Made by a program: the position numbers and the translations under genes
In this document: piece by piece, positions 1-64,000 of the stretch
How positions within the stretch are numbered: position 1 is the stretch's first letter
How the letters are laid out: each line of letters starts with the position of its first letter
Origin: Alphaproteobacteria bacterium
Lineage (GTDB): Bacteria > Pseudomonadota > Alphaproteobacteria > Bin95
Direction of reading: 5' to 3'
Assembly (NCBI GenBank): GCA_964291285.2
Contig: OZ219785.1
Coordinates: forward strand, 672,001 to 736,000
Length of the DNA stretch: 64,000 nucleotides
Notes under the pieces: model-generated
Databases searched by the model: none
What the model was told of the DNA's origin: nothing
What the model saw: only the letters and a program-made list of their open reading frames with translations

Positions 1-306
1 ATGGTGCGCGTCCGGGCGGGCGGGCGCAAAGCCGACGCCGCAATTGCCCATCACCACCGTGGTGACGCCATGCCAACTCGACGGCGCGAGTTCGCTGTCC
101 CAGGTCGCCTGTCCGTCATAGTGGGTGTGGACATCGACGAAGCCGGGCGTCACCAGCGCGCCCGCGGCGTCGATCTCGCGCCGGCCGGGCCCGGCTCTGC
201 CGCCGGCCTGCGCGATGCGCCCGCCCTCGACCGCGACGTCGCCGGCGAAAGGCTCGCCGCCGGTCCCGTCGACGATCGTGCCGCCGCGAATGACCAGATC
301 GTGCAT
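1..306 (-). CDS. N-acyl-D-amino-acid deacylase / amidohydrolase family, 5' part (runs off the window edge)
   Basis: Manual translation of the minus strand from 306: [31 protein letters not shown]...[19 protein letters not shown]...[20 protein letters not shown], with the amidohydrolase DxHxH motif. Confidence 0.85.
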
Positions 307-319
307 CGCCGCGCCTCCC

Positions 320-1339
320 TCAGTTGTAGAACGCCTCGAACGCCGCGCCGACGCGCTCGACATCCTCGGGCTCGATATCCCTGTGCACCACCAGCCGCGT
401 CACCGGGCCGGGCGATGCGATAACAATATTGCGGTCCTCAAGATGCCGCTTGAGTTCCGCTCCGCCTGGCAGGCCGGCATAGACCATGTTGGTGGAGACG
501 CGCTGCACCTCGACCACAGGCGCCAGGCGCTCGCCCAGCGCGGCGGCAAGCTCGTGGTCGTCGGCCAGCCGCTCGACATGGGCGTCGAGCGCATGCAGCC
601 CGGCGGCCGCCAGCACGCCGGACTGGCGCATCCCGCCGCCCAGCATCTTCCTCGCCCGCCGCGCGCGCCCGATGAACGCCTCGTCCCCGGCGAGCACCGT
701 GCCTGCCGGCGCGCCGAGGCCCTTGGAAAGGCAGAGCGAAACGGAATCGGCTCCCTCGGCCACGGCAGCCGGCGTCTTTCCGGTGGCGGTGGCCGCGTTC
801 AGCAGCCGCGCCCCGTCGAGATGCACCCTGAGCCCGTGTTCGCGGGCGAGTCCGGCGACCTCCTCCATGTAGCCTTCCGGCAGCACGCGCCCGAGCGTCG
901 TGTTCTCCACCGCGATCAGCCGCGGCACCGGGCGGTGGAAATCTTCGGGGCGGATCGCGGCACGGAGCCGGTCCGGTGTCACCGTGCCGTCCTCCTCCAC
1001 CGGCAGCACGATCGGCACGATGGAGCCGACCACGGCAGCCCCGCCCGCCTCCGAGGCGACCGTGTGGTAGGTCTCGCCGGTGATATACGCCTCGCCGCGC
1101 CCGCAATGGCTCATCAGCGCCGTCAGGTTGGACTGCGTGCCGGAGGGAAGGAAAAGGCCCGCCTCCAGCCCCAGCATGTCGGCGACGCGCTGCTCAAGGC
1201 GGGCGACGGTCGGGTCCTCGCCATGCACGTCGTCGCCGACCTCCGCCTCCGCCATGATCCGGCGCATGGCCGGCGTCGGCAGGGTCACGGTGTCGCTGCG
1301 CAGGTCGATCCGGCGGTTGGCCATGCCGTTTCCGTCCAT
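320..1339 (-). CDS. ltaE: Low-specificity L-threonine aldolase
   Basis: [33 protein letters not shown] and GGGMRQSG motifs; start could also be 1324. Confidence 0.9.
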
Positions 1340-1340
1340 G

Positions 1341-2684
1341 TCAGGCTGCCTCCCGGCGGCCGTCGAGCCAGCGGTCGAGATCGGCGAGCGCGCGGGCCGC
1401 ATGCGCGCGCTTGCGTTCGCGGCCCCGGAACCGCGCGTCGAGCGGCGGGAAGAGGCCGAAATTGACATTCATGGGCTGGTAGGCCCCGGCGGCTTCTGGC
1501 CGCGGGCCGGTGACGTGGCCCAGCACGGCGCCGAGCGCCGTCGTCGCGGGCGGCGCGTCCGTCTCGCCCGCCGCGAAGCGCCCCGCCAGCAGGCCGATGG
1601 CCGCGCTCTCGACATAGCCCTCGACGCCGGTGATCTGGCCGGCGAAGCGCAAATGCGGGGCCGCCCTGAGCCGCAATTGCCCGTCCAGCAGCGCCGGCGC
1701 GTCGATGAAGCTGTTGCGGTGGATGCCGCCGAGCCTGGCGAAGCGCGCATTTTCGAGGCCCGGCACCATGCGGAAGACGCGCGCCTGTTCGGCGTGGCGC
1801 AGCTTGGTCTGGAAGCCGACGATGTTGTAGAGCGTGCCGAGCGCATTGTCCCGGCGGAGCTGCACGACGGCGTGGGGCCGCCGGCCGGTGCGCGGGTCGG
1901 TCAGGCCCACGGGCTTCATCGGTCCGAAGCGCAGCGTCTCAGGCCCGCGCGCCGCCATCACCTCGACCGGCAGGCAGCCCTCGAACCAGGGCGTGAGCGC
2001 CTCCCACTCCCTGAACTCGATCCGGTCCGCCTCCAGCAGCGCCGCCACGAAGGCCTCGTAGCCCGCCTCGTCGAGCGGGCAGTTGACGTAGTCGGCCCCG
2101 CTGCCCGCCGGCCCCGGCTTGTCGTAGCGGGACTGGAACCAGGCGGTGTCGAGATCGATGGAATCGGCATAGACGATGGGCGCGATGGCGTCGAAGAAGG
2201 CGAGCGCCTCGCGCCCCGTCAGTGCCCGGATCGCGTCCGCAAGCGCGCCGTCGGTGAGCGGCCCGGTGGCGACGATGGCGGAACCCGAGCCCGGCAGCCG
2301 GTCGATGCGCCGGCGCTCTATCGCGATGAGCGGCTCCGCTTCCAGGGCGGCGGTGACGGCGTCCGCGAAATCCTCGCGGTCCACGGCGAGCGCGCCGCCC
2401 GCGGGCAGCCGGGTGCGGTCGGCGCAGGCCATGACGAGCGAGTCCGCCCGGCGCATCTCCTCGTGCAGCAGGCCGACGGCGTTGTGCTCGGCATCGTCGG
2501 AGCGGAAGGAGTTGGAGCAGACCAGCTCGGCGAGCTTCTGCGTCTTGTGCGCCGGCGTCGGCGTTTCGGGGCGCATCTCGAAGAGCACCGAGCGCACGCC
2601 GCGCCGCGCGAGCTGCCAGCAGGCCTCCGCCCCGGCAAGCCCGCCGCCGATGACCGTGACCGGAGTGTCCGCGAGGAAAGCCAT
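1341..2684 (-). CDS. trmFO: Methylenetetrahydrofolate:tRNA (uracil-5)-methyltransferase
   Basis: [61 protein letters not shown]. Confidence 0.95.
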
Positions 2685-2818
2685 AAGGGCCTTATACCCC
2701 GGCCCCGCCTCCCCCCGCCAGCGGGCCGATGCAGTCCTGTCGAAGGCCGTTGATCCTTGTATGACAGCCAAAAGCAAGGCATAATGGAAAATGTAAGGAA
2801 ACGAAGGGACCAGCTTCG

Positions 2819-3049
2819 GTGGAGTCCGCCGTCACATCCAAAGGGCAGACGACATTGCCCAAGGCCGTAAGGACCGCCCTCGGCGTCAAGCCGGGAGACC
2901 GCATCCGGTATGTGGTGCTCGAGGACGGCGTGAAAATTCTTCCCCTGCGGCCGGTCGCCCGGCTGTTCGGCGCGTTCGGCCATGACGGCCCGCCGGCGAG
3001 CCTCGATGACATGGAACGGGCCGTCGCCGAGGGAGCCGGCGAGGAGTGA
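2819..3049 (+). CDS. AbrB/MazE-type antitoxin (VapB)
   Basis: [25 protein letters not shown] swapped-hairpin motif; overlaps the downstream PIN gene (GTGA). Confidence 0.85.
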
Positions 3050-3444
3050 TCGCGCTCGACACCAACGTGCTGGTGCGCTTCCTCGTGAACGACCACCCGG
3101 CGCAGGCCGAGGCGGCCCGGTCGCTGTTGTCCGAACTGACGGAGCGGGACCCCGGCTTCATATGCCGGGAGGTGGCCGTCGAACTCGTCTGGGTCCTGGA
3201 GCGGGCCTACGGATTCTCCCGCGAGCGCATCGCAACCGTGCTGGAATCGCTGGCCGCAACCGCGGAACTGGAGGTCGAGGCCGTGGACGATGTCGTCCGC
3301 GCCGCATCGCGCTACCGCCAGGGCGGCGCCGGCTTTTCCGACCTGATGATCGCGGCCGCCGCAAGGCGGCGCGGCGCGTCCACGCTCTACACGTTCGACC
3401 GGCAGGCCGCCCGGCTCGAAGGCGCGGCGCTGCTCGCCGGCTGA
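3046..3444 (+). CDS. vapC: VapC PIN-domain toxin
   Basis: [11 protein letters not shown]...E...FSDLMI...TFDR PIN motif. Confidence 0.9.
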   Translation: MIALDTNVLVRFLVNDHPAQAEAARSLLSELTERDPGFICREVAVELVWVLERAYGFSRERIATVLESLAATAELEVEAVDDVVRAASRYRQGGAGFSDLMIAAAARRRGASTLYTFDRQAARLEGAALLAG

Positions 3445-3460
3445 GACGCCGCCCTTCTCC

Positions 3461-5152
3461 TCACGGCAGCCGGTCGCCGTCCTCGTAGCCCTGCCAGGCG
3501 CTGATCTGGAGGGGCGAGGCGCGCACATGCAGCACGACCGGGCGCGAGCGCACCGCGAAGGCCTGCGCGACCGCATCCGCCACCTGCGATTCCGCCTCGA
3601 TGGTGATGCCCTCCGCGCCGAACGAGCGCGCCCAGGCGGCGAAGTCGGGGTTGGTGAGGCGCGTGCCCGCCATGAAGGGGCGGCCGGGATAGCGCATGTG
3701 GCTGTGCATGCCGATGGTGCCGTACATGCCGTTGTCGGCGATCACGGCGATCGGGCAGGCGCCGTACTGGCAGGCGGTGGCAAGCTCGTTGCCCATCATC
3801 AGCGCGCCGCCGTCGCCCATGAAGGCGACGACCTGCGTGCCCGGCCGGCGGATCGCGGCGGCAACCGCCATCGGCATGCCGGAGCCCATCGCGCCCACCA
3901 CCGAGGCCAGGAACACCTGCCCCTGCCGGAAGCCGATATGGCGGTGCAGGAAGGTCGCGAAATTGCCGGCGTCCGAGGTGACCGTGGCGTCGGGGGCCAG
4001 ATGCTTGCCGATCTCCGCGACGACGGCCGAGAAGTTCACCCCGTCGTCGCGCGGTTCCCAGGGCCGCTCCAGCAGGCGGCGGTGGGTGCTGTGCAGCCCG
4101 TCGATCCAGCCGCGCCGGCGCGCGCCGTCGGCGGGCACGGGCCGGGCAAGCAGCGCCTTCACCACCTCGTGCGGGCTCGCGGCGATGCCGAGCGCCGGGC
4201 GCCACACGCGCCCGATCTCGTTCGGGTCCGGCCAGATGTGGACCAGCGGCAATTGCGGCTCCGGCGCGGTCGGGAAGGTGTAGGACTGGCTGACGCTGTC
4301 GGTCAGCCGCTCGCCGAGCGCGATCATCAGGTCCGACCGCTTCATCTCGTCCAGCAGCTCCTTCGGCACCCTGATGCCCATATAGCCGCCGTGATTCGGG
4401 TGGTCGTAGTCGAAGAGCTGCGGCCGGCGGTGGGTCGGCACGACCGGCAGCACCCAGCTTTCCGAGAGGCGCACGAGGTCGCCGAACAGCGCCGGGTCGC
4501 GCACCGCGTCCGCCATTGCGCCGCCGCCGGCCAGCAGCAGCGGACGCTCTGCCGCCTCGATCATGGCGATGAGCGCGTCCACGTCATCGGGCCGGGGCGC
4601 GGGAATCGGGCGCGGGCGCGGCGGCGCGAGCGCCGCGTCCGTCTCCTCGTCGAAAATGTCCTCCGGCAGGATGACCGCCACCGGACCCGGCGTGCCGGAC
4701 TCGGCGAGGTGGAAGGCGCGCGCCATCGCCTCCGACGCCTGCTCCGGCTCGCCCACCTCGATCACCTCCTTGGAGATGTCGGAGAGCAGGCGCGAATAGT
4801 TCTGCTCCTGGAGCGCGAGGCGGCCCATGTCGCGCCGCTCGACCTGTCCGATCAGCATCACCAGCGGCGTCGCGTCGTGAAACGCGGTGTGCATGGCGAC
4901 CAGCCCGTTGGCGAGGCCGGGGCCGCGCGAGACCATGGCGACGCCCGCCCGGTCGCGCATCCGCCCGTCGGCGGCGGCCATGAAGCCCGCGCCCGCCTCG
5001 TGCCGGCAGACCGCCACCTGGATCGAGTTGCGCTCGACCATGGTGCTGGTCAGGCCGATATAGCTCTCGCCGGGCACGCACCAGACGCGGTCCACATCGT
5101 GCGCCTCCAGGCTCTCGACCAGCAGGCGGGCGACGGTTCTGTTCTCCGGCAT
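3461..5152 (-). CDS. Thiamine pyrophosphate-dependent enzyme (acetolactate synthase-like)
   Basis: VPGESY, CRHEAGAGFMA, SRGPG and the GDGG...N TPP-binding motif. Confidence 0.85.
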   Translation of the reverse strand: MPENRTVARLLVESLEAHDVDRVWCVPGESYIGLTSTMVERNSIQVAVCRHEAGAGFMAAADGRMRDRAGVAMVSRGPGLANGLVAMHTAFHDATPLVMLIGQVERRDMGRLALQEQNYSRLLSDISKEVIEVGEPEQASEAMARAFHLAESGTPGPVAVILPEDIFDEETDAALAPPRPRPIPAPRPDDVDALIAMIEAAERPLLLAGGGAMADAVRDPALFGDLVRLSESWVLPVVPTHRRPQLFDYDHPNHGGYMGIRVPKELLDEMKRSDLMIALGERLTDSVSQSYTFPTAPEPQLPLVHIWPDPNEIGRVWRPALGIAASPHEVVKALLARPVPADGARRRGWIDGLHSTHRRLLERPWEPRDDGVNFSAVVAEIGKHLAPDATVTSDAGNFATFLHRHIGFRQGQVFLASVVGAMGSGMPMAVAAAIRRPGTQVVAFMGDGGALMMGNELATACQYGACPIAVIADNGMYGTIGMHSHMRYPGRPFMAGTRLTNPDFAAWARSFGAEGITIEAESQVADAVAQAFAVRSRPVVLHVRASPLQISAWQGYEDGDRLP

Positions 5153-5306
5153 GGGCTTGGCAGTCCTCTTCTCCGAAATTCCGGGCGCGACCCTAGCCGC
5201 GTTCACCCGGCCTGCAAATGCGGCGGATTGCGGGGCCGGCGGCGGCCAATTCCACCGGGTGAGAAATCCCTATAGGTTCCGCGCTGTCGAAGAGGGGTAG
5301 GGCGCC

Positions 5307-6488
5307 ATGGGCGAATTCACGATCAGGGGCAAGGTGGCGGTCGCCGGCGTCGGCGAGACGACCTACTGGAAGCACAGCCGGAGTCCTCACGCCGAGTTCA
5401 AGCTCGCATTGATGGCGATCCTGGCAGCGGCCGAGGACGCCGGCATCGACCCGGCGGAGATCGACGGCTTCGCCTCCTATTCCAACGACCGCAACGACCC
5501 CTCGCGCATCGCCGCCGCGCTCGGCTGCCGGGAGCTCGCCTTCTCCAACATGCAGTGGGGCGGCGGCGGGGGCGGCGGCTCCGCGGCCATCGCCAATGCA
5601 GCCGCGGCCATCGCCTGCGGCTACGCGCGCTGCGTGGTCGTGTTCCGCGCGCTCGCCCAGGGGCAGTTCCAGCGCTTCGGGCAGGCGGCGGCAGGCGGCG
5701 CGGCGGGCGGCCACGACGCCTTCACCGTGCCCTACGGCGTCATGTCGCCGGCGCAGAAATACGCCATGCGCTACCAGCGCTTCGCCCATGAGCACGGCAT
5801 CGAGCGCCCGGCGCTGCGGGCGATCTCCATGGCCTCCTACCACCACGCCCAGCAGAACCCGCGCGCGGTGATGTACGGCCGGCCGCTGACCGAGGAGGAC
5901 TATGACGCCTCGCGCTGGATCGCCGAGCCGTTCCGCCTGTTCGACTGCTGCCAGGAGAATGACGGCGCGGCGGCCATCCTGCTGGTGGCGGCCGAGCGCG
6001 CCCGCGACCTGCCGCACAGGCCCTGCTACCTGCTGGGCGCGGCCGCCGGCTCCGAATACCGCAACGGCGCGCCGGTCCACAACGCGCCGCTCTACGGCAC
6101 GTCGAGCTTCACCACCGTCGCCCCGCGCGCCTTCGCCATGGCGGGGATCGGGGCGGCGGACGTCGATGTCGCGCAGTCCTACGAGAACTTCACCGGCGGG
6201 GTGCTGATGAGCCTGGTCGAGCACGGCTTCTTCGCGCCCGACGAGGCCAACGACTTCCTCACCCTCGACAATCTGCGCGCCGACGGCGGCCGTTTGCCGC
6301 TCAACACAAGCGGCGGCAACCTCGCCGAGTGCTACATGCACGGGCTGGAGCTGAACATCGAGGCCGTGCGCCAGGTCCGCGGCCAGTCTCCCAACCAGGT
6401 GGAGGGCGCGGAAATCTCGGTCGTCGGCTCCGGGCCGATGGTGACGCCGGTGAGCAGTTCCGTATTCGGAGCGGAGGCGGCGCTGTGA
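5307..6488 (+). CDS. SCP2/Ltp2-type thiolase-superfamily protein
   Basis: AVAGVGET, DCCQENDGAAA, YENFT, NTSGGNLAECYMHG. Confidence 0.8.
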   Translation: MGEFTIRGKVAVAGVGETTYWKHSRSPHAEFKLALMAILAAAEDAGIDPAEIDGFASYSNDRNDPSRIAAALGCRELAFSNMQWGGGGGGGSAAIANAAAAIACGYARCVVVFRALAQGQFQRFGQAAAGGAAGGHDAFTVPYGVMSPAQKYAMRYQRFAHEHGIERPALRAISMASYHHAQQNPRAVMYGRPLTEEDYDASRWIAEPFRLFDCCQENDGAAAILLVAAERARDLPHRPCYLLGAAAGSEYRNGAPVHNAPLYGTSSFTTVAPRAFAMAGIGAADVDVAQSYENFTGGVLMSLVEHGFFAPDEANDFLTLDNLRADGGRLPLNTSGGNLAECYMHGLELNIEAVRQVRGQSPNQVEGAEISVVGSGPMVTPVSSSVFGAEAAL

Positions 6489-6913
6489 GCTACCTGCCGG
6501 AAGGGATGCCGCACCCGGTCGCGGACGAGTTGACCGGGCCCTATTGGGAGGCGGCGCGCGAGGAGCGGCTGCTGGTGCAGCGCTGCAACGCCTGCGGGGC
6601 CTGGCAATGGGGGCCGGAATGGTGCTGCCACGCCTGCCGGTCCTTCGATGTCGGCTGGGTGGAGGTCACGCCCCGGGGCCGCATCTATTCCTGGGAGCGC
6701 AACCACCATCCCGTGCATCCGGCGCTCAGGGGCCGGGACCCCTATATCGTCGTGCTGGTGGAACTGCCGGAGGCCGGCAATGTGCGCATGGTCGGCAATC
6801 TCCTCGGCGACCCCATGCAGGAGGTCCGCATCGGCGCCGAGGTCGAAGCCGTCTTCGAGCATCACGAGGACGCCGACCCGCCCTATACGCTCGTCCAGTG
6901 GCGGGTTGTCTGA
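6485..6913 (+). CDS. DUF35 Zn-ribbon/OB-fold protein
   Basis: QRCNACG...CCHACRS zinc ribbon, GRIYSW, VELPE...RMVGNL; translationally coupled to the thiolase. Confidence 0.85.
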   Translation: MSYLPEGMPHPVADELTGPYWEAAREERLLVQRCNACGAWQWGPEWCCHACRSFDVGWVEVTPRGRIYSWERNHHPVHPALRGRDPYIVVLVELPEAGNVRMVGNLLGDPMQEVRIGAEVEAVFEHHEDADPPYTLVQWRVV

Positions 6914-6968
6914 GGGAAGGCCCCGGCTGCCTTAGCTTCGAGGCTTCGGCGTTCCACTCCCCGCCCGG

Positions 6969-7628
6969 TCACTCCGGCTCCTCGACCTCCGGCGTTTCCT
7001 CGCTCGCCGACGCAGCCTCCTTCTCCGCAGCCAGCGCCTTCGCCACCCCGACCATTGCGGGCCTCAGCAGGCGGTCGTGGAGGAGGTAACCGTCCTGGAC
7101 GACCTGGACGACCGTGCCGGGCTCGGCGTCCGCGGTCTCCACCTCGAACATCGCCTGGTGGCGGTTGTGGTCGAAGCGTTCGCCCTCAGCCTCGATGCGC
7201 GCGATATGGTGGCGGGCAAAGGCAGCGCCGAGCTCGCGCTCCACCATCTCGACGCCTTCCATCAGCCCCTCGCCGCCGCCGCTCTCGAGCGCCCGGCGCA
7301 GATTGTCGGCGACACCCAGCAGATCGCGCGCAAGCCCCGTTGCGCCGTAGCGGGACGCCTCGCCGCGCTCGCGCTCGCTGCGCCGGCGCAAGTTCTCGAC
7401 CTCGGCGAGCGCCCGCAGCCGTTCGTCCCTGAGCGCCTGTGCTTCCGCCTCCAATTCGGCGATGCGCGCCGCCTGCTCGGCAAGCGGATCGACCTCTTCC
7501 GGACCGGCAGCCTCGGCCTCGGCGTCCGTTTCGGGCGCGCCGTCGCCGGCGGCGGCTTCCGCCTCCGCTACCGGCGGCGCCACCTCCTCCGGTTCGGGTT
7601 TCGGTTCCTCGTCCACCATTGCTCTCAC
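6969..7628 (-). CDS. grpE: Nucleotide exchange factor GrpE
   Basis: LRALAEVENLRRR, FDHNRHQAM, GYLLHDRLLRPAMVGV. Confidence 0.95.
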   Translation of the reverse strand: MRAMVDEEPKPEPEEVAPPVAEAEAAAGDGAPETDAEAEAAGPEEVDPLAEQAARIAELEAEAQALRDERLRALAEVENLRRRSERERGEASRYGATGLARDLLGVADNLRRALESGGGEGLMEGVEMVERELGAAFARHHIARIEAEGERFDHNRHQAMFEVETADAEPGTVVQVVQDGYLLHDRLLRPAMVGVAKALAAEKEAASASEETPEVEEPE

Positions 7629-8692
7629 CCTCTCTCCGGAGCCAGCATGCGTTCGATCACCCGCGCCGTATAGTCCACCATCGGCACGATCCGGGCATAA
7701 TTGAGCCGGGTCGGCCCCAGCACGCCGATGGCGCCCACGACACGCTCCTGCCCGTCGCGATAGGGGCTGACCACCATCGACATGCCCGTCTGGCTGAACA
7801 CCGTGTTCTCCGCCCCGATGAAGATCTGCACCCCCTCGCCCGTCCGGGCCGCCTCCACCAGGCGCAGGATGTTCTCGCGCGTCTCAAGCGCATCGAACAG
7901 GCCGCGCAGCCGCTCCAGGTCCTCGACCGCATGCACATCGTCGAGGAGCCGCGCGCGCCCGGTCACGATCAGCCGTCCGCCGTCATGGCTGCGCTCGCCG
8001 GCCCAGACCGCGAGCCCGGCCTCGACCACGCTCTGCGCGAGCGCATCGATCTGCGCCCGGTGCGTTTCCAGATCGGCGCGGATTTCCTCCAGCGCCTCCT
8101 CCAGCGTGCGTCCGGAGAGCCGGGACTGGAGATAGTTGGCGGCGCGCTGCAGCGCATCCGCCGGCAGGCCCGGCGGCAGGGTGAGCACCCGGTTCTCCAC
8201 CTGGCCGGCCTCGTCCACCAGCACGGCCAGCGCGCGTCCCTCGCCCAGGTTGACGAACTCGATATGGTTCAGCCGCTCGGCCCGCTTCGGCGCCACCACC
8301 AAGCCGGCATGGCGCGTGAGTCCCGCCAGCAGGCGGCTCGCGCGCTCGAGACTCTGCTCAAGCGTGATACCCGCCCCGGCCGAAAGCGCCTCGATATCGG
8401 CGCACTCGCTCTCCGTCAGTCCGCCCGTTTGCATGATGCCGTCCACGAAGAGGCGCAGGCCTCCATCGGTCGGCAGCCGCCCGGCTGAGGCATGCGGCGA
8501 GAACAGGAGGCCCAGCTCCTGGAGGTCCGCCATCACATTGCGGATCGTCGCCGGCGAGAGCGGCCTGCCGAGCTTGCGCGCGAGCGTGCGCGAGCCGACC
8601 GGCTCGCCCGTCTCCATCCAGGCATCCACGATCAGCCCGAAGACTTCGCGCGAGCGTTCGTCGAGATCGGCAAGTCCCGGGGAGCCGGCCAT
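7625..8692 (-). CDS. hrcA: Heat-inducible transcription repressor
   Basis: [41 protein letters not shown]. Confidence 0.95.
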
Positions 8693-8789
8693 GCAACAAA
8701 GACTCTTCCAAGGGGCGCTGCGAGCATTTAGGAACCCGGCGGGCAGGCGTCAACCGGGCGTCCGGCCCGAAGGAGCGAGCAGCGAAGCC

Positions 8790-9518
8790 ATGACAGACCC
8801 CGTCCGCCCGTCCGGACGCCGCCCCGACGAACTCCGCGCCGTCCTGCTGGAGCCCGGCTGGGCGCCTTATGCGGAAGGCTCCTGCCTCGCGAGCTTCGGG
8901 GCGACGCGCGTCCTCGCCGCCGCCTCGGTCGAAACGCGCGTGCCGCCCTGGCTGCGCGGGCGCGGGCGCGGCTGGATTACGGCCGAATACGGCATGCTGC
9001 CCCGTTCCACGCATGAGCGGACCGACCGCGAGGCAGCGCGCGGGCGCCAGAGCGGCCGCACGCAGGAAATCCAGCGCCTGATCGGCCGTTCGCTGCGCGC
9101 CGTCGCCGATCTGGGAGCGCTCGGCGAAATCCAGATCCGCATCGACTGCGATGTGCTGCAGGCGGACGGCGGCACCCGCACCGCAGCCGTCACCGGCGGC
9201 TATGTGGCGCTCGCGCTCGCCTGCCGGCACCTGCAGCGGATCGGCGCGGTGAAGAAGCCGGTGCTCGCGGACTCGGTCGCCGCCATTTCCTGCGGGCTCT
9301 GGCGCGGCCAGCCGGTTCTCGACCTCGACTATGCCGAGGACAGCGATGCCGAAGCGGACGCGAATTTCGTGCTGACCGGCTCCGGCGCTCTGGTCGAGGT
9401 GCAGGCGACGGCGGAGAAGACGGCCTTTCCCCGCGCCCGGCTGGACGCCCTGCTCGATCTCGCCGAGGCCGGATGCGCCCGGCTCGCGGAGGCGCAGCAG
9501 CGCGCGCTCGCCCCGTGA
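8790..9518 (+). CDS. rph: Ribonuclease PH
   Basis: [42 protein letters not shown]. Confidence 0.95.
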
Positions 9519-10105
9519 CCCGGCGGCTCGGCGTCAGGCGGCTCGTCATTGCCAGCCACAATGCCGGCAAGGTTCGTGAAATCTCCGAACTGCTGGAGCC
9601 GCACGGCATCGAGGGCGTGCCGGCCGCCGCGCTCGGCCTGCCGGAGCCGGAGGAAACGGGCGACACCTTCCTCGCCAATGCGGAACTCAAGGCGCGCGCG
9701 GCGACAGGTGCCGGCCTGCCGGCGCTTGCGGACGATTCGGGCCTTGCCGTCGCCGCGCTCGGCGGCGCGCCCGGCATCTATTCCGCCCGATGGGCCGGGC
9801 CCGACCGGGATTTCGCGCACGCCATGGCGAAGGTCCATGACCGGCTTGGCGACCGCCCGCGCGCGGCCGCCTTCGTCGCGGCTCTGGCGCTGGCCTGGCC
9901 GGATGGGCATGTCGAGGCCTTCGAGGGCCGGGTGGAGGGCCGGCTGGTCTGGCCGCCGCGCGGGGACCGGGGCTTCGGCTACGACCCGGTCTTCGTGCCG
10001 GACGGCCATGACGAGACCTTCGGCGAAATGGCCCCGGAAGCGAAGGCGCGCATCACCCACCGCGCCCTGGCCTTCGAGAAGCTGGCCGCGGCCTGCTTCC
10101 CATGA
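9515..10105 (+). CDS. rdgB: dITP/XTP pyrophosphatase (RdgB/HAM1)
   Basis: [37 protein letters not shown]. Confidence 0.93.
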
Positions 10106-11232
10106 CGGACCGGGGCTTCGCCGTCTATGTGCATTGGCCGTTCTGCGAGTCCAGATGCCCCTATTGCGACTTCAACAGCCATGTGCGCGAGACCGTGGAC
10201 CAGGCCGCCTGGCGCGCCGCCCTGCTGGGCTCGCTGGAAAGCTGGGCGGAAGAAACACCGGGGCGCACGGTCGGGAGCGTCTTCTTCGGCGGCGGCACGC
10301 CCTCGCTGATGGACCCGGAGACCGCGGGCGCGGTGCTGGAGCGGGTGCGCGCGCTCTGGCCGGCCGCGGACGATCTGGAGGTCACGCTCGAAGCCAATCC
10401 CGGCTCGGTCGAGGCCGGGCGTTTCCGCGCCTTCGCCGGGGCCGGCGTCAACCGGCTCTCGCTCGGGGTGCAGTCTTTCCGGGACGGTGAGCTGGCCTTT
10501 CTCGGCCGCCGCCACGACGCGCGCGCCGCCCGCGCCGCGCTCGAACTGGCGCACCGCACCTTCCCGCGCGTTTCCTTCGACCTCATCTATGCGCTGCCGG
10601 GCCACACCGCCGCCGGGTGGGCCGCCCGCCTGGACGAGGCGCTCGCGCTCGCGGGCGAGCATCTCTCGCTCTACCAGCTGACCATCGAGCCCGGCACGGC
10701 GTTTGCGCCGCGCGCTGCGAGGGGCGAATTCCACGTCCCCGGCGAAGACGAGGCGGCGGCGCTCTACGAGACCACGCAGGAGCGCCTCGCCGCCGCCGGC
10801 CTGCCGGCCTATGAAATTTCGAACCACGCCCGGCCCGGCGCCGCCTGCCGGCACAACCTTGTCTATTGGCGGGGCGGGGAGTGGGTCGGCGTCGGGCCGG
10901 GCGCGCACGGCCGCATCGACACGGGCGAAGGGCGCGTCGCGACCGCCGTGCGCCGCGCCCCGGAGGCGTGGCTCGCGGAGGCCGCAGGCAATGGCCGCGC
11001 CGTCAGGGAACGCCGCCTGCTCGAACCGCCGGAGGCCATGCAGGAGCGCGTCCAGACCGGCCTCCGGCTGGCGGAAGGCATCCCCGTCGAGGGGCTGGAG
11101 CCGGTCGTCGACGCAGACCGGCTCGCGCATTTGCGGGCCGAAGGGCTGCTCTCGGCGCGGACGGACCGCCTCCGGGCGACTCCAGCCGGGCGGCAGCGGC
11201 TCGATGCGGTGGTCCGCTACCTGCTCATCTGA
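10102..11232 (+). CDS. hemW: Radical SAM heme chaperone HemW
   Basis: [32 protein letters not shown]; conserved rph-rdgB-hemW context. Confidence 0.9.
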
Positions 11233-11247
11233 GACGGGCGCCGCCCC

Positions 11248-12675
11248 TCAGGCAAAGCGCATCAGGAAGCGGACCAGGCGGCGGGTCCGGGGTCCGAACA
11301 GCGTATCGGTGTAGTAACTGCCGGCGGCGCGTTTCGACACCTCGCCGAGCGTCGGATAGGGCGCGATCATGCCCGCCAGCGCCCCGATGCGGAGCCTCTG
11401 CGAGACCGCCAGCACCCAAGGCTGGATCAGTTCGCCCGCATGGGGGCCGACAATGGTGGCGCCGAGCACCCGGCCGCCCGGTCCGACCATCGCCTTGACG
11501 AAGCCCTCGGTGTCGCGCTCCGCCCTGGCGCGGTCGTTTTCAGCGAATTCCTGGCGCAGCACGCGCGCCTTCTTTCCGAGGGCATTCTTCGCCATCGCCT
11601 CGGTCATGCCGACATGGGCGAGTTCGGGATCGGTATAGGTCACCCACGGTGCGGCGGTCGTGTTCGCCCTGGCGGGCAGGCGGAAGAGCGCATTGCGGAT
11701 CGCGATGCCGGCATGGTAGCCGGCCACATGGGTGAAACGCAGCCCGCCCGCCACATCGCCGACCGCCAGCACGCGCTTGTCCGAAGCACGCAGCCGGCCG
11801 TCCACCGTCACACCCTCGGGCGTCCAGGCGATGCCCCCGGCGTCGAGGTCGAGGCCCTCCAGGTCCGGCTGGCGGCCGGCCGCGACCAGCAGGTGGGTGC
11901 CCTCGACCCTGTCCTGCCGGCCCCCCGCCTCGAAATGCAGGGCTACGGCTCCGGGTCCGCCCGAGGCCTCGATCACTTCCGCATGTTCATGGAGCCGCAC
12001 GCCCTCCCCGACGAGGCGTGCGCGGATAAGTGCGGCGGCATCGCCGTCGTCGCGCGGCAGGATCGGTCCGCGCTGCACTACCGTTACCTCCGCGCCGAGC
12101 CGGCGGTGCGCCTGGGCAAGCTCGATGCCGACCGGGCCGCCGCCGAGCACCAGCAGATGCCCCGGCGTCTCCTCCAGGTCGAAGATCGTCTCGTTGGTGA
12201 GGAACGGCAGTCCGTCCAGACCGGGGATCGGCGGCACGATCGGCACCGAGCCGGTCGCCAGCACGATCCAGCGGGCCTTCACGCGGACGCCGCCGCCTTC
12301 GAGGAGCCTCTTTCCGACGAACCGGGCGGGCGCCTCGACCACCCGCACGCCCAGCCCTTCGAAGCGTTCGACGCTGTCATGCGGCGCGATGGCGGCGATG
12401 ACCCCCTGCACATGGCGACGGAGCGCGGCCGGATCGACCTTCGGCGTCTCCGGCGCGATGCCGAAGCGGCCCGCATTGCGCAGCGCCGAGGCGGCGTGGG
12501 CGGCGGCGATGGTGGCCTTGGACGGCACGCAGCCATAGTTCAGGCAGTCGCCGCCCATGCGGCCTTTCTCGAACAGCAGCACCGAGGCGCCCATCTGCGC
12601 GGCGCCCGCGGCCACGGAGAGCCCGCCGGAGCCGCCGCCGACCACCGCGATATCGACCCGGACCGTTTCCGCCAT
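11248..12675 (-). CDS. FAD-dependent pyridine nucleotide-disulfide oxidoreductase (dihydrolipoamide dehydrogenase/MerA-like)
   Basis: GGGSGG, GGDCLNYGCVPSK redox-active disulfide, YTDPELA, PYPTLGE. Confidence 0.85.
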   Translation of the reverse strand: MAETVRVDIAVVGGGSGGLSVAAGAAQMGASVLLFEKGRMGGDCLNYGCVPSKATIAAAHAASALRNAGRFGIAPETPKVDPAALRRHVQGVIAAIAPHDSVERFEGLGVRVVEAPARFVGKRLLEGGGVRVKARWIVLATGSVPIVPPIPGLDGLPFLTNETIFDLEETPGHLLVLGGGPVGIELAQAHRRLGAEVTVVQRGPILPRDDGDAAALIRARLVGEGVRLHEHAEVIEASGGPGAVALHFEAGGRQDRVEGTHLLVAAGRQPDLEGLDLDAGGIAWTPEGVTVDGRLRASDKRVLAVGDVAGGLRFTHVAGYHAGIAIRNALFRLPARANTTAAPWVTYTDPELAHVGMTEAMAKNALGKKARVLRQEFAENDRARAERDTEGFVKAMVGPGGRVLGATIVGPHAGELIQPWVLAVSQRLRIGALAGMIAPYPTLGEVSKRAAGSYYTDTLFGPRTRRLVRFLMRFA

Positions 12676-12779
12676 CCGCCCGTCTCCCTGCCGCCCGATA
12701 TGCCGGACCGTTTCATGCTTGGCTTCCTTTCGGCAACTCCGGATACTTTATGTAGGTACTCTAAGCTCGACTTTGTGCA

Positions 12780-14186
12780 TTATGCTGCGAAGCAGAGGGC
12801 GTACTGCATCCGCCTTATCTTGTCGGGCGGAATTATGTTTGGTTCCCGGTGTGGCGGGGAGCGCGATAAATTGTTTCCAAGCCAGAGTTGGCATCGTATG
12901 GCCGCGATTGCATCGGAGAATGTGACGCTGGTTTTCTGGTACCAGGCGGCGGCGTAGGACAGGTGGTTTGTCGAGAGCACGTCTGTGGCCCAGAGGCAGA
13001 CGAGGCTGTAGAGCCCGCAGAGGACGGGGGTGGTTCGTGCGATCGCCGCGTGTGACCACTGGCGTTGTGTTTCGAGCCCGAGATGGGCGCGCAGTTCCTG
13101 GAAGGTGACCTCGACCTGCCAGCGCCGCACGAAGGTGGCGATGATCTTGGCCGGCTCCATGTTGGTGTCGGTGCAGAAGAACGCCTGCGGGTCCCGCTCG
13201 CCTTCCGGGTCTCGCACCAGCACCCATCGGATGGCCTTGGGAGGTGTGCCGGGACGATACCAGAGCGCGGTATCGGAGATGATCTGGAGTGTCTTTTCCT
13301 TCGAACTTCCGTACCAGCGCGGAAGCGTGATGCTTGTCCAGCGGGCATCGGGGTCGTCAAGGCGGGTCTGGAGCTTGGGCAGGGGCGGCCCCTTTTGCCG
13401 GGGTCGACCGCGTTTGTTCGGGTCGCGCGGCGGCGGGGGCGCGAAGAGGTTGGCATCGAGCCTCAGCCTGCTGATGAGGGTTGCGCGCTGTCCGATGCGC
13501 CAGGCGAGTTCGTGGGTTCCGAAACTGCTGTCGGCGACGAAGACGATCGCGCGTTGCGGGACCCAGCGAAGGATTTGAAGCATGCCCTGTCGCGCCCAGT
13601 CGGTGAGTTGCTTGTGACGCCGGCCTTGCCTGGCGGCGAAGCGTTCGGACGGGGCCAGGATGGTCAGGAAGGGCAGGGCCCTGATGCCCGGCGACCAGGG
13701 CAGCGGGACAAGCAGCATGAAGCTGAGCCAGCGCAGCCCGCTGGTCTTGACGAAATGGCCATGGCTGGAACGCACCGGGTCGCGATAGATGCCGCGCGCC
13801 TTGATACGCGCGCCCCAGCGGCGCTCGATGGTGTCATCGAGCCCGATGATGATCGGTCCCTGCCCGGCAAGCCGCGCCACCAGCACGAGCACGAGCCGGC
13901 GTGAAAGGTCACGCGGGTCCCAGCGGGCGCGATTGAGAACCTGATGGTAGGACGAGAATGTCTCGCACATCGCCCGCCCGGTCACCCGCAGGCAGGCCGA
14001 CACGGTTCTCTTGCCCGGCGCCAGCAACGCTCCCATGACCAGAACCGCCACCAGCCGCCAGGTCGGGGATGAGAAGGCGCCTCGAAAGGGCTCCAGCCAG
14101 TCGATCAGGAACGGCGGAACCGGATCGCCGATGGCGCTCGAAGGGTCGTCGAAATGTGTCATGACGACCTTCGAATCCAGAAGCAT
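12780..14186 (-). CDS. IS701-family DDE transposase
   Basis: IGLDDTIERRWG, ARGIYRDPVRSS, VADSSF, RRWQVEVTFQELRAHLG; start may be 14163. Confidence 0.88.
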   Translation of the reverse strand: MLLDSKVVMTHFDDPSSAIGDPVPPFLIDWLEPFRGAFSSPTWRLVAVLVMGALLAPGKRTVSACLRVTGRAMCETFSSYHQVLNRARWDPRDLSRRLVLVLVARLAGQGPIIIGLDDTIERRWGARIKARGIYRDPVRSSHGHFVKTSGLRWLSFMLLVPLPWSPGIRALPFLTILAPSERFAARQGRRHKQLTDWARQGMLQILRWVPQRAIVFVADSSFGTHELAWRIGQRATLISRLRLDANLFAPPPPRDPNKRGRPRQKGPPLPKLQTRLDDPDARWTSITLPRWYGSSKEKTLQIISDTALWYRPGTPPKAIRWVLVRDPEGERDPQAFFCTDTNMEPAKIIATFVRRWQVEVTFQELRAHLGLETQRQWSHAAIARTTPVLCGLYSLVCLWATDVLSTNHLSYAAAWYQKTSVTFSDAIAAIRCQLWLGNNLSRSPPHREPNIIPPDKIRRMQYALCFAA

Positions 14187-14271
14187 CCGGCATGCAAGGG
14201 CGCCCGCATGCGACCGGGTGAATCAGCATCGCTGCAGCGACAGAAGCCATCCAATCCGATATCACTGCTTC

Positions 14272-14559
14272 ATGGCCGCATCCGACCCCTGTCTGGCGCG
14301 CATCGAAGCGTTCAACAAATCCAGGGGCGGGGGCGTGACGGTCACCAGGGTGCGCGGCGGCTACAATCTGTATCTCACGGCCACGCAGGCACCGATCGCA
14401 AGGCTCCAGCCGAAAGGCTCAGGTGACAAGATGAGGGTGCGCTACTGGTCCTGGCGCCAGTCCTGGCAGGACGTCGGAGACATGGGGGGCATCGTGCTCC
14501 CGCTCGAACAGGCCCTCGACGAAATCGCCAAAAACGAGATCTTCTGGACATGGACGTGA
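14272..14559 (+). CDS. Small passenger protein inside the IS (DUF3024-like by recollection)
   Basis: 95-aa ORF with PIARLQ...RYWSWRQSW...LEQALDEI, lying within the IRs. Confidence 0.6.
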   Translation: MAASDPCLARIEAFNKSRGGGVTVTRVRGGYNLYLTATQAPIARLQPKGSGDKMRVRYWSWRQSWQDVGDMGGIVLPLEQALDEIAKNEIFWTWT

Positions 14560-14624
14560 GGTAATTTTGTACAAAGTCGAGCTAAGTCCTTTCTTCGCCC
14601 CGGAGCCACGCCGGAGGGCGTTCC

Positions 14625-17090
14625 ATGAACGCCTCGTCCCTGGAAGAAACGGCCCGGCGGGCTGGCGAATTGCTCGCCGCCGGCGACCATGAGCAGGCAG
14701 CGCCGCTCTATGAGCGGATGCTGGAGGCGGAAGACGGCCGCGCGGAGGGCCATCTGGGACTGGCGCGAACGCATTACGGGCAGGGCCGCCTCGACGAGGC
14801 GGCCCGGCATTTGCGTTCGGCGGCGGACCTGCGGCCGGACGATGCGGAACTCCAGGGAGAACTCGCGCTGGTGCTGCGCCGGCTGGGCCTCACCGGCGAG
14901 GCGTCGGTCGCGGCGGCCCGTTCCGCCCAGCTCGCGCCGCAGGAGATCGACTTCCACTGGCTGAACGGCACCCTCCTGCTCATGAACGGGCGGTATGCCG
15001 AAGGCTGGGCCGCATGGGGGCAGGCCAGGGCGCTGAATGACGCCACCGCCGACACCAGCCGCTACCGGCCGCCGCGCTGGGACGGCCGGCGGCTCGACGG
15101 CGAAACCCTGCTGCTGGACGCGGGCGGCAATGACATCGACGCCGTGCAATTCTGCCGCTACCTGCCTGCCGTGCGGACCCGCGGAGCCCTTCCGGCCGTC
15201 GCCTGCAGCGAGTCGGCGGCGGGATTGCTTTCCGGACTGCCGGGCCTGCTCTGGCTCGCCGCCCCCGGCGAAAACCGCCCCCCCTACGATCTGACGGTCA
15301 GTTTCGACGACCTGCCGCGCCTGTTCGAGACGACGCCCGCGACCGTGCCGCCGCCCGTGGGCATCGAAGTCAATCCGAGGCAACGGCGATACTGGCAGGA
15401 GACGCTGGCCGGAGCGCCCTCGCCGCGCATCGCGGTCGCCTGGACCGGCGCGGAGCCCTGGCCGGAAGGGCTTCTGGAAATCGCCGGCGCCCGTTTCTAC
15501 ACCTTCCTTGAGCCCGTGCCCGGCATGACGCCGCTTTCGGAGGAGCCGCTCGCCCTGGATGCCGCTGCCGCGATGCTCGAAGAGTTCGAGATGGTGGTAA
15601 GCGACGACAACCCGATCGGCCATCTCGCAGGCACGCTCGGCCGGCCCTGCTGGATGATGCTCGACATCGCGCCGGACTGGCGCTGGCTCCAGGCGCGGCG
15701 CGACACGCCGTGGTATCCGTCCATGCGCCTGGTGAGGCAGGAGCGCGCGGGCGACTGGAGCGCGCCGCTTGCCATCGTGCGGCGCGAGATCGAGCGCGGC
15801 CTCGCCAGGAATGCGGACCGGCTCGCCGCTGCCGAAGCCGCACTTGCCGACGGGCAGGTGCGGCGCGCGGCAGCGCTCTTGGCCGCGGGCGGGCATTCCT
15901 GGCGCGGAGATGCGCGGATGCACCGCCTGCTCGGCAATCTCGCCCTTGCGCAGGGCCGCCTGGACGACGCCGCGCGCGCGCTCCACCGCGCCGTGGCCGC
16001 CGCGCCGGGCGACGCCGAGGTACACAGCGCCTTCGCCGGCGTGCTGGCGCAACTCGGCGCCCACCGCGACCGCGAGCGGATGGCGGCCCGCGCCGTGACG
16101 CTGGATCCTTCCTCCCCCGAGCCCCGCCTCCTCCATGCCGACGCGCTGGAGGCGCTCGGCCGGTCCGATGAGGCGCTTGCCGTCTATACCGACGCCCATG
16201 ACCTTGCGCCGAAAGATCGCGCTACCGCCGCCGCGCTGGCCTCGGCGCTGTTGAGGCGCGGCAATTTCGACGCGGGACTGCCGCTCCTGCCGACGGGCCC
16301 GCTGCCGCCGGCGGGGCTCCAGGCCACCAGGGGAGCGGAGGTCATCATCGATGCCGTCAATGACGACATCGAGGCGGTCTGGCTGCTGCGCTATGCGCCG
16401 CTGCTGGACTCGGCCGAGCGCGTGCTGGCGGCGGTGCGGCCGGGGCTCCAGCGCCTGGTCGCGGGCCAGTCTGGCGTGGACGGCGTGCTCGTCGCCGGAC
16501 AGGCCCGGCCGCAAGGCGCGCTGACGCTCCCGGCTGCGGCGCTGCCGCGGCCGTTCGGCACAACCCTCGAGACGATCCCGGCCGACATCCCTTATTTCCG
16601 GGCAAACGAGATGCTGGCCCGGCACTGGCGGTCGCGTTTCGCACGCCCGGCCCGGCTGCGGGTGGGCATTGCCTGGGGTGAGCGCCCGCTTCTGGAGGCG
16701 ATGGCGCCGCTCTTCGACATCGAGGGCGCAGCCTTTTTCAGCCTGGAGACCGAGTCCGGCTCCCGCACGCTGGCCGCGCTCCGCAGCCGGGCGGGCATCA
16801 CGGACATCTCGACCCGGATCACCGATGCGGCCGAACTGGCTGCCGCGATCTCCGCGCTCGACATGGTTATCGGCCCGGACGGACCGGCGGTGCATGTCGC
16901 CGGCGCGCTCGGCGTGCCGGCGGCCGTGCTGCTCACCCGCCCGGCGCATTGGCGCTGGCTTTCCGACCGGGACGACAGCCCCTGGTATCCCCTGTCCCGC
17001 CTGTTCCGCCAGCGGCGCCTGGACGACTGGACCGACCCCGTCGCGGAACTCGCCATCGTGGTCAAACAGGCCGTGTTCGATGCCGACTGA
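14625..17090 (+). CDS. TPR-repeat protein with two glycosyltransferase family 9-like modules
   Basis: TPR helices followed twice by ...HLAGTLGRP/HVAGALGVP...WRWL..R.D(T/S)PWYP..RL.RQ...DW. Confidence 0.8.
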   Translation: MNASSLEETARRAGELLAAGDHEQAAPLYERMLEAEDGRAEGHLGLARTHYGQGRLDEAARHLRSAADLRPDDAELQGELALVLRRLGLTGEASVAAARSAQLAPQEIDFHWLNGTLLLMNGRYAEGWAAWGQARALNDATADTSRYRPPRWDGRRLDGETLLLDAGGNDIDAVQFCRYLPAVRTRGALPAVACSESAAGLLSGLPGLLWLAAPGENRPPYDLTVSFDDLPRLFETTPATVPPPVGIEVNPRQRRYWQETLAGAPSPRIAVAWTGAEPWPEGLLEIAGARFYTFLEPVPGMTPLSEEPLALDAAAAMLEEFEMVVSDDNPIGHLAGTLGRPCWMMLDIAPDWRWLQARRDTPWYPSMRLVRQERAGDWSAPLAIVRREIERGLARNADRLAAAEAALADGQVRRAAALLAAGGHSWRGDARMHRLLGNLALAQGRLDDAARALHRAVAAAPGDAEVHSAFAGVLAQLGAHRDRERMAARAVTLDPSSPEPRLLHADALEALGRSDEALAVYTDAHDLAPKDRATAAALASALLRRGNFDAGLPLLPTGPLPPAGLQATRGAEVIIDAVNDDIEAVWLLRYAPLLDSAERVLAAVRPGLQRLVAGQSGVDGVLVAGQARPQGALTLPAAALPRPFGTTLETIPADIPYFRANEMLARHWRSRFARPARLRVGIAWGERPLLEAMAPLFDIEGAAFFSLETESGSRTLAALRSRAGITDISTRITDAAELAAAISALDMVIGPDGPAVHVAGALGVPAAVLLTRPAHWRWLSDRDDSPWYPLSRLFRQRRLDDWTDPVAELAIVVKQAVFDAD

Positions 17091-17136
17091 GACGCGGACC
17101 CTTGATTGCAGCGGCCCGCTTGGGCCATATCGTGGC

Positions 17137-17212
17137 GGGCCCGTAGTTCAGCGGTCAGAACCCGCCGCTCATAACGGCGTTGTCGCAGGTTCGAATCCTG
17201 CCGGGCCCACCA
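17137..17212 (+). tRNA. tRNA with CAT anticodon, probably lysidine-modified tRNA-Ile2
   Basis: GGGCCCG acceptor stem, GTTC/GAAC D stem, CGCCG-CTCATAA-CGGCG anticodon arm, GGTTCGAATCC T loop, encoded CCA; no initiator GGG/CCC anticodon stem. Confidence 0.93.
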
Positions 17213-17237
17213 GCGGTCCTTTCATCGATCCGGCCGC

Positions 17238-17720
17238 GTGAGCGCCGTCCGCCTCTACCGGGCGCGCGCCGACGACCGCTCGCTCGCCTGGACCGTCGAT
17301 GCCTGGCGGCGGCTCGGCCTCGGCCCCGGCACGGCGCTGTTCACCACTGCGGAAGGTGTGCGGGTCGCCCCGTTCGAGACCGGGCCGCCGATGGTCGAGG
17401 GCGCCTTCGATGCGCGCATGATGTCCGGGCGGGCGGAGTTGCGATGGCTGGCTTCCGGGCGCCGTGAGGGCCTGCGCGTCGGTCCGGCGGTGCTGGTCGG
17501 CGAGGTCGATACGCCGCTTGTCGAGGGGTTCGCGCGCCTGGATCCGCACGACGCCCATCCGCGCGAGGTCGGCTACACGGTCCCGGCGCTCCTGGAGGGT
17601 GCGGGCCGCCCGGTCTCCGTCGCGCTCCGCCTTGTCGAATATGTGGATTCCGCCGACCCCGACCATCCCGGCCGCGTGGACGAACGCCTCGCCGCCGCCG
17701 CGATCCTGCCGGACCCGTAA
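17238..17720 (+). CDS. Hypothetical protein resembling type III-D CRISPR subunit Csx19 (TIGR03984)
   Basis: AFDARMMSGRAELRWL...GPAVLVGE...LRLVEYV...GRVDERL resembles the remembered Csx19 pattern FEAR.F....ELRW...G.AVL..E...EY......V..ERL. Confidence 0.55.
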   Translation: MSAVRLYRARADDRSLAWTVDAWRRLGLGPGTALFTTAEGVRVAPFETGPPMVEGAFDARMMSGRAELRWLASGRREGLRVGPAVLVGEVDTPLVEGFARLDPHDAHPREVGYTVPALLEGAGRPVSVALRLVEYVDSADPDHPGRVDERLAAAAILPDP

Positions 17721-17798
17721 CGCCGCGCCCCGGCCGGCAAGGCCCCGCAGCGCAGGGGAGGTCCCGCGCATGGAGTGGGCCCCTTGGGTCGGACAGTT

Positions 17799-18593
17799 TC
17801 AAGCGGCATTTTTGACAGGGTTGCGATGTTGTTTTTCCTCGAAGCGGTTTGGGCTCAGATATCCGAGCGCGGAGTGCAGGCGTCTGTGGTTGTAGCTGTC
17901 GATGAAGCGCGGCAGTTGCCTTGCGACGTCTTCGGCGGTCTCGAAGGCCATGGGATAGACGCCCTCGACCTTCAGGGTTTTCATGAAGCTCTCCATCATG
18001 GCGTTGTCGTAGGGGTTGGCTCGTCGTCCCATGGAGCCGACCATCCCGTGTTTGTCGAGCCGGGTCCGGTAGGCATGGGCGGCGTATTGCGAGCCCCTGT
18101 CGGAGTGGTGGATGCAGCCGGGCTGAGGGCTTCGGTTCCCGATCGCCTTGTCGAGCGCCGCGAGCGTCAGGCGCGCGTCGATGCGTTGCCCGAGCGCGTA
18201 GCCGACAATGCGGCGCGACCAGGCGTCCATGACCGCCGCCAGATAGACGAAGCCGTCCAGGATGGCGATGTAGGTCAGGTCGGCGACCCAGAGCCGGTTC
18301 GGGCCCTCGACCTCGCAGTCCCGGGACCGGTCCGGGAAGACCGGCCCGTCGTGGCCGCTGTCCGTGGTGGCGACAAAGCGGCGCTTGCGCGGCGGCTGCA
18401 GGGCGTGTTCGCGCATCAGCCGCCTGACCTTCTTGTGGTTGACGGTCCGGCCCCGGTGGCGAAGTTCCGCCTGCATGCGCCGCCAGCCATAGGCCTCGAA
18501 CTCGTCCTTGATCTCGTGCATCGCCTCGACCAGGGCGGTGTCGTCGACCGGGCTCTGCGGCTCGCGGTAACAGGTGGAGCGCGCGATCCCCAT
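17799..18593 (-). CDS. IS3-family transposase OrfB (integrase core)
   Basis: WVADLTYI, DAWSRRIVG, HHSDRGSQY, DNAMMESFMKTLK, YNHRRLHSALGY. Confidence 0.95.
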   Translation of the reverse strand: MGIARSTCYREPQSPVDDTALVEAMHEIKDEFEAYGWRRMQAELRHRGRTVNHKKVRRLMREHALQPPRKRRFVATTDSGHDGPVFPDRSRDCEVEGPNRLWVADLTYIAILDGFVYLAAVMDAWSRRIVGYALGQRIDARLTLAALDKAIGNRSPQPGCIHHSDRGSQYAAHAYRTRLDKHGMVGSMGRRANPYDNAMMESFMKTLKVEGVYPMAFETAEDVARQLPRFIDSYNHRRLHSALGYLSPNRFEEKQHRNPVKNAA

Positions 18594-18943
18594 CAGTCGG
18601 CATCCTTCGGCGACGGAGAGGCCTCGGGGCCGGCGATCACGGACATGGGCGCGCGCCTCGACCGCCGTCCTTGCCGCAAAGCCCCCTTTAGGAACTCCAG
18701 CTCCGCGGCCTGCCGGCCGACCAGCCGTTCGAGCGTCGCGATCCGGGCCTCATATGCCCGGAGCCTGTCGGCCGCCTCGGCCTCCTCATCGAAGGCCCCG
18801 GCCTCATACTTCTCCAGCCACAGCCGGATCAGGGTGCGAGACAGGTCATGACGGCGGGCCAGACCGTAAAACGTCTCGCCTGCCAGATACTCCTCAACGA
18901 CCTGGCGCTTGAAGGCCATGCTGTGCGTGCGGTGCTTCCTCAT
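18593..18943 (-). CDS. IS3-family OrfA (HTH)
   Basis: RTHSMAFKRQVVEEYLAG...LARRHDLSRTLIRLW; stop overlaps the orfB start (TGATG). Confidence 0.9.
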   Translation of the reverse strand: MRKHRTHSMAFKRQVVEEYLAGETFYGLARRHDLSRTLIRLWLEKYEAGAFDEEAEAADRLRAYEARIATLERLVGRQAAELEFLKGALRQGRRSRRAPMSVIAGPEASPSPKDAD

Positions 18944-19026
18944 CGGCGTCGATCCTTCCAATGACCGCGCACCTGTCAATTTCCTACAACAAAACTGTCC
19001 GAGACCAGGGGCCCACTCCAGCAATG

Positions 19027-19104
19027 TGTCATGAGATGTCATGTTTTGTCATGCGGGCCGGCGGGACCCCGTGCGATGTGTCATGAGATGTCATGATCTG
19101 CATG
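19027..19104. repeat. TGTCATG array A (10-bp phasing)
   Basis: TGTCATG at 19027, 19037, 19047, 19079 and 19089, plus degenerate TGCATG at 19099. Confidence 0.9.
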
Positions 19105-19186
19105 CGCGCGGCGCATATCCCGTGACCTGTTCGGGCATGGGCTCCGGGTATTCCATCCGGTGTCCCCGGCTTCGCGTCTTCGGCAT
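19091..19186 (-). CDS. Putative 31-aa ORF of repeat module 1
   Basis: GAAAGGAGAGACCC-ATG start; MPKTRSRGHRMEYPEPMPEQVTGYAPRACRS; stop lies inside the TGTCATG array. Confidence 0.35.
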   Translation of the reverse strand: MPKTRSRGHRMEYPEPMPEQVTGYAPRACRS

Positions 19187-19239
19187 GGGTCTCTCCTTTC
19201 GATCCGTCTTCGTTCCGTTCTTCCCGCCGCCCGGTTGCC

Positions 19240-19510
19240 TCAGCGGCGGGACCCTGATTCGCGCGTATCCCCCGCGGGCGCCTGTGCGCGGGCCGGCGCG
19301 CGTATCGCGGCGGCGCGGTTCGCGCGCCTGATTGCGCGCGCGAGACAGAGGGCGCACGTCTCCCGTGCGTTTCTCAGGTTTTTTTCGCGCCGGCGCGACA
19401 TGGTCGAAGAAACGGCCCCGCGCGGATGCCGTTTCCCCTCTCCCGCCTCATATGGGAGCGGACATTCGGTGTTCAAGGGTGTCAAAGGAATTAAATCTAT
19501 TTTTGTTCGT
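19240..19510 (-). repeat. Dispersed conserved leader/promoter repeat, copy 1
   Basis: Core CGGCGCGGTTCGCGCGCCTGATTGCGCGCGCGAG-N-GCACGTCTCCCGT-N-TTCTCA at 19311-19385; TGTCAA at 19480. Confidence 0.85.
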
Positions 19511-19530
19511 ATTCGATTTCCACATGGCGC

Positions 19531-19760
19531 AATCCCGACGCCCTGCCGATGCTTTGCGCCTCGGGCTCGGAGCGCGGCAACCCGCCCCGGCATGAGGCGG
19601 CGCGGGAGTAGCGGGAGGCGCTGATGAACGGCGCCGTCGCCGGCCTTCCCCGGGCTGCGATTCCGGGTTTCATCCGCATCGCCACGAATCCCGGGATTTT
19701 CGACAGGCCCCTCGACGCAAGCGGCGCCTGCACGCACGTCCGGTCATGGCGCGGTTCCCG
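19531..19760 (+). pseudogene. Decayed VapC/PIN toxin fragment
   Basis: Frame reads NPDALPMLCA...HEAARE*REALMNGAVAGLPRAAIPGFIRIATNPGIFDRPL...ACTHVRSW, with TAG at 19609-19611 where Trp is usual. Confidence 0.6.
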
Positions 19761-19856
19761 GGCCTCAGATGGGTCGATCCTCCCGCCTGACGCCGGGCCG
19801 CGGCGCTCTCCGCGACGATGGCGAACCGGGGAGATAAACGGTGAAATCCGGGCTAA

Positions 19857-21870
19857 CCCGACTTCCGCAACTCGGCTTGAGAATCGACTGATTTGACGGT
19901 TTTCCGGCGCGAGAAGTGTCGGATTTCGGTGCAGTACCTCTCGGGACCGGCTTGTAGTGCCGACCTACCCCCTTGATCGGGCTGGCGAAGATCCGGACGC
20001 TGCGCTGATGTTCGTGCGCTGCAAGAGACGCTTCAAGGACGGCAAGGAGCACCGCTACTGGAGCGTTGTGGAGAACGTCCGGGTCCACGGCGGTCGGGTT
20101 GTTCAGCGTCAGGTGCTCTATCTCGGGGAGATCAACGACAGCCAGCGAGCGGCGTGGTGCCGCTCGATCGAGGTGGTGGAGGGCAAGTCGCGATCACGGC
20201 AGATGGCGCTGTTTCCCGAGGACCGGGAGGCGCCGGCGCTGACTTGCGAAGTGGTGAAGATCGACCTCTCGCAGGTGGCGCTTCACGACCCGCGCCAGTG
20301 GGGGGCGTGCTGGCTGGCGCTGTCCTTGTGGGACCGCCTGGACCTGGACCGCTTCTGGGAAGAGCGGCTGCCGGCGAGCCGGCAAGGCACGCGGTGGCTG
20401 GACATCCTGAAGATCCAGGTCTGCTACCGGCTGATCGACCCGGGCAGCGAGTGGCGCCTTCACCGTCACTGGTATGAGCACAGCGCGCTTCGCGATCTTC
20501 TGGGTGGCGAGCGGGCGATCGCCGACGACACACTCTATCGCTGTCTCGACAAGCTGCTGGCGCACAAGCAGGGCTTCTTCTCGTTTCTGCGCGACCGCTG
20601 GGCGACGCTGTTCGAGGCGCGCTTCGACGTGCTGCTCTACGACCTGACCTCGACCTACTTCGAGAGCGATCCGCCGTTCGATGACAAGCGCCGCTTCGGC
20701 TACAGCCGGGACAAGCGGCCCGACTGCGTGCAGGTGGTGATCGCCCTGATCGTTACGCCGCAGGGCTTTCCGCTGGCCTATGAGGTGATGCCGGGCAACA
20801 CCTCCGACGACACCACGCTGGCGGCGTTCCTCAAGAAGATCGAGGATCAGTATGGCCGCTCCGAGCGGGTGTGGATCATGGACCGCGGCATCCCCACCGA
20901 GGAGACGCTGGCCGCGATGCGCGAGGGCGAGGCGCCGGTGCGCTACCTGGTGGGCACGCCCAAGGGCCGGCTGACGCGGCTCGAGAAGGTGTTCCTGGGC
21001 CTGCCCTGGCAGGAGGTGCGCCAGTCCGTGACTGTCAAGCTTCTGGTCGAGGATGGCGAGCTCTACGTCCTGGTGCGCAGCGAGGGGCGGCAGGTGAAGG
21101 AACGCGGCATGCGCCGGCGCCGGCTGAAGAGGCTGTGGCGTCGATTGGCCGAGTTGCAAGGGCAGTCGAACAGCCGGGATCAGTTGTTGCTCAAGCTCGG
21201 CGCCGCCAGGAAGGAGGCCGGCCGGGCCTGGAGCCTGGTCGACATCACCGTGCCCGGGACCGACAGCGAACTCGCCGCCAACGGCTTCTCATTCCGCCTG
21301 CAGCGCGACCGGCTGCGCCAGGTCCGCCGCCGCGAGGGCCGTTACCTGCTGCGATCCAACATGGTCGCCGAAGACCCCGCCACGCTGTGGCATCTGTACA
21401 TGCAGCTCGTCGAGATCGAGCAGGCGTTCAAGGAACTCAAGCACGACCTCGCGATCCGCCCCATCTTCCATCAGCGCCAAGAGCGCATCGAGGCGCATAT
21501 CTTCGTCTCGTTCATCGCCTACTGCCTGCTGGTGACCCTGAAGAACCTCGCCCGGCCGCGCGCCCCGGGCCTCACCCCACGCGCCATCCTTGAGGCCTTC
21601 GCCACCATCCAGATGGTGGACGTCCATCTGCCAACCACCGACGGCCGGCACCTCGTCCTGCCGCGCCACACCCGGCCGAACAAGGAGCACGAGCTACTGC
21701 TGCAACAGCTCGGCATGACCTGGCCGCAGCAACCCGCACCCCGGATCTCCGCCTGACGGCACACGGCGCCGCCTCTCCGTTCGCCGCCTTGTAGTGCCGA
21801 CCCTCGGGGAGACGATCAAGGCTATTCAATGAGTTAGCATCCTCATGACCCCCGAGTTGCGGAAGTCGGG
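19857..21870 (+). mobile_element. IS1634-family element
   Basis: Perfect 19-bp IRs CCCGACTTCCGCAACTCGG (19857-19875) and CCGAGTTGCGGAAGTCGGG (21852-21870); flanks CTAA and CTAC. Confidence 0.88.
20008..21756 (+). CDS. IS1634-family DDE transposase
   Basis: MFVRCKRRFKDGKEHRYWSVVEN, LYDLTSTYFE, GYSRDKRPD, MDRGI, IEQAFKELK, RPIFHQ, RIEAHIF. Confidence 0.92.
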   Translation: MFVRCKRRFKDGKEHRYWSVVENVRVHGGRVVQRQVLYLGEINDSQRAAWCRSIEVVEGKSRSRQMALFPEDREAPALTCEVVKIDLSQVALHDPRQWGACWLALSLWDRLDLDRFWEERLPASRQGTRWLDILKIQVCYRLIDPGSEWRLHRHWYEHSALRDLLGGERAIADDTLYRCLDKLLAHKQGFFSFLRDRWATLFEARFDVLLYDLTSTYFESDPPFDDKRRFGYSRDKRPDCVQVVIALIVTPQGFPLAYEVMPGNTSDDTTLAAFLKKIEDQYGRSERVWIMDRGIPTEETLAAMREGEAPVRYLVGTPKGRLTRLEKVFLGLPWQEVRQSVTVKLLVEDGELYVLVRSEGRQVKERGMRRRRLKRLWRRLAELQGQSNSRDQLLLKLGAARKEAGRAWSLVDITVPGTDSELAANGFSFRLQRDRLRQVRRREGRYLLRSNMVAEDPATLWHLYMQLVEIEQAFKELKHDLAIRPIFHQRQERIEAHIFVSFIAYCLLVTLKNLARPRAPGLTPRAILEAFATIQMVDVHLPTTDGRHLVLPRHTRPNKEHELLLQQLGMTWPQQPAPRISA

Positions 21871-22007
21871 CTACCACCCGTCCGCGCCTCCACCTCCGGC
21901 TGCGGCCCGGCGCTCATCTCCTCCACACAGGCCGTGACCAGGGCCGCGGCGGCCGGCGCGAGCCTTTCGGCCGGCATCGCCGCCAGTTGGGGGTCGGTTG
22001 CCCTCAT
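21871..22007 (-). pseudogene. ORF of repeat module 2, cut off by IS1634; paralog of the N-terminus of 62700-63356
   Basis: AAGGAGGAACG-ATG; MRATDPQLAAMPAERLAPAAAALVTACVEEM aligns with MTATDPRPALAAALAAKLAPAAEALAAAYAEDL. Confidence 0.6.
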
Positions 22008-22029
22008 CGTTCCTCCTTGCTCCGACGGG

Positions 22030-22295
22030 GAGCGGGTCCCTTTTCCGCGCGTATCCTGCGCGGGCGCCCGCGCCTGCCCGGGCGCGTGTCGGCGCCGGCG
22101 CGGTTCGCGCGCCTGATTGCGCGCGCGAGACGCAGGACGCACGTCTCCCGTCGGCTTCTCACGGGTTTTCAGAAACCGGCGCCGCTCGGCCGCGCGGCAC
22201 CCGGGGACGCGGCTCCGGAGTTCGCTTCCCTGGGGACCATCATATCACAATCCGCCAGATGTCAAGCCCAAAACGCGAACAAAAAGCAATTTCAT
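22030..22295 (-). repeat. Dispersed conserved leader/promoter repeat, copy 2
   Basis: Same core at 22096-22170; TGTCAA at 22260; GAACAAAAA at 22277. Confidence 0.88.
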
Positions 22296-22419
22296 TAGAT
22301 TTTTTTCAGTTCCGCAGAAATCGGAAGGACCGGCCTCCTGCCCCGGCCCGCTTCTCACCGTTCCTGGTCCGGCTCCGGCCCGTCGCGGCTTCCCCGTGTC
22401 GAGCGCCTGCCACCCGCTG

Positions 22420-23409
22420 TCAGAAGAATTGTTCCAGAACCCGGTCCGGCGGGCGGTGGCCGTCCGTGAAGGCCTTGATGTTGACGATCACCCGCTCGCC
22501 CATTTCCAGCCGGCCCTCCAGCGTGGCCGAGCCCATGTGCGGCAGCAGCACCACATTGTCGAGCTCGCGCAGCTTCGGGTCGATGGCCGGCTCGCGCTCG
22601 AACACGTCGAGCGCGGCGCCGGCGAGCCTGCCGGCGAGCAGGGCTTCCAGAAGCGCCGGCTCGTCGATCACCTCGCCGCGCGAGGTGTTGACGATGTAGG
22701 CATGCGGCTTCATCAGCGCGAGCCGCCGGCGCGACAGCAGGTGGTAGGTCGCAGGCGTGTGCGGGCAGTTGACCGACACGATGTCCATGCGCGCCAGCAT
22801 CTGGTCGAGGCTCTCCCAGTAGGTCGCCTCCAGTTCGGCCTCGATGTCGGGGTCGGCGCGACGGCGGTTGTGGTAGTGGATCGAAATGCCGAAGCCCCGC
22901 GCGCGCCGGGCCACCGCCGCCCCGATCCGGCCCATGCCGACAATGCCGAGCCGCTTGCCGTAAATCCGGTGGCCGAGCAGCGCCGTCGGCGCCCAGCCGA
23001 GCCAGCCGCCGGTCCGCACCAGGCGCTCGCCCTCGATGAGCCGGCGCGAGACCGAGAGAATGAGGGCCATGGTCATGTCCGCCGTGTCGCCCGTGAGCAC
23101 GCCGGGCGTGTTGGTGACCATGATGCCCCGCTCATGCGCGGCCGCGAGGTCGATATGGTCCACGCCCGCGCCGAAGCTCGCCAGCAGTTTGAGCCCGGGG
23201 CCGGCGGCCTCCAGGCACTCCGCGTCGATGCGGTCGGTCACGGTCGGCACCAGCACGTCCGCCCGGCCCATGGCCTCGAGCAGTTCGGAACGGTCCCATT
23301 GCCGGTCGCCGTCGTTCAGCTCGGTGCGGAACAACTCCATCATGCGCGTCTCCACCGCGTCGGGGAGCTTGCGCGTGACGATGACGAGCGGTTTGGGCGC
23401 GGTGGGCAT
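22420..23409 (-). CDS. D-glycerate dehydrogenase / glyoxylate reductase (2-hydroxyacid dehydrogenase)
   Basis: GAGVDHID, VTNTPGVLT, GIVGMGRIG, NTSRGEVIDE, LLPHMGSAT. Confidence 0.9.
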   Translation of the reverse strand: MPTAPKPLVIVTRKLPDAVETRMMELFRTELNDGDRQWDRSELLEAMGRADVLVPTVTDRIDAECLEAAGPGLKLLASFGAGVDHIDLAAAHERGIMVTNTPGVLTGDTADMTMALILSVSRRLIEGERLVRTGGWLGWAPTALLGHRIYGKRLGIVGMGRIGAAVARRARGFGISIHYHNRRRADPDIEAELEATYWESLDQMLARMDIVSVNCPHTPATYHLLSRRRLALMKPHAYIVNTSRGEVIDEPALLEALLAGRLAGAALDVFEREPAIDPKLRELDNVVLLPHMGSATLEGRLEMGERVIVNIKAFTDGHRPPDRVLEQFF

Positions 23410-23537
23410 GGACCCGGCGCCTATGGGTTGTTCGCGCAGGACGGCAAGGCGCCGCAGCCGGCAATGAAAGAGACAGGAACGGTTCCGTCCATAGCGGAAA
23501 CGCTCTAGCAAGCCGCGCGGGAGGAGTCCACCGGCCG

Positions 23538-24356
23538 TCACCCGGCGCGGGCGAGGAAGTCCCCATAGATGCGGTTGAACGCCTCGGCCCGGTCCCAATT
23601 GGGGAAGTGGCCGGCGCCCTCGATCACCGCCATTTCCGCGCCCCGGATTTCGTCCCGGTAGAGCGCCATCCGGTCCGGCGGAGTCGGCACATCGTGCTCT
23701 CCGGCGACGACCAGCGCGGGCGTCTCGATGCCGCCGAGCCGTCCATCGTAATCCATGCCGCCGATCGCCTCGCCCGAATGCACATAGCCTGCAAGCGGGT
23801 TGGCGGAGGCAATCTCCAGCAGGCGGGCATGGCTCGCCGGATTTTCCCGGCGCCACGCCTCGGTCGTGTAGCGGGCCATGATTTCTTCGGCAGCCGGCGC
23901 CATGGTGTCCCCGAGCGCGGCCAGGCGGGCGGCCGTCCGCCGGAGCCGCTCGCTGTTGGCGGCCGGCAGCACGCCCTGGGTCGCGAGGAAGGTGACGCTG
24001 GCAAGGCGCGGGGCGTGTTCCAGCGCGAGCGCGAAGCCGACCATGCCGCCGAGCGAGGAGCCGAGATAATGCGCCCGGTCGATGCCCTCCGCGTCCAGCA
24101 GGGCGACGACATCGAGCGCAAGGTCTTCCATCGCATAGGATGCGGGGCTGACAGGGCTATCGCCGTGGCCCCTGAAATCCAGCGCGATCACGCGATAGCG
24201 GCCCGCGAACGCCTCGACCTGCGGCGCATACTGGGCGCGCGAGAGGATTTGCGCATGGCCGAAGAGGAGCGCCGGCGCGCCCGCATCGCCGTGGACCTCA
24301 TAGACGGTTTGCGCCCCGTCCCGCTCCACCGTTCCGATTCGGCCCGTCGCCATCAC
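23538..24356 (-). CDS. Alpha/beta hydrolase (PcaD enol-lactonase-like)
   Basis: DFRGHGDS, GSSLGG nucleophile elbow, GEHD, AGHF. Confidence 0.8.
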   Translation of the reverse strand: MMATGRIGTVERDGAQTVYEVHGDAGAPALLFGHAQILSRAQYAPQVEAFAGRYRVIALDFRGHGDSPVSPASYAMEDLALDVVALLDAEGIDRAHYLGSSLGGMVGFALALEHAPRLASVTFLATQGVLPAANSERLRRTAARLAALGDTMAPAAEEIMARYTTEAWRRENPASHARLLEIASANPLAGYVHSGEAIGGMDYDGRLGGIETPALVVAGEHDVPTPPDRMALYRDEIRGAEMAVIEGAGHFPNWDRAEAFNRIYGDFLARAG

Positions 24357-25138
24357 GCCCTCTCCCTTTTGCGCCGCGCCGCCCGTTCCTCGAAGAAGGC
24401 GGCGGCGACGCGCTGCGGTTCGCCGTCGCTGTAGGCGGCATGCTGGTAGCGCATTGCGGCCTGCACGGTCTCGTCATACTCGGTCTGCGTGCGCTCCAGC
24501 AGGCGGCGCTTGGTCAGCCGGACGGCGAGCGGCGGCAGGGCGGCGAGTTCCCCGGCAAGTTCCATCGCGCGCGGCATCACGCGCTCCGGCGGCACGATCT
24601 CGTTGACCATGCCCCAGGCGAGGCAGGTTTCGGCATCCAGTAACCGGCCGGTGAGCGACAGTTCCACCGCGCGGGCATGGCCGACGACACGCTCGATGAT
24701 GAAGGGGCCGACCGTGCTCGGAATGCCGGCGCGCACCTCGGGCTGGCCCATGCGCACGCCCGGATGCGCGATGCGGATGTCGGCGTGGAGCGCCGTTTGC
24801 AGGCCGAAGCCGGCGGCGAGCCCGTTCAGCGCCACGACAACCGGCTTCTCCAGCGCGCGCACGGACTGGTAGAGCGCGCCCAGATGCAGGAAATGCTCCT
24901 GCACGGTCTTCTCGTCGAAACCTGCCGAATCGTTCAGGTCCTGCCCCGCCGAGAAGGCGCGCTCGCCCGCCCCGGTCAGCACGACCGCGCGCACCGCCCC
25001 GTCGCCGTTCAGCCCGTCCAGCACGCGCGGCAGCAGGTCCCGCATTTCGATGTTGAGCGCATTCAGCGCCTCGGGGCGGTTCAGGGTCACGACGGCAATG
25101 GCGCCTTCGCGGCGCTCCAGAACGGGCGATTGGGTCAT
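24353..25138 (-). CDS. Enoyl-CoA hydratase/isomerase family
   Basis: TLNRPEALNAL, AFSAGQDL, KPVVVALNG, GQPEVRAG. Confidence 0.88.
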   Translation of the reverse strand: MTQSPVLERREGAIAVVTLNRPEALNALNIEMRDLLPRVLDGLNGDGAVRAVVLTGAGERAFSAGQDLNDSAGFDEKTVQEHFLHLGALYQSVRALEKPVVVALNGLAAGFGLQTALHADIRIAHPGVRMGQPEVRAGIPSTVGPFIIERVVGHARAVELSLTGRLLDAETCLAWGMVNEIVPPERVMPRAMELAGELAALPPLAVRLTKRRLLERTQTEYDETVQAAMRYQHAAYSDGEPQRVAAAFFEERAARRKRERA

Positions 25139-25156
25139 GGGCGGTGTTGTCCTCGC

Positions 25157-27349
25157 TCAGGCGGGCTCGACGAAGCTGTCGATCAGGGTCTTGTCGCCGG
25201 AGGTCTCGAAGGCGACGGTGAGTTTCTCCCGGTCGACGGCCCGCACGGCTCCATAGCCGAACTTCTGGTGAAAGACGCGCTGGCCGACCTCGAATTGTCC
25301 GATGCGGGGCGCGCGCGGTTTCACCTCCCACGCCGGGGCGTCGATCACACGCCCGCCGCCGCCCGCGCCGTAGCGCCAGGCAGGGGCCTCGCCGAAACCG
25401 GTATCGGCCTGCCGCTCCACATGCTCGTCCGGCAACTCGTCGATGAAACGCGAGGGGAGCGGGCTGAGCCACCGCCCCATGACCATGCGGCTCATGGCGG
25501 AGGAGATCGTGACATGGCGGCGTGCGCGGGTGATGCCGACATAGGCGAGGCGGCGTTCCTCCTCCAGTCCGGCAAGCCCGTTCTCGGCGAGCGCGCGCTG
25601 GTGGGGGAACAGGCCCTCCTCCCAGCCCGGCAGGAACACGATGTCGAATTCGAGCCCCTTGGCGCCGTGGAGCGTCATCAGGGAGACGCTTTCCGCCTCG
25701 CTGCCGCCTTCGGCCTCCATCACCAGGGCGACATGCTCCAGAAACTCCTCAAGGGTGTCGAACCGGGCGATCTGCTGAACGAGTTCGCCCAGATTCTCCA
25801 GCCGGCCGGGGGCGTCGAGCCCCTTGTCCTTCCGCCACATCTCCCGGTAGCCGCTCTCGTCGAGAATCGCGTCGGCAAGGTCTGCATGGGGCTCGCTGCC
25901 GAGCCGGGCGCGCCAGTCGTCGATGGCGCGGCAGAAGCCGGCAAGCGCGTTGCGGGCCCGGGCCTTCAATTCCTCCGTCTCGACCAGCCGGCGCGCCGCC
26001 TGGCCGAGCGGAATCCGCTCGGCCCGGGCGAGGCGGTGCACCGGTTGCAGGGTCGCGTCGCCGATGCCGCGTTTCGGCAGGTTGACGATGCGCTCGAAGG
26101 CAAGGTCATCCTCGGGGAACAGGACGGCGCGCAGATAGGCGATGGCATCCCTCACCTCGCGCCGCTCGTAGAAGCGCGGGCCGCCGATGACCCGGTAATT
26201 CAGCCCGAGCGCGACGAAGCGCTCCTCGAAAGCGCGCATCTGGAATGAGGCCCGCACGAGAACCGCCATCTGCCCGAGGCTGATTCCCGACCGTTGCAGC
26301 GTCTCGATCTCCCCGCCTACCAGCCGCGCCTCCGCCTCGCCGTCCGGGACGACATGCACGGTGATCGGCCGCGAGTCCTCGCGGTCGGTCCAGAGCGTCT
26401 TGCCGAGGCGGCCGCGATTGTTGGCGATCAGCCCGGAGGCCGCGCCCAGAATATCGCCGGTCGAGCGGTAGTTCTGCTCCAGCCGGACGATCCTGGCGCC
26501 TTCGAAGTCATTCTCGAAGCGCAGGATGTTGCCGACTTCGGCTCCGCGCCATCCGTAGATCGACTGGTCGTCGTCGCCGACGCAGCAGATGTTGCGGCGG
26601 CGCTGGGCGAGCAGGCGGAGCCAGAGATACTGGGCGATATTGGTGTCCTGGTATTCGTCCACCAGTATGTAGCGGAACCGCTCCTGATATTCCGCCAGCA
26701 CCTCCGCATCGCGCTGGAAGATGGTCAGGTTGTGGAGCAGCAGGTCGCCGAAATCGACGGCGTTGAGGCCGGCAAGCCGCTCCTGGTAGGCCTCGTAAAG
26801 CGCGGGCGCGCGGCCGTTGGCGAAGTTTCCCGCCTCGTGGGCCGGCACCTGGTCCGGGCGCCACCCCTTGTCCTTCCAGCGCTGGACGATGGTCGAAAGC
26901 TGGCGCGCCGGCCAGTGCTTCGCATCCACATTCGCGTCCGCCAGCACCTGTTTGAGGAGCCGCTCCTGGTCGTCCGGGTCCAGGATCGAGAAGGAGGGCC
27001 TGAGGCCCGCCAGCTCGGGATGCCGGCGCAATATGCGCAGGCCAAGCGCGTGGAAGGTGCCGAGCCAGAGGCCGGCGCTCATCCCGCCGATCAGCGCCTC
27101 CACCCGCTCGCGCATTTCGTTCGCCGCCCGGTTGGTGAAGGTGACGGCCAGAATCTGGCTGGGCCAGGCGCGCTTCATCGCCAGCAGCAGTGCCAGCCTC
27201 GCGGTCAGCACCCGCGTCTTGCCGGTGCCCGCGCCGGAGAGCACCAGCAACGGCCCCTCCAGCGTCTCGACCGCCTCGCGCTGCGGGGGGTTCAGCCCGG
27301 CGAGCCAGGGGGCGTCGGCGGCAGGCGCGGCGGGCAGGGCGTCGTCCAT
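25157..27349 (-). CDS. uvrD: UvrD/PcrA ATP-dependent DNA helicase
   Basis: GAGTGKT, VDEYQDTN, VGDDDQSIYGWRGA, LEQNYRST, TLHGAKGLEF, EERRLAYVGITRA. Confidence 0.92.
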   Translation of the reverse strand: MDDALPAAPAADAPWLAGLNPPQREAVETLEGPLLVLSGAGTGKTRVLTARLALLLAMKRAWPSQILAVTFTNRAANEMRERVEALIGGMSAGLWLGTFHALGLRILRRHPELAGLRPSFSILDPDDQERLLKQVLADANVDAKHWPARQLSTIVQRWKDKGWRPDQVPAHEAGNFANGRAPALYEAYQERLAGLNAVDFGDLLLHNLTIFQRDAEVLAEYQERFRYILVDEYQDTNIAQYLWLRLLAQRRRNICCVGDDDQSIYGWRGAEVGNILRFENDFEGARIVRLEQNYRSTGDILGAASGLIANNRGRLGKTLWTDREDSRPITVHVVPDGEAEARLVGGEIETLQRSGISLGQMAVLVRASFQMRAFEERFVALGLNYRVIGGPRFYERREVRDAIAYLRAVLFPEDDLAFERIVNLPKRGIGDATLQPVHRLARAERIPLGQAARRLVETEELKARARNALAGFCRAIDDWRARLGSEPHADLADAILDESGYREMWRKDKGLDAPGRLENLGELVQQIARFDTLEEFLEHVALVMEAEGGSEAESVSLMTLHGAKGLEFDIVFLPGWEEGLFPHQRALAENGLAGLEEERRLAYVGITRARRHVTISSAMSRMVMGRWLSPLPSRFIDELPDEHVERQADTGFGEAPAWRYGAGGGGRVIDAPAWEVKPRAPRIGQFEVGQRVFHQKFGYGAVRAVDREKLTVAFETSGDKTLIDSFVEPA

Positions 27350-27371
27350 GCGGTCAGGCTATCACGATTCT

Positions 27372-28253
27372 TCAGGCCGCCTCCGCCTCCGCGAGGAAGC
27401 CGCGCACGAGGCCGAGGAAATGCTCCAGCCGGTCGTGATGCACCCAGTGGCCGGCGCCGGCGACATCGACGAAGCGGGCATTGCGGAAATGGGCGGCGCG
27501 GCCGTCCTCCTCCGGGTCGCCGACCCAGCTTTCCAGGCCGCGCACCAGCAGGGTGGGGCAGGCGATCCGCGACCAGAGCCGGAAGCTCTCCTCGGGATAG
27601 ATGCCGACCGGGCGGTCGGCGCGGCTGTAATTGTCGAACTTCCAGCTGTAGGTGCCGTCCTCGTTCTGGTTGGCGCCGTGGACGGTGAGGTGCCGGGCCT
27701 GGGCCTCGGTCAGGCGGGGATTGGCCTCCTGCATCCGCCGGTATGCGTCTTCGAGCGAGTCGTAGCGGCGCGGCAGCCGGCCGGACAGGCCGCGCTGGGT
27801 GTCGATCCACTCCCTGAGCCGGTCGTCGATGGTCCGGGCCCTGCGCGCCTCGATCTGCGCGGGCGAGGCCCCGAGCCCCTCGATGGCGACGAGCGCCTTC
27901 ACGGTCTCCGGATAGACGCCCGCATAGTGGAGCGCGATGGAGCCGCCGAGGGAGTGGCCGATCACGGTGACCGGGGCGAGCCGCTTCTGGTGGACGAGCT
28001 GCGCGATGTCATAGACATAGTCCGCCATCGCATAGGCGCCGCCGACGAACCAGGCGCTGTCGCCGTGGCCCCGGAGGTCCGGGGCGACGATGCGGTAGTC
28101 CTCCCGGAGCGCCTCCGCCACCCAGTCCCAGTTGCGGCAATGGTCCCGCCCGCCGTGGATCAGCAGCAGCGGCGGCGCGTCCGGATTGCCCCAGTCGACA
28201 TAGTGCAGGCGCAGGCGCTGCGAGAAGTAGGAATGGCTCTCAGGACCCTGCAT
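27372..28253 (-). CDS. Alpha/beta hydrolase
   Basis: HGGRDH, DLRGHGDS, GHSLGG, AGHWVHHD. Confidence 0.85.
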   Translation of the reverse strand: MQGPESHSYFSQRLRLHYVDWGNPDAPPLLLIHGGRDHCRNWDWVAEALREDYRIVAPDLRGHGDSAWFVGGAYAMADYVYDIAQLVHQKRLAPVTVIGHSLGGSIALHYAGVYPETVKALVAIEGLGASPAQIEARRARTIDDRLREWIDTQRGLSGRLPRRYDSLEDAYRRMQEANPRLTEAQARHLTVHGANQNEDGTYSWKFDNYSRADRPVGIYPEESFRLWSRIACPTLLVRGLESWVGDPEEDGRAAHFRNARFVDVAGAGHWVHHDRLEHFLGLVRGFLAEAEAA

Positions 28254-28356
28254 GGGCGGCCTCCCCGGAAACGTGGCGGACGGACGGCGGTGCTTCCCCT
28301 CCGGAACGCGGCCGTGCGACTATAAGCGGACCCGCAAGACCGAGGAATGCGCGTCC

Positions 28357-28665
28357 ATGCTGACCGTCTATGGCCTGAAGAGCTGCGATGCCTGCCGCAA
28401 GGCGCGGAAGGCGCTGGCCGGCCGCGAACACCGCTTCCACGACCTGCGCGAGGACGGGCTGGACGGCGCGATGCTGGACCGCTGGATCGGCGCGGTCGGC
28501 TGGGAGGCGCTGCTCAACCGGCGCAGCACGACCTGGCGGGCGCTCGACGAGGCCGAGAAGGCGGGGCTCGACGCCGGCCGGGCCAGGCGCCTGATGCTCG
28601 CGCATCCGGCCCTGGTGAAGCGCCCGGTGATCGACGACGGCGGAAGGGTGACGGTCGGCCTCTGA
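28357..28665 (+). CDS. ArsC/Spx/YffB family protein
   Basis: YGLKSCDACRKA, LLNRRSTTWR, HPALVKRPV. Confidence 0.88.
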   Translation: MLTVYGLKSCDACRKARKALAGREHRFHDLREDGLDGAMLDRWIGAVGWEALLNRRSTTWRALDEAEKAGLDAGRARRLMLAHPALVKRPVIDDGGRVTVGL

Positions 28666-28666
28666 C

Positions 28667-29428
28667 CTATTCCCTGTTGCCGAACAGGCTCAGCAGCAGC
28701 AGGAACATGTTGATGAAGCTCAGATAGAGCATCAGCGCGTCCATCACCGACTTCTTGGCCATCACGGCGGCGTCGTAGCCGTGATAGTACTCGCTCTTGA
28801 TGCGCTGGGTGTCGTAGGCGGTGAAGCCGGCGAACACCAGAACGCCGATCACCGACACGGCGAAGTGGAGCGCGCTCGAGGCGAGGAAGATATTGACCAG
28901 CGAGGCGATGATGACGCCGATCAGCCCCATCACCAGGAAGGAGCGCATGCCGGAGAGGTCGCGCTTCGTCGTGTAGCCGTAGAGGCTGAGGCCGGCGAAA
29001 GCGGCCGCGGTGATGAAGAACACGCGCGCGATGCTGGTGCCGGTATATTGCAGGAAGATCGAACTGATGCTCGCGCCCATGAGCGCGCAGAACACCCAGA
29101 ACAGCCCCTGCGTCGCGGGCGTGCTCAGGCGGTGGACGCCGAAGCTCAGCACGAGGATGAAGGCGAGCGGCGAGAGCATCAGCACCCATTTGAGCGGCGA
29201 GAGGTAGATCGCCTGCCCGAAGGTCGTCAGCACCATCTGGCCGCCGGGCGTCTGCGCCACCGCCATGGTGAACACCAGATAGGCGACGATGCCCGTGAGC
29301 AGCACGCCCGAGGCCATGTAGTTGTAGATGCCGAGCATGTGCTTCCGCAGGCCGGCATCGAGCTCCGCCGTGCGGGTCGTGCTGCGGCCGGCGGCGCGCG
29401 CCGTCGTCCTCAGATTGTCGAAGGCCAT
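28667..29428 (-). CDS. Bax inhibitor-1/YccA family membrane protein
   Basis: DAGLRKHMLGIYNYM, YGYTTKRDLS, TAYDTQRIK, LYLSFINMF. Confidence 0.9.
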   Translation of the reverse strand: MAFDNLRTTARAAGRSTTRTAELDAGLRKHMLGIYNYMASGVLLTGIVAYLVFTMAVAQTPGGQMVLTTFGQAIYLSPLKWVLMLSPLAFILVLSFGVHRLSTPATQGLFWVFCALMGASISSIFLQYTGTSIARVFFITAAAFAGLSLYGYTTKRDLSGMRSFLVMGLIGVIIASLVNIFLASSALHFAVSVIGVLVFAGFTAYDTQRIKSEYYHGYDAAVMAKKSVMDALMLYLSFINMFLLLLSLFGNRE

Positions 29429-29520
29429 TTGCGGTCTCCGTTAGCGTTGTCGGTACCAGTCGCCAATATCGGCGCTGCGCCCGCCCGGTTCAAGCCCCGG
29501 CGGCAAGCCGTCGGCCGCCC

Positions 29521-29856
29521 TCACACATGGAAGCTTTCGCCGCAGCCGCAGGTGCCCTTGGCGTTGGGGTTCTCGAAGGTGAAGCCGGATTCGAAGATGC
29601 CTTCGCGGTAGTCCATCACCGATCCGATGAGGAACATGACCGCGGTCGGGTCGATCAGCACGGTCACGCCGTTCGACTCGATGGCCTCTTCGTAGGGCTT
29701 GCGCTCCTTCGCGTATTCGACGGAGTAGGAGAGGCCGGAGCAGCCACGCGTGCGCACGCCGACGCGCAAGCCGACCGCCGGCTCTTCGGAGAGCGACATG
29801 AGGTGGCGCACCCGCTCGGCGGCGGCGTCCGTCATCCGGATCATCGGCTCTGGCAT
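29521..29856 (-). CDS. sufA: A-type Fe-S carrier (IscA/SufA)
   Basis: GCSGLSY, NPNAKGTCGCGESF. Confidence 0.9.
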   Translation of the reverse strand: MPEPMIRMTDAAAERVRHLMSLSEEPAVGLRVGVRTRGCSGLSYSVEYAKERKPYEEAIESNGVTVLIDPTAVMFLIGSVMDYREGIFESGFTFENPNAKGTCGCGESFHV

Positions 29857-29872
29857 AAGCGCCTCCTTCTCC

Positions 29873-30271
29873 TCACCACATGTCGAGCGCGAGGCGGGCC
29901 TCCTCGCTCATGCGCTCCATCGTCCATGCCGGCTCCCACACCAGCCGGACCTCGACCTCGCCGACGCCCTGCACGCCCGCCACGGCGTCGGCCACCATGC
30001 CCGGCATCTCGCCGGCGACCGGGCAGCCGGGCGCGGTCAGGCTCATCTCGACGCGCACCGAGCCGTCCTCGGCCTGCTCCAGATCGTAAATGAGGCCGAG
30101 TTCGTAAATGTCCACCGGAATCTCGGGATCGTACACGGTCTTGAGCGCCGCGATCAGGTTGGCGTGCGGCGCAATCGGCGAGCCCGGCTCCAACGGCGTC
30201 CCCGCCTCGGCGCGGAACTCCTGCAGCGGCTCGCCGCCCATCCACTGTTCGAAGGGCATCGTCCCTTCCAT
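29873..30271 (-). CDS. sufT: SufT / DUF59 Fe-S assembly protein
   Basis: VYDPEIPVDIYELGLIY, TAPGCPVA. Confidence 0.85.
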   Translation of the reverse strand: MEGTMPFEQWMGGEPLQEFRAEAGTPLEPGSPIAPHANLIAALKTVYDPEIPVDIYELGLIYDLEQAEDGSVRVEMSLTAPGCPVAGEMPGMVADAVAGVQGVGEVEVRLVWEPAWTMERMSEEARLALDMW

Positions 30272-30292
30272 CGTTCTCCGTCCCGTCCCCGC

Positions 30293-30760
30293 CTATTCCG
30301 TTGTCGCCGTCGCCTTGCCGTCGAGCGCGGCCGCGAAAGTATGCCACGGCAAGGTCGCGCATTTTACCCGCATCGGGAACTGGCGCACACCCGCCATGAC
30401 CAGGAGCCTGTCCAACTCCTCCTCGAACTCCTCCGGCACGTCCAGCGGATCGAACGCCTCGTCCGTGCAGACGGCGTGGAACAGGTCGAACAGCCGCCGC
30501 GCCTCCGCCTCGCTGCGCCCCTTCAGCAGCTCGGTCATCATCGAGGCGGACGCGGTCGTGATTGCGCAGCCGCGGCCCTGGAAAGCCACGTCGCCGACCT
30601 CGCCCGCCCCGTTCAGCTTGACATAGACATGCACCCGGTCGCCGCAGAGCGGGTTGTCGCCCCGCGCCTCGCCGTCGGCGTCCTCGATGCGGCGGAAATT
30701 GCGCGGGTTGCGGCCGTGGTCGAGGATCACCTCCTGGTAAAGCTCGCGCAGCTCGTTCAT
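30293..30760 (-). CDS. sufU: SufU (NifU-like) scaffold/sulfur transfer protein
   Basis: LYQEVILDH, NPLCGD, GCAI, RVKCATLPW. Confidence 0.9.
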   Translation of the reverse strand: MNELRELYQEVILDHGRNPRNFRRIEDADGEARGDNPLCGDRVHVYVKLNGAGEVGDVAFQGRGCAITTASASMMTELLKGRSEAEARRLFDLFHAVCTDEAFDPLDVPEEFEEELDRLLVMAGVRQFPMRVKCATLPWHTFAAALDGKATATTE

Positions 30761-32013
30761 CGCCCGAAGATCTCCGCGACCTCGTCCAGCGCCTCGACCA
30801 GCCGGTCCACCTCGTTCTTCATGTTGTAGAGCCCGAAGGAGGCCCTGGCCGTCGCGCCGACATCGAAGCGCTCCATCACCGGGAAGGCGCAGTGATGGCC
30901 GGCGCGCACCGCCACGCCCGCCCGGTCGATGATGGTGCCGATGTCGTGGGGATGGGCCTGGTCCATGGTGAAGGAGACGATGGCGCCCCGCTCGCGCGCA
31001 TGGCCGACGATCCGCACGCCCGGCACGGCGGCCAGGCGCTCGCGGGCATATTCGGCGACATCCGTTTCGTGCGCCAGGATCGCGTCGCGCCCGACGGCCT
31101 CGATATAGTCGAGCGCCGCGCCCAGCCCCACCGCCTCGACGATGGCGGGCGTGCCGGCCTCGAATTTGTGCGGCGCTGCCTTGAAGGTGCTCTTCTCGAA
31201 GGTGACGTGCGCGATCATCTCGCCGCCGCCCTGGTAGGGCGGCATGGCGTCGAGCAGCGCCTTCCGGCCCCAGAGCGCGCCGATGCCGGTCGGCCCGTAG
31301 GTCTTGTGCCCGGAGAAGCAGTAGAAATCGACGCCGAGCTCCTGCACGTCGACGGCCATGTGCGGCGCGGCCTGGCAGCCGTCCACCATGAACAGCGCGC
31401 CCTTCTCATGCGCCATCCGCGCCATCTGGCGGATCGGCAGCACGGTGCCGATGGAGTTGGAGACATGGGTGACCGAGACGAGCTTCGCCCGGCCGTCGCC
31501 CAGCAGCGCGGCATAGGCGTCGAGATCGACCTCGCCCGCATCGTCCACGGGAATGACCGCGAGCTCGGCCCCCGTCTCGTCGCGCAGAAATTGCCAGGGC
31601 ACGATGTTGGAATGGTGCTCCAGCGTTGAGATCACGATCCGGTCGCCCGGCCCGATATTCGCCCGGCCCCATGTGGCGGCGACGAGGTTGAGGGCTTCCG
31701 TGGCGCCCCGCGTCCAGACGATTTCGTCGGCTTCCGGCGCATTGATGAAGCGCGCCACGGTCTCCCTCGCCGCCTCGAACTGGTCCGTGCAGGCCTGGGA
31801 GAGGAAATGGACGCCGCGATGGACGTTGGAGTAGGTCTCCTCCATCACCTCCGTCATGGCGCGGATGACCTGGCGCGGCTTCTGGGCGCTCGCGCCCGTG
31901 TCCAGATAGACCAGCGGCTTGCCGAACACCTCGCGCGCGAGGATCGGGAAGTCCCGGCGGATCGCCAGCACATCGTAATTCGGCCTGAGGGTCGGGGTGC
32001 TGTCCGGGCTCAT
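30757..32013 (-). CDS. sufS: Cysteine desulfurase
   Basis: YLDTGASAQKP, EHHSNIVPW, FSGHKTYGPTG, RAGHHCA. Confidence 0.95.
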   Translation of the reverse strand: MSPDSTPTLRPNYDVLAIRRDFPILAREVFGKPLVYLDTGASAQKPRQVIRAMTEVMEETYSNVHRGVHFLSQACTDQFEAARETVARFINAPEADEIVWTRGATEALNLVAATWGRANIGPGDRIVISTLEHHSNIVPWQFLRDETGAELAVIPVDDAGEVDLDAYAALLGDGRAKLVSVTHVSNSIGTVLPIRQMARMAHEKGALFMVDGCQAAPHMAVDVQELGVDFYCFSGHKTYGPTGIGALWGRKALLDAMPPYQGGGEMIAHVTFEKSTFKAAPHKFEAGTPAIVEAVGLGAALDYIEAVGRDAILAHETDVAEYARERLAAVPGVRIVGHARERGAIVSFTMDQAHPHDIGTIIDRAGVAVRAGHHCAFPVMERFDVGATARASFGLYNMKNEVDRLVEALDEVAEIFGR

Positions 32014-33226
32014 GCGCCGGCCTCCAGAAATCCGTCTATTCGTTCTTCGACCGCCGAGCGCAGCGCGCCTTCCGGCGTGTCTTCCAGTATCTCCGACAGG
32101 AAGGCGCGCACCAGCAGCCCGCGGGCGGTGTCGGCAGGAATGCCGCGCGAGCGCAGATAGAACAGGGCGTCGCCGTCTATGTCGCCGGCCGTGGCGCCGT
32201 GGCTGCACTGCACGTCGTCGGCGTAGATTTCCAGCACCGGCTTGGCGTCGATCTCGGCCCGGCCCGAAAGCAGCAGCGCGCGGTTGAGCTGGTGGCCGTC
32301 CGTCTTCTGCGCGCCCTCGGCGACGACGATATGGCCCTGGAAGACGCCGCGCGCCTGTCCGCCGATTGCGCCCTTGTACACCTGCCGGCTGGTCGCGTCC
32401 GGCGCGCGGTGCTCGATGCGGCTCGTATGGTCGGCAAGCTGGCGGCCGGCGATGGCGTAGGCCCCGTTGAGCGCCAGCTGCGCGCCTTCGCCCGCGATGT
32501 CCGCCTCGATCTGGTTGCGCGACAGCCGCGCGCCGAAGGTGAACACGGTGCTCTCCAGCACCGCGCCCCGGCCCAGCCGCGCGGGCATGAACCAGAGATG
32601 GTGCGCGTCCGCCCCTTCCTCCTGGAGCTTGGTGTGGCGGAGCCGCCCGCCGGCCTCGATCTCCACCTCGGTCACGCCGTTGACGAAATAGGCGCCCGCG
32701 CCGAGACCGATGTGCCGCTCAATGACATGCGCCGCGCCGCCGGACCCGACAACGATCCGGTTGCGCGATTGCGCCACCGGGCCGGTGCGACCCGGTACGG
32801 TCGCATGGACGATCTCGATGGGCTCGTCCCAAACTTCGCCGACGGTCAGCGCGTAGCCGTCGCCCGCCATGGCGGCGTTGAGCGCGACCAGCGGCTCGCC
32901 GTCCGCCTCCGCCATTCCGTCCGGACCGGTCCAGCGTTCGACGGGCACGGTCGAGAGGTCTTCGCGCAGGAAGCCGTTGACCAGCACGATGCGCGGCCCG
33001 TCGCCGAGGAAGGGCACGGCGGCTTCCGGGTCCGGAGCCGCCGGCTGGAAGCGCTGGCGGGCCAGCGGGCGCAGGCTCGTATATTTCCACGCCTCGACCC
33101 GGTTGGTCGGAAAGCCCTTCGCGGCGAAGGTCTCGAAGGCGGTCCCGCGCTCGCCCGGCAGCGAGGCGCGGATGCTCTCGAACGCCTCGCGGTAAGCCTC
33201 GACGCCTGGTAACGCGACTTGGGGCG

Positions 33227-33230
<4 letters not shown>
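32010..33230 (-). CDS. sufD: Fe-S assembly protein SufD
   Basis: EAWKYT, AQKTDGHQ, KPVLEIYADDVQCSHGAT, FYLRSRGI. Confidence 0.93.
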
Positions 33231-33975
<745 letters not shown>

Positions 33976-33976
<1 letters not shown>

Positions 33977-35430
33977 CAGCCGACAGATCCTTCGAGCGAG
34001 ATACCGACGAGTTTCTGGGCCTCGACCGCGAACTCCATCGGCAGTTGCTGCAGCACTTCGCGGCAGAACCCGTTGACGATCAGCGCCACTGCCTCCTCCT
34101 CACCGATGCCGCGCTGGCGGCAGTAGAAGAGCTGGTCGTCGTCGATCTTGGAGGTGGTGGCCTCGTGCTCGACGCGGGCCGAGCGGTTCTGGCTCTCGAT
34201 ATAGGGGAAGGTGTGCGCCCCGCATTTCGAGCCGATGAGCAGCGAGTCGCACTGGGTGTAGTTTCGGGCGCTGGCCGCGCCGGGCAGCATCTTGACGAGG
34301 CCGCGATAGGCGTTGCTCGCGCGGCCCGCTGAAATGCCCTTGGAGATCACGCGCGAACGCGAGCGCGGGCCCATATGCACCATCTTGGTGCCGGTGTCTG
34401 CCTGCTGGTAGTTGTTGGTGATGGCGATGGAATAGAACTCGCCCACAGAGTCCGCGCCGTGCAGCATGCAACTCGGATATTTCCAGGTGATCGCCGAGCC
34501 GGTCTCCACCTGGGTCCAGGAAATCTTCGAGCGCGCGCCGACGCAGGCCCCGCGTTTGGTGACGAAGTTGAAGATGCCGCCGACGCCGTTCTCGTCGCCC
34601 GGATACCAGTTCTGCACGGTGGAATACTTGATCTCGGCATCGTCCAGCGCCACCAGCTCGACGACCGCGGCATGGAGCTGGTGCTCGTCGCGCATCGGCG
34701 CGGTGCAGCCTTCCAGATAGCTCACATAGGAGGAGTCTTCGGCGATGATGAGCGTGCGCTCGAACTGCCCGGTATTGGCCGCATTGATGCGGAAATAGGT
34801 GGACAGCTCCATCGGGCAGCGCACGCCCTTCGGCACGAACACGAAGGAGCCGTCCGTGAAGACGGCGGAGTTGAGCGTGGCGAAGAAATTGTCCGTGTAG
34901 GGAACCACCGAGCCCAGATATTTCCGCACCAGCTCCGGGTGGTTCTGCACCGCCTCGGAGATCGGGCAGAAGATGACGCCGTGCTCCTCCAGCTTCGCCT
35001 TGAAGGTGGTGGCGACCGAGACGCTGTCGAACACCGCGTCCACCGCCACGCCCGCCAGCATCTCCTGCTCGCGGAGCGGGATGCCGAGCTTGTCGTAGGT
35101 GGCCAGCAGTTCGGGGTCCACCTCGTCGAGCGACTTCGGCCCCTCCTTCTGCTTCGGCGCGGAGTAGTAATAGGCGTCCTGGTAGTCGATCATCGGGATG
35201 CCGAGCTTCGCCCAGTTCGGCTCGGTCATGGTCTGCCAGTGCCGGAAGGCCTCAAGGCGCCATTCCAGCAGCCATTCCGGCTCGTCCTTGATGGCGGAGA
35301 TGAAGCGCACGATGTCCTCGTTGAGCCCCTTGGGGGCCTGCTCGGACTCGATGTCGGTGACGAAGCCGTATTTGTAGCGGTCGCCGAGCGAGCGGACCTG
35401 CTCGACGGTTTCGGCGGCAACCCGGCTCAT
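33976..35430 (-). CDS. sufB: Fe-S assembly protein SufB
   Basis: [38 protein letters not shown]. Confidence 0.95.
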
Positions 35431-35867
35431 GGGTGCAACTCCTGCGGCTCGAAACGCGAGAAGTCCCGCATCGGGGCCAGCATGTCGGCGAGCGTCACCT
35501 CTTCCAGCGCGTCGCGGACGGCGTTGTTGATCCGGTCCCAGGAGCCGCGCAGCAGGCAGGTCGCCTCGATGGCGCAGTCGCCGCCGTCCACGCAGGCGGT
35601 CAGCGCCACCGGCCCGTCCACCGCCAGCACGATCTCGGCGACGGAAATGTCTTCCGGCGGCCGGTCGGCCGTATAGCCGCCATGCGCACCCCGGACCGAG
35701 GCCACCAGCCCGGCATGGGCCAGCGCCTTCAGCACCTGGGACACGGTGGAGGCGGCGAGGCCCGTCGCCTCGGCGACCTCGCTCGCCGAACGCGGCCGTT
35801 CGGGCCGGGACGCCAATTGCCCCAGAACGACGACGGCGTAGTCGTTCATCCGGCTCAGTCTCAGCAT
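35427..35867 (-). CDS. Rrf2-family SUF operon regulator
   Basis: [21 protein letters not shown], three C-terminal Cys; first gene of the suf operon. Confidence 0.88.
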
Positions 35868-35873
35868 CGCCTC

Positions 35874-35926
35874 AATCCGTAGTCATTCGCTCCGGATTGG
35901 AAACTGTACCGGAACGATACGGATTT
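35874..35926. promoter_or_regulatory. Candidate Rrf2 operator(s)
   Basis: AATCCG-N13-CGGATT palindrome (35874-35898) followed by a similar half-site CGGATTT at 35920, just upstream of the regulator start. Confidence 0.4.
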
Positions 35927-35995
35927 CAAGCCCTGCGCGCCCCGCGCGACGGAATGCCCGTGCCCTTGTTCTCCGCCGCCGCTATAAGGGCCGGC

Positions 35996-36772
35996 ATGGA
36001 ACGATCCCCGGCGATTCCGAAGCCCGCCGCCAGCGTGCTCATCCTGCGCGACCGCCCGGACGGCCTCGAGGTCTTCATGGTGCTGCGCAGCCCCGAACTT
36101 GACTTCTCCTCGGGCGCGCTGGTTTTTCCGGGCGGCAAGGTCGATCCGGAAGACGGAGACCCCGTGCTCGCCGCACGCGCCACCGGCCGCTTCGGCGAGA
36201 GGGCGCGGGCGCACCGCATCGCGGCCGTGCGCGAGGCGTTCGAGGAGACGGGCGTGCTGCTGGCGCGGCGCGCGGGGTCCATGCAGCCGCCGGAAGACGC
36301 CGGGCGGATCGTGGCGCGCTGGCGGGCCGGCGTGCATGACGGCAGCGTGCCGTTCCACGACTTCCTCAAGGCCGAGGACCTCGTCGCCGACACGGCGGCG
36401 CTCTGCCATTGCGCGCATTGGATCACGCCCGAACACTCGGCCCGGCGCTTCGACGTGCATTTCTACCTGGCCGCCCTGCCGCCGGGTCAGGACGGCAGCC
36501 ATGACGGCTCCGAATCCGTGGACTCGCTCTGGATCCGCCCGCAGATCGCGCTCCGCGACGCGGCCGAGGGGAACCGGCCGATCATGTTCCCGACCCGCGC
36601 CATCCTTTCCCGGCTGGCGCAGTCCGGCACCGTGTCGGACGCGCTCAGGCGCGCTGAGGCCGAGCCCGTGGAAACTGTGATGACGCGCATCGCGGCCACA
36701 CCCGCCGGGCGGGTGCTGCGCATTCCCCGCAGCGCCGGCTACCCCATGTCCGAACTCGCGCTCGACAGCTAG
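35996..36772 (+). CDS. NUDIX hydrolase (NUDT19-like)
   Basis: PAASVLILRD, VFPGGKVD, AVREAFEETG, HWITP...RRFD. Confidence 0.85.
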   Translation: MERSPAIPKPAASVLILRDRPDGLEVFMVLRSPELDFSSGALVFPGGKVDPEDGDPVLAARATGRFGERARAHRIAAVREAFEETGVLLARRAGSMQPPEDAGRIVARWRAGVHDGSVPFHDFLKAEDLVADTAALCHCAHWITPEHSARRFDVHFYLAALPPGQDGSHDGSESVDSLWIRPQIALRDAAEGNRPIMFPTRAILSRLAQSGTVSDALRRAEAEPVETVMTRIAATPAGRVLRIPRSAGYPMSELALDS

Positions 36773-36790
36773 AAAGGCGGCCATAGCCCC

Positions 36791-37525
36791 ATGTTCGATC
36801 TCAGCGGCAGAACCGCGCTGGTCACCGGCGCATCAGGCGGCATCGGTGCCGCGATTGCCCGCGCGCTGGCAGCGCAGGGCGCCCGCGTCGGGCTTTCCGG
36901 CACCCGCGAGGCGGCGCTCGAAGCGCTGGCCGGCGAGCTCGACGGCGCGGCGGTCCTGCCCTGCAATCTCGGCGACAGTGCGGCGGCGGACGGCCTGGTC
37001 GCGCGGGCGGAAGAAGAACTCGGCCCGCTCGACATCCTGGTCAGCAATGCCGGCGTCACGCGCGACGGCCTGTTCCTGCGCATGCGCGACGAGGACTGGC
37101 AGACGGTGCTGGACATCAACCTGACGGCCGGCTTCCGCCTCGCCCGCTCGGCGCTGCGCGGCATGATGCGCCGCCGGCGCGGGCGCATTATCGCGGTCTC
37201 CTCCGTGGTCGGCGTCACCGGCAATCCGGGCCAGGCCAACTATGCGGCCTCCAAGGCCGGCATGATCGGCATGACCAAGGCGGTCGCCGCCGAGGTCGCG
37301 GGGCGGGGGGTGACGGTCAATTGCATCGCGCCCGGCTTCATCGACACGGCCATGACGCAGGAATTGAACGAGAAGCAGCGCACGGAAGCGCTCAGCCGCG
37401 TGCCGGCCGGGCGTTTCGGCCTGCCCGAGGACGTCGCCGCCGCCGCGGTGTTCCTCGCCAGCGACGAGGCGGCCTATGTCACCGGCCAGACGCTGCATGT
37501 GAATGGCGGCATGGCGATGATATGA
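36791..37525 (+). CDS. fabG: 3-oxoacyl-ACP reductase
   Basis: TGASGGIG, NAGVTRD, GNPGQANYAASK, GQTLHVNGGM. Confidence 0.95.
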   Translation: MFDLSGRTALVTGASGGIGAAIARALAAQGARVGLSGTREAALEALAGELDGAAVLPCNLGDSAAADGLVARAEEELGPLDILVSNAGVTRDGLFLRMRDEDWQTVLDINLTAGFRLARSALRGMMRRRRGRIIAVSSVVGVTGNPGQANYAASKAGMIGMTKAVAAEVAGRGVTVNCIAPGFIDTAMTQELNEKQRTEALSRVPAGRFGLPEDVAAAAVFLASDEAAYVTGQTLHVNGGMAMI

Positions 37526-37635
37526 TGCGGCTCTGGCCCGTCCTTGCGGGCTGTGCTATGAGCCTTGCCGCCGTGCCGGGGTCTGGAAGCCGCAGCGGCA
37601 GGCCTGCATGAACAGTCCAGAAGGGAGGGGATTGA

Positions 37636-37869
37636 ATGAGCGATATCGCCGATCGCGTGAAGAAAATCGTCGTGGAGCATCTCGGCGTGGACGAGGGCAA
37701 GGTCGTTGAAGGGGCGAGCTTTATCGACGACCTGGGCGCCGACAGCCTCGACACGGTCGAGCTGGTGATGGCGTTCGAAGAGGAATTCGGCGTCGAGATA
37801 CCCGACGATGCGGCAGAGAAGATCGTGACGGTCAAGAACGCGATCGACTATATCAACGAGAACGCCTGA
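37636..37869 (+). CDS. acpP: Acyl carrier protein
   Basis: [20 protein letters not shown]. Confidence 0.97.
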
Positions 37870-37891
37870 CGCGGCCCCGGGGGGAAACGGC

Positions 37892-39154
37892 ATGCGCCGC
37901 GTGGTGGTCACCGGGATGGGGCTGGTCTCGCCGATGGGAATCGGCGTCGAACCCTCCTGGAAAAGGCTGGTCGAGAGCGAATCCGGCATCGGCCCCATCG
38001 ACACGTTCGATGTGTCCGACCTGCCTTGCCGCATTGCCGCCTACCTGCCGGCGGGAAGCCGCGAGGACGGCCGCTGGGACCCTGACGAGTGGATGCCCGC
38101 CCGGGACCGGCGCAAGCTCGACCCGTTCATCATCTACGGCATGGTGGCGGCCGACCAGGCGGTCGGGGATTCGGGCTGGGAGCCGGAGGACGAGGACGGC
38201 CGGAACCGCACCGGCGTCATGATCGGCTCCGGCATCGGCGGCCTGCAGACCATCCACGATGCCTCGATCCTGCTGCAGGAACGCGGCCCCCGGCGCATCA
38301 GCCCGTTCTTCATCCCGTCCGCGCTCATCAACCTCGTCTCCGGGCAGGTCTCGATCAGATACGGCTTCAAGGGTCCCAACCACTCGGTGGTCACCGCCTG
38401 CGCGACGGCGGCGCACGCCATCGGCGATGCGGCCCGGCTGATCGCGCTGGACGATGCCGATGTCATGGTTGCAGGCGGAGCGGAGGCCGCGATCTGCCGC
38501 CTCGGCATCGCCGGTTTCGCGGCCTCGCGGGCGCTTTCGACGAATTTCAACGACGAGCCGGAGCGCGCCTCCCGGCCCTGGGACAAGGCGCGCGACGGTT
38601 TCGTCATGGGCGAGGGCGCGGGCTGCATCGTGCTGGAGGAATATGAGCACGCGAAGGCGCGCGGGGCGCGGATCTATGCCGAGGTCGTCGGCTACGGCCT
38701 CTCCGGCGACGCCCACCACATCACCGCGCCCGCAGCCGACGGCGATGGCGGCTACCGCGCCATGGAGGCAGCGTTGAAGCGGGCCGGGCTCGACCCCGAG
38801 AAGATCGACTACATCAACGCCCACGGGACCTCGACGCCGCTCGGCGACGAGATCGAACTCGGGGCCGTGAAGCGCCTGTTCGGAGACCATGCCTACGAGT
38901 TGTCGATGTCCTCCACCAAGTCCGCCCACGGCCACCTGCTCGGCGCGGCCGGGGCCATCGAGGCGATCTTCACCATCAAGGCCGTGCAATGCGGTATCGC
39001 GCCGCCTACGCTCAATCTCGAAGACCCCTCGGATGGCTGCGACCTCGACCTCGTGCCCGGCGCGGCGAAGGAACGCAGGATCGAGCATGCGCTTTCCAAT
39101 TCCTTCGGGTTCGGCGGCACCAATACCTCGCTGGTTTTCGCCGGCGCGCCCTGA
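37892..39154 (+). CDS. fabF: Beta-ketoacyl-ACP synthase II
   Basis: TACAT, NAHGTST, SSTKSAHGHLLGAAG, SNSFGFGGTN. Confidence 0.95.
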   Translation: MRRVVVTGMGLVSPMGIGVEPSWKRLVESESGIGPIDTFDVSDLPCRIAAYLPAGSREDGRWDPDEWMPARDRRKLDPFIIYGMVAADQAVGDSGWEPEDEDGRNRTGVMIGSGIGGLQTIHDASILLQERGPRRISPFFIPSALINLVSGQVSIRYGFKGPNHSVVTACATAAHAIGDAARLIALDDADVMVAGGAEAAICRLGIAGFAASRALSTNFNDEPERASRPWDKARDGFVMGEGAGCIVLEEYEHAKARGARIYAEVVGYGLSGDAHHITAPAADGDGGYRAMEAALKRAGLDPEKIDYINAHGTSTPLGDEIELGAVKRLFGDHAYELSMSSTKSAHGHLLGAAGAIEAIFTIKAVQCGIAPPTLNLEDPSDGCDLDLVPGAAKERRIEHALSNSFGFGGTNTSLVFAGAP

Positions 39155-39160
39155 CCCTCG

Positions 39161-40135
39161 ATGGGCCGCCGTCGGCTTGCCGGCGTCCTTCTGGCACTGC
39201 TGGCGGCGGCAGCTACCGGGTTCGCATTCCGGGCCTGGCAGGATTTCAACGCGCCCGGCCCGCTCGCCGAGACGCGCCGGGTCGTCGTGCCGAAGGGCAC
39301 GGGCCTTGGGCTGCTGGCGGAACTGCTTGCCGAACGGGGCGTGTTGCGCGATCCGCTGGCCTTCCGGGTCTTCGTGATCGTGGACGGCGCGGAGAACCGC
39401 CTGAAAGCCGGCGAATACGATTTCCCCGCCGGCATCAGCGCTGCATCCGTCCGCGACCTGCTGGTGGCGGGCAGGACCGTCGTGCGCCGGTTGACGGTGC
39501 CGGAGGGGCTCACCACCGCTGCGGTGCTGGACCTTCTGCGGAACGCCGAAGGGCTGGTCGGCGAGGCGCCCGACCCCGGCGAGGGGCGGCTGTTGCCGGA
39601 GACCTACCATTACAGCCATGGCGACGGCCGCGCGGACCTGGTGGCGCGGATGCAGCGTGCCATGGACAAGGCGCTGGTGCGCCTGTTCCGCGACCGGCCG
39701 GCCGGTTCGCCGCTCGGAAGCGAGACCGAGCTGCTCACCCTCGCCTCGATCGTCGAGAAGGAAACCGGCCTTTCGGGAGAGCGGGCCCTGGTCGCCGGCG
39801 TGTTCGTCAACCGCCTGAAGCGCGGCATGCGCCTCCAGACGGACCCGACGGTCATCTACGCGCTCACCGGCGGCCAGCGGGAGCTCGGGCGCCCGCTCAC
39901 CCGCGCCGACCTCCGCGTGAACCACCCCTACAACACCTATCGCATCCGCGGGCTGCCGCCGGGCCCGATCGCCAATCCGGGCCTGGCGGCGCTGGAGGCG
40001 GCGGCGCGGCCTGCGGAAACGGATGCGCTCTATTTCGTCGCCGACGGCGCGGGCGGCCATCTGTTCGCGCGCACGCTCGAGGAGCACAATCGCAATGCCG
40101 CCCGCTACCGCAGGCTGTTGAGGCGCTTGCAGTGA
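39161..40135 (+). CDS. mltG: Endolytic transglycosylase
   Basis: LASIVEKET, MRLQTDPTVIY, PYNTY...GLPPGPIANPG. Confidence 0.93.
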   Translation: MGRRRLAGVLLALLAAAATGFAFRAWQDFNAPGPLAETRRVVVPKGTGLGLLAELLAERGVLRDPLAFRVFVIVDGAENRLKAGEYDFPAGISAASVRDLLVAGRTVVRRLTVPEGLTTAAVLDLLRNAEGLVGEAPDPGEGRLLPETYHYSHGDGRADLVARMQRAMDKALVRLFRDRPAGSPLGSETELLTLASIVEKETGLSGERALVAGVFVNRLKRGMRLQTDPTVIYALTGGQRELGRPLTRADLRVNHPYNTYRIRGLPPGPIANPGLAALEAAARPAETDALYFVADGAGGHLFARTLEEHNRNAARYRRLLRRLQ

Positions 40136-40971
40136 CAGAGCTGTCTTCCATGACCGGTTTCGCGTCCGCCGCCGGCCCCGGCTGGCGCTGGGAGGTCCGT
40201 TCGGTCAACCATCGCGGCCTCGACCTGCGCCTGCGCCTGCCTTCCGGCTGCGACGGGCTGGAGCCGGCGATCCGCAAGGCGGTGCAGGCCCGGTTCCAGC
40301 GCGGCAGCATCTCGCTGGAATTGCGGTTCGAGCAGGTGCAGGGGCGGCAGCGCTACAGGGTGGACGAAGCGTGGCTCGACGAGCTGGCGGCCGTGGCCGA
40401 AAAGCGGGGCGGCGGAGACCCGGCCGGCCTGATGGGCCTGCGCGGCGTCATCGAGGCGGTCGATCCCGGCCTCGAGGCGCGCGACGAGGCGGCGTTGCTC
40501 GCGACCCTGGAGGACGCTCTGGACGGGCTCCTGGACGCGCGGCGCAGGGAGGGCCGGGCGCTCGCCGCGGCGCTGGACGGGCATCTCCTCGCCATGAAGG
40601 CCGGGGCCGGCGCGGCGCGGGGCATGGCGGCGTCGCAGCCGGCCGCGCTCAGGGACCGGCTCGCCGCCGCCATCGCCGCGCTCGACGTCGAGCTTCCCGA
40701 GGACCGGCTCGCGCAGGAAGTCGCGCTGCTGGCCGCGAAGGCGGATGTGCGCGAGGAGCTCGACCGGCTCGACGCGCATCTGGAGGCGGCAGGGGCGCTT
40801 CTCGCCTCAGGCGGCGCGGTCGGCCGCAAGCTCGACTTCCTCTGCCAGGAAATCCACCGCGAGGCCAACACGCTCGGCTCCAAATCGGCGGACCTCGACC
40901 TCACCCGCACCGTGCTGGACCTCAAGGCCGCGCTGGAAGCCTTTCGCGAGCAGGCGCGCAACCTCGAATGA
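40132..40971 (+). CDS. yicC: YicC/YloC family endoribonuclease
   Basis: SMTGFA, WEVRSVNHRGLD, GRKLDFLCQEIHREANTLGSK. Confidence 0.9.
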   Translation: MTELSSMTGFASAAGPGWRWEVRSVNHRGLDLRLRLPSGCDGLEPAIRKAVQARFQRGSISLELRFEQVQGRQRYRVDEAWLDELAAVAEKRGGGDPAGLMGLRGVIEAVDPGLEARDEAALLATLEDALDGLLDARRREGRALAAALDGHLLAMKAGAGAARGMAASQPAALRDRLAAAIAALDVELPEDRLAQEVALLAAKADVREELDRLDAHLEAAGALLASGGAVGRKLDFLCQEIHREANTLGSKSADLDLTRTVLDLKAALEAFREQARNLE

Positions 40972-41612
40972 AGCCTGCCCGACCCGTAGCGACGCGCGGC
41001 CTGATGCTGGTGCTCTCCTCGCCTTCCGGCGCCGGCAAGAGCACGATCAGCCGCGCCGTGCTGGAGCGCGAGGAGAACATCGCGCTCTCGGTCAGCCTGA
41101 CGACGCGCCCGCCCCGCAAGGGCGAGGTGGACGGCCGCGATTACATTTTCGTCGATGACGCCGCGTTCCGGGAGATGGTCGAAAGGGACGGCTTCCTCGA
41201 ACATGCCGAGGTCTTCGGGCACCGCTACGGCACGCCGCGCGCGCCCGTCGAAGCGGCGCTCGAGGACGGGCGCGACATGCTGTTCGACATCGACTGGCAG
41301 GGCGCGCAGCAGATTGCCGAGAAGGCCCGGACCGACCTGGTCGGCGTCTTCGTGCTGCCGCCGTCCATCGAGGAGCTGGAGCGGCGCCTGCACGCCCGTG
41401 CCCAGGACAGTTCCGAGGTGGTGCGCGCGCGCATGGCCAAGGCGCTCGACGAGGTGAGCCACTATGCCGAATACGACTATGTCGTTATCAACAGCGACCT
41501 GGAGACGAGCATCGAAGAGGTCCGCAGTATTCTTCGGGCAGAGCGCCGCAGGCGGACGCGGCAGACGGGCCTGACCGACTTCGTGAACACGCTCAGGGGA
41601 GAAAGGCGATGA
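40968..41612 (+). CDS. gmk: Guanylate kinase
   Basis: SSPSGAGKST, TTRPPRKGEVDGRDY, DIDWQGA. Confidence 0.95.
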   Translation: MKPARPVATRGLMLVLSSPSGAGKSTISRAVLEREENIALSVSLTTRPPRKGEVDGRDYIFVDDAAFREMVERDGFLEHAEVFGHRYGTPRAPVEAALEDGRDMLFDIDWQGAQQIAEKARTDLVGVFVLPPSIEELERRLHARAQDSSEVVRARMAKALDEVSHYAEYDYVVINSDLETSIEEVRSILRAERRRRTRQTGLTDFVNTLRGERR

Positions 41613-41998
41613 ACGCCGTGCCCAATCCCGCCCCCGGTTTCCGCAAGCGGCCGGATCACCGCATCACCATCGAGCCGGCGGAAGGCCGGGTCGTCGTGAC
41701 CTTCGCCGGCCGGACCGTGGCCGACAGCCGCCGCGCGCTGCTCATGCGCGAAAGCAGCTATCCGCCGGTCCACTACATCCCCGAGGAGGACCTCGACCGG
41801 AGCCTCATGCGCCCGAGCGCGCGGACGAGCCATTGCCCCTTCAAGGGGGACGCCAGCTACCGCACGCTCGTCGCCGGGGAGCGCGTCGCGGAGGACGCCG
41901 TCTGGAGCTATCCGGCGCCGTTCGACGAATGCGCGGCGATTGCCGGCCACGCCGCCTTCTATGCCGACAAGGTCGATTCCATAGAACTCCTGCCCTGA
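41609..41998 (+). CDS. DUF427 domain protein
   Basis: YPPVHYIP, SHCPFKGDASY, AVWSY, IAGHAAFY. Confidence 0.88.
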   Translation: MNAVPNPAPGFRKRPDHRITIEPAEGRVVVTFAGRTVADSRRALLMRESSYPPVHYIPEEDLDRSLMRPSARTSHCPFKGDASYRTLVAGERVAEDAVWSYPAPFDECAAIAGHAAFYADKVDSIELLP

Positions 41999-42024
41999 CG
42001 GGCTGCCGTCTCTATCCCGTTTCG

Positions 42025-42050
42025 ATACCTTTTTTGTTCTTGTTTTTTTC
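42025..42050 (+). promoter_or_regulatory. LexA-like (GTTC-N7-GTTC type) box in an AT-rich promoter region
   Basis: ATAC-N7-GTTC-N7-TTTC followed by CTATATAT. Confidence 0.45.
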
Positions 42051-42324
42051 AGTTTATATCCTATATATGTCCTCGAACCCTTAAGGAAACGAACGAGGCC
42101 ATGACCTGACTGTCCGGCGCAAGCGCCCCCTGAGCACCCCGATTCCGCACGCAACCCGGAGGCGGAATGGCGACCCAGTTGCCGGGGCCGCCGGCCGGGA
42201 GGCGCGCGCCGGCGGCGGATCGTTTCATCGAAGCCGGACGGCGGGACGCCGGCAGCGCGCCGGCGGGCGGGCCGGACCGTTCCGTCGAGGCCGGCCGGTT
42301 TTCGAGGCTGCGGCGATGCGGCCG

Positions 42325-42408
42325 TTTACCGAAGCCGCGTCGGCGCGGCGGCTATACGAAAGCCGCGTCGGCGCGGCGGTTATACGAAAGCCGCGTCGGG
42401 GCGGCGGG
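42325..42408 (+). repeat. 28-bp tandem repeat, about 3 units
   Basis: TATACGAAAGCCGCGTCGG(C/G)GCGGCGG at 42353 and 42381; degenerate unit at about 42325. Confidence 0.85.
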
Positions 42409-42418
42409 AGGAGGAGCG

Positions 42419-42856
42419 ATGACGGAGGAAGCCGGGAACGGGCGGACGGGCGCGCTGGGAAAACGGCGGCCCGGCCGCCCGGTCAGCGAGGACCTGCGGG
42501 GCCGGGCGGTCGCGGCGGTGCTGGAAGGCGGCATGAGCGCCGCCGCCGCGGCCCGGCATTTCGGGCTGGGGGAGAGCACGGTCCGCAGCTGGGTCCGGCG
42601 TTTTCGCGAGCGCGGCCATGTGCGGCCCGACCCGATGGGGGGCGGCGTCTCCCGGATCGAGCCGGAGCGGGAGCGGATTTTCCGCCTGCTGGAGGCGCGG
42701 CCGGGACTGTCCGTCCGGGGACTCAGCCGCGCGCTCGCCGAAGAGGGGCTGTCGTTCAGCCCGACCGCCGTGCAGCACTTCCTGAAGCGCCACGGCCTGG
42801 AGCGCCACCGCCGCCTCGCCGGCCTGCGCCGCCGCAAGCGGTGGACCGAACGGTAG
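42419..42856 (+). CDS. Orphan IS630-type HTH protein (no DDE domain)
   Basis: SEDLRGRAVAAVLEGGMSAAAAARHFGLGESTVRSWVRR...P.PMGG...LARALAEEGL...AVQHFLKRHG; GGAGGAG SD; alternative start 42167. Confidence 0.7.
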   Translation: MTEEAGNGRTGALGKRRPGRPVSEDLRGRAVAAVLEGGMSAAAAARHFGLGESTVRSWVRRFRERGHVRPDPMGGGVSRIEPERERIFRLLEARPGLSVRGLSRALAEEGLSFSPTAVQHFLKRHGLERHRRLAGLRRRKRWTER

Positions 42857-42925
42857 AGGCCTCCATGCCCGTGCCGAATGCGCGCATTGCCCGACCGGAG
42901 CACTGGCTACGGGCCGGGCCGGTGC

Positions 42926-44347
42926 TCAGCAGGCGGGGTCCTTCGGGTCGATGGGCAGCAGGCTGTCGAGGCCGGCCGCCTGCTCGAACAGCGCCGCCGC
43001 TTGCAGCAGCTCCGCCTCGCCGCGCGGCCGGGCGACCAGTTGCAGGCCGACGGGGCGCCCGTCCGAGGTGAAGCCGCAGGGGATGCTGATCGCCGGCGAG
43101 GAGGTGACCGTGACCGCGCATTGCAGGCCCATCCAGTCCACGTAGTTGTCGAACACGGTATCGCCGATCCGGTCCACATAGCGCTGGTCCAGCGAATAGG
43201 GCGGCACCGCCGCGGTCGGGCAGGCGAGCAGGTCGAACTCCCGGAAGAACTCGGCCATGCGCAGGAAGAGCGCCGCCCGCCCGGCCTCGGCTTGCGCGAT
43301 GTCGGCCGCGGTGAGCGCCAGGCCCTTTTCGTAGTTCCAGATGATCTCCGGCTTGAATTTGTCGCGATGCGCCTTCATCCGCTCGGCGTGATCGGTGACG
43401 AACAGGACGGCCCGGAAGGTGTGGAAGGCCTCCATGGCGCCGGAAAAGTCCGGTGCACGGTCCTCCACGGCCACGCCCATGCCCTCGAAATGCGCCATGG
43501 CGCGGGCGCAGATGTCGCGCACTTCCGGATCGACCGGCATGAAGCCGAGATCGGCGCTGAAGGCGATGCGGCGGGGCCTGGCGGGCGCGGCCACCGCCTC
43601 GCGGTAGGGCACCGGAGGGGCCGGCCAGGACAGCGGGTCGCGCGGATCGAGCCCGGCCATGACGTCCAGGAAAAGGGCGGCGTCCGCGACATTGCGCGCC
43701 ATCGGGCCGTTCACGGAGAGGTAGTTGAAGCCGCTGTCGGAAGGGCCCCTCGGCACCCGGCCGGGCGACGGGCGCAGACCCACCACCGAGCAGAAGGCGC
43801 CCGGCGTCCGCAGGCTGCCGCCGAGGTCGGACCCGTGCGCGAGCCAGACCTGCCCCGTGGCGAGCGCCACCGCCGCGCCGCCGGAGGAGCCCGCGCAGGT
43901 GAGCGAGGTGTTCCACGGGTTGCGGGTGGCGCCGAACACCTCGTTGAAGGTCTGCCCGCCGGCGCCGAACTCGGGCGTGTTCGATTTCGCGAGCACGACG
44001 CCGCCCGCGGCCTCGATCCGCAGCACGGCGACGTCCGACTCGTCCGGCACATGGTCGGCATAGATCGGCGAGCCGTATGTGGTGCGCACGCCCGCCACGG
44101 GATTCAGGTCCTTGATCGCCACCGGCAGGCCGGCCAGCAGGCCGCGCTCGGCGGGCGCGCGCTCCATCAGCTCGCGGGCCCGGTCGCGCGCGCGTTCCGG
44201 CACGAGGGTCGGCAGCGCATTGACCCGGCCGTCAACCGCCTCTATATGCGCCATCGCGGCGTCGATGGCGTCGAGCGGCGTGATGTCGCCGGCCTTGAGC
44301 CTTGCAACGGTTTCGCGGGCGGTCAGTCGGCAGAGATCGTCGGACAT
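42926..44347 (-). CDS. Amidase signature family protein
   Basis: GLPVAIKDL, AGSSGGAAVA, GSDLGGSLRTP. Confidence 0.9.
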   Translation of the reverse strand: MSDDLCRLTARETVARLKAGDITPLDAIDAAMAHIEAVDGRVNALPTLVPERARDRARELMERAPAERGLLAGLPVAIKDLNPVAGVRTTYGSPIYADHVPDESDVAVLRIEAAGGVVLAKSNTPEFGAGGQTFNEVFGATRNPWNTSLTCAGSSGGAAVALATGQVWLAHGSDLGGSLRTPGAFCSVVGLRPSPGRVPRGPSDSGFNYLSVNGPMARNVADAALFLDVMAGLDPRDPLSWPAPPVPYREAVAAPARPRRIAFSADLGFMPVDPEVRDICARAMAHFEGMGVAVEDRAPDFSGAMEAFHTFRAVLFVTDHAERMKAHRDKFKPEIIWNYEKGLALTAADIAQAEAGRAALFLRMAEFFREFDLLACPTAAVPPYSLDQRYVDRIGDTVFDNYVDWMGLQCAVTVTSSPAISIPCGFTSDGRPVGLQLVARPRGEAELLQAAALFEQAAGLDSLLPIDPKDPAC

Positions 44348-44473
44348 GACATCGGGATCCGGTTCTTCGGGGGGCGGAACCTTACCAATAGTTAAGTGGT
44401 GCGTCGCGGTGCGGTTGGCTATACCCCGCGCCGGCCGGAGCGGCTTGAAGAAGCCGCCGGGATTGGGGATGGA

Positions 44474-45439
44474 ATGTTGGCGCTGGTTACCGCCGAAGGC
44501 CTGACAAAGCGCTTCGATGCGCATGTGGCGGTTGACCGCGTGGACCTCGAGGTCGGCGCGGGCGAGGTGCTGGGGTTCCTCGGCCCCAACGGCGCCGGCA
44601 AGTCCACGACGATGAAGATGATTGCGGGGTTCCTCGCCCCGACCGAGGGCCGCGCGGCGATCTGCGGCCACGATGTGACCGACGATCCGATCCCGGCCCG
44701 GCGCAATCTCGGCTATCTGCCCGAAGGCGCGCCGCTTTACGGCGACATGACCGCCGGCGCGTTTCTCGCCTTCGCGGCGGCCATGCGCGGCCTCTCCGGC
44801 CGGCAGGGCCGGGCCGCCATCGGGCTTGCGGTCGAGCGCACCGACCTCGCAGAGGTGCTGGCCCAGCCCATCGACACGCTGTCCAAGGGGTTCAAGCGCC
44901 GCGTCGGCCTGGCGCAGGCGCTGCTGCACGACCCGCCGGTGCTGATCCTCGACGAGCCCACGGACGGGCTGGACCCGAACCAGAAACACGAAATGCGCGC
45001 GCTCATACGCGAAATCCGTCCCTCGAAGGCCATCGTCATCTCGACCCATATCCTGGAGGAGGTGGATGCCGTCTGCACCCGCGCGGCGGTCATTGCCGGC
45101 GGGCGGATTCTGGCGGATGCCGCGCCGGCGGACCTTGCCGCCCTGTCGCCGCTGCACAATGCCGTTTCGCTGACGCTTGGCGCCCGGTTCGCCGATGCGG
45201 CCGCCGCGTCGCTCGAGGGGCTGGACCGTGTGGCGGCGATCCAGCGCGAGCCGGCGGGCCCGGACGCCGTGAGCCTGACGGCGCTCTCAAGCGACGGCGC
45301 GCCTATCCTCGCGGATGTCGGGCTGCTGGTTCAGGCGCACGGTTGGGCGGTCGGGGACCTGCGGACCGAGACGGGAGCGCTCGACGACGTTTTCCGGCGG
45401 ATGACGCAGCCGGACGCGGAGGCGGCGGAGCATGGCTAA
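44474..45439 (+). CDS. ABC transporter ATP-binding protein (GldA-like)
   Basis: GPNGAGKST, LSKGFKRR, ILDEPT. Confidence 0.88.
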   Translation: MLALVTAEGLTKRFDAHVAVDRVDLEVGAGEVLGFLGPNGAGKSTTMKMIAGFLAPTEGRAAICGHDVTDDPIPARRNLGYLPEGAPLYGDMTAGAFLAFAAAMRGLSGRQGRAAIGLAVERTDLAEVLAQPIDTLSKGFKRRVGLAQALLHDPPVLILDEPTDGLDPNQKHEMRALIREIRPSKAIVISTHILEEVDAVCTRAAVIAGGRILADAAPADLAALSPLHNAVSLTLGARFADAAAASLEGLDRVAAIQREPAGPDAVSLTALSSDGAPILADVGLLVQAHGWAVGDLRTETGALDDVFRRMTQPDAEAAEHG

Positions 45440-46166
45440 CATCGGCACTATCTTCCGCCGGGAGTTCGCCGGCTACTTCATCACCCCGGTCGCCTATGTC
45501 TTCATCGTCATCTTCCTGGCGCTTGCGGCGGCGCTGACCTTCTATGTTGGCTCCTTCTTCGAGCGCGGGCGGGCGGACCTCCTGTCCTTCTTCCAGTGGC
45601 ACCCCTGGCTCTACCTCTTCTTCATGCCGGCGATCTCGATGCGGCTCTGGGCCGAGGAGCGCAAGACGGGCACCATCGAGCTCTTCCTGACCCTGCCGGT
45701 CTCGACAACCGCTGCGGTGGTCGGGAAATTCCTGGCGGCCTGGGTCTTTGCCGGGCTCGCGCTGGCGCTGACATTCCCGATCTGGCTCACCGTCAACTAT
45801 CTCGGCGAGCCGGACAACGGGGTCATCGCCGCCAGCTATATCGGCTCCTTCCTGCTGGCGGGCGCCTATCTCGCCATCGGTTCCTGCCTTTCCGCGCTGA
45901 CCAGGAACCAGGTGATCGCCTTTGTGCTCACAGTGACCGTCTGCTTCCTGTTCAACGTGCTGGGGGCGGGGGTTCTGCAGCCGGTGCTCGGCGACGCCGT
46001 GCCGGCGGAGTTCCTGGAGACGCTCGCCTCCTTCAGCCTGCTCAGCCACTTCAACAATATCGTCAAGGGCGTGATAGACCTGCGCGACCTTGCCTATTAC
46101 GCGCTTGCAATCGGCGTCTGGCTGGCCGCGGCCGCCATCACCGTGGACCTCAAGAAGGCGGACTGA
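45432..46166 (+). CDS. ABC-2 permease (GldF-like)
   Basis: YFITPVAYVF, MRLWAEERKTGTIELFLTLP. Confidence 0.88.
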   Translation: MANIGTIFRREFAGYFITPVAYVFIVIFLALAAALTFYVGSFFERGRADLLSFFQWHPWLYLFFMPAISMRLWAEERKTGTIELFLTLPVSTTAAVVGKFLAAWVFAGLALALTFPIWLTVNYLGEPDNGVIAASYIGSFLLAGAYLAIGSCLSALTRNQVIAFVLTVTVCFLFNVLGAGVLQPVLGDAVPAEFLETLASFSLLSHFNNIVKGVIDLRDLAYYALAIGVWLAAAAITVDLKKAD

Positions 46167-46170
46167 GGCG

Positions 46171-48147
46171 ATGGAGCGTTTCCGGCAACGCAACCTGTTC
46201 GCCAGGCTGGCGCTGGTCCTGCTGGCGGTCCTGTTCGTGGCCGGGGTCAGCCTGTCGGACCGGCTGTTGCGCCACGCCCGCCTCGACCTGACCGAAGAGG
46301 GCGCCTTCACGCTTGCGGAGGACTCCAAGCGGGTCGTCCGGGAGATCGACGAGCCGATCGTGCTCCGCTTCTACTTCTCCAGCCGGATCGCGCGGGAAAT
46401 CCCTCAGGTGGGGGTCTATGCGCGCCATGTGCGCGACCTTCTGGAGGAATTCGCCACGCATTCCGACGGCAGGATCGACCTCCAGATATTCGACCCCGAA
46501 CCGTTCACCGACGCCGAAGACCGGGCCGACTCATTCGGCCTCCAGGGGCTGCCGGTGGACCGCTCGGGCGAGCGGGTGTTCTTCGGCCTCGCCGGCACCA
46601 ACTCGACCGACGATGTCGAGCTGATCCCGTTTTTCGACGAGAGCCGGGAGCGCGACCTCGAATACGACATCGCCCGCATCGTCTATAGCCTCGCCAACCC
46701 GGAATTGCCGGCCGTGGGGCTGATAACCGGCCTTCCGATCGCGGGCTCGCCGATGTCCCAGTCGGGCCGGGGCCGGAACGACGCCTGGACGATCTACAAC
46801 CTGCTGCTCAAGTCGGTGGATGTGCGCCAGATCGTCAGCACGGCCACGTCGGTGCCGGAGGGCGTGGATGTCGTGGTGCTCGTGCATCCCAAAGGGCTCA
46901 CCGACGAAACCCTCTACGCGCTCGACCAATTCGTGCTCCGCGGCGGCAGGCTGCTCGTCTTCGTGGACCCGCACTCCGAAGGCGAGGCGCAGAACCCGGA
47001 ACTCCTCCGCCGCGGCATGCCGCCCGGAGGGTTCGCCTCCAATCTCGGTCGGCTGTTCGAGGCCTGGGGCATCGAGATGCCGGCAGGCGAACTGGCGGGC
47101 GATGTCGGTTTCGCGCGCCGGGTGCAGGTGCCCGACCGGTCCAGGACGCGGTTGATGGCAATTGACTATCCGCTGTGGCTCGGCGTCGACAAGACGGGAA
47201 TTTCCCGCGAGGATTCGATTGCGAACGAACTTTCGCTGCTGAATATCGCGTCTCCCGGCCATATCCGGACGCTCGAGAGCGCCGGGGCCACGGTGACGCC
47301 GCTGGTGACCACCTCCAAGGACGGCGGCACCGTGCCGGTATCGCTCGTCCAGGGACCGGCCGATCCGGTCGCGGTGCTCCATGCCTTCGAGCCGGCCGAA
47401 GCGCCGCTGGTGCTCGCCGCGAGGTTGTCGGGCGAGGTGGAGAGCGCGTTTCCGGACGGGCTGCCGGAACCGAAGCCGAAGGACAGCGGGGAACAGGCGG
47501 CCGAAGGTGAAGAGGCGGAGATCGACGAAGAGGCCATGGCCGCATGGGAGGCCCTGAAGGCGGCCCATCTGGCGCGGTCCGCGGCGCCGATGGACGTCAT
47601 TGCGGTGGCCGATGTCGATATGCTCGCCGACCCGATGTGGATGGTCGCAAGCCGGTTCGACGGCGGGCTTACCGGCCAGGCGGTGGCCGACAATGCGGCC
47701 TTCTTCCTGAATGCGGTCGAAAACATGACCGGCCGCGACGACCTCTCGTCGCTGCGCTCCCGCGGCAGTTTCCAGCGCCCCTTCACCCTGGTGGAGAGAA
47801 TCCGGCGCGAGGCGGAAAACAAGCACCGCAAGAAGGAAAAGGAATTGCTGGACCGCCTGGAGGAGGCAATGGGGCGGCTGAACCAGCTCGAGAGGGACTC
47901 CGCGGCCGAGGAACAGGTGGTGTTGACGGCATCCCAGGCCGACTCGCTCAAGACCATGCGCGCCGACGTGATCCGCCTTCGCCGCGAGCTGCGCGATGTC
48001 CAGCACCGCCTGCGCCGCGATGTCGAGGCGCTGACCTCCTGGCTCGAACTCGTCAACATCGCTCTCGTCCCGGCTCTGGTGGCCGTATTCGCGGCGGTCG
48101 TCGCCTGGGCCCGGCGCGCCCGCCGGCGCCCGGTGCAGGAGGGTTAG
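46171..48147 (+). CDS. GldG-family ABC auxiliary component
   Basis: RLDLTEEGAFTL, EYDIAR, DQFVLRGGRLLVFVDP; N- and C-terminal TM helices. Confidence 0.85.
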   Translation: MERFRQRNLFARLALVLLAVLFVAGVSLSDRLLRHARLDLTEEGAFTLAEDSKRVVREIDEPIVLRFYFSSRIAREIPQVGVYARHVRDLLEEFATHSDGRIDLQIFDPEPFTDAEDRADSFGLQGLPVDRSGERVFFGLAGTNSTDDVELIPFFDESRERDLEYDIARIVYSLANPELPAVGLITGLPIAGSPMSQSGRGRNDAWTIYNLLLKSVDVRQIVSTATSVPEGVDVVVLVHPKGLTDETLYALDQFVLRGGRLLVFVDPHSEGEAQNPELLRRGMPPGGFASNLGRLFEAWGIEMPAGELAGDVGFARRVQVPDRSRTRLMAIDYPLWLGVDKTGISREDSIANELSLLNIASPGHIRTLESAGATVTPLVTTSKDGGTVPVSLVQGPADPVAVLHAFEPAEAPLVLAARLSGEVESAFPDGLPEPKPKDSGEQAAEGEEAEIDEEAMAAWEALKAAHLARSAAPMDVIAVADVDMLADPMWMVASRFDGGLTGQAVADNAAFFLNAVENMTGRDDLSSLRSRGSFQRPFTLVERIRREAENKHRKKEKELLDRLEEAMGRLNQLERDSAAEEQVVLTASQADSLKTMRADVIRLRRELRDVQHRLRRDVEALTSWLELVNIALVPALVAVFAAVVAWARRARRRPVQEG

Positions 48148-48155
48148 CGACGCGC

Positions 48156-49274
48156 ATGAAACTACGCAGTTTCCTGATCCTGCTGATTCTGACGGCTGCC
48201 GCGGCCGCGGCAGCCATCGGCGTTCTGGTGGACGAGCGCGTCCGCAGCGGCGACCCGGCTGTTGGCGCCATGCTGTATCCCGGCCTGCTGGAGCGCGTGA
48301 ACGACATCGACTTCGTCGAGGTTTCCACGACGGCGGACGGCACCGTGTCGGCCCGGCGCGAGGGCGGGCGCTGGGGCGTGGTGCAGCGCCACGGCTATCC
48401 CGCCGACTTCAGGATGCTGAGCCGGATGCTCTACGACCTCGCACGCATCGAACTGATCGAGCCGCGCACCAGCAAGCCCGCGCTCTATCCGAAGATCCGG
48501 GTGGAGGACCTGGGAGACAGGAGCGCGCTTTCCATCCGGATCGTGGCGAAAGCGGGCGGTGAGACGGCGGCGGACCTGCTGGTCGGCCTGGCGCGCCCGG
48601 AAGAGGCGGGCGGCGGCGTCTTCCTGCGCAGGAGCGGCGAGGCGCAATCCTGGCTCGCCAAGGGCGGTTTCCAGCCGGTGCAGCTGCTCACCCGCTTTCT
48701 CGACCGCAATATCTGCAATGTGGAGCAGCGCCGCCTCCATCGCACCCGCCTGACCCATGCCGACGGCGAGACGGTCACGGTCTCGAAGGCCGGGCCGGAA
48801 GAGACCGTCTGGACCCTCGAAGAGCCGCCGGGCGAGGGGCGGAAGGTGAAGGCGACCCACGAGCTGTCGCCGCTGACGAGCTGGCTCGATTTCCTGATCT
48901 TCGACGATGTGCGCCCGGCCGCCGAAGTGGACTTCTCGAAGCCGCTGGTCTCCGGCCGGTTCGTCACCTTCGACGGACTCGTCGTCGAGGTGAAGATGGC
49001 CGCGCAGGACGGTGATTACTGGGTGGTGCTGGCCGCATCGCCGGGGACGGCGGACCCGCGCGTGCAGCCCCTGCTGGACGCGCGCAGGACGATGGATGCG
49101 GACAAGCTCGAGGGCTCGCTCCAGATGGCGCTGAAAACGCCGGACGAAGTCGCGGCCGAGATCGGCAAGATCAACGCCACCGCCGGCGGCTGGGCCTACC
49201 GCGTCACCGACTACAAGACGGACAAGTTCCGCACCCGCCTCGCCCAGCTCACGGAAGCCGCCGGCGAGAGTTAG
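48156..49274 (+). CDS. DUF4340 domain protein
   Basis: N-terminal TM helix, GYPAD motif; usual fourth gene of Gld-like ABC clusters. Confidence 0.75.
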   Translation: MKLRSFLILLILTAAAAAAAIGVLVDERVRSGDPAVGAMLYPGLLERVNDIDFVEVSTTADGTVSARREGGRWGVVQRHGYPADFRMLSRMLYDLARIELIEPRTSKPALYPKIRVEDLGDRSALSIRIVAKAGGETAADLLVGLARPEEAGGGVFLRRSGEAQSWLAKGGFQPVQLLTRFLDRNICNVEQRRLHRTRLTHADGETVTVSKAGPEETVWTLEEPPGEGRKVKATHELSPLTSWLDFLIFDDVRPAAEVDFSKPLVSGRFVTFDGLVVEVKMAAQDGDYWVVLAASPGTADPRVQPLLDARRTMDADKLEGSLQMALKTPDEVAAEIGKINATAGGWAYRVTDYKTDKFRTRLAQLTEAAGES

Positions 49275-50001
49275 CCTCGCCGCGGGCTATGTCGAGGAAC
49301 ACCTCCTCCATGTTGCGCCGCCCGTAGCGGGCGATCAGCGCGTCCGGGGCGCCCCGGTCCACCAGCCGCCCGTCCTTCATCATCAGCACGTCGCGGCAGA
49401 GCCGCTCCACCTCCAGCATGTTGTGCGAGGCGAGCAGGATGGTGGCGCCGGTCCGCCGCACATAGGCGGCGAGATAGGAGCGCGCCCAATCGGCGGTCTC
49501 GGGGTCGAGCGAGGCGGTCGGCTCGTCGAGCAGCAGGAGCTGCGGCTCGTTCACCAGCGCCTTGGCGAGCGCGAGGCGGGATTTCTGGCCGGCGGAGAGG
49601 GTGCGCGTGCGTTGTTTCAGCAGCGGGGTGAGCTCCAGCGCTTCGGCCAGCTCCCGCACATGCCGGCCCGCCCGCGCCACGCCGTAGAGGCGCGCATAGA
49701 CCAGCAGGTTCTCCTCCGCCGTCAGCCGGCCGGGAAGCTCGACATAGGGGGAGGAGAAGTTCATGCGCTCCAGCGCCCGGTAGCGGTCGCGGGTCATGTC
49801 GGCGCCGAGCGCGTGCACCGTCCCGGAGGTCGGCAGCAGCAGGCCGAGCAGCATGGCGATCGTGGTCGTCTTGCCGGCGCCGTTGCCGCCGAGCAGCGCG
49901 ACGATGCCGCCATGCTCGAGATCGAAGGTCAGCCCGTCCACGGCCTTCACGGACCCGAATTCCTTCGAGAGGTCGCGCACCGAGACGGCCCATTCGCTCA
50001 T
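49249..50001 (-). CDS. ABC transporter ATP-binding protein
   Basis: GGNGAGKTT, LSAGQKSR, LLDEPTASLDP. Confidence 0.88.
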   Translation of the reverse strand: MSEWAVSVRDLSKEFGSVKAVDGLTFDLEHGGIVALLGGNGAGKTTTIAMLLGLLLPTSGTVHALGADMTRDRYRALERMNFSSPYVELPGRLTAEENLLVYARLYGVARAGRHVRELAEALELTPLLKQRTRTLSAGQKSRLALAKALVNEPQLLLLDEPTASLDPETADWARSYLAAYVRRTGATILLASHNMLEVERLCRDVLMMKDGRLVDRGAPDALIARYGRRNMEEVFLDIARGEANSRRRLP

Positions 50002-50045
50002 GCTATGTTTCCCTCTCCGACATCAGCGGGGAGCGCCCGCCGCCC

Positions 50046-51344
50046 ATGAAGGTTTTAGAGCCCGCGCCGCCCCGGGGCGAGACCGGCATCGTGCAGACGC
50101 GCACCCTGGTGCTGATTCGCTGGGTTGCGGTGGCGGGGCAGGCGGGCACGGTGCTGGTCGTCCATTTCGGCTTCGGGTACCGGCTGCCGATCGAGGCGGC
50201 GGCGGCGGTCATCGCGATGTCGGCGGTCGTCAACCTGTATGCAAGCCTGCACCACCGCGCCGGGGCCGGCCTTCCGGAGCCGCAGGCCTTCGGCTTCCTC
50301 GCCTTCGACACGCTGCAGCTCGCCCTGCTGCTGTTCCTCACGGGCGGCCTCCAGAACCCGTTCGCGCTGCTGCTGCTGGCGCCGGTGACGGTGGCGGCGT
50401 CGGTGCTGTCGAGGGCAAGCTGCATCAAGCTCGTGGTGCTGGCCGGGGCGGCCGCCAGCGCGCTGTCGGTCTGGCATCTGCCGCTGCCCTGGGACGGGCC
50501 GCCGCCCACCATGCCGGCGGAGCTGGTGCTGGGCATATGGTTCGCCACCATCACCGCCATCGCCTTCCTCGCCGTCTATGTGGGGCAGGTGGCGATCGAG
50601 CGGCGCCGGATGACCGATGCGGTCTCGGCCGCGCAGGATGCGCTGGCGCGCGAACAGCGCGTCGCCGATCTCGGCACGCTGGCCGCGGCCGCGGCGCATG
50701 AGCTCGGCACGCCGCTCGCGACCATCACCGTCATCGCCTCGGAGCTCGCGCGCGAAGTGCCGGCGGACAGCCCGCTCGCCGAGGATGCGCACCTGCTGAA
50801 GAGCCAGGCCGAACGCTGCAAGGCGATCCTGACGGAGCTGTCGCGCCGCCCGGACGCGCGCGGCGCCTCCTATCTCCGCATGCCCTTGACGGCGCTGATC
50901 GAGAGCATGGCGGACCCGCACCGGCGCGAGGCGGTCGATCTCGCCATTCTCGGCCGCGCGCGCGACGACACGGCCGAGCCGGCCCTGGAGCGCCGTCCGG
51001 AACTGGTGAACGGCCTCGGCAACATCCTGTCCAACGCGCTCCAATTCGCCCGCAGCCGCGTGGTCGCCTCCATCGTCTGGGACGCCGAGCGGGTCGCCGT
51101 GACGATCTCGGACGACGGGCCCGGCTTCCCCGCGGCGCTGCTGGGCCGCCTCGGCGAGCCCTACCTTTCCACGAGGCGGGGCAGCGACGGCCATATGGGC
51201 CTCGGCATCTTCATTGCGCGCACGCTGCTGGAGCGCACGGGCGCCGACGTCACCTTCCTCAACCGGCCCCAGGGCGGCGCGGAGGTTGAGGTGTTGTGGC
51301 CTCGCGTGATACTTGAACCTTCAAGCATGGGTGGGGAGCGATGA
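50046..51344 (+). CDS. regB: RegB/PrrB/ActS redox-sensing histidine kinase
   Basis: TGGLQNPF quinone-binding motif, AAHELGTPLATI, ERCK redox Cys, GMGLG-like box. Confidence 0.92.
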   Translation: MKVLEPAPPRGETGIVQTRTLVLIRWVAVAGQAGTVLVVHFGFGYRLPIEAAAAVIAMSAVVNLYASLHHRAGAGLPEPQAFGFLAFDTLQLALLLFLTGGLQNPFALLLLAPVTVAASVLSRASCIKLVVLAGAAASALSVWHLPLPWDGPPPTMPAELVLGIWFATITAIAFLAVYVGQVAIERRRMTDAVSAAQDALAREQRVADLGTLAAAAAHELGTPLATITVIASELAREVPADSPLAEDAHLLKSQAERCKAILTELSRRPDARGASYLRMPLTALIESMADPHRREAVDLAILGRARDDTAEPALERRPELVNGLGNILSNALQFARSRVVASIVWDAERVAVTISDDGPGFPAALLGRLGEPYLSTRRGSDGHMGLGIFIARTLLERTGADVTFLNRPQGGAEVEVLWPRVILEPSSMGGER

Positions 51345-51892
51345 ACGAACAGCAAGGCTCCGGCGACGCCGGCACACTTCTTCTGGTCGATGACGACCCG
51401 CCCTTCCTGAACCGCCTGGCGCGGGCGATGGAACGGCGCGGCTTCGACGTGCGCACGGCCGGCTCGGTGTCGGACGGCAAGGCGGCGGTGGACATCGACC
51501 CGCCCGATTACGCCGTGGTCGATCTTCGGCTCGGCGACGGCAGCGGCGTCGATGTCGTCTCGCACCTGCAGACCGTGCGCCCCGAGAGCCGCGCGATCAT
51601 CCTCACCGGCTATGGCAATATCGCGACCGCGGTGGCGGCCGTGAAGGTCGGCGCCATCGACTACCTGCCGAAACCGGCCGACGCCGACGCCATCGAGACG
51701 GCGCTGAAGCACATGGGCGCGGACCCGCCGGGACCCCCGGAGCTGCCGATGTCGCCCGACCGGGTGCGCTGGGAGCATATCCAGCGCATCTACGAGCAGT
51801 GCGGGCGCAACGTCTCGGAGACCGCACGGCGGCTGCGCATGCACCGCCGCACCCTCCAGCGCATCCTCGCCAAATACGCCCCCAGGGAATAG
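51341..51892 (+). CDS. regA: RegA/PrrA/ActR response regulator
   Basis: LTGYGNIATAV, PMSPDRVRWEHIQRIYE.C.RNVSETARRLRMHRRTLQRIL. Confidence 0.95.
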   Translation: MNEQQGSGDAGTLLLVDDDPPFLNRLARAMERRGFDVRTAGSVSDGKAAVDIDPPDYAVVDLRLGDGSGVDVVSHLQTVRPESRAIILTGYGNIATAVAAVKVGAIDYLPKPADADAIETALKHMGADPPGPPELPMSPDRVRWEHIQRIYEQCGRNVSETARRLRMHRRTLQRILAKYAPRE

Positions 51893-51905
51893 CACCCGCC
51901 GCCCC

Positions 51906-53054
51906 TCACCCCAGCCGCCGGTCCAGCTCCGCGAGGCAGGCGGTTCGGTCGGGCTGGAAGGCGCGGGCGATCCACCAGTCTTCGAGGTCGCGGAGCAGGC
52001 GGCCTAACGCCGGGCCGGCGGGGACGCCGCGGGCGCGCAGGTCGCGGCCCGCGAGCGGGAAGGGCGGGGGCGGGGGGTCGGCCAGCAGCGCCTCGCCTGT
52101 TTCGTCGCCGCCCGTGAGCAGGAGGCGGTCGAGGAAGCGCTCTCGGCCCTCGCGGTAGAGCGCCCGGCGGTCTAGCGGCTTCGGCTCGGCGAGTGCCTCT
52201 ATGCGTTCCGCCTCGGCCGCGCTGAGGCGCAGCCGGCCGGGGTCCGGGCGGGCGAGCAGGGCGGCGAGGCGGCGGACGGGGTCGGGCGCGACGGCGAGCC
52301 GGGCCTCCGCTTCGACAGTCCGGGCCAGCCGGTCCGTCCTCTCCGCCGCCGGCAGGACCGGGCGGAACACGCCGCGCGCCGCCATCAGGGCTGCGACCGG
52401 CGCGGGGTCGGGCGCGGCGAGCAGGCCCAGCATCTCCGCCCGGAGGCGCTCGCCGGAAAGCGACTCCATCAGCGGCGCGAGCCGGACCGCCGCTTCGAGG
52501 CTCGCGGGGTGGCCCGGCAGCGTCCCGAAGCGGGCGGTGAAGCGGAAGAAGCGCAGCACCCTCAGCACGTCCTCGTGTATGCGCCGCTCCGGGTCGCCGA
52601 CGAAGCGGACGAGGCCGGCGGCAAGGTCCGCGCGCCCGCCGAAATAGTCGAACAGCCGGCCCTCGGGGCTCGCCGACATGGCGTTCACGGTGAAATCCCG
52701 CCGGGCGGCGTCCTCGCGCCAGTCGCGCGTCCAGGCGACCACGGCGCGCCGGCCGTCGGTCTCCACATCGCGGCGCAGCGACGCCACCTCTGAGTGGCGC
52801 CGCCTGCCGACGGCCAGCACGACGCCGTGGTCGATGCCGTAGGTGCGGACCTTGAGGCCCGCCGCTTCCAGCCGCCGCACGACCTCGGGCGGCTCCTCCG
52901 GCGTGGCGATGTCGAGCTCAGTGTCAGGGGTCAGCCGGCCCGCAAGCGCATCGCGGACCGCCCCGCCGACGAAGCGGCAATCGCCCAGCGCCCCCACGAT
53001 TCGCGCGATGTCGGGGTCGCGCATCCAGTCCGCCGCCGGGGCGAATGCGGTCAA
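51906..53054 (-). CDS. cca: CCA tRNA nucleotidyltransferase
   Basis: FVGGAVRD, DIAT, DAARRDFTVNAM, RIHEDVLRVLRFFRF; TTG start inferred. Confidence 0.85.
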   Translation of the reverse strand: MTAFAPAADWMRDPDIARIVGALGDCRFVGGAVRDALAGRLTPDTELDIATPEEPPEVVRRLEAAGLKVRTYGIDHGVVLAVGRRRHSEVASLRRDVETDGRRAVVAWTRDWREDAARRDFTVNAMSASPEGRLFDYFGGRADLAAGLVRFVGDPERRIHEDVLRVLRFFRFTARFGTLPGHPASLEAAVRLAPLMESLSGERLRAEMLGLLAAPDPAPVAALMAARGVFRPVLPAAERTDRLARTVEAEARLAVAPDPVRRLAALLARPDPGRLRLSAAEAERIEALAEPKPLDRRALYREGRERFLDRLLLTGGDETGEALLADPPPPPFPLAGRDLRARGVPAGPALGRLLRDLEDWWIARAFQPDRTACLAELDRRLG

Positions 53055-53314
53055 TCCGCCACCTTGCCGGGCACGATCTTCCCGTCCTCGACCCGGGGCG
53101 GGCTGTAGGTGCCCTCCGGGTCCGAGGTGCCGGTGAGCGCCCAGTAGCCGAGCAGCAGCGCGACCAGGCAGAAGCCGGAGACGAGAATGGCGTTCCAGGG
53201 CGCGTCGCGCAGCCATCCGGGCGCGGGCCGCCCGTCGCGGATGACGACCCACGCCATGTAGAGCAGCAGCGGTATCGAGGCCGCGAGCAGGAGTTGGACG
53301 ACGACCTTCAGCAT
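53051..53314 (-). CDS. Small membrane protein (DUF6111-like)
   Basis: Two TM segments and the C-terminal YSPPRVEDGKIVPG; usual position between nudL and cca. Confidence 0.7.
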   Translation of the reverse strand: MLKVVVQLLLAASIPLLLYMAWVVIRDGRPAPGWLRDAPWNAILVSGFCLVALLLGYWALTGTSDPEGTYSPPRVEDGKIVPGKVAD

Positions 53315-53943
53315 GGCGTCCCCATGAGCGTGTCGTGGAGGTTGACCAGCATGCCGGCGGTCGCGCCCCAGATGTGGTAGCCCCGGTAGGGCAGCACATA
53401 GTAGTGCCGCTGGAGGCCGTCGCGGAACATGGTCTCGCGCTTGTGGTTCGCCGGGTCCAGCACGAAGGCGAGCGGCACCTCGAAGGCCTCCTCCACCTCG
53501 AAGGGATCGACGCTGAGCTCGATGGGCGGCTCGACCCAGCCGATCACCGGCGTCACCGCATAGGCGCTGGTGGTCTCATACACCTCAAGCTGGCCCAGAA
53601 CCTCGACGAGGCGCCGGTCGAGCCCGACCTCCTCCTCGGTCTCGCGGAGCGCCGTTTCCAGGATGTCGGCGTCGCCCGGCTCCCGCCTGCCGCCGGGAAA
53701 GGCGATCTGGCCCGCATGATGCTTGAGGTGGTGGGTGCGCTGGGTCAGCAGGATCGTCGGGCCTTCCGCCCGCGCCACCAGCGCCACGAGCACGCCCGCG
53801 GGCTTCAGCCGGCGCCCGTTGGCGAACGCGGGCCGGCCGTCCGGCAGCAGGTCGAAATCGCTGCGCCGGGGCGGGCTCAGCCCGTCGGGACCGGAGACGA
53901 ACCCGGCCGCCTCGAGGCGCGCGATCACCTCCTCACGAGTCAT
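53308..53943 (-). CDS. nudL: CoA pyrophosphatase (NudL)
   Basis: LLTQRT, HAGQIAFPGG, ALRETEEEVG, IWGATAGML. Confidence 0.88.
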   Translation of the reverse strand: MTREEVIARLEAAGFVSGPDGLSPPRRSDFDLLPDGRPAFANGRRLKPAGVLVALVARAEGPTILLTQRTHHLKHHAGQIAFPGGRREPGDADILETALRETEEEVGLDRRLVEVLGQLEVYETTSAYAVTPVIGWVEPPIELSVDPFEVEEAFEVPLAFVLDPANHKRETMFRDGLQRHYYVLPYRGYHIWGATAGMLVNLHDTLMGTPC

Positions 53944-54436
53944 CGTCGAGCGCTCCCAGGTCGAAAAACGCCCCGCCGCTCCACACGCCGTAGCCGCTCC
54001 CGGTCTCTTCCGCCAGTTCCGCGAGCTCGTACCAGGGCGCGCGCAGCACCGCCGCCTCGATGCCGGGCCGGACGAGCAGATAGGGCCGCGCGCCGAGCCG
54101 GAGCGGATGGCCGGGGCCGAGCGCCACCCATTCGTCGATATTGGTCCGGAAATGCACCTGCCGGCGCCGGCCTTCCCCCTCTACCCGCATTTCGACCGCG
54201 ACGAAGGGCGCGTCCTCGACCTCGACCTCCACGCGCTCCACGGGCGTTTCCAGCAGGTAGCCGCCGTCGGGCGCGCGCTTCAGCACGGTGCTGAACAGCT
54301 TGACCAGCGCCGGGCGGCGGAAGGGCAGGCCGTTGTGGAACCACACGCCGTTGCGGTCTATGCGCATGCCGTCGCGCACGGGCGCGCGCGGGTGCGCCCC
54401 GGTTGAATCTTCGCAGGTCTGGAGATTCCGGGCCAT
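53933..54436 (-). CDS. DUF1285 domain protein
   Basis: MRIDRNGVWFHNG, LVKLFSTVL, LETPVE...VEDAPFVAV, FRTNID. Confidence 0.82.
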   Translation of the reverse strand: MARNLQTCEDSTGAHPRAPVRDGMRIDRNGVWFHNGLPFRRPALVKLFSTVLKRAPDGGYLLETPVERVEVEVEDAPFVAVEMRVEGEGRRRQVHFRTNIDEWVALGPGHPLRLGARPYLLVRPGIEAAVLRAPWYELAELAEETGSGYGVWSGGAFFDLGALDDDS

Positions 54437-54526
54437 GGCGGTGCCATAATAGGGCAGTATGTCCGCGCCGGAAGGCCCGCGCCGATCGGGTCGCGGGCGC
54501 GGCGTCGAACATGGAGGCCCCGTTTC

Positions 54527-55537
<1,011 letters not shown>

Positions 55538-55549
55538 ACGGGGCGGCCG

Positions 55550-56416
55550 GTGCCCGTCGTCGCAGCGGAACGCCTCGCCGCCGGGCTGCCGGCGCCGGCG
55601 GTCGCCGCGCTCCGGGTGGCGGAAACGGTGAGCGCGGGCTCCCACGGGCTTCGCCGGCCGGGGCCCGGCTACGATTTCTGGCAGTTCCGCCTCTACCGGG
55701 CGGGGGACCCCGTGCGCGCCGTCGACTGGCGGCGCTCGGCGCGGGACGGCCGCGTGCTGGTCAGCGAGCGCGAGCGCGATGCGGCGCAGACCTTCTGGCT
55801 GTGGGAGGACCGCTCGGCGTCCATGGACTGGAGCGGCGCGCGGACGCGGGAGACCAAGGCTGAGCGCGCGCGGCTGCTGGTCCTGGCGGCGGCCGTGCTG
55901 CTGATGCGCGCCGGCCACCAGGTGGCGCCCATCGGGCCCGCGCCCCGCCGCTACCGCCATGAGCGGCGCCTCGGCGAGCTGTCGCTCGCGCTCGACCGCG
56001 CGCCGCCCGTCGCCGGCCTTCCCCGGAACCTCGGCTTCGGCAAATACGCCCAGGCGCTCCTGGTCGGCGATTTCCTCGACGCGGCCGGCACGGTCGAGCC
56101 GCTGTTCCGCAGGCTGGCGGATTCCGGCGTGCGCGGCCATATCGTGCAGGTTCTGGACCCGGCGGAGACCGACCTGCCGATGCAGGGAAGGCGGCGTTTC
56201 ATAGGGCTGGAAGGCGAGGGCGAACTGCTGGTGCGCCGCGTGGGGGGGCTTCGCGCCGCCTATCGCGAACGGCTGGAGGCTCATAACGAGGCCTTGCGGC
56301 ACAATGTGGCCCGGCTTGGCTGGACCCTGCTGCGGCACCGGAGCGATGCGCCGCCGGTCTCGGTCCTGCTTGCGCTCGCCGGCCAGCTGGCCGAGCGGCC
56401 CGACCGGCTGTGCTGA
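55550..56416 (+). CDS. DUF58 protein
   Basis: FWQFRLY..GD...VDWRRSAR, DRSASM. Confidence 0.88.
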   Translation: MPVVAAERLAAGLPAPAVAALRVAETVSAGSHGLRRPGPGYDFWQFRLYRAGDPVRAVDWRRSARDGRVLVSERERDAAQTFWLWEDRSASMDWSGARTRETKAERARLLVLAAAVLLMRAGHQVAPIGPAPRRYRHERRLGELSLALDRAPPVAGLPRNLGFGKYAQALLVGDFLDAAGTVEPLFRRLADSGVRGHIVQVLDPAETDLPMQGRRRFIGLEGEGELLVRRVGGLRAAYRERLEAHNEALRHNVARLGWTLLRHRSDAPPVSVLLALAGQLAERPDRLC

Positions 56417-59115
56417 CGCTCGGCGCCATCGGCTTCGCCGCGCCGTGGTTCCTGCTCGGCCTGCTGGTGCTGCCGCTGGTCTGGCTGCTGCTGCGCATCA
56501 CCCCGCCGCAGCCGGTCGCCACCCGCTTTCCCGCGATCCGGTTCCTGTTCGGGCTGAGGCAGGACGACGACAGCAGCGAGCGCACGCCGCCCTGGATGCT
56601 GTTGCTGCGGCTCCTGATCGCCGGGCTGCTGGTGCTGGCGGCCGCCCGGCCGATCCTCGCGCCCGGCAGCCTGCTGGAAGGGCAGGGCGAGGTGGTGCTG
56701 GCCATCGACGACGGCTGGGCGTCCGCCCCGCAATGGCCGTCCATGCGGGCCGCGGCGCTCGCCATGCTGGACGAAGCGGCGCGGCGGGACCGCCCGGTCC
56801 GGCTGCTGGCGACGGCGCCCGGCCCCGACGGCGGCCTGCCGCAGGCGGTCGGGCCGTTCCCGCCCGCCGATGCGGCCGCGGTCGTCGCGGCGCTGGAGCC
56901 GAAACCCTGGCCGACGGACCGGATTGCCGCGGCTGCGGCCATGCAGGAGCTTGGCATTTCGGGGCCGGTATCCGCCATATGGGTGAGCGACGGGCTCGAA
57001 GAGGGCGCTGCCGGCGCGTTCGCCAGGGCGCTGCAGCGCCTCGGCAGCCTGGACGTGCTGCGGCCGGAACCCGGGGACCGCGCCCGGCTGCTCCGTCCGC
57101 CGAAACGCGAAGCCGGGCGCCTGACGGTCCATGTGGACCGGGCCGGCCGGGGAGCGGAGACGGTCACGGTGGAGGCGCTGGACGAAGACGGCTTGCGGCT
57201 TGCGGCCGCCGAGGTTGCGTTCGCCCGGGGCGAGACCGCCGCATCGGCGTCCGTCGAACGCCCGGACGAGTTGTTGAACCGCATCGCGCGCTTCCGCGTC
57301 GTCGGCGAGACGGGCGCCGGCGCGACCGCGCTGGTCGGCAGCGACTGGCGCCGGCGCAAGGTCGGGCTGGCGGCGACCGGCATGGCCGGCCATCCGCTGC
57401 TCGACGACCAGCACTATCTGCGCACGGCGTTCGCCCCGTTCGCAACGGTGGTGGAGGCCCCGGTCGGGGAGCTTCTCGAAGCGGGCGTCGGCACGCTGGT
57501 GCTGACCGACGCAGCGGAGACCGGGCGGGCGGCGCGCGACGGGCTGGCCGAGTGGGTGGAGGCGGGCGGCGTCCTGCTGCGCTTCTCGGGGCCGCGGCTC
57601 GCCGAAGCCGGCGCGGACCTGCTTCCGGTTCCGCTGCGCCGCGGCAGGCGCGAACTCGGCGGCGCGCTCACCTGGGCGCAGCCTCAGCGGCTCGGCGCAT
57701 TTTCGGGAACGAGCCCCTTCGCCGGGCTGGAGCCGGCCGGCGACATCGCGGTCACCCGACAGGTGCTCGCCGAACCGGGCCCGGAACTCCCGGCAAAGAG
57801 CTGGGCGGTGCTGGCGGACGGCACCCCCATCGTGACCGGCGCGCGGCTTGGCGAGGGCTGGACGGCCCTCGTGCATACCTCCGCCAATGCCGACTGGTCC
57901 ACGCTCGCGCTCTCGGGGCTTTACCCGCAGATGCTCTCCCGCCTGGCCGCGCTCGGCGGGGGAACGGGCGGACCTGCCGGGCTGCTCGAGCCGGCGCGCC
58001 TGCTGGACGGATTCGGGCGATGGACGGAAGCCGGCCCGGCCGTATTGCCGCTGCCGGGCGACTGGACCGGCGCGGAGCCGCCGGATCCGTTCGCGCCGCC
58101 GGGCCTGTACGGACGGGCCGGCGAATTCCGCGCCGTCAATCTCGGCACCGCCCTGCCTGCGCCTGCGCCGCTGGCGGGCCTGCCGCAGGGCGTGGTCGAG
58201 CGGGGCCTTGCGCCCGGCCGCGAACATCCGCTTGTCCCCTGGCTGCTGCTTGCCTGCCTCGTCCTGCTGCTGGTGGACGGGGCGGCCTCGCTCGCCTATC
58301 GCGGCTACCTGCCGCTCGGCGCGAAGGCAGGGCTGGCGGCCGCGCTGCTTGCCGGCTTCGGAGGCGGCGGCGATGCGCTGGCGGCGGATCCGGAGCGCCT
58401 CGCGGCGGAGGTGCATCTCGCCTATGTGCTCACCGGCGACGCGGAGGTGGACGAAACCAGCCGCGCGGGCCTCGCGGGCCTCAGCCGGGTGCTGACCGAC
58501 CGGACCATGGTCGAGCCGGGCGCGCCCCAGGCGGTCGATGTGGAGCGGGACGAGCTCGCGTTTTTCCCGATGCTGTTCTGGCCGGTCGCGGCGAACCAGC
58601 CGCCGCTCTCCGAGAGGGCGCGCGCGCGGCTGGCCGCCTATGTCGCGACGGGCGGCATGCTGGTGTTCGACACGCGCGACCGCAGCGCCGTCGGCGGGCA
58701 TATCGACATGCGCGGCACGGTCATGACGCCGGAGCGCGAGCGGTTGAGGAAACTGCTGGCGGGCATGCGCGTGCCGCCGCTGACGGCCGTGCCGCCGGAC
58801 CATGTGCTGACCAGGTCGTTCTACCTGCTCCAGAGCTTCGCGGGCCGGTATGCCGGCGGCACGGTGTGGGTCGAGCGCACGGCCTCGAGCCGCACCGACG
58901 GCGTGACCGGCTACCTGATCGGCTCGAACGACTGGGCGGCGGCCTGGGCCGAGGACTCCTACGGACGCCCCATGTTCGCCGTCACCCCCGGCGGCGAGCG
59001 CCAGCGCGAAGCGGCGCGGCGCTTCGGCGTCAATCTCGTCATGCATGCGCTCACCGGCAACTACAAGGCCGACCAGGTGCATGTGCCGGCCATTCTGCGG
59101 CGCCTCGACGGATGA
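56410..59115 (+). CDS. BatA N-terminal + DUF4159 domain protein
   Basis: FAAPWFL...FPAIRFL...TPPWMLLLRL; C-terminal HVLTRSFYLL, RFGVNLVMHALTGNYKADQVH. Confidence 0.85.
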   Translation: MLTLGAIGFAAPWFLLGLLVLPLVWLLLRITPPQPVATRFPAIRFLFGLRQDDDSSERTPPWMLLLRLLIAGLLVLAAARPILAPGSLLEGQGEVVLAIDDGWASAPQWPSMRAAALAMLDEAARRDRPVRLLATAPGPDGGLPQAVGPFPPADAAAVVAALEPKPWPTDRIAAAAAMQELGISGPVSAIWVSDGLEEGAAGAFARALQRLGSLDVLRPEPGDRARLLRPPKREAGRLTVHVDRAGRGAETVTVEALDEDGLRLAAAEVAFARGETAASASVERPDELLNRIARFRVVGETGAGATALVGSDWRRRKVGLAATGMAGHPLLDDQHYLRTAFAPFATVVEAPVGELLEAGVGTLVLTDAAETGRAARDGLAEWVEAGGVLLRFSGPRLAEAGADLLPVPLRRGRRELGGALTWAQPQRLGAFSGTSPFAGLEPAGDIAVTRQVLAEPGPELPAKSWAVLADGTPIVTGARLGEGWTALVHTSANADWSTLALSGLYPQMLSRLAALGGGTGGPAGLLEPARLLDGFGRWTEAGPAVLPLPGDWTGAEPPDPFAPPGLYGRAGEFRAVNLGTALPAPAPLAGLPQGVVERGLAPGREHPLVPWLLLACLVLLLVDGAASLAYRGYLPLGAKAGLAAALLAGFGGGGDALAADPERLAAEVHLAYVLTGDAEVDETSRAGLAGLSRVLTDRTMVEPGAPQAVDVERDELAFFPMLFWPVAANQPPLSERARARLAAYVATGGMLVFDTRDRSAVGGHIDMRGTVMTPERERLRKLLAGMRVPPLTAVPPDHVLTRSFYLLQSFAGRYAGGTVWVERTASSRTDGVTGYLIGSNDWAAAWAEDSYGRPMFAVTPGGERQREAARRFGVNLVMHALTGNYKADQVHVPAILRRLDG

Positions 59116-61199
59116 TCGCCAACGCAACCGATATCGCGTTTGCGCCGATGCTGCCCTGGTGGCTGGTCGCCGGCCTCGGCGCGGCGGCACTGGCGGCGGC
59201 GGGGCTTGCCTTCGCGCGCCGCGCCTCGGGCGGCGCGCTCCGGCTGCTGCTCTCGGCGCTGCTGGTCGCCGCGCTCCTGCGGCCGACCCTGGTCTCGGAA
59301 CTGAGGGAGCAGGAACGGGACGCGGCCATCGTCCTGGTGGACCGCTCCGGGAGCCAGGATGTGGGCGGCCGGACCCGGATGACGGACGAGGCTCTGGATG
59401 CGCTGGAGAGCCGGCTGGACTTCCTGCCCAACCTCGATGCGCTGATCGTCGAGACCGCGGCCGCGGGCGGGCCCGACCGCGGCACGGCGCTTCTGGGCGC
59501 GCTGCGCGAGGCCTGGGCGGCGGTGCCCCGGCGCCAGCGGGCCGGAGCCTTCCTCATCACCGACGGCCAGGTGCATGACGCACAGGTGGCGCCGCCTGCC
59601 GGACCGGAGGAAATGGGCCCCGTGCATGTGCTGCTGACCGGCGACCCGGAGGAGGACGGCGACCGGCGGCTGTCCGTCCGGGCGGCGCCGGCCTACGGCA
59701 TTGTCGGCAAGGATGTCGAGGTCGAGCTCCTGGTGGAGGATCTCGGGCCGGAGGGCGCCGGGCGCGGCGGCGCGCTGGTCTCGGTCTCGGCGGACGGCCG
59801 GCCCCTGAAGACGGTGGGCGTCGTCCTCGGCCGTGCCGAGCGCATCGCCCTTCCGGTGGACCGCGCGGGCGCCACCGTCTTCGAGTTCGGGGTCGAGCCG
59901 GGGCCGCGCGAGCTCAGCGCCGCCAACAACCGCGCGATCGTCACCGTGAACGGCGTGCGGGACCGCCTGAAGGTGCTGCTGGTCTCGGGGCGGCCCCATG
60001 CCGGCGAACGGGTCTGGCGCAACCTGCTGAAATCCGACCCGGCGGTGGACCTCATCCACTTCACCATTCTGCGTCCGCCCTACAAGCAGGACGCCACGCC
60101 CATCCGCGAGCTCGCGCTGATCTCCTTCCCGGTGCGCGAGCTTTTCGAGGAGCGGCTGACGGAATTCGACCTTGTGGTCTTCGACCGCTATGCGCGCCGG
60201 GGGGTGATCCCGCAGCTCTACCTCGCCAATGTCGCCGACTATGTGCGCGGCGGCGGCGCGCTTCTCGACGCTGCCGGGCCGGGCTTCGCCTCGCGCATCA
60301 CCTCGCTGCACGACTCGGCGCTCAGCGACGTCTATCCGGCCGGGCCGACGGGCCGCATTCTCACGGAGCCGTTCCGTCCGGTGCCGACGGAGGTCGGCCG
60401 GCGCCATCCGGTGACCGGGCCGCTGGTCGCCGGTTCTGCGGAGCCCCGCTGGGGCCGCTGGTTCCGCCAGATCGACGTGGAGCCGGAGAGCGGCCAGGCG
60501 CTGCTGTCGGGCGCGGAAGGCCGCCCGCTCCTGCTGGTGGACCGGGTGGGCGAAGGACGCATCGGCCTGCTGGCCAGCGACCAGGTGTGGCTGTGGGCGC
60601 GCGGCTACCAGGGCGGAGGGCCGCATGCGGAATTGCTGCGCCGCCTCGCCCACTGGCTGATGAAGGAGCCGGACCTCGAAGAGGATGCGCTGACGGCCGC
60701 AATTGCGGGCGGGCGGCTGGAGGTGGAGCGGCGCAAGGCGGAAGCCGGGCCCGAGCCGGTGACGGCGCTGGCCCCGGACGGGCGCACGCTCGCCGTCGAG
60801 CTGAAGCCGGCCGGCGCCGGGCGCTGGCGCGGCGCGCTCGAGGCGGACGCGGCCGGCGTGTGGCAGGTGCGGTCGGGAGAGAAGACGGCGGTTGCGGGCG
60901 CCGCCGTCGATAACCCGCTGGAATTCGAGGACCTGCGCCCGACCGCAGCCCGGCTCGCGCCGGTTGCGGATTCCACCGGCGGGCGGCTGCTGTGGCTTGG
61001 AAATGACGGCGTGCCGGGTGTGCGCGCCGTCAGGCCGGGCGCGCGCATGGCGGGGCGGGACTGGCTCGGCCTGCGCGACAACCGCGCCTACCGCGTGACC
61101 GGCATAGAGCGCACGCCGCTCCTGCCGCCCTGGCTGGTGCTGGCGCTGGGCGCCCTGCTGCTCGCCTGGCTCTGGCGCCGCGAGGGTCAGCGCGGATAG
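59112..61199 (+). CDS. Membrane protein with vWA-like and glutamine-amidotransferase-like domains (MoxR cluster)
   Basis: VDRSGSQ, ITDGQVHD, RNLLKSDPAVDLIHFTILRPP, WLWARG..GGGP. Confidence 0.82.
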   Translation: MIANATDIAFAPMLPWWLVAGLGAAALAAAGLAFARRASGGALRLLLSALLVAALLRPTLVSELREQERDAAIVLVDRSGSQDVGGRTRMTDEALDALESRLDFLPNLDALIVETAAAGGPDRGTALLGALREAWAAVPRRQRAGAFLITDGQVHDAQVAPPAGPEEMGPVHVLLTGDPEEDGDRRLSVRAAPAYGIVGKDVEVELLVEDLGPEGAGRGGALVSVSADGRPLKTVGVVLGRAERIALPVDRAGATVFEFGVEPGPRELSAANNRAIVTVNGVRDRLKVLLVSGRPHAGERVWRNLLKSDPAVDLIHFTILRPPYKQDATPIRELALISFPVRELFEERLTEFDLVVFDRYARRGVIPQLYLANVADYVRGGGALLDAAGPGFASRITSLHDSALSDVYPAGPTGRILTEPFRPVPTEVGRRHPVTGPLVAGSAEPRWGRWFRQIDVEPESGQALLSGAEGRPLLLVDRVGEGRIGLLASDQVWLWARGYQGGGPHAELLRRLAHWLMKEPDLEEDALTAAIAGGRLEVERRKAEAGPEPVTALAPDGRTLAVELKPAGAGRWRGALEADAAGVWQVRSGEKTAVAGAAVDNPLEFEDLRPTAARLAPVADSTGGRLLWLGNDGVPGVRAVRPGARMAGRDWLGLRDNRAYRVTGIERTPLLPPWLVLALGALLLAWLWRREGQRG

Positions 61200-61216
61200 G
61201 ACCCACTCCACCGGCA

Positions 61217-61243
61217 TGTCATGGAATGTCATGTTTTGTCATG
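61217..61243. repeat. TGTCATG array B (10-bp phasing)
   Basis: TGTCATG at 61217, 61227 and 61237. Confidence 0.9.
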
Positions 61244-61260
61244 GTCCGAGGTTCTTTATT

Positions 61261-61410
61261 CGTCACCCCCGCGAAAGCGGGGGGCCATCCCTGACTGCCG
61301 ATGCCGCCGCGGTCGGCGGAGAGCAGGTTCTACCGCTGAAGCAGCCGTGAGAGTCAGGGATGGTCCCCGGCTCCCCCGCCTTCGCGGGGGCAGGCAAGGC
61401 CGGGGTGACG
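61261..61410. repeat. REP/BIME-like palindromic element
   Basis: CGTCACCCCCGCGAAAGCGGGGG hairpin, an inverted CCCCCGCCTTCGCGGGGG hairpin at about 61373, and terminal IR CGTCACCCC/GGGGTGACG. Confidence 0.7.
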
Positions 61411-61518
61411 GTTGTGCGTCGGGCAGCGGGACCCTCCTGCGTGGAGTGGGCCCCTGGTCTCGGACAGTTTTGTTGTAGGAAATTGACAGGTGCGCGGTCA
61501 TTGGAAGGATCGACGCCG

Positions 61519-61869
61519 ATGAGGAAGCACCGCACGCACAGCATGGCCTTCAAGCGCCAGGTCGTTGAGGAGTATCTGGCAGGCGAGACGTTTTACGGTC
61601 TGGCCCGCCGTCATGACCTGTCTCGCACCCTGATCCGGCTGTGGCTGGAGAAATACGAGGCCGGCGCCTTCGATGAGGAGGCCGAGGCGGCTGACACGCT
61701 CCGGGCGTATGAGGCCCGGATCGCGACGCTCGAACGGCTGGTCGGCCGGCAGGCCGCGGAGCTGGAGTTCCTAAAGGGGGCTTTGCGGCAAGGACGGCGG
61801 TCGAGGCGCGCGCCCATGTCCGTGATCGCCGGCCCCGAGGCCTCTCCGTCGCCGAAGGATGCCGACTGA
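61519..61869 (+). CDS. IS3-family OrfA (HTH)
   Basis: Nearly identical to 18593-18943. Confidence 0.9.
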   Translation: MRKHRTHSMAFKRQVVEEYLAGETFYGLARRHDLSRTLIRLWLEKYEAGAFDEEAEAADTLRAYEARIATLERLVGRQAAELEFLKGALRQGRRSRRAPMSVIAGPEASPSPKDAD

Positions 61870-62663
61870 TGGGGATCGCGCGCTCCACCTGTTACCGCGA
61901 GCCGCAGAGCCCGGTCGACGACACCGCCCTGGTCGAGGCGATGCACGAGATCAAGGACGAGTTCGAGGCCTATGGCTGGCGGCGCATGCAGGCGGAACTT
62001 CGCCACCGGGGCCGGACCGTCAACCACAAGAAGGTCAGGCGGCTGATGCGCGAACACGCCCTGCAGCCGCCGCGCAAGCGCCGCTTTGTCGCCACCACGG
62101 ACAGCGGCCACGACGGGCCGGTCTTCCCGGACCGGTCCCGGGACTGCGAGGTCGAGGGCCCGAACCGGCTCTGGGTCGCCGACCTGACCTACATCGCCAT
62201 CCTGGACGGCTTCGTCTATCTGGCGGCGGTCATGGACGCCTGGTCGCGCCGCATTGTCGGCTACGCGCTCGGGCAACGCATCGACGCGCGCCTGACGCTC
62301 GCGGCGCTCGACAAGGCGATCGGGAACCGAAGCCCTCAGCCCGGCTGCATCCACCACTCCGACAGGGGCTCGCAATACGCCGCCCATGCCTACCGGACCC
62401 GGCTCGACAAACACGGGATGGTCGGCTCCATGGGACGACGAGCCAACCCCTACGACAACGCCATGATGGAGAGCTTCATGAAAACCCTGAAGGTCGAAGG
62501 CGTCTATCCCATGGCCTTCGAGACCGCCGATGACGTCGCAAGGCAACTGCCACGCTTCATCGACAGCTACAACCACAGACGCCTGCACTCCGCCCTCGGA
62601 TATCTGAGCCCAAACCGCTTCGAGGAGAAACAACAACGCAACCCTGTCAAAAATGCCGCGTGA
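61869..62663 (+). CDS. IS3-family transposase OrfB
   Basis: DDE integrase core, nearly identical to 17799-18593. Confidence 0.95.
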   Translation: MGIARSTCYREPQSPVDDTALVEAMHEIKDEFEAYGWRRMQAELRHRGRTVNHKKVRRLMREHALQPPRKRRFVATTDSGHDGPVFPDRSRDCEVEGPNRLWVADLTYIAILDGFVYLAAVMDAWSRRIVGYALGQRIDARLTLAALDKAIGNRSPQPGCIHHSDRGSQYAAHAYRTRLDKHGMVGSMGRRANPYDNAMMESFMKTLKVEGVYPMAFETADDVARQLPRFIDSYNHRRLHSALGYLSPNRFEEKQQRNPVKNAA

Positions 62664-62697
62664 AACTGTCCGACCCAAGGGGCCCACTCCAGCGGAA

Positions 62698-62735
62698 TGT
62701 CATGAAATGTCATGTTCCGGCGGCGGCATGTCATG
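62698..62735. repeat. TGTCATG array C
   Basis: TGTCATG at 62698, 62708 and 62729. Confidence 0.88.
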
Positions 62736-63356
62736 GTCCGCCGCTGCGGCGTCTTCCCGCCCGCCGCCGTGTCCGCCTGTGCGTGCCAGTGCGGCCAGGG
62801 CTTCGGCTTCCTCCTCCTGGCGTTCCTCTTCGGCTTCGCGGCGGTCCAGCCGTTCGAGCCATGCGTAGAACTCGGGCGTCCTGAGCTTGCCGACATATTT
62901 GCGCCGCCCGTGGTGGTATTCGTCCTCGCTGCCGTCATAGTCGGCCTCGTCGGGGACGAGCGGTCCGAAGCGGCGCTCCTGCTCGGCATACCAGGCGCGG
63001 AACTCGGGGGTCTCCTGGCTGCCGACATAGACCTCGCTGTGGAAGTGGAACTCGTCCTCGCTGCCGTCGTAATCGTCCTCTTCCGGGGGCGGCGGCTCCC
63101 ACGGCTCCTCTTCGGGTTCCGGGGCGGGCGGTTCGGGCAGGTGGGCGCCGGCCCAGTCGAGCAGGGCGAGGAGCTTGTGCAGGTGGTCGAGCTGGGCGCG
63201 GGCGGCGCGGTGGTGGTCGGCGCGGGCGCGGTCGTCGGGGGGCGGGGGCTCCGGGTCCAGGTCTTCGGCATAGGCAGCGGCGAGGGCTTCGGCGGCGGGC
63301 GCGAGCTTTGCGGCGAGCGCCGCCGCCAGTGCGGGCCGGGGGTCGGTTGCGGTCAT
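62700..63356 (-). CDS. Hypothetical acidic 218-aa protein with an internal tandem repeat (ORF of repeat module 3)
   Basis: GAAGGAG SD; two DYDGSEDE..H....YVG...TPEF.AW....(E/D)RR units; stop lies inside the TGTCATG array. Confidence 0.7.
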   Translation of the reverse strand: MTATDPRPALAAALAAKLAPAAEALAAAYAEDLDPEPPPPDDRARADHHRAARAQLDHLHKLLALLDWAGAHLPEPPAPEPEEEPWEPPPPEEDDYDGSEDEFHFHSEVYVGSQETPEFRAWYAEQERRFGPLVPDEADYDGSEDEYHHGRRKYVGKLRTPEFYAWLERLDRREAEEERQEEEAEALAALARTGGHGGGREDAAAADHDMPPPEHDIS

Positions 63357-63374
63357 CCATGTCTCCTTCCGGTC

Positions 63375-63632
63375 CGGGAGCGGCGGACCCTTTGCCGCGC
63401 GCGTTTCGCGTGTGTGCGCGCCTGCGCGTCGGCGCCGGCGCGGTTCGCACGCCTGATTGCGCGCGCGAGGCGGCGGGCGCACGTCTCCCGTCGGTTTCTC
63501 AGGGGGTTTTCGAACATGGCGCCGCCCGGCCATGGCGGCGCCGGAGAAACGGCTTCGGACACCGCCTCTCCGGGTCCTATATCAGTATATTTTCCCTGAT
63601 GTCAAGCGATATCAGGAACAAAAAATGAAAAT
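63375..63632 (-). repeat. Dispersed conserved leader/promoter repeat, copy 3
   Basis: Core at 63436-63510; TGTCAA at 63600; GAAC-N7-GAAA at 63616-63630. Confidence 0.88.
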
Positions 63633-63666
63633 TCTTGGATTTTCACAAAACCCCGGCCGCGCCGGA

Positions 63667-64000
63667 CTACGGCCGGAGGATCAGCCGGCCGGCGGCCTTG
63701 CGGTCCATGATGGCGCGCAGCGCGGCGGGCGCTTCCTCGAGCGGCAGTTCCGAGGAGACATGCGGCCGGATGCGACCGGTAGCGGCCCAGTCCAGCAGCG
63801 CCCCGGCCGAGGCGCGCAGCCGGTCCGGCCGGCGCTTGCGGTAGTTGAAGAGCGCAAGGCGGAGCGCGGCGCGGTTCTTCACCAGCAGGTGGTTGGCCCT
63901 GAAGGCCGGAACCGCCCCGCCCGCGAAGCCGACCACGACATGCCGCCCGCCCCAGCCGAGCGAACGGAAGCTTTCCTCGAAGAGGTCGCCGCCGACGGGG
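63667..64000 (-). CDS. NADPH:quinone oxidoreductase (MDR family), 3' part
   Basis: PVGGDLFEESFRSLGWGGRHVVVGFAGGAVP...LLVKN...DRKAAGRLIL. Confidence 0.85.
   Translation of the reverse strand, partial: PVGGDLFEESFRSLGWGGRHVVVGFAGGAVPAFRANHLLVKNRAALRLALFNYRKRRPDRLRASAGALLDWAATGRIRPHVSSELPLEEAPAALRAIMDRKAAGRLILRP

Follow-up and report, generated by a model that had tools for sequence, protein, structure and literature searches.

A lineage-restricted family of small expression cassettes with small-terminase-like cargo and phased CATGACA arrays in an alphaproteobacterial genome

Results

Cassette copies in the window

Three minus-strand copies of a multi-part module had been proposed in a first-pass annotation of the window (the whole stretch of 64,000 nucleotides that was analysed), and rereading of the sequence found all three where they had been placed. 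They are members of a lineage-restricted family of approximately 96 small expression cassettes. The 5′ edge and promoter of copy 3 (63577-63666, minus strand) were read from the sequence and show the same pattern in an alignment of 85 copies; the edge was set from empty orthologous sites in genomes G006, G007 and G012. The promoter comprises an AT-rich patch with TTTTTTGTTC (63616-63626), a −35 TTGACA (63600-63605) and, 17 nt downstream of it, a −10-like ATATAG (63577-63582). A GC-rich leader of approximately 220 nt (63357-63576) follows on the same strand, with a 5′ hairpin, a nearly invariant core recovered as an nhmmer match (63420-63522), a GGGTCCGCC box (63376-63390) and the Shine–Dalgarno (SD) sequence AAGGAG (63363-63368). 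The cargo is a 218-aa ORF (62700-63356, minus strand; MTATDPRP...EHDIS*), and its TGA stop lies inside array A (62698-62735), which is formed by three CATGACA units (62729-62735, 62708-62714 and 62698-62704). The distal part (61199-61441, minus strand) contains a GGAGGGTCCCGC box, a palindromic insert of approximately 165 bp with GTCACCCC... ends, array B (61217-61243), whose three units are spaced by 10 bp, and a terminal TGGAGTGGGTCC (61199-61210), and adjoins the stop codon of the neighbouring gene. The interval 61200-63640 had been described as one module; the cassette itself was recovered, and the interval also contains an IS3-family insertion sequence (61442-62691, plus strand; OrfA with HTH_Tnp_1, OrfB with rve and a match to NF033516), which together with the palindromic insert separates array A from array B.

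Copy 2 (21874-22310, minus strand) retains the promoter (TTGACA at 22260-22265), the leader (core at 22078-22182), the SD and the start of an MTATDP-family ORF, with its ATG at 22005-22007 and approximately 44 codons left. Its interruption by IS1634 was confirmed: an IS1634-family element (19852-21873, plus strand) cuts the copy at about 21873, and its transposase matches NF033559 with 305 bits. Copy 1 (19021-19520, minus strand) is a short derivative with a promoter (TTGACA at 19480-19485), a leader (core at 19295-19396), a 31-aa mini-ORF (19091-19186), array A (19079-19095), a GGGGTCCCGCC box and array B (19027-19053). A second IS3-family copy (17770-19020, minus strand), opposite in orientation to that in copy 3, begins 6 nt past the last heptamer of array B of copy 1.

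A repeat search within the window returned one 81-nt core repeat family at 19307, 22092 and 63432 with 85-88% identity, in agreement with the near-identical core of about 75 bp noticed before, and a 193-nt stretch common to copies 2 and 3 with 74% identity. The TTGACA and its accompanying motif were also recognised in each copy, with TTTTTGTTC 5′ of the hexamer in copies 2 and 3 and the inverted GAACAAAAA in copy 1, as were a GGGTCC(C)GCC-type box and an SD. The ORFs of copies 1 and 3 stop within a CATGACA unit, as had been claimed. The ORF had further been said to differ between copies; this was not upheld, because copies 2 and 3 carry ORFs of a single family (MTATDP / MRATDP). The period of the CATGACA repeat is exactly 10 bp, which corrects the earlier account.

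Number, order and parts of the cassettes genome-wide

A profile search found 96 copies of the leader core in the 6.1 Mb genome. The two strands contain 456 and 445 CATGACA heptamers, where approximately 158 per strand would be expected, and these form 150 clusters (arrays with at least two units within 30 nt), against approximately 0.25 expected by our own estimate from the CATGACA counts. Many more copies genome-wide had been predicted from the window, and these 96 cores and 150 arrays bear the prediction out. Core and arrays co-occur in a fixed order: 85 of the 96 cores have at least two same-strand heptamers within 2.6 kb downstream, and 123 of the 150 arrays come after a core. The first-pass annotation had named beforehand what would speak against such a family, and the genome holds more than three copies, in fixed order, with a core that is not an IS or MITE end and no Rfam match either at E ≤ 1 on two cassette-bearing loci or for the family at the gathering score in the window.

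The cassettes are 0.35-1.5 kb in size and share an order of parts, namely, a promoter of the sigma-70 type preceded by an AT-rich patch, a leader, a box and SD, an ORF, arrays and a box. The leader is GC-rich and approximately 200 nt long, and its central 45 nt or so are almost invariant; between leader and ORF stand a GGGTCCCGCC-type box and an SD. One or two arrays are present in each cassette, with two to three CATGACA units each at 10 bp spacing, and another box stands after them. The C(A/C)TGAA(A/C) motif at the 5′ edge is not general (22 of 85 cassettes, versus 12 of 85 for its reverse complement). What had been called variable cargo falls into two families of conserved proteins, a family of mini-ORFs (31-41 aa) and the decay products of these. 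The remaining copies are mostly remnants, shortened by internal deletion or disrupted by an IS, in which both ends are retained. This agrees with the earlier view of most copies as non-autonomous derivatives, and the deletion derivatives have lost neither the arrays nor the first 20 or so codons. Thirteen genomic copies, copy 2 of the window included, align at 90% identity or more to the 5′ 321 nt of copy 2, and their flanks are unrelated in the members displayed in the alignment.

With three units 10 bp apart, an ATG and a TGA (overlapping as ATGA) fall in each of the three frames. This arrangement would suit a mobile donor of promoters and start codons, whose outward promoter and repeat ATGs would drive or re-start translation of the downstream gene, and an array ATG is in frame with a coding-like downstream ORF of at least 100 aa in 21 of the 150 arrays (IS3 orfA in 4). 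However, these 21 are an uncontrolled count in a 68% GC genome, where long open frames are common; the cassettes have no orientation preference, with the next gene downstream running with the cassette in 43 cases and against it in 41 (crude ORF-based calls of approximately 3,100 genes); and the conserved cargo genes are left unexplained. We consider such a donor function very unlikely.

Distribution across genomes

The presence of cassettes varies from one congeneric species to another and between genomes at orthologous sites; they sit in intergenic positions at synteny breakpoints. Copy 3 of the window has empty orthologous sites in the three genomes that set its edge, and two further copies have empty orthologous sites in G007. 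Many copies occupy orthologous positions in other species, which indicates that most copies are old and immobile. In 3 of 15 congeners, and in all 9 of the other genera sampled, the search found no core. At least 35 core matches were found in each of two genomes without a Terminase_2 match (G008 and G022); cassettes therefore persist without the protein described below. A literature search for a terminase small subunit in sponge-symbiont repeats and for CATGACA direct repeats found nothing on the element, and the family matches no described mobile element.

Cargo proteins

Ten intact copies encode a 329-aa protein with an N-terminal small-terminase HTH (Terminase_2; SF6/SPP1 G1P-like). The protein (P0001) matched Pfam Terminase_2 (PF03592) over residues 11-74 with an E-value of 1.4e-11, and also matched PHROG terS families. 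A long copy with an HUH, DDE, RT or recombinase gene had been suggested as a possible source of the family; none is present here, and it is this small-terminase-like HTH protein that the long copies encode. The AF2 model has pLDDT above 90 over residues 11-110, including a long helix (52-90) and a second helix (93-106), and remote relatives align over residues 9-120 or so. The best Foldseek matches were SF6/SPP1-like small terminases, namely, 4zc3 (TM 0.85, rmsd 1.6 Å, 39% identity) and 2cmp (TM 0.82), with ranges of 1.4-1.6 Å and 39-40% identity over the two; the full-length match to 3zqq was poor (TM 0.37-0.39, rmsd 8-12 Å). The Foldseek E-values were weak (0.14-0.4) because approximately one-third of the model is terminase-like. 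The first 120 or so residues comprise the small-terminase HTH and a predicted helical core, and the nearest solved relative is the SF6/SPP1-type G1P. Phage homologues reach at most 50% identity over at most 36% of the protein.

Codon-level figures (dN/dS 0.22 in the N-terminal part and 0.36 in the C-terminal part; GC3 0.85-0.90) indicate a real gene under purifying selection. Among 80 related loci from other MAGs, 56 have the core upstream and in 60 the ORF ends with at least two exact CATGACA; of the 20 loci where it does not, 7 are cut inside the gene. At homologous loci of 45-60% identity in other MAGs, the recognition helix is nearly invariant, and 10-bp-phased NNTGAC(A/G) units follow the gene in at least seven readable cases.

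All 12 Terminase_2 matches of the genome fall in stand-alone cassettes, and the 329-aa gene has no large terminase beside it as in a phage or prophage packaging operon. The large-terminase ATPase families Terminase_6N, TerL_ATPase, Terminase_3 and GpA_ATPase have no match in the genome. The sole TerL_nuclease-bearing gene (C2:89785-91365) lies approximately 13 kb from the nearest cassette gene (Terminase_2 match at C2:76639-76827) and has sporadic relatives in just 4 of 15 congeners. These two observations make a resident packaging partner unlikely, and a domesticated GTA with a resident terminase was rejected on the distribution of this gene.

Approximately seven copies, copy 3 of the window included, encode the second conserved protein, of 190-235 aa and of no known family. 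The 218-aa family has 147 homologues and 27 invariant columns; the 218-aa protein has no match in Pfam, NCBIfam or PADLOC, and a fold search gave no PDB match at E ≤ 0.001. Zero PADLOC families (anti-phage defence profiles) were returned for either cargo protein.

Promoter and leader

The alphaproteobacterial LexA box has the consensus GTTC-N7-GTTC or GAAC-N7-GAAC. The promoter had been described as SOS-like, and a TTGTTC or GAACAA motif does stand upstream of the −35 in 51 of 85 copies, as a DNA-damage (LexA/SOS) inducible cassette might have it. Neither direct repeat occurs in any of the 85 promoter regions, each region has at most one GTTC, and the position and orientation of the motif relative to the −35 differ between subfamilies. 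Induction through LexA is thus largely refuted at the level of sequence, and we consider it highly improbable.

Folding of the leader exceeded that of shuffled sequences (z-scores of −2.95 and −2.06), and its 5′ hairpin has compensatory changes in 4 of 15 predicted pairs. Across 115 distinct sequences from several species the core hardly varies; it has no 3-nt periodicity and is kept, with the promoter, in decayed copies. These features favour a host regulon or a cis-regulatory or small RNA family, in which the leader would be functional as a riboregulator, protein sponge or antitermination site and the cassettes would be paralogous genes. However, RNAalifold on a 78-sequence leader alignment and on the core gave just short, almost invariant helices; the core is conserved in sequence and not by covariation, and its pairs almost never vary. 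When two cassette-bearing loci of this genome (L001 and L004) were compared with Rfam, nothing matched at E ≤ 1, and in the window a tRNA was the only match at the gathering score. A look-up of data sets holding 62693-63660 listed none of RNA, and its small-share sponge and coral metagenome entries were left out as evidence of habitat. The failure to find the core in 3 of 15 congeners and the empty sites also speak against a core host function, and the 3′ arrays and the terminase-like cargo would have no explanation. We therefore leave a regulon or RNA family a small chance and regard it as unlikely. The leader core is more invariant than coding sequence, and the terS-pac model discussed below gives no account of this.

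Cassette ends, insertion sequences and copying route

IS3-family elements adjoin the arrays in 10 of 10 pieces, and the gap is 6 nt in all 7 pieces whose terminal repeat faces the 3′ side of the array. The IS3 terminal repeat, TGGAGTGGGCCC, follows 24 of the 150 arrays at 6-7 nt. Combined with the high copy number, the internal deletions that keep both ends and the presence or absence at orthologous sites, these observations resemble a conventional non-autonomous (MITE-like) transposon that is moved in trans, for example by the IS3-family element, whose terminal repeat is similar to the 3′ box of the cassette. Such a transposon is nevertheless quite unlikely on the following evidence. The inverted IS3 repeat is present on the 5′ side in 0 of 96 cassettes. 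General terminal inverted repeats were not found, with a mean longest inverted 5′/3′ match of 7.07 versus 6.69 in shuffled controls (73 cassettes), and flank direct repeats were not above mismatched controls (7.14 versus 7.05; 73 cassettes), in a comparison that target duplications shorter than approximately 5 bp would escape. The 12-mers without an adjoining IS continue 13-30 nt into the left or right IS end, thereby resembling IS stubs and not cassette ends. The IS3 element at 61442-62691 has its own 3-bp duplication (GCG), lies 6 nt past the last heptamer of array A and is lacking from the orthologous cassette in G002; as judged from these sequences, it is a secondary insertion.

Clean filled-versus-empty comparisons were obtained for copy 3 of the window (against G006, G007 and G012) and for two further cassettes (against G007), and the three gave no consistent duplication. 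The 5′ edge of the cassette varies, being approximately 35 nt or approximately 110 nt upstream of TTGTTC in two empty-site comparisons. Comparison of another locus (L031) with an empty site in G000 showed many other small repeats, and the cassette edges were blurred. One cassette in another MAG (L049) lies within a 1.68-kb insert with 26-bp inverted ends and a 22-bp duplication; its ends belong to a different IS of approximately 3.1 kb, which makes it a one-off passenger event, and it was rejected as the mechanism of the family.

No cassette codes for a transposase. The longest intact cassettes encode only the terminase-like or the 190-235-aa protein, consistent with the earlier statement that no dedicated recombinase or transposase is encoded. 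The 562-aa ORFs in cassettes are IS1634 insertions, and sequence of this IS1634-family element occurs in 55 near-identical whole or partial pieces in the genome.

Discussion

The empty orthologous sites, the failure to find the core in 3 of 15 congeners and in the other genera sampled, and the subfamily of 13 copies akin to copy 2 point to a selfish element rather than a core function. We tentatively read the family as selfish, phage-derived, terS-pac-like cassettes, and give this reading slightly less than an even chance. The ancestor would have been a phage terS-pac packaging module that turned selfish in the chromosome. Oligomers of the terminase-like protein would bind the helically phased heptamers of its own cassette and, putatively, the arrays of decayed copies in trans, and the promoter, leader core and arrays would be cis-acting parts kept by selection. 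Copies would arise by a DNA-level route, with no element-encoded transposase, inverted ends or detectable target duplication. Recruitment of a large terminase, regulation of the cassette or its copying may each be candidate roles of the protein–array complex.

The cassettes resemble the terS-pac modules of SPP1 and SF6 in the HTH and predicted helical-core fold (Terminase_2; 4zc3, 2cmp, 3zqq) and in short direct repeat sets at the gene itself (PMC4737164). The same paper describes the SPP1 pac site as three sets of direct repeats at the small-terminase gene, and reports little preference of the isolated SF6 DNA-binding domain for pac repeats, which counts against our model (PMC4737164). The cassette gene differs in being chromosomal and multi-copy (10 intact), in a 200-aa acidic/basic C-terminal extension of its protein and in having no adjacent large terminase, portal or capsid genes; its repeats are placed at the 3′ end, and approximately 85 copies have such repeats without the gene.

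Elements of the Correia, BOX and ERIC type are promoter-bearing dispersed repeats or MITEs. The cassettes are likewise small, high-copy, modular, intergenic, promoter-bearing, situated at synteny breakpoints and free of a transposase. In contrast to those elements, they have no terminal inverted repeats or target duplications, their architecture is directional and non-palindromic, and their master copies carry conserved protein-coding genes that evolve under purifying selection.

Phage satellites of the SaPI/PICI type carry their own small terminase. The cassettes share with them a small-terminase homologue that stands outside a phage beside presumed recognition repeats and could redirect helper packaging. 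Unlike these satellites, the cassettes have no integrase, replication or capsid-remodelling genes, measure 0.35-1.5 kb instead of several kb or more, number approximately 100 dispersed units instead of one island, and encode proteins without a PADLOC or NCBIfam match.

A packaging role could also be taken literally, with the family forming a network of pac-like sites across the genome on which an orphan small terminase acts; as a whole, we hold this to be improbable. During activity of a pac-type phage or of a sporadic capsid-forming element, the TerS-like protein would mark approximately 100-150 chromosomal loci for the incoming large terminase, and headful packaging would then begin throughout the chromosome of the host. 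Host DNA and cassettes would be transduced at high frequency, thereby allowing spread without a transposase, and packaging of the phage genome would be sabotaged at the same time. If true, the network would amount to a new type of selfish element or defence, one made out of a packaging signal and not out of a recombinase.

Small terminases are, to our knowledge, known almost only as phage packaging factors. If the protein of the preferred terS-pac-like reading does bind the phased heptamers, it would be a small terminase acting outside a virus, in approximately 100 chromosomal cassettes. To the dispersed repeats of bacteria the family would add a class in which the product of the master copies is a DNA-binding protein and not a transposase. 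The family also poses the question of how DNA multiplies in a genome without a recombinase of its own. For annotation, the approximately 100 strong promoters of these MAGs, and the many genes called 'terminase small subunit' in them, should not be read as signs of prophages. Finally, the cassettes mark synteny breakpoints and attract two IS families, and thereby shape genome architecture in the lineage.

Anatomy and genome-wide distribution of the cassette family

Direct reading of the window confirmed the three minus-strand copies described in the first-pass annotation, at 19021..19520 (copy 1), 21874..22310 (copy 2) and 61199..63666 (copy 3). A repeat search of the window resolved the core, the near-invariant part of the cassette leader, as a single 81-nt repeat family (19307, 22092 and 63432; 85–88% identity), and the arrays of the heptamer CATGACA as a separate repeat family. 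In each window copy, read 5′ to 3′, an AT-rich patch containing TTTTTGTTC (inverted in copy 1) is followed by TTGACA, the GC-rich leader, a box of the GGGTCC(C)GCC type, AAGGAG, an ORF and finally CATGACA units spaced exactly 10 bp apart. Copy 2 is indeed cut by an IS1634-family element (NF033559, 305 bits). The interval 61200–63640 had been taken as one module; copy 3 does lie there, and the interval itself is composite. An IS3-family element (61442–62691; rve, HTH_Tnp_1, NF033516; 3-bp duplication GCG) separates array A (62698–62735) from a box, a palindromic, roughly 165-bp insert (61255–61415) and array B (61217–61243). The insert, with GTCACCCC... ends, has the box on one side and array B on the other. 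It is shared by the orthologous cassette of a relative (G002) and has only one other full-length copy and 21 partial matches in the genome; ends of a similar GTCACCCCGG type are seen again in the flanks of cassettes.

Profile searching with nhmmer recovered 96 copies of the core in the genome (6.13 Mb, 68% GC, 5 contigs). CATGACA occurs 456 and 445 times per strand against about 158 expected, and forms 150 clusters of at least two, where well below one would be expected by chance. At least two same-strand heptamers lie within 2.6 kb downstream of 85 of the 96 cores, and 123 of the 150 arrays are downstream of a core; the 27 orphan arrays include IS-separated fragments and about six unrelated pairs. 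Contrary to all three outcomes that the first-pass annotation named as refuting its reading, the family extends beyond the three window copies, keeps its parts in fixed order and has no known IS, MITE or Rfam identity. Thirteen copies, including copy 2, align at 90% or more to the 5′ 321 nt of copy 2, and the flanks are unrelated among the subset of these displayed; on sequence comparison, this subfamily indicates a fairly recent multiplication.

Promoter, leader and arrays

Alignment of 85 upstream regions revealed a TTGACA-like −35 element, a TATGAT or TAnnAT −10 element, and an AT-rich patch in which TTGTTC and GAAATAATTC-like motifs vary in order by subfamily. The earlier proposal of an SOS-like promoter was not supported: the alphaproteobacterial LexA-type direct repeat occurred in none of these 85 regions. 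The leader folds somewhat better than shuffled sequences (z −2.95 and −2.06), and compensatory changes were present in 4 of the 15 predicted pairs of its 5′ hairpin. Across 115 distinct sequences, the central core (GCAAUCAGGCGCGCGAACCGCGCCG with neighbouring positions) hardly varies and lacks codon periodicity, and two cassette loci gave no Rfam match even at E ≤ 1. Judged by this pattern, the core is under sequence-specific constraint, at the RNA or the DNA level.

Three CATGACA units at 10-bp spacing place a TGA stop and an overlapping ATG start (ATGA) in all three frames, as at 61217–61243. As a result, intact and decayed cassette ORFs alike all end in ..HD(K/I)(T/S/P)*. That the array ATGs start downstream genes is possible but weakly supported; an array ATG is in frame with a downstream ORF in 21 of 150 arrays, an uncontrolled count.

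Cargo proteins

The cassette ORFs of the genome sort into few families. Ten copies encode a protein of 329–336 aa, represented by the 329-aa P0001, whose residues 11–74 match Pfam Terminase_2 (E 1.4e-11); PHROG small-terminase families match as well, and the genome's 12 Terminase_2 matches are all inside cassettes. In about nine more copies the gene is internally deleted (99, 89, 81, 57, 51 aa and so on). By its sequence, the terminase-like gene is real, with dN/dS of 0.22 at residues 1–125 (295 pairs) and 0.36 in the rest (252 pairs), and GC3 of 0.85–0.90. The AF2 model (pLDDT > 90 at residues 11–110) predicts three short helices, then a long one with a return helix, and a second helical hairpin at 146–199. 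Its top Foldseek matches were of the SF6/SPP1-type small terminase, namely, the DNA-binding domains 4zc3 (TM 0.85) and 2cmp (TM 0.82), at 39–40% identity, with full-length 3zqq also among the best; E-values were weak (0.14–0.4) because most of the model is outside the small-terminase fold. Relatives on phage or viral contigs were distant only (at most 50% identity over at most 36% of the protein). A lysine/arginine run, KKQKKKKGKKRR, is present in most of the terminase-like copies.

A second family, a 190–235-aa protein (MTATDPRP...), is encoded by about seven copies including copy 3, and many truncated copies exist, copy 2 among them. It has 147 homologues, none named, with 27 invariant columns; structure prediction gives a helical hairpin and two beta-hairpin–helix repeats (pLDDT 80.7), and no match was found in PDB, Pfam, NCBIfam or PADLOC. 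The motif TPEF.AW..RQ.RR is recurrent, and some copies have RRRKRKRREKRRQK-like runs. Both cargo proteins bear long acidic, proline-rich tails (P0001 residues 125–329; window ORF 62700–63356). A 31–41-aa mini-ORF occupies about 15 copies, including copy 1.

Occurrence in related genomes

Many alphaproteobacterial MAGs carry the terminase-like gene in multiple copies. Among 80 loci kept from 118 confirmed stretches, 56 have a core upstream of the gene and 60 have at least two exact CATGACA at the ORF end; seven of the 20 others are cut inside the gene. At several loci of 45–60% protein identity in other MAGs (seven readable cases), 10-bp-phased NNTGAC(A/G) units still follow the gene, and the recognition helix of the HTH hardly changes. 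Core DNA was present in 12 of 15 genus relatives, not found in G001, G003 and G021, and found in none of nine other genera sampled. Terminase_2 was detected in 10 of the 15 congeners; G008 and G022 have cores and no Terminase_2 gene. G001, G003 and G021, which yielded neither the core nor the terminase-like gene, have genomes at the small end of the sample (3.4–3.8 Mb); carrier genomes range from 3.5 to 6.1 Mb, the largest being the present one with 96 cores.

Insertion sites and associated insertion sequences

The copy 3 site is empty in three relatives (G006, G007 and G012), where the convergent genes on either side are separated by 6 nt; the gap between them is 2.47 kb here, G002 carries an orthologous cassette without IS3, and G004 has heptamer arrays at this site. 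The cassettes at C3:1639767 and C3:1652594 are likewise missing at syntenic G007 sites, many cassettes occupy orthologous positions in other species, and synteny blocks against five congeners break at cassettes in all four regions examined. Within 14582–27000 of the window, a tRNA (17137–17209) closes a conserved block, and the next 4.7 kb (IS3, copy 1, IS1634, copy 2) joins two blocks far apart in every congener examined.

The 3′ edge of the cassettes is sharp, directly past the box after the last array, and the 5′ edge is variable, its distance upstream of TTGTTC being about 35 nt at one site and about 110 nt at another. Terminal inverted repeats were absent (7.07 versus 6.69 in shuffled controls), flank duplications did not exceed the control (7.14 versus 7.05), and none of 96 cassettes had an IS3-type repeat at its 5′ side. 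A 1.68-kb insert in another MAG (L049 1057–2740) contains an entire cassette; it has 26-bp inverted repeats (GGTAGTGTC.C.GTTTGAC) at its ends and is flanked by a palindromic target duplicated over 22 bp. An element of about 3.1 kb with these same ends occurs in the present genome (C3:12088–15226 and 1268788–1271925).

All ten IS3-family pieces in the genome adjoin CATGACA arrays, including those at 17770–19020 and 61442–62691. In seven whole copies facing the 3′ side of an array, in either orientation, the IS end is exactly 6 nt past the last heptamer. An IS-end 12-mer lies 6–7 nt past the last heptamer in 24 of 150 arrays, comprising these seven and 17 stubs of 13–30 nt from either IS end. 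The cassette box (C/T)GGAG.GGGTCCCGCC resembles the IS3 end TGGAGTGGGCCCC, which suggests position-specific, end-mimic targeting of the box by IS3. The IS1634-family element (19852–21873) has 55 near-identical pieces (99.6–100%), whole or partial, 17 of them no more than 500 bp from a core or array, a zone covering 2.8% of the genome; several interrupt cassettes at comparable points, just past the leader.

A putative terS-pac-like element and candidate packaging partners

The behaviour of the cassette family is that of a selfish element confined to its lineage: dispensable in some congeners, polymorphic in site and prone to internal-deletion decay with both ends kept. The features that define MITEs or ISs are all absent. 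By analogy, intact members resemble a terS-pac module in isolation. According to PMC4737164, the SPP1 pac site consists of three direct-repeat sets at the small-terminase gene, and the isolated SF6 domain has little specificity for pac repeats; the cassettes similarly place phased heptamers at a terminase-like gene. Given this likeness and the selfish behaviour, we tentatively propose, at slightly less than even confidence, that an oligomer of the terminase-like protein would bind the helically phased heptamers of its own cassette in cis and those of other copies in trans, with promoter, core and arrays as cis parts under selection. A chromosome-wide network of pac sites that hijacks incoming terminases, leading to transduction, phage interference or both, seems improbable to us; if true, cassettes would spread by transduction and hence without a transposase.

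Searches of the genome for Terminase_6N, TerL_ATPase, Terminase_3 and GpA_ATPase were negative. On the minus strand of C2, a small phage-like cluster (C2:85300–91400; L106 11332–17365) encodes a 527-aa protein with TerL_nuclease, an HNH endonuclease, a 454-aa capsid-like and a 371-aa portal-like protein, and no small-terminase gene is beside it. Relatives of its TerL gene occur in only 4 of 15 congeners, and a conserved resident packaging partner of the GTA-like kind is therefore unlikely. The cluster adjoins a DUF5906 fragment and a DDE transposase.
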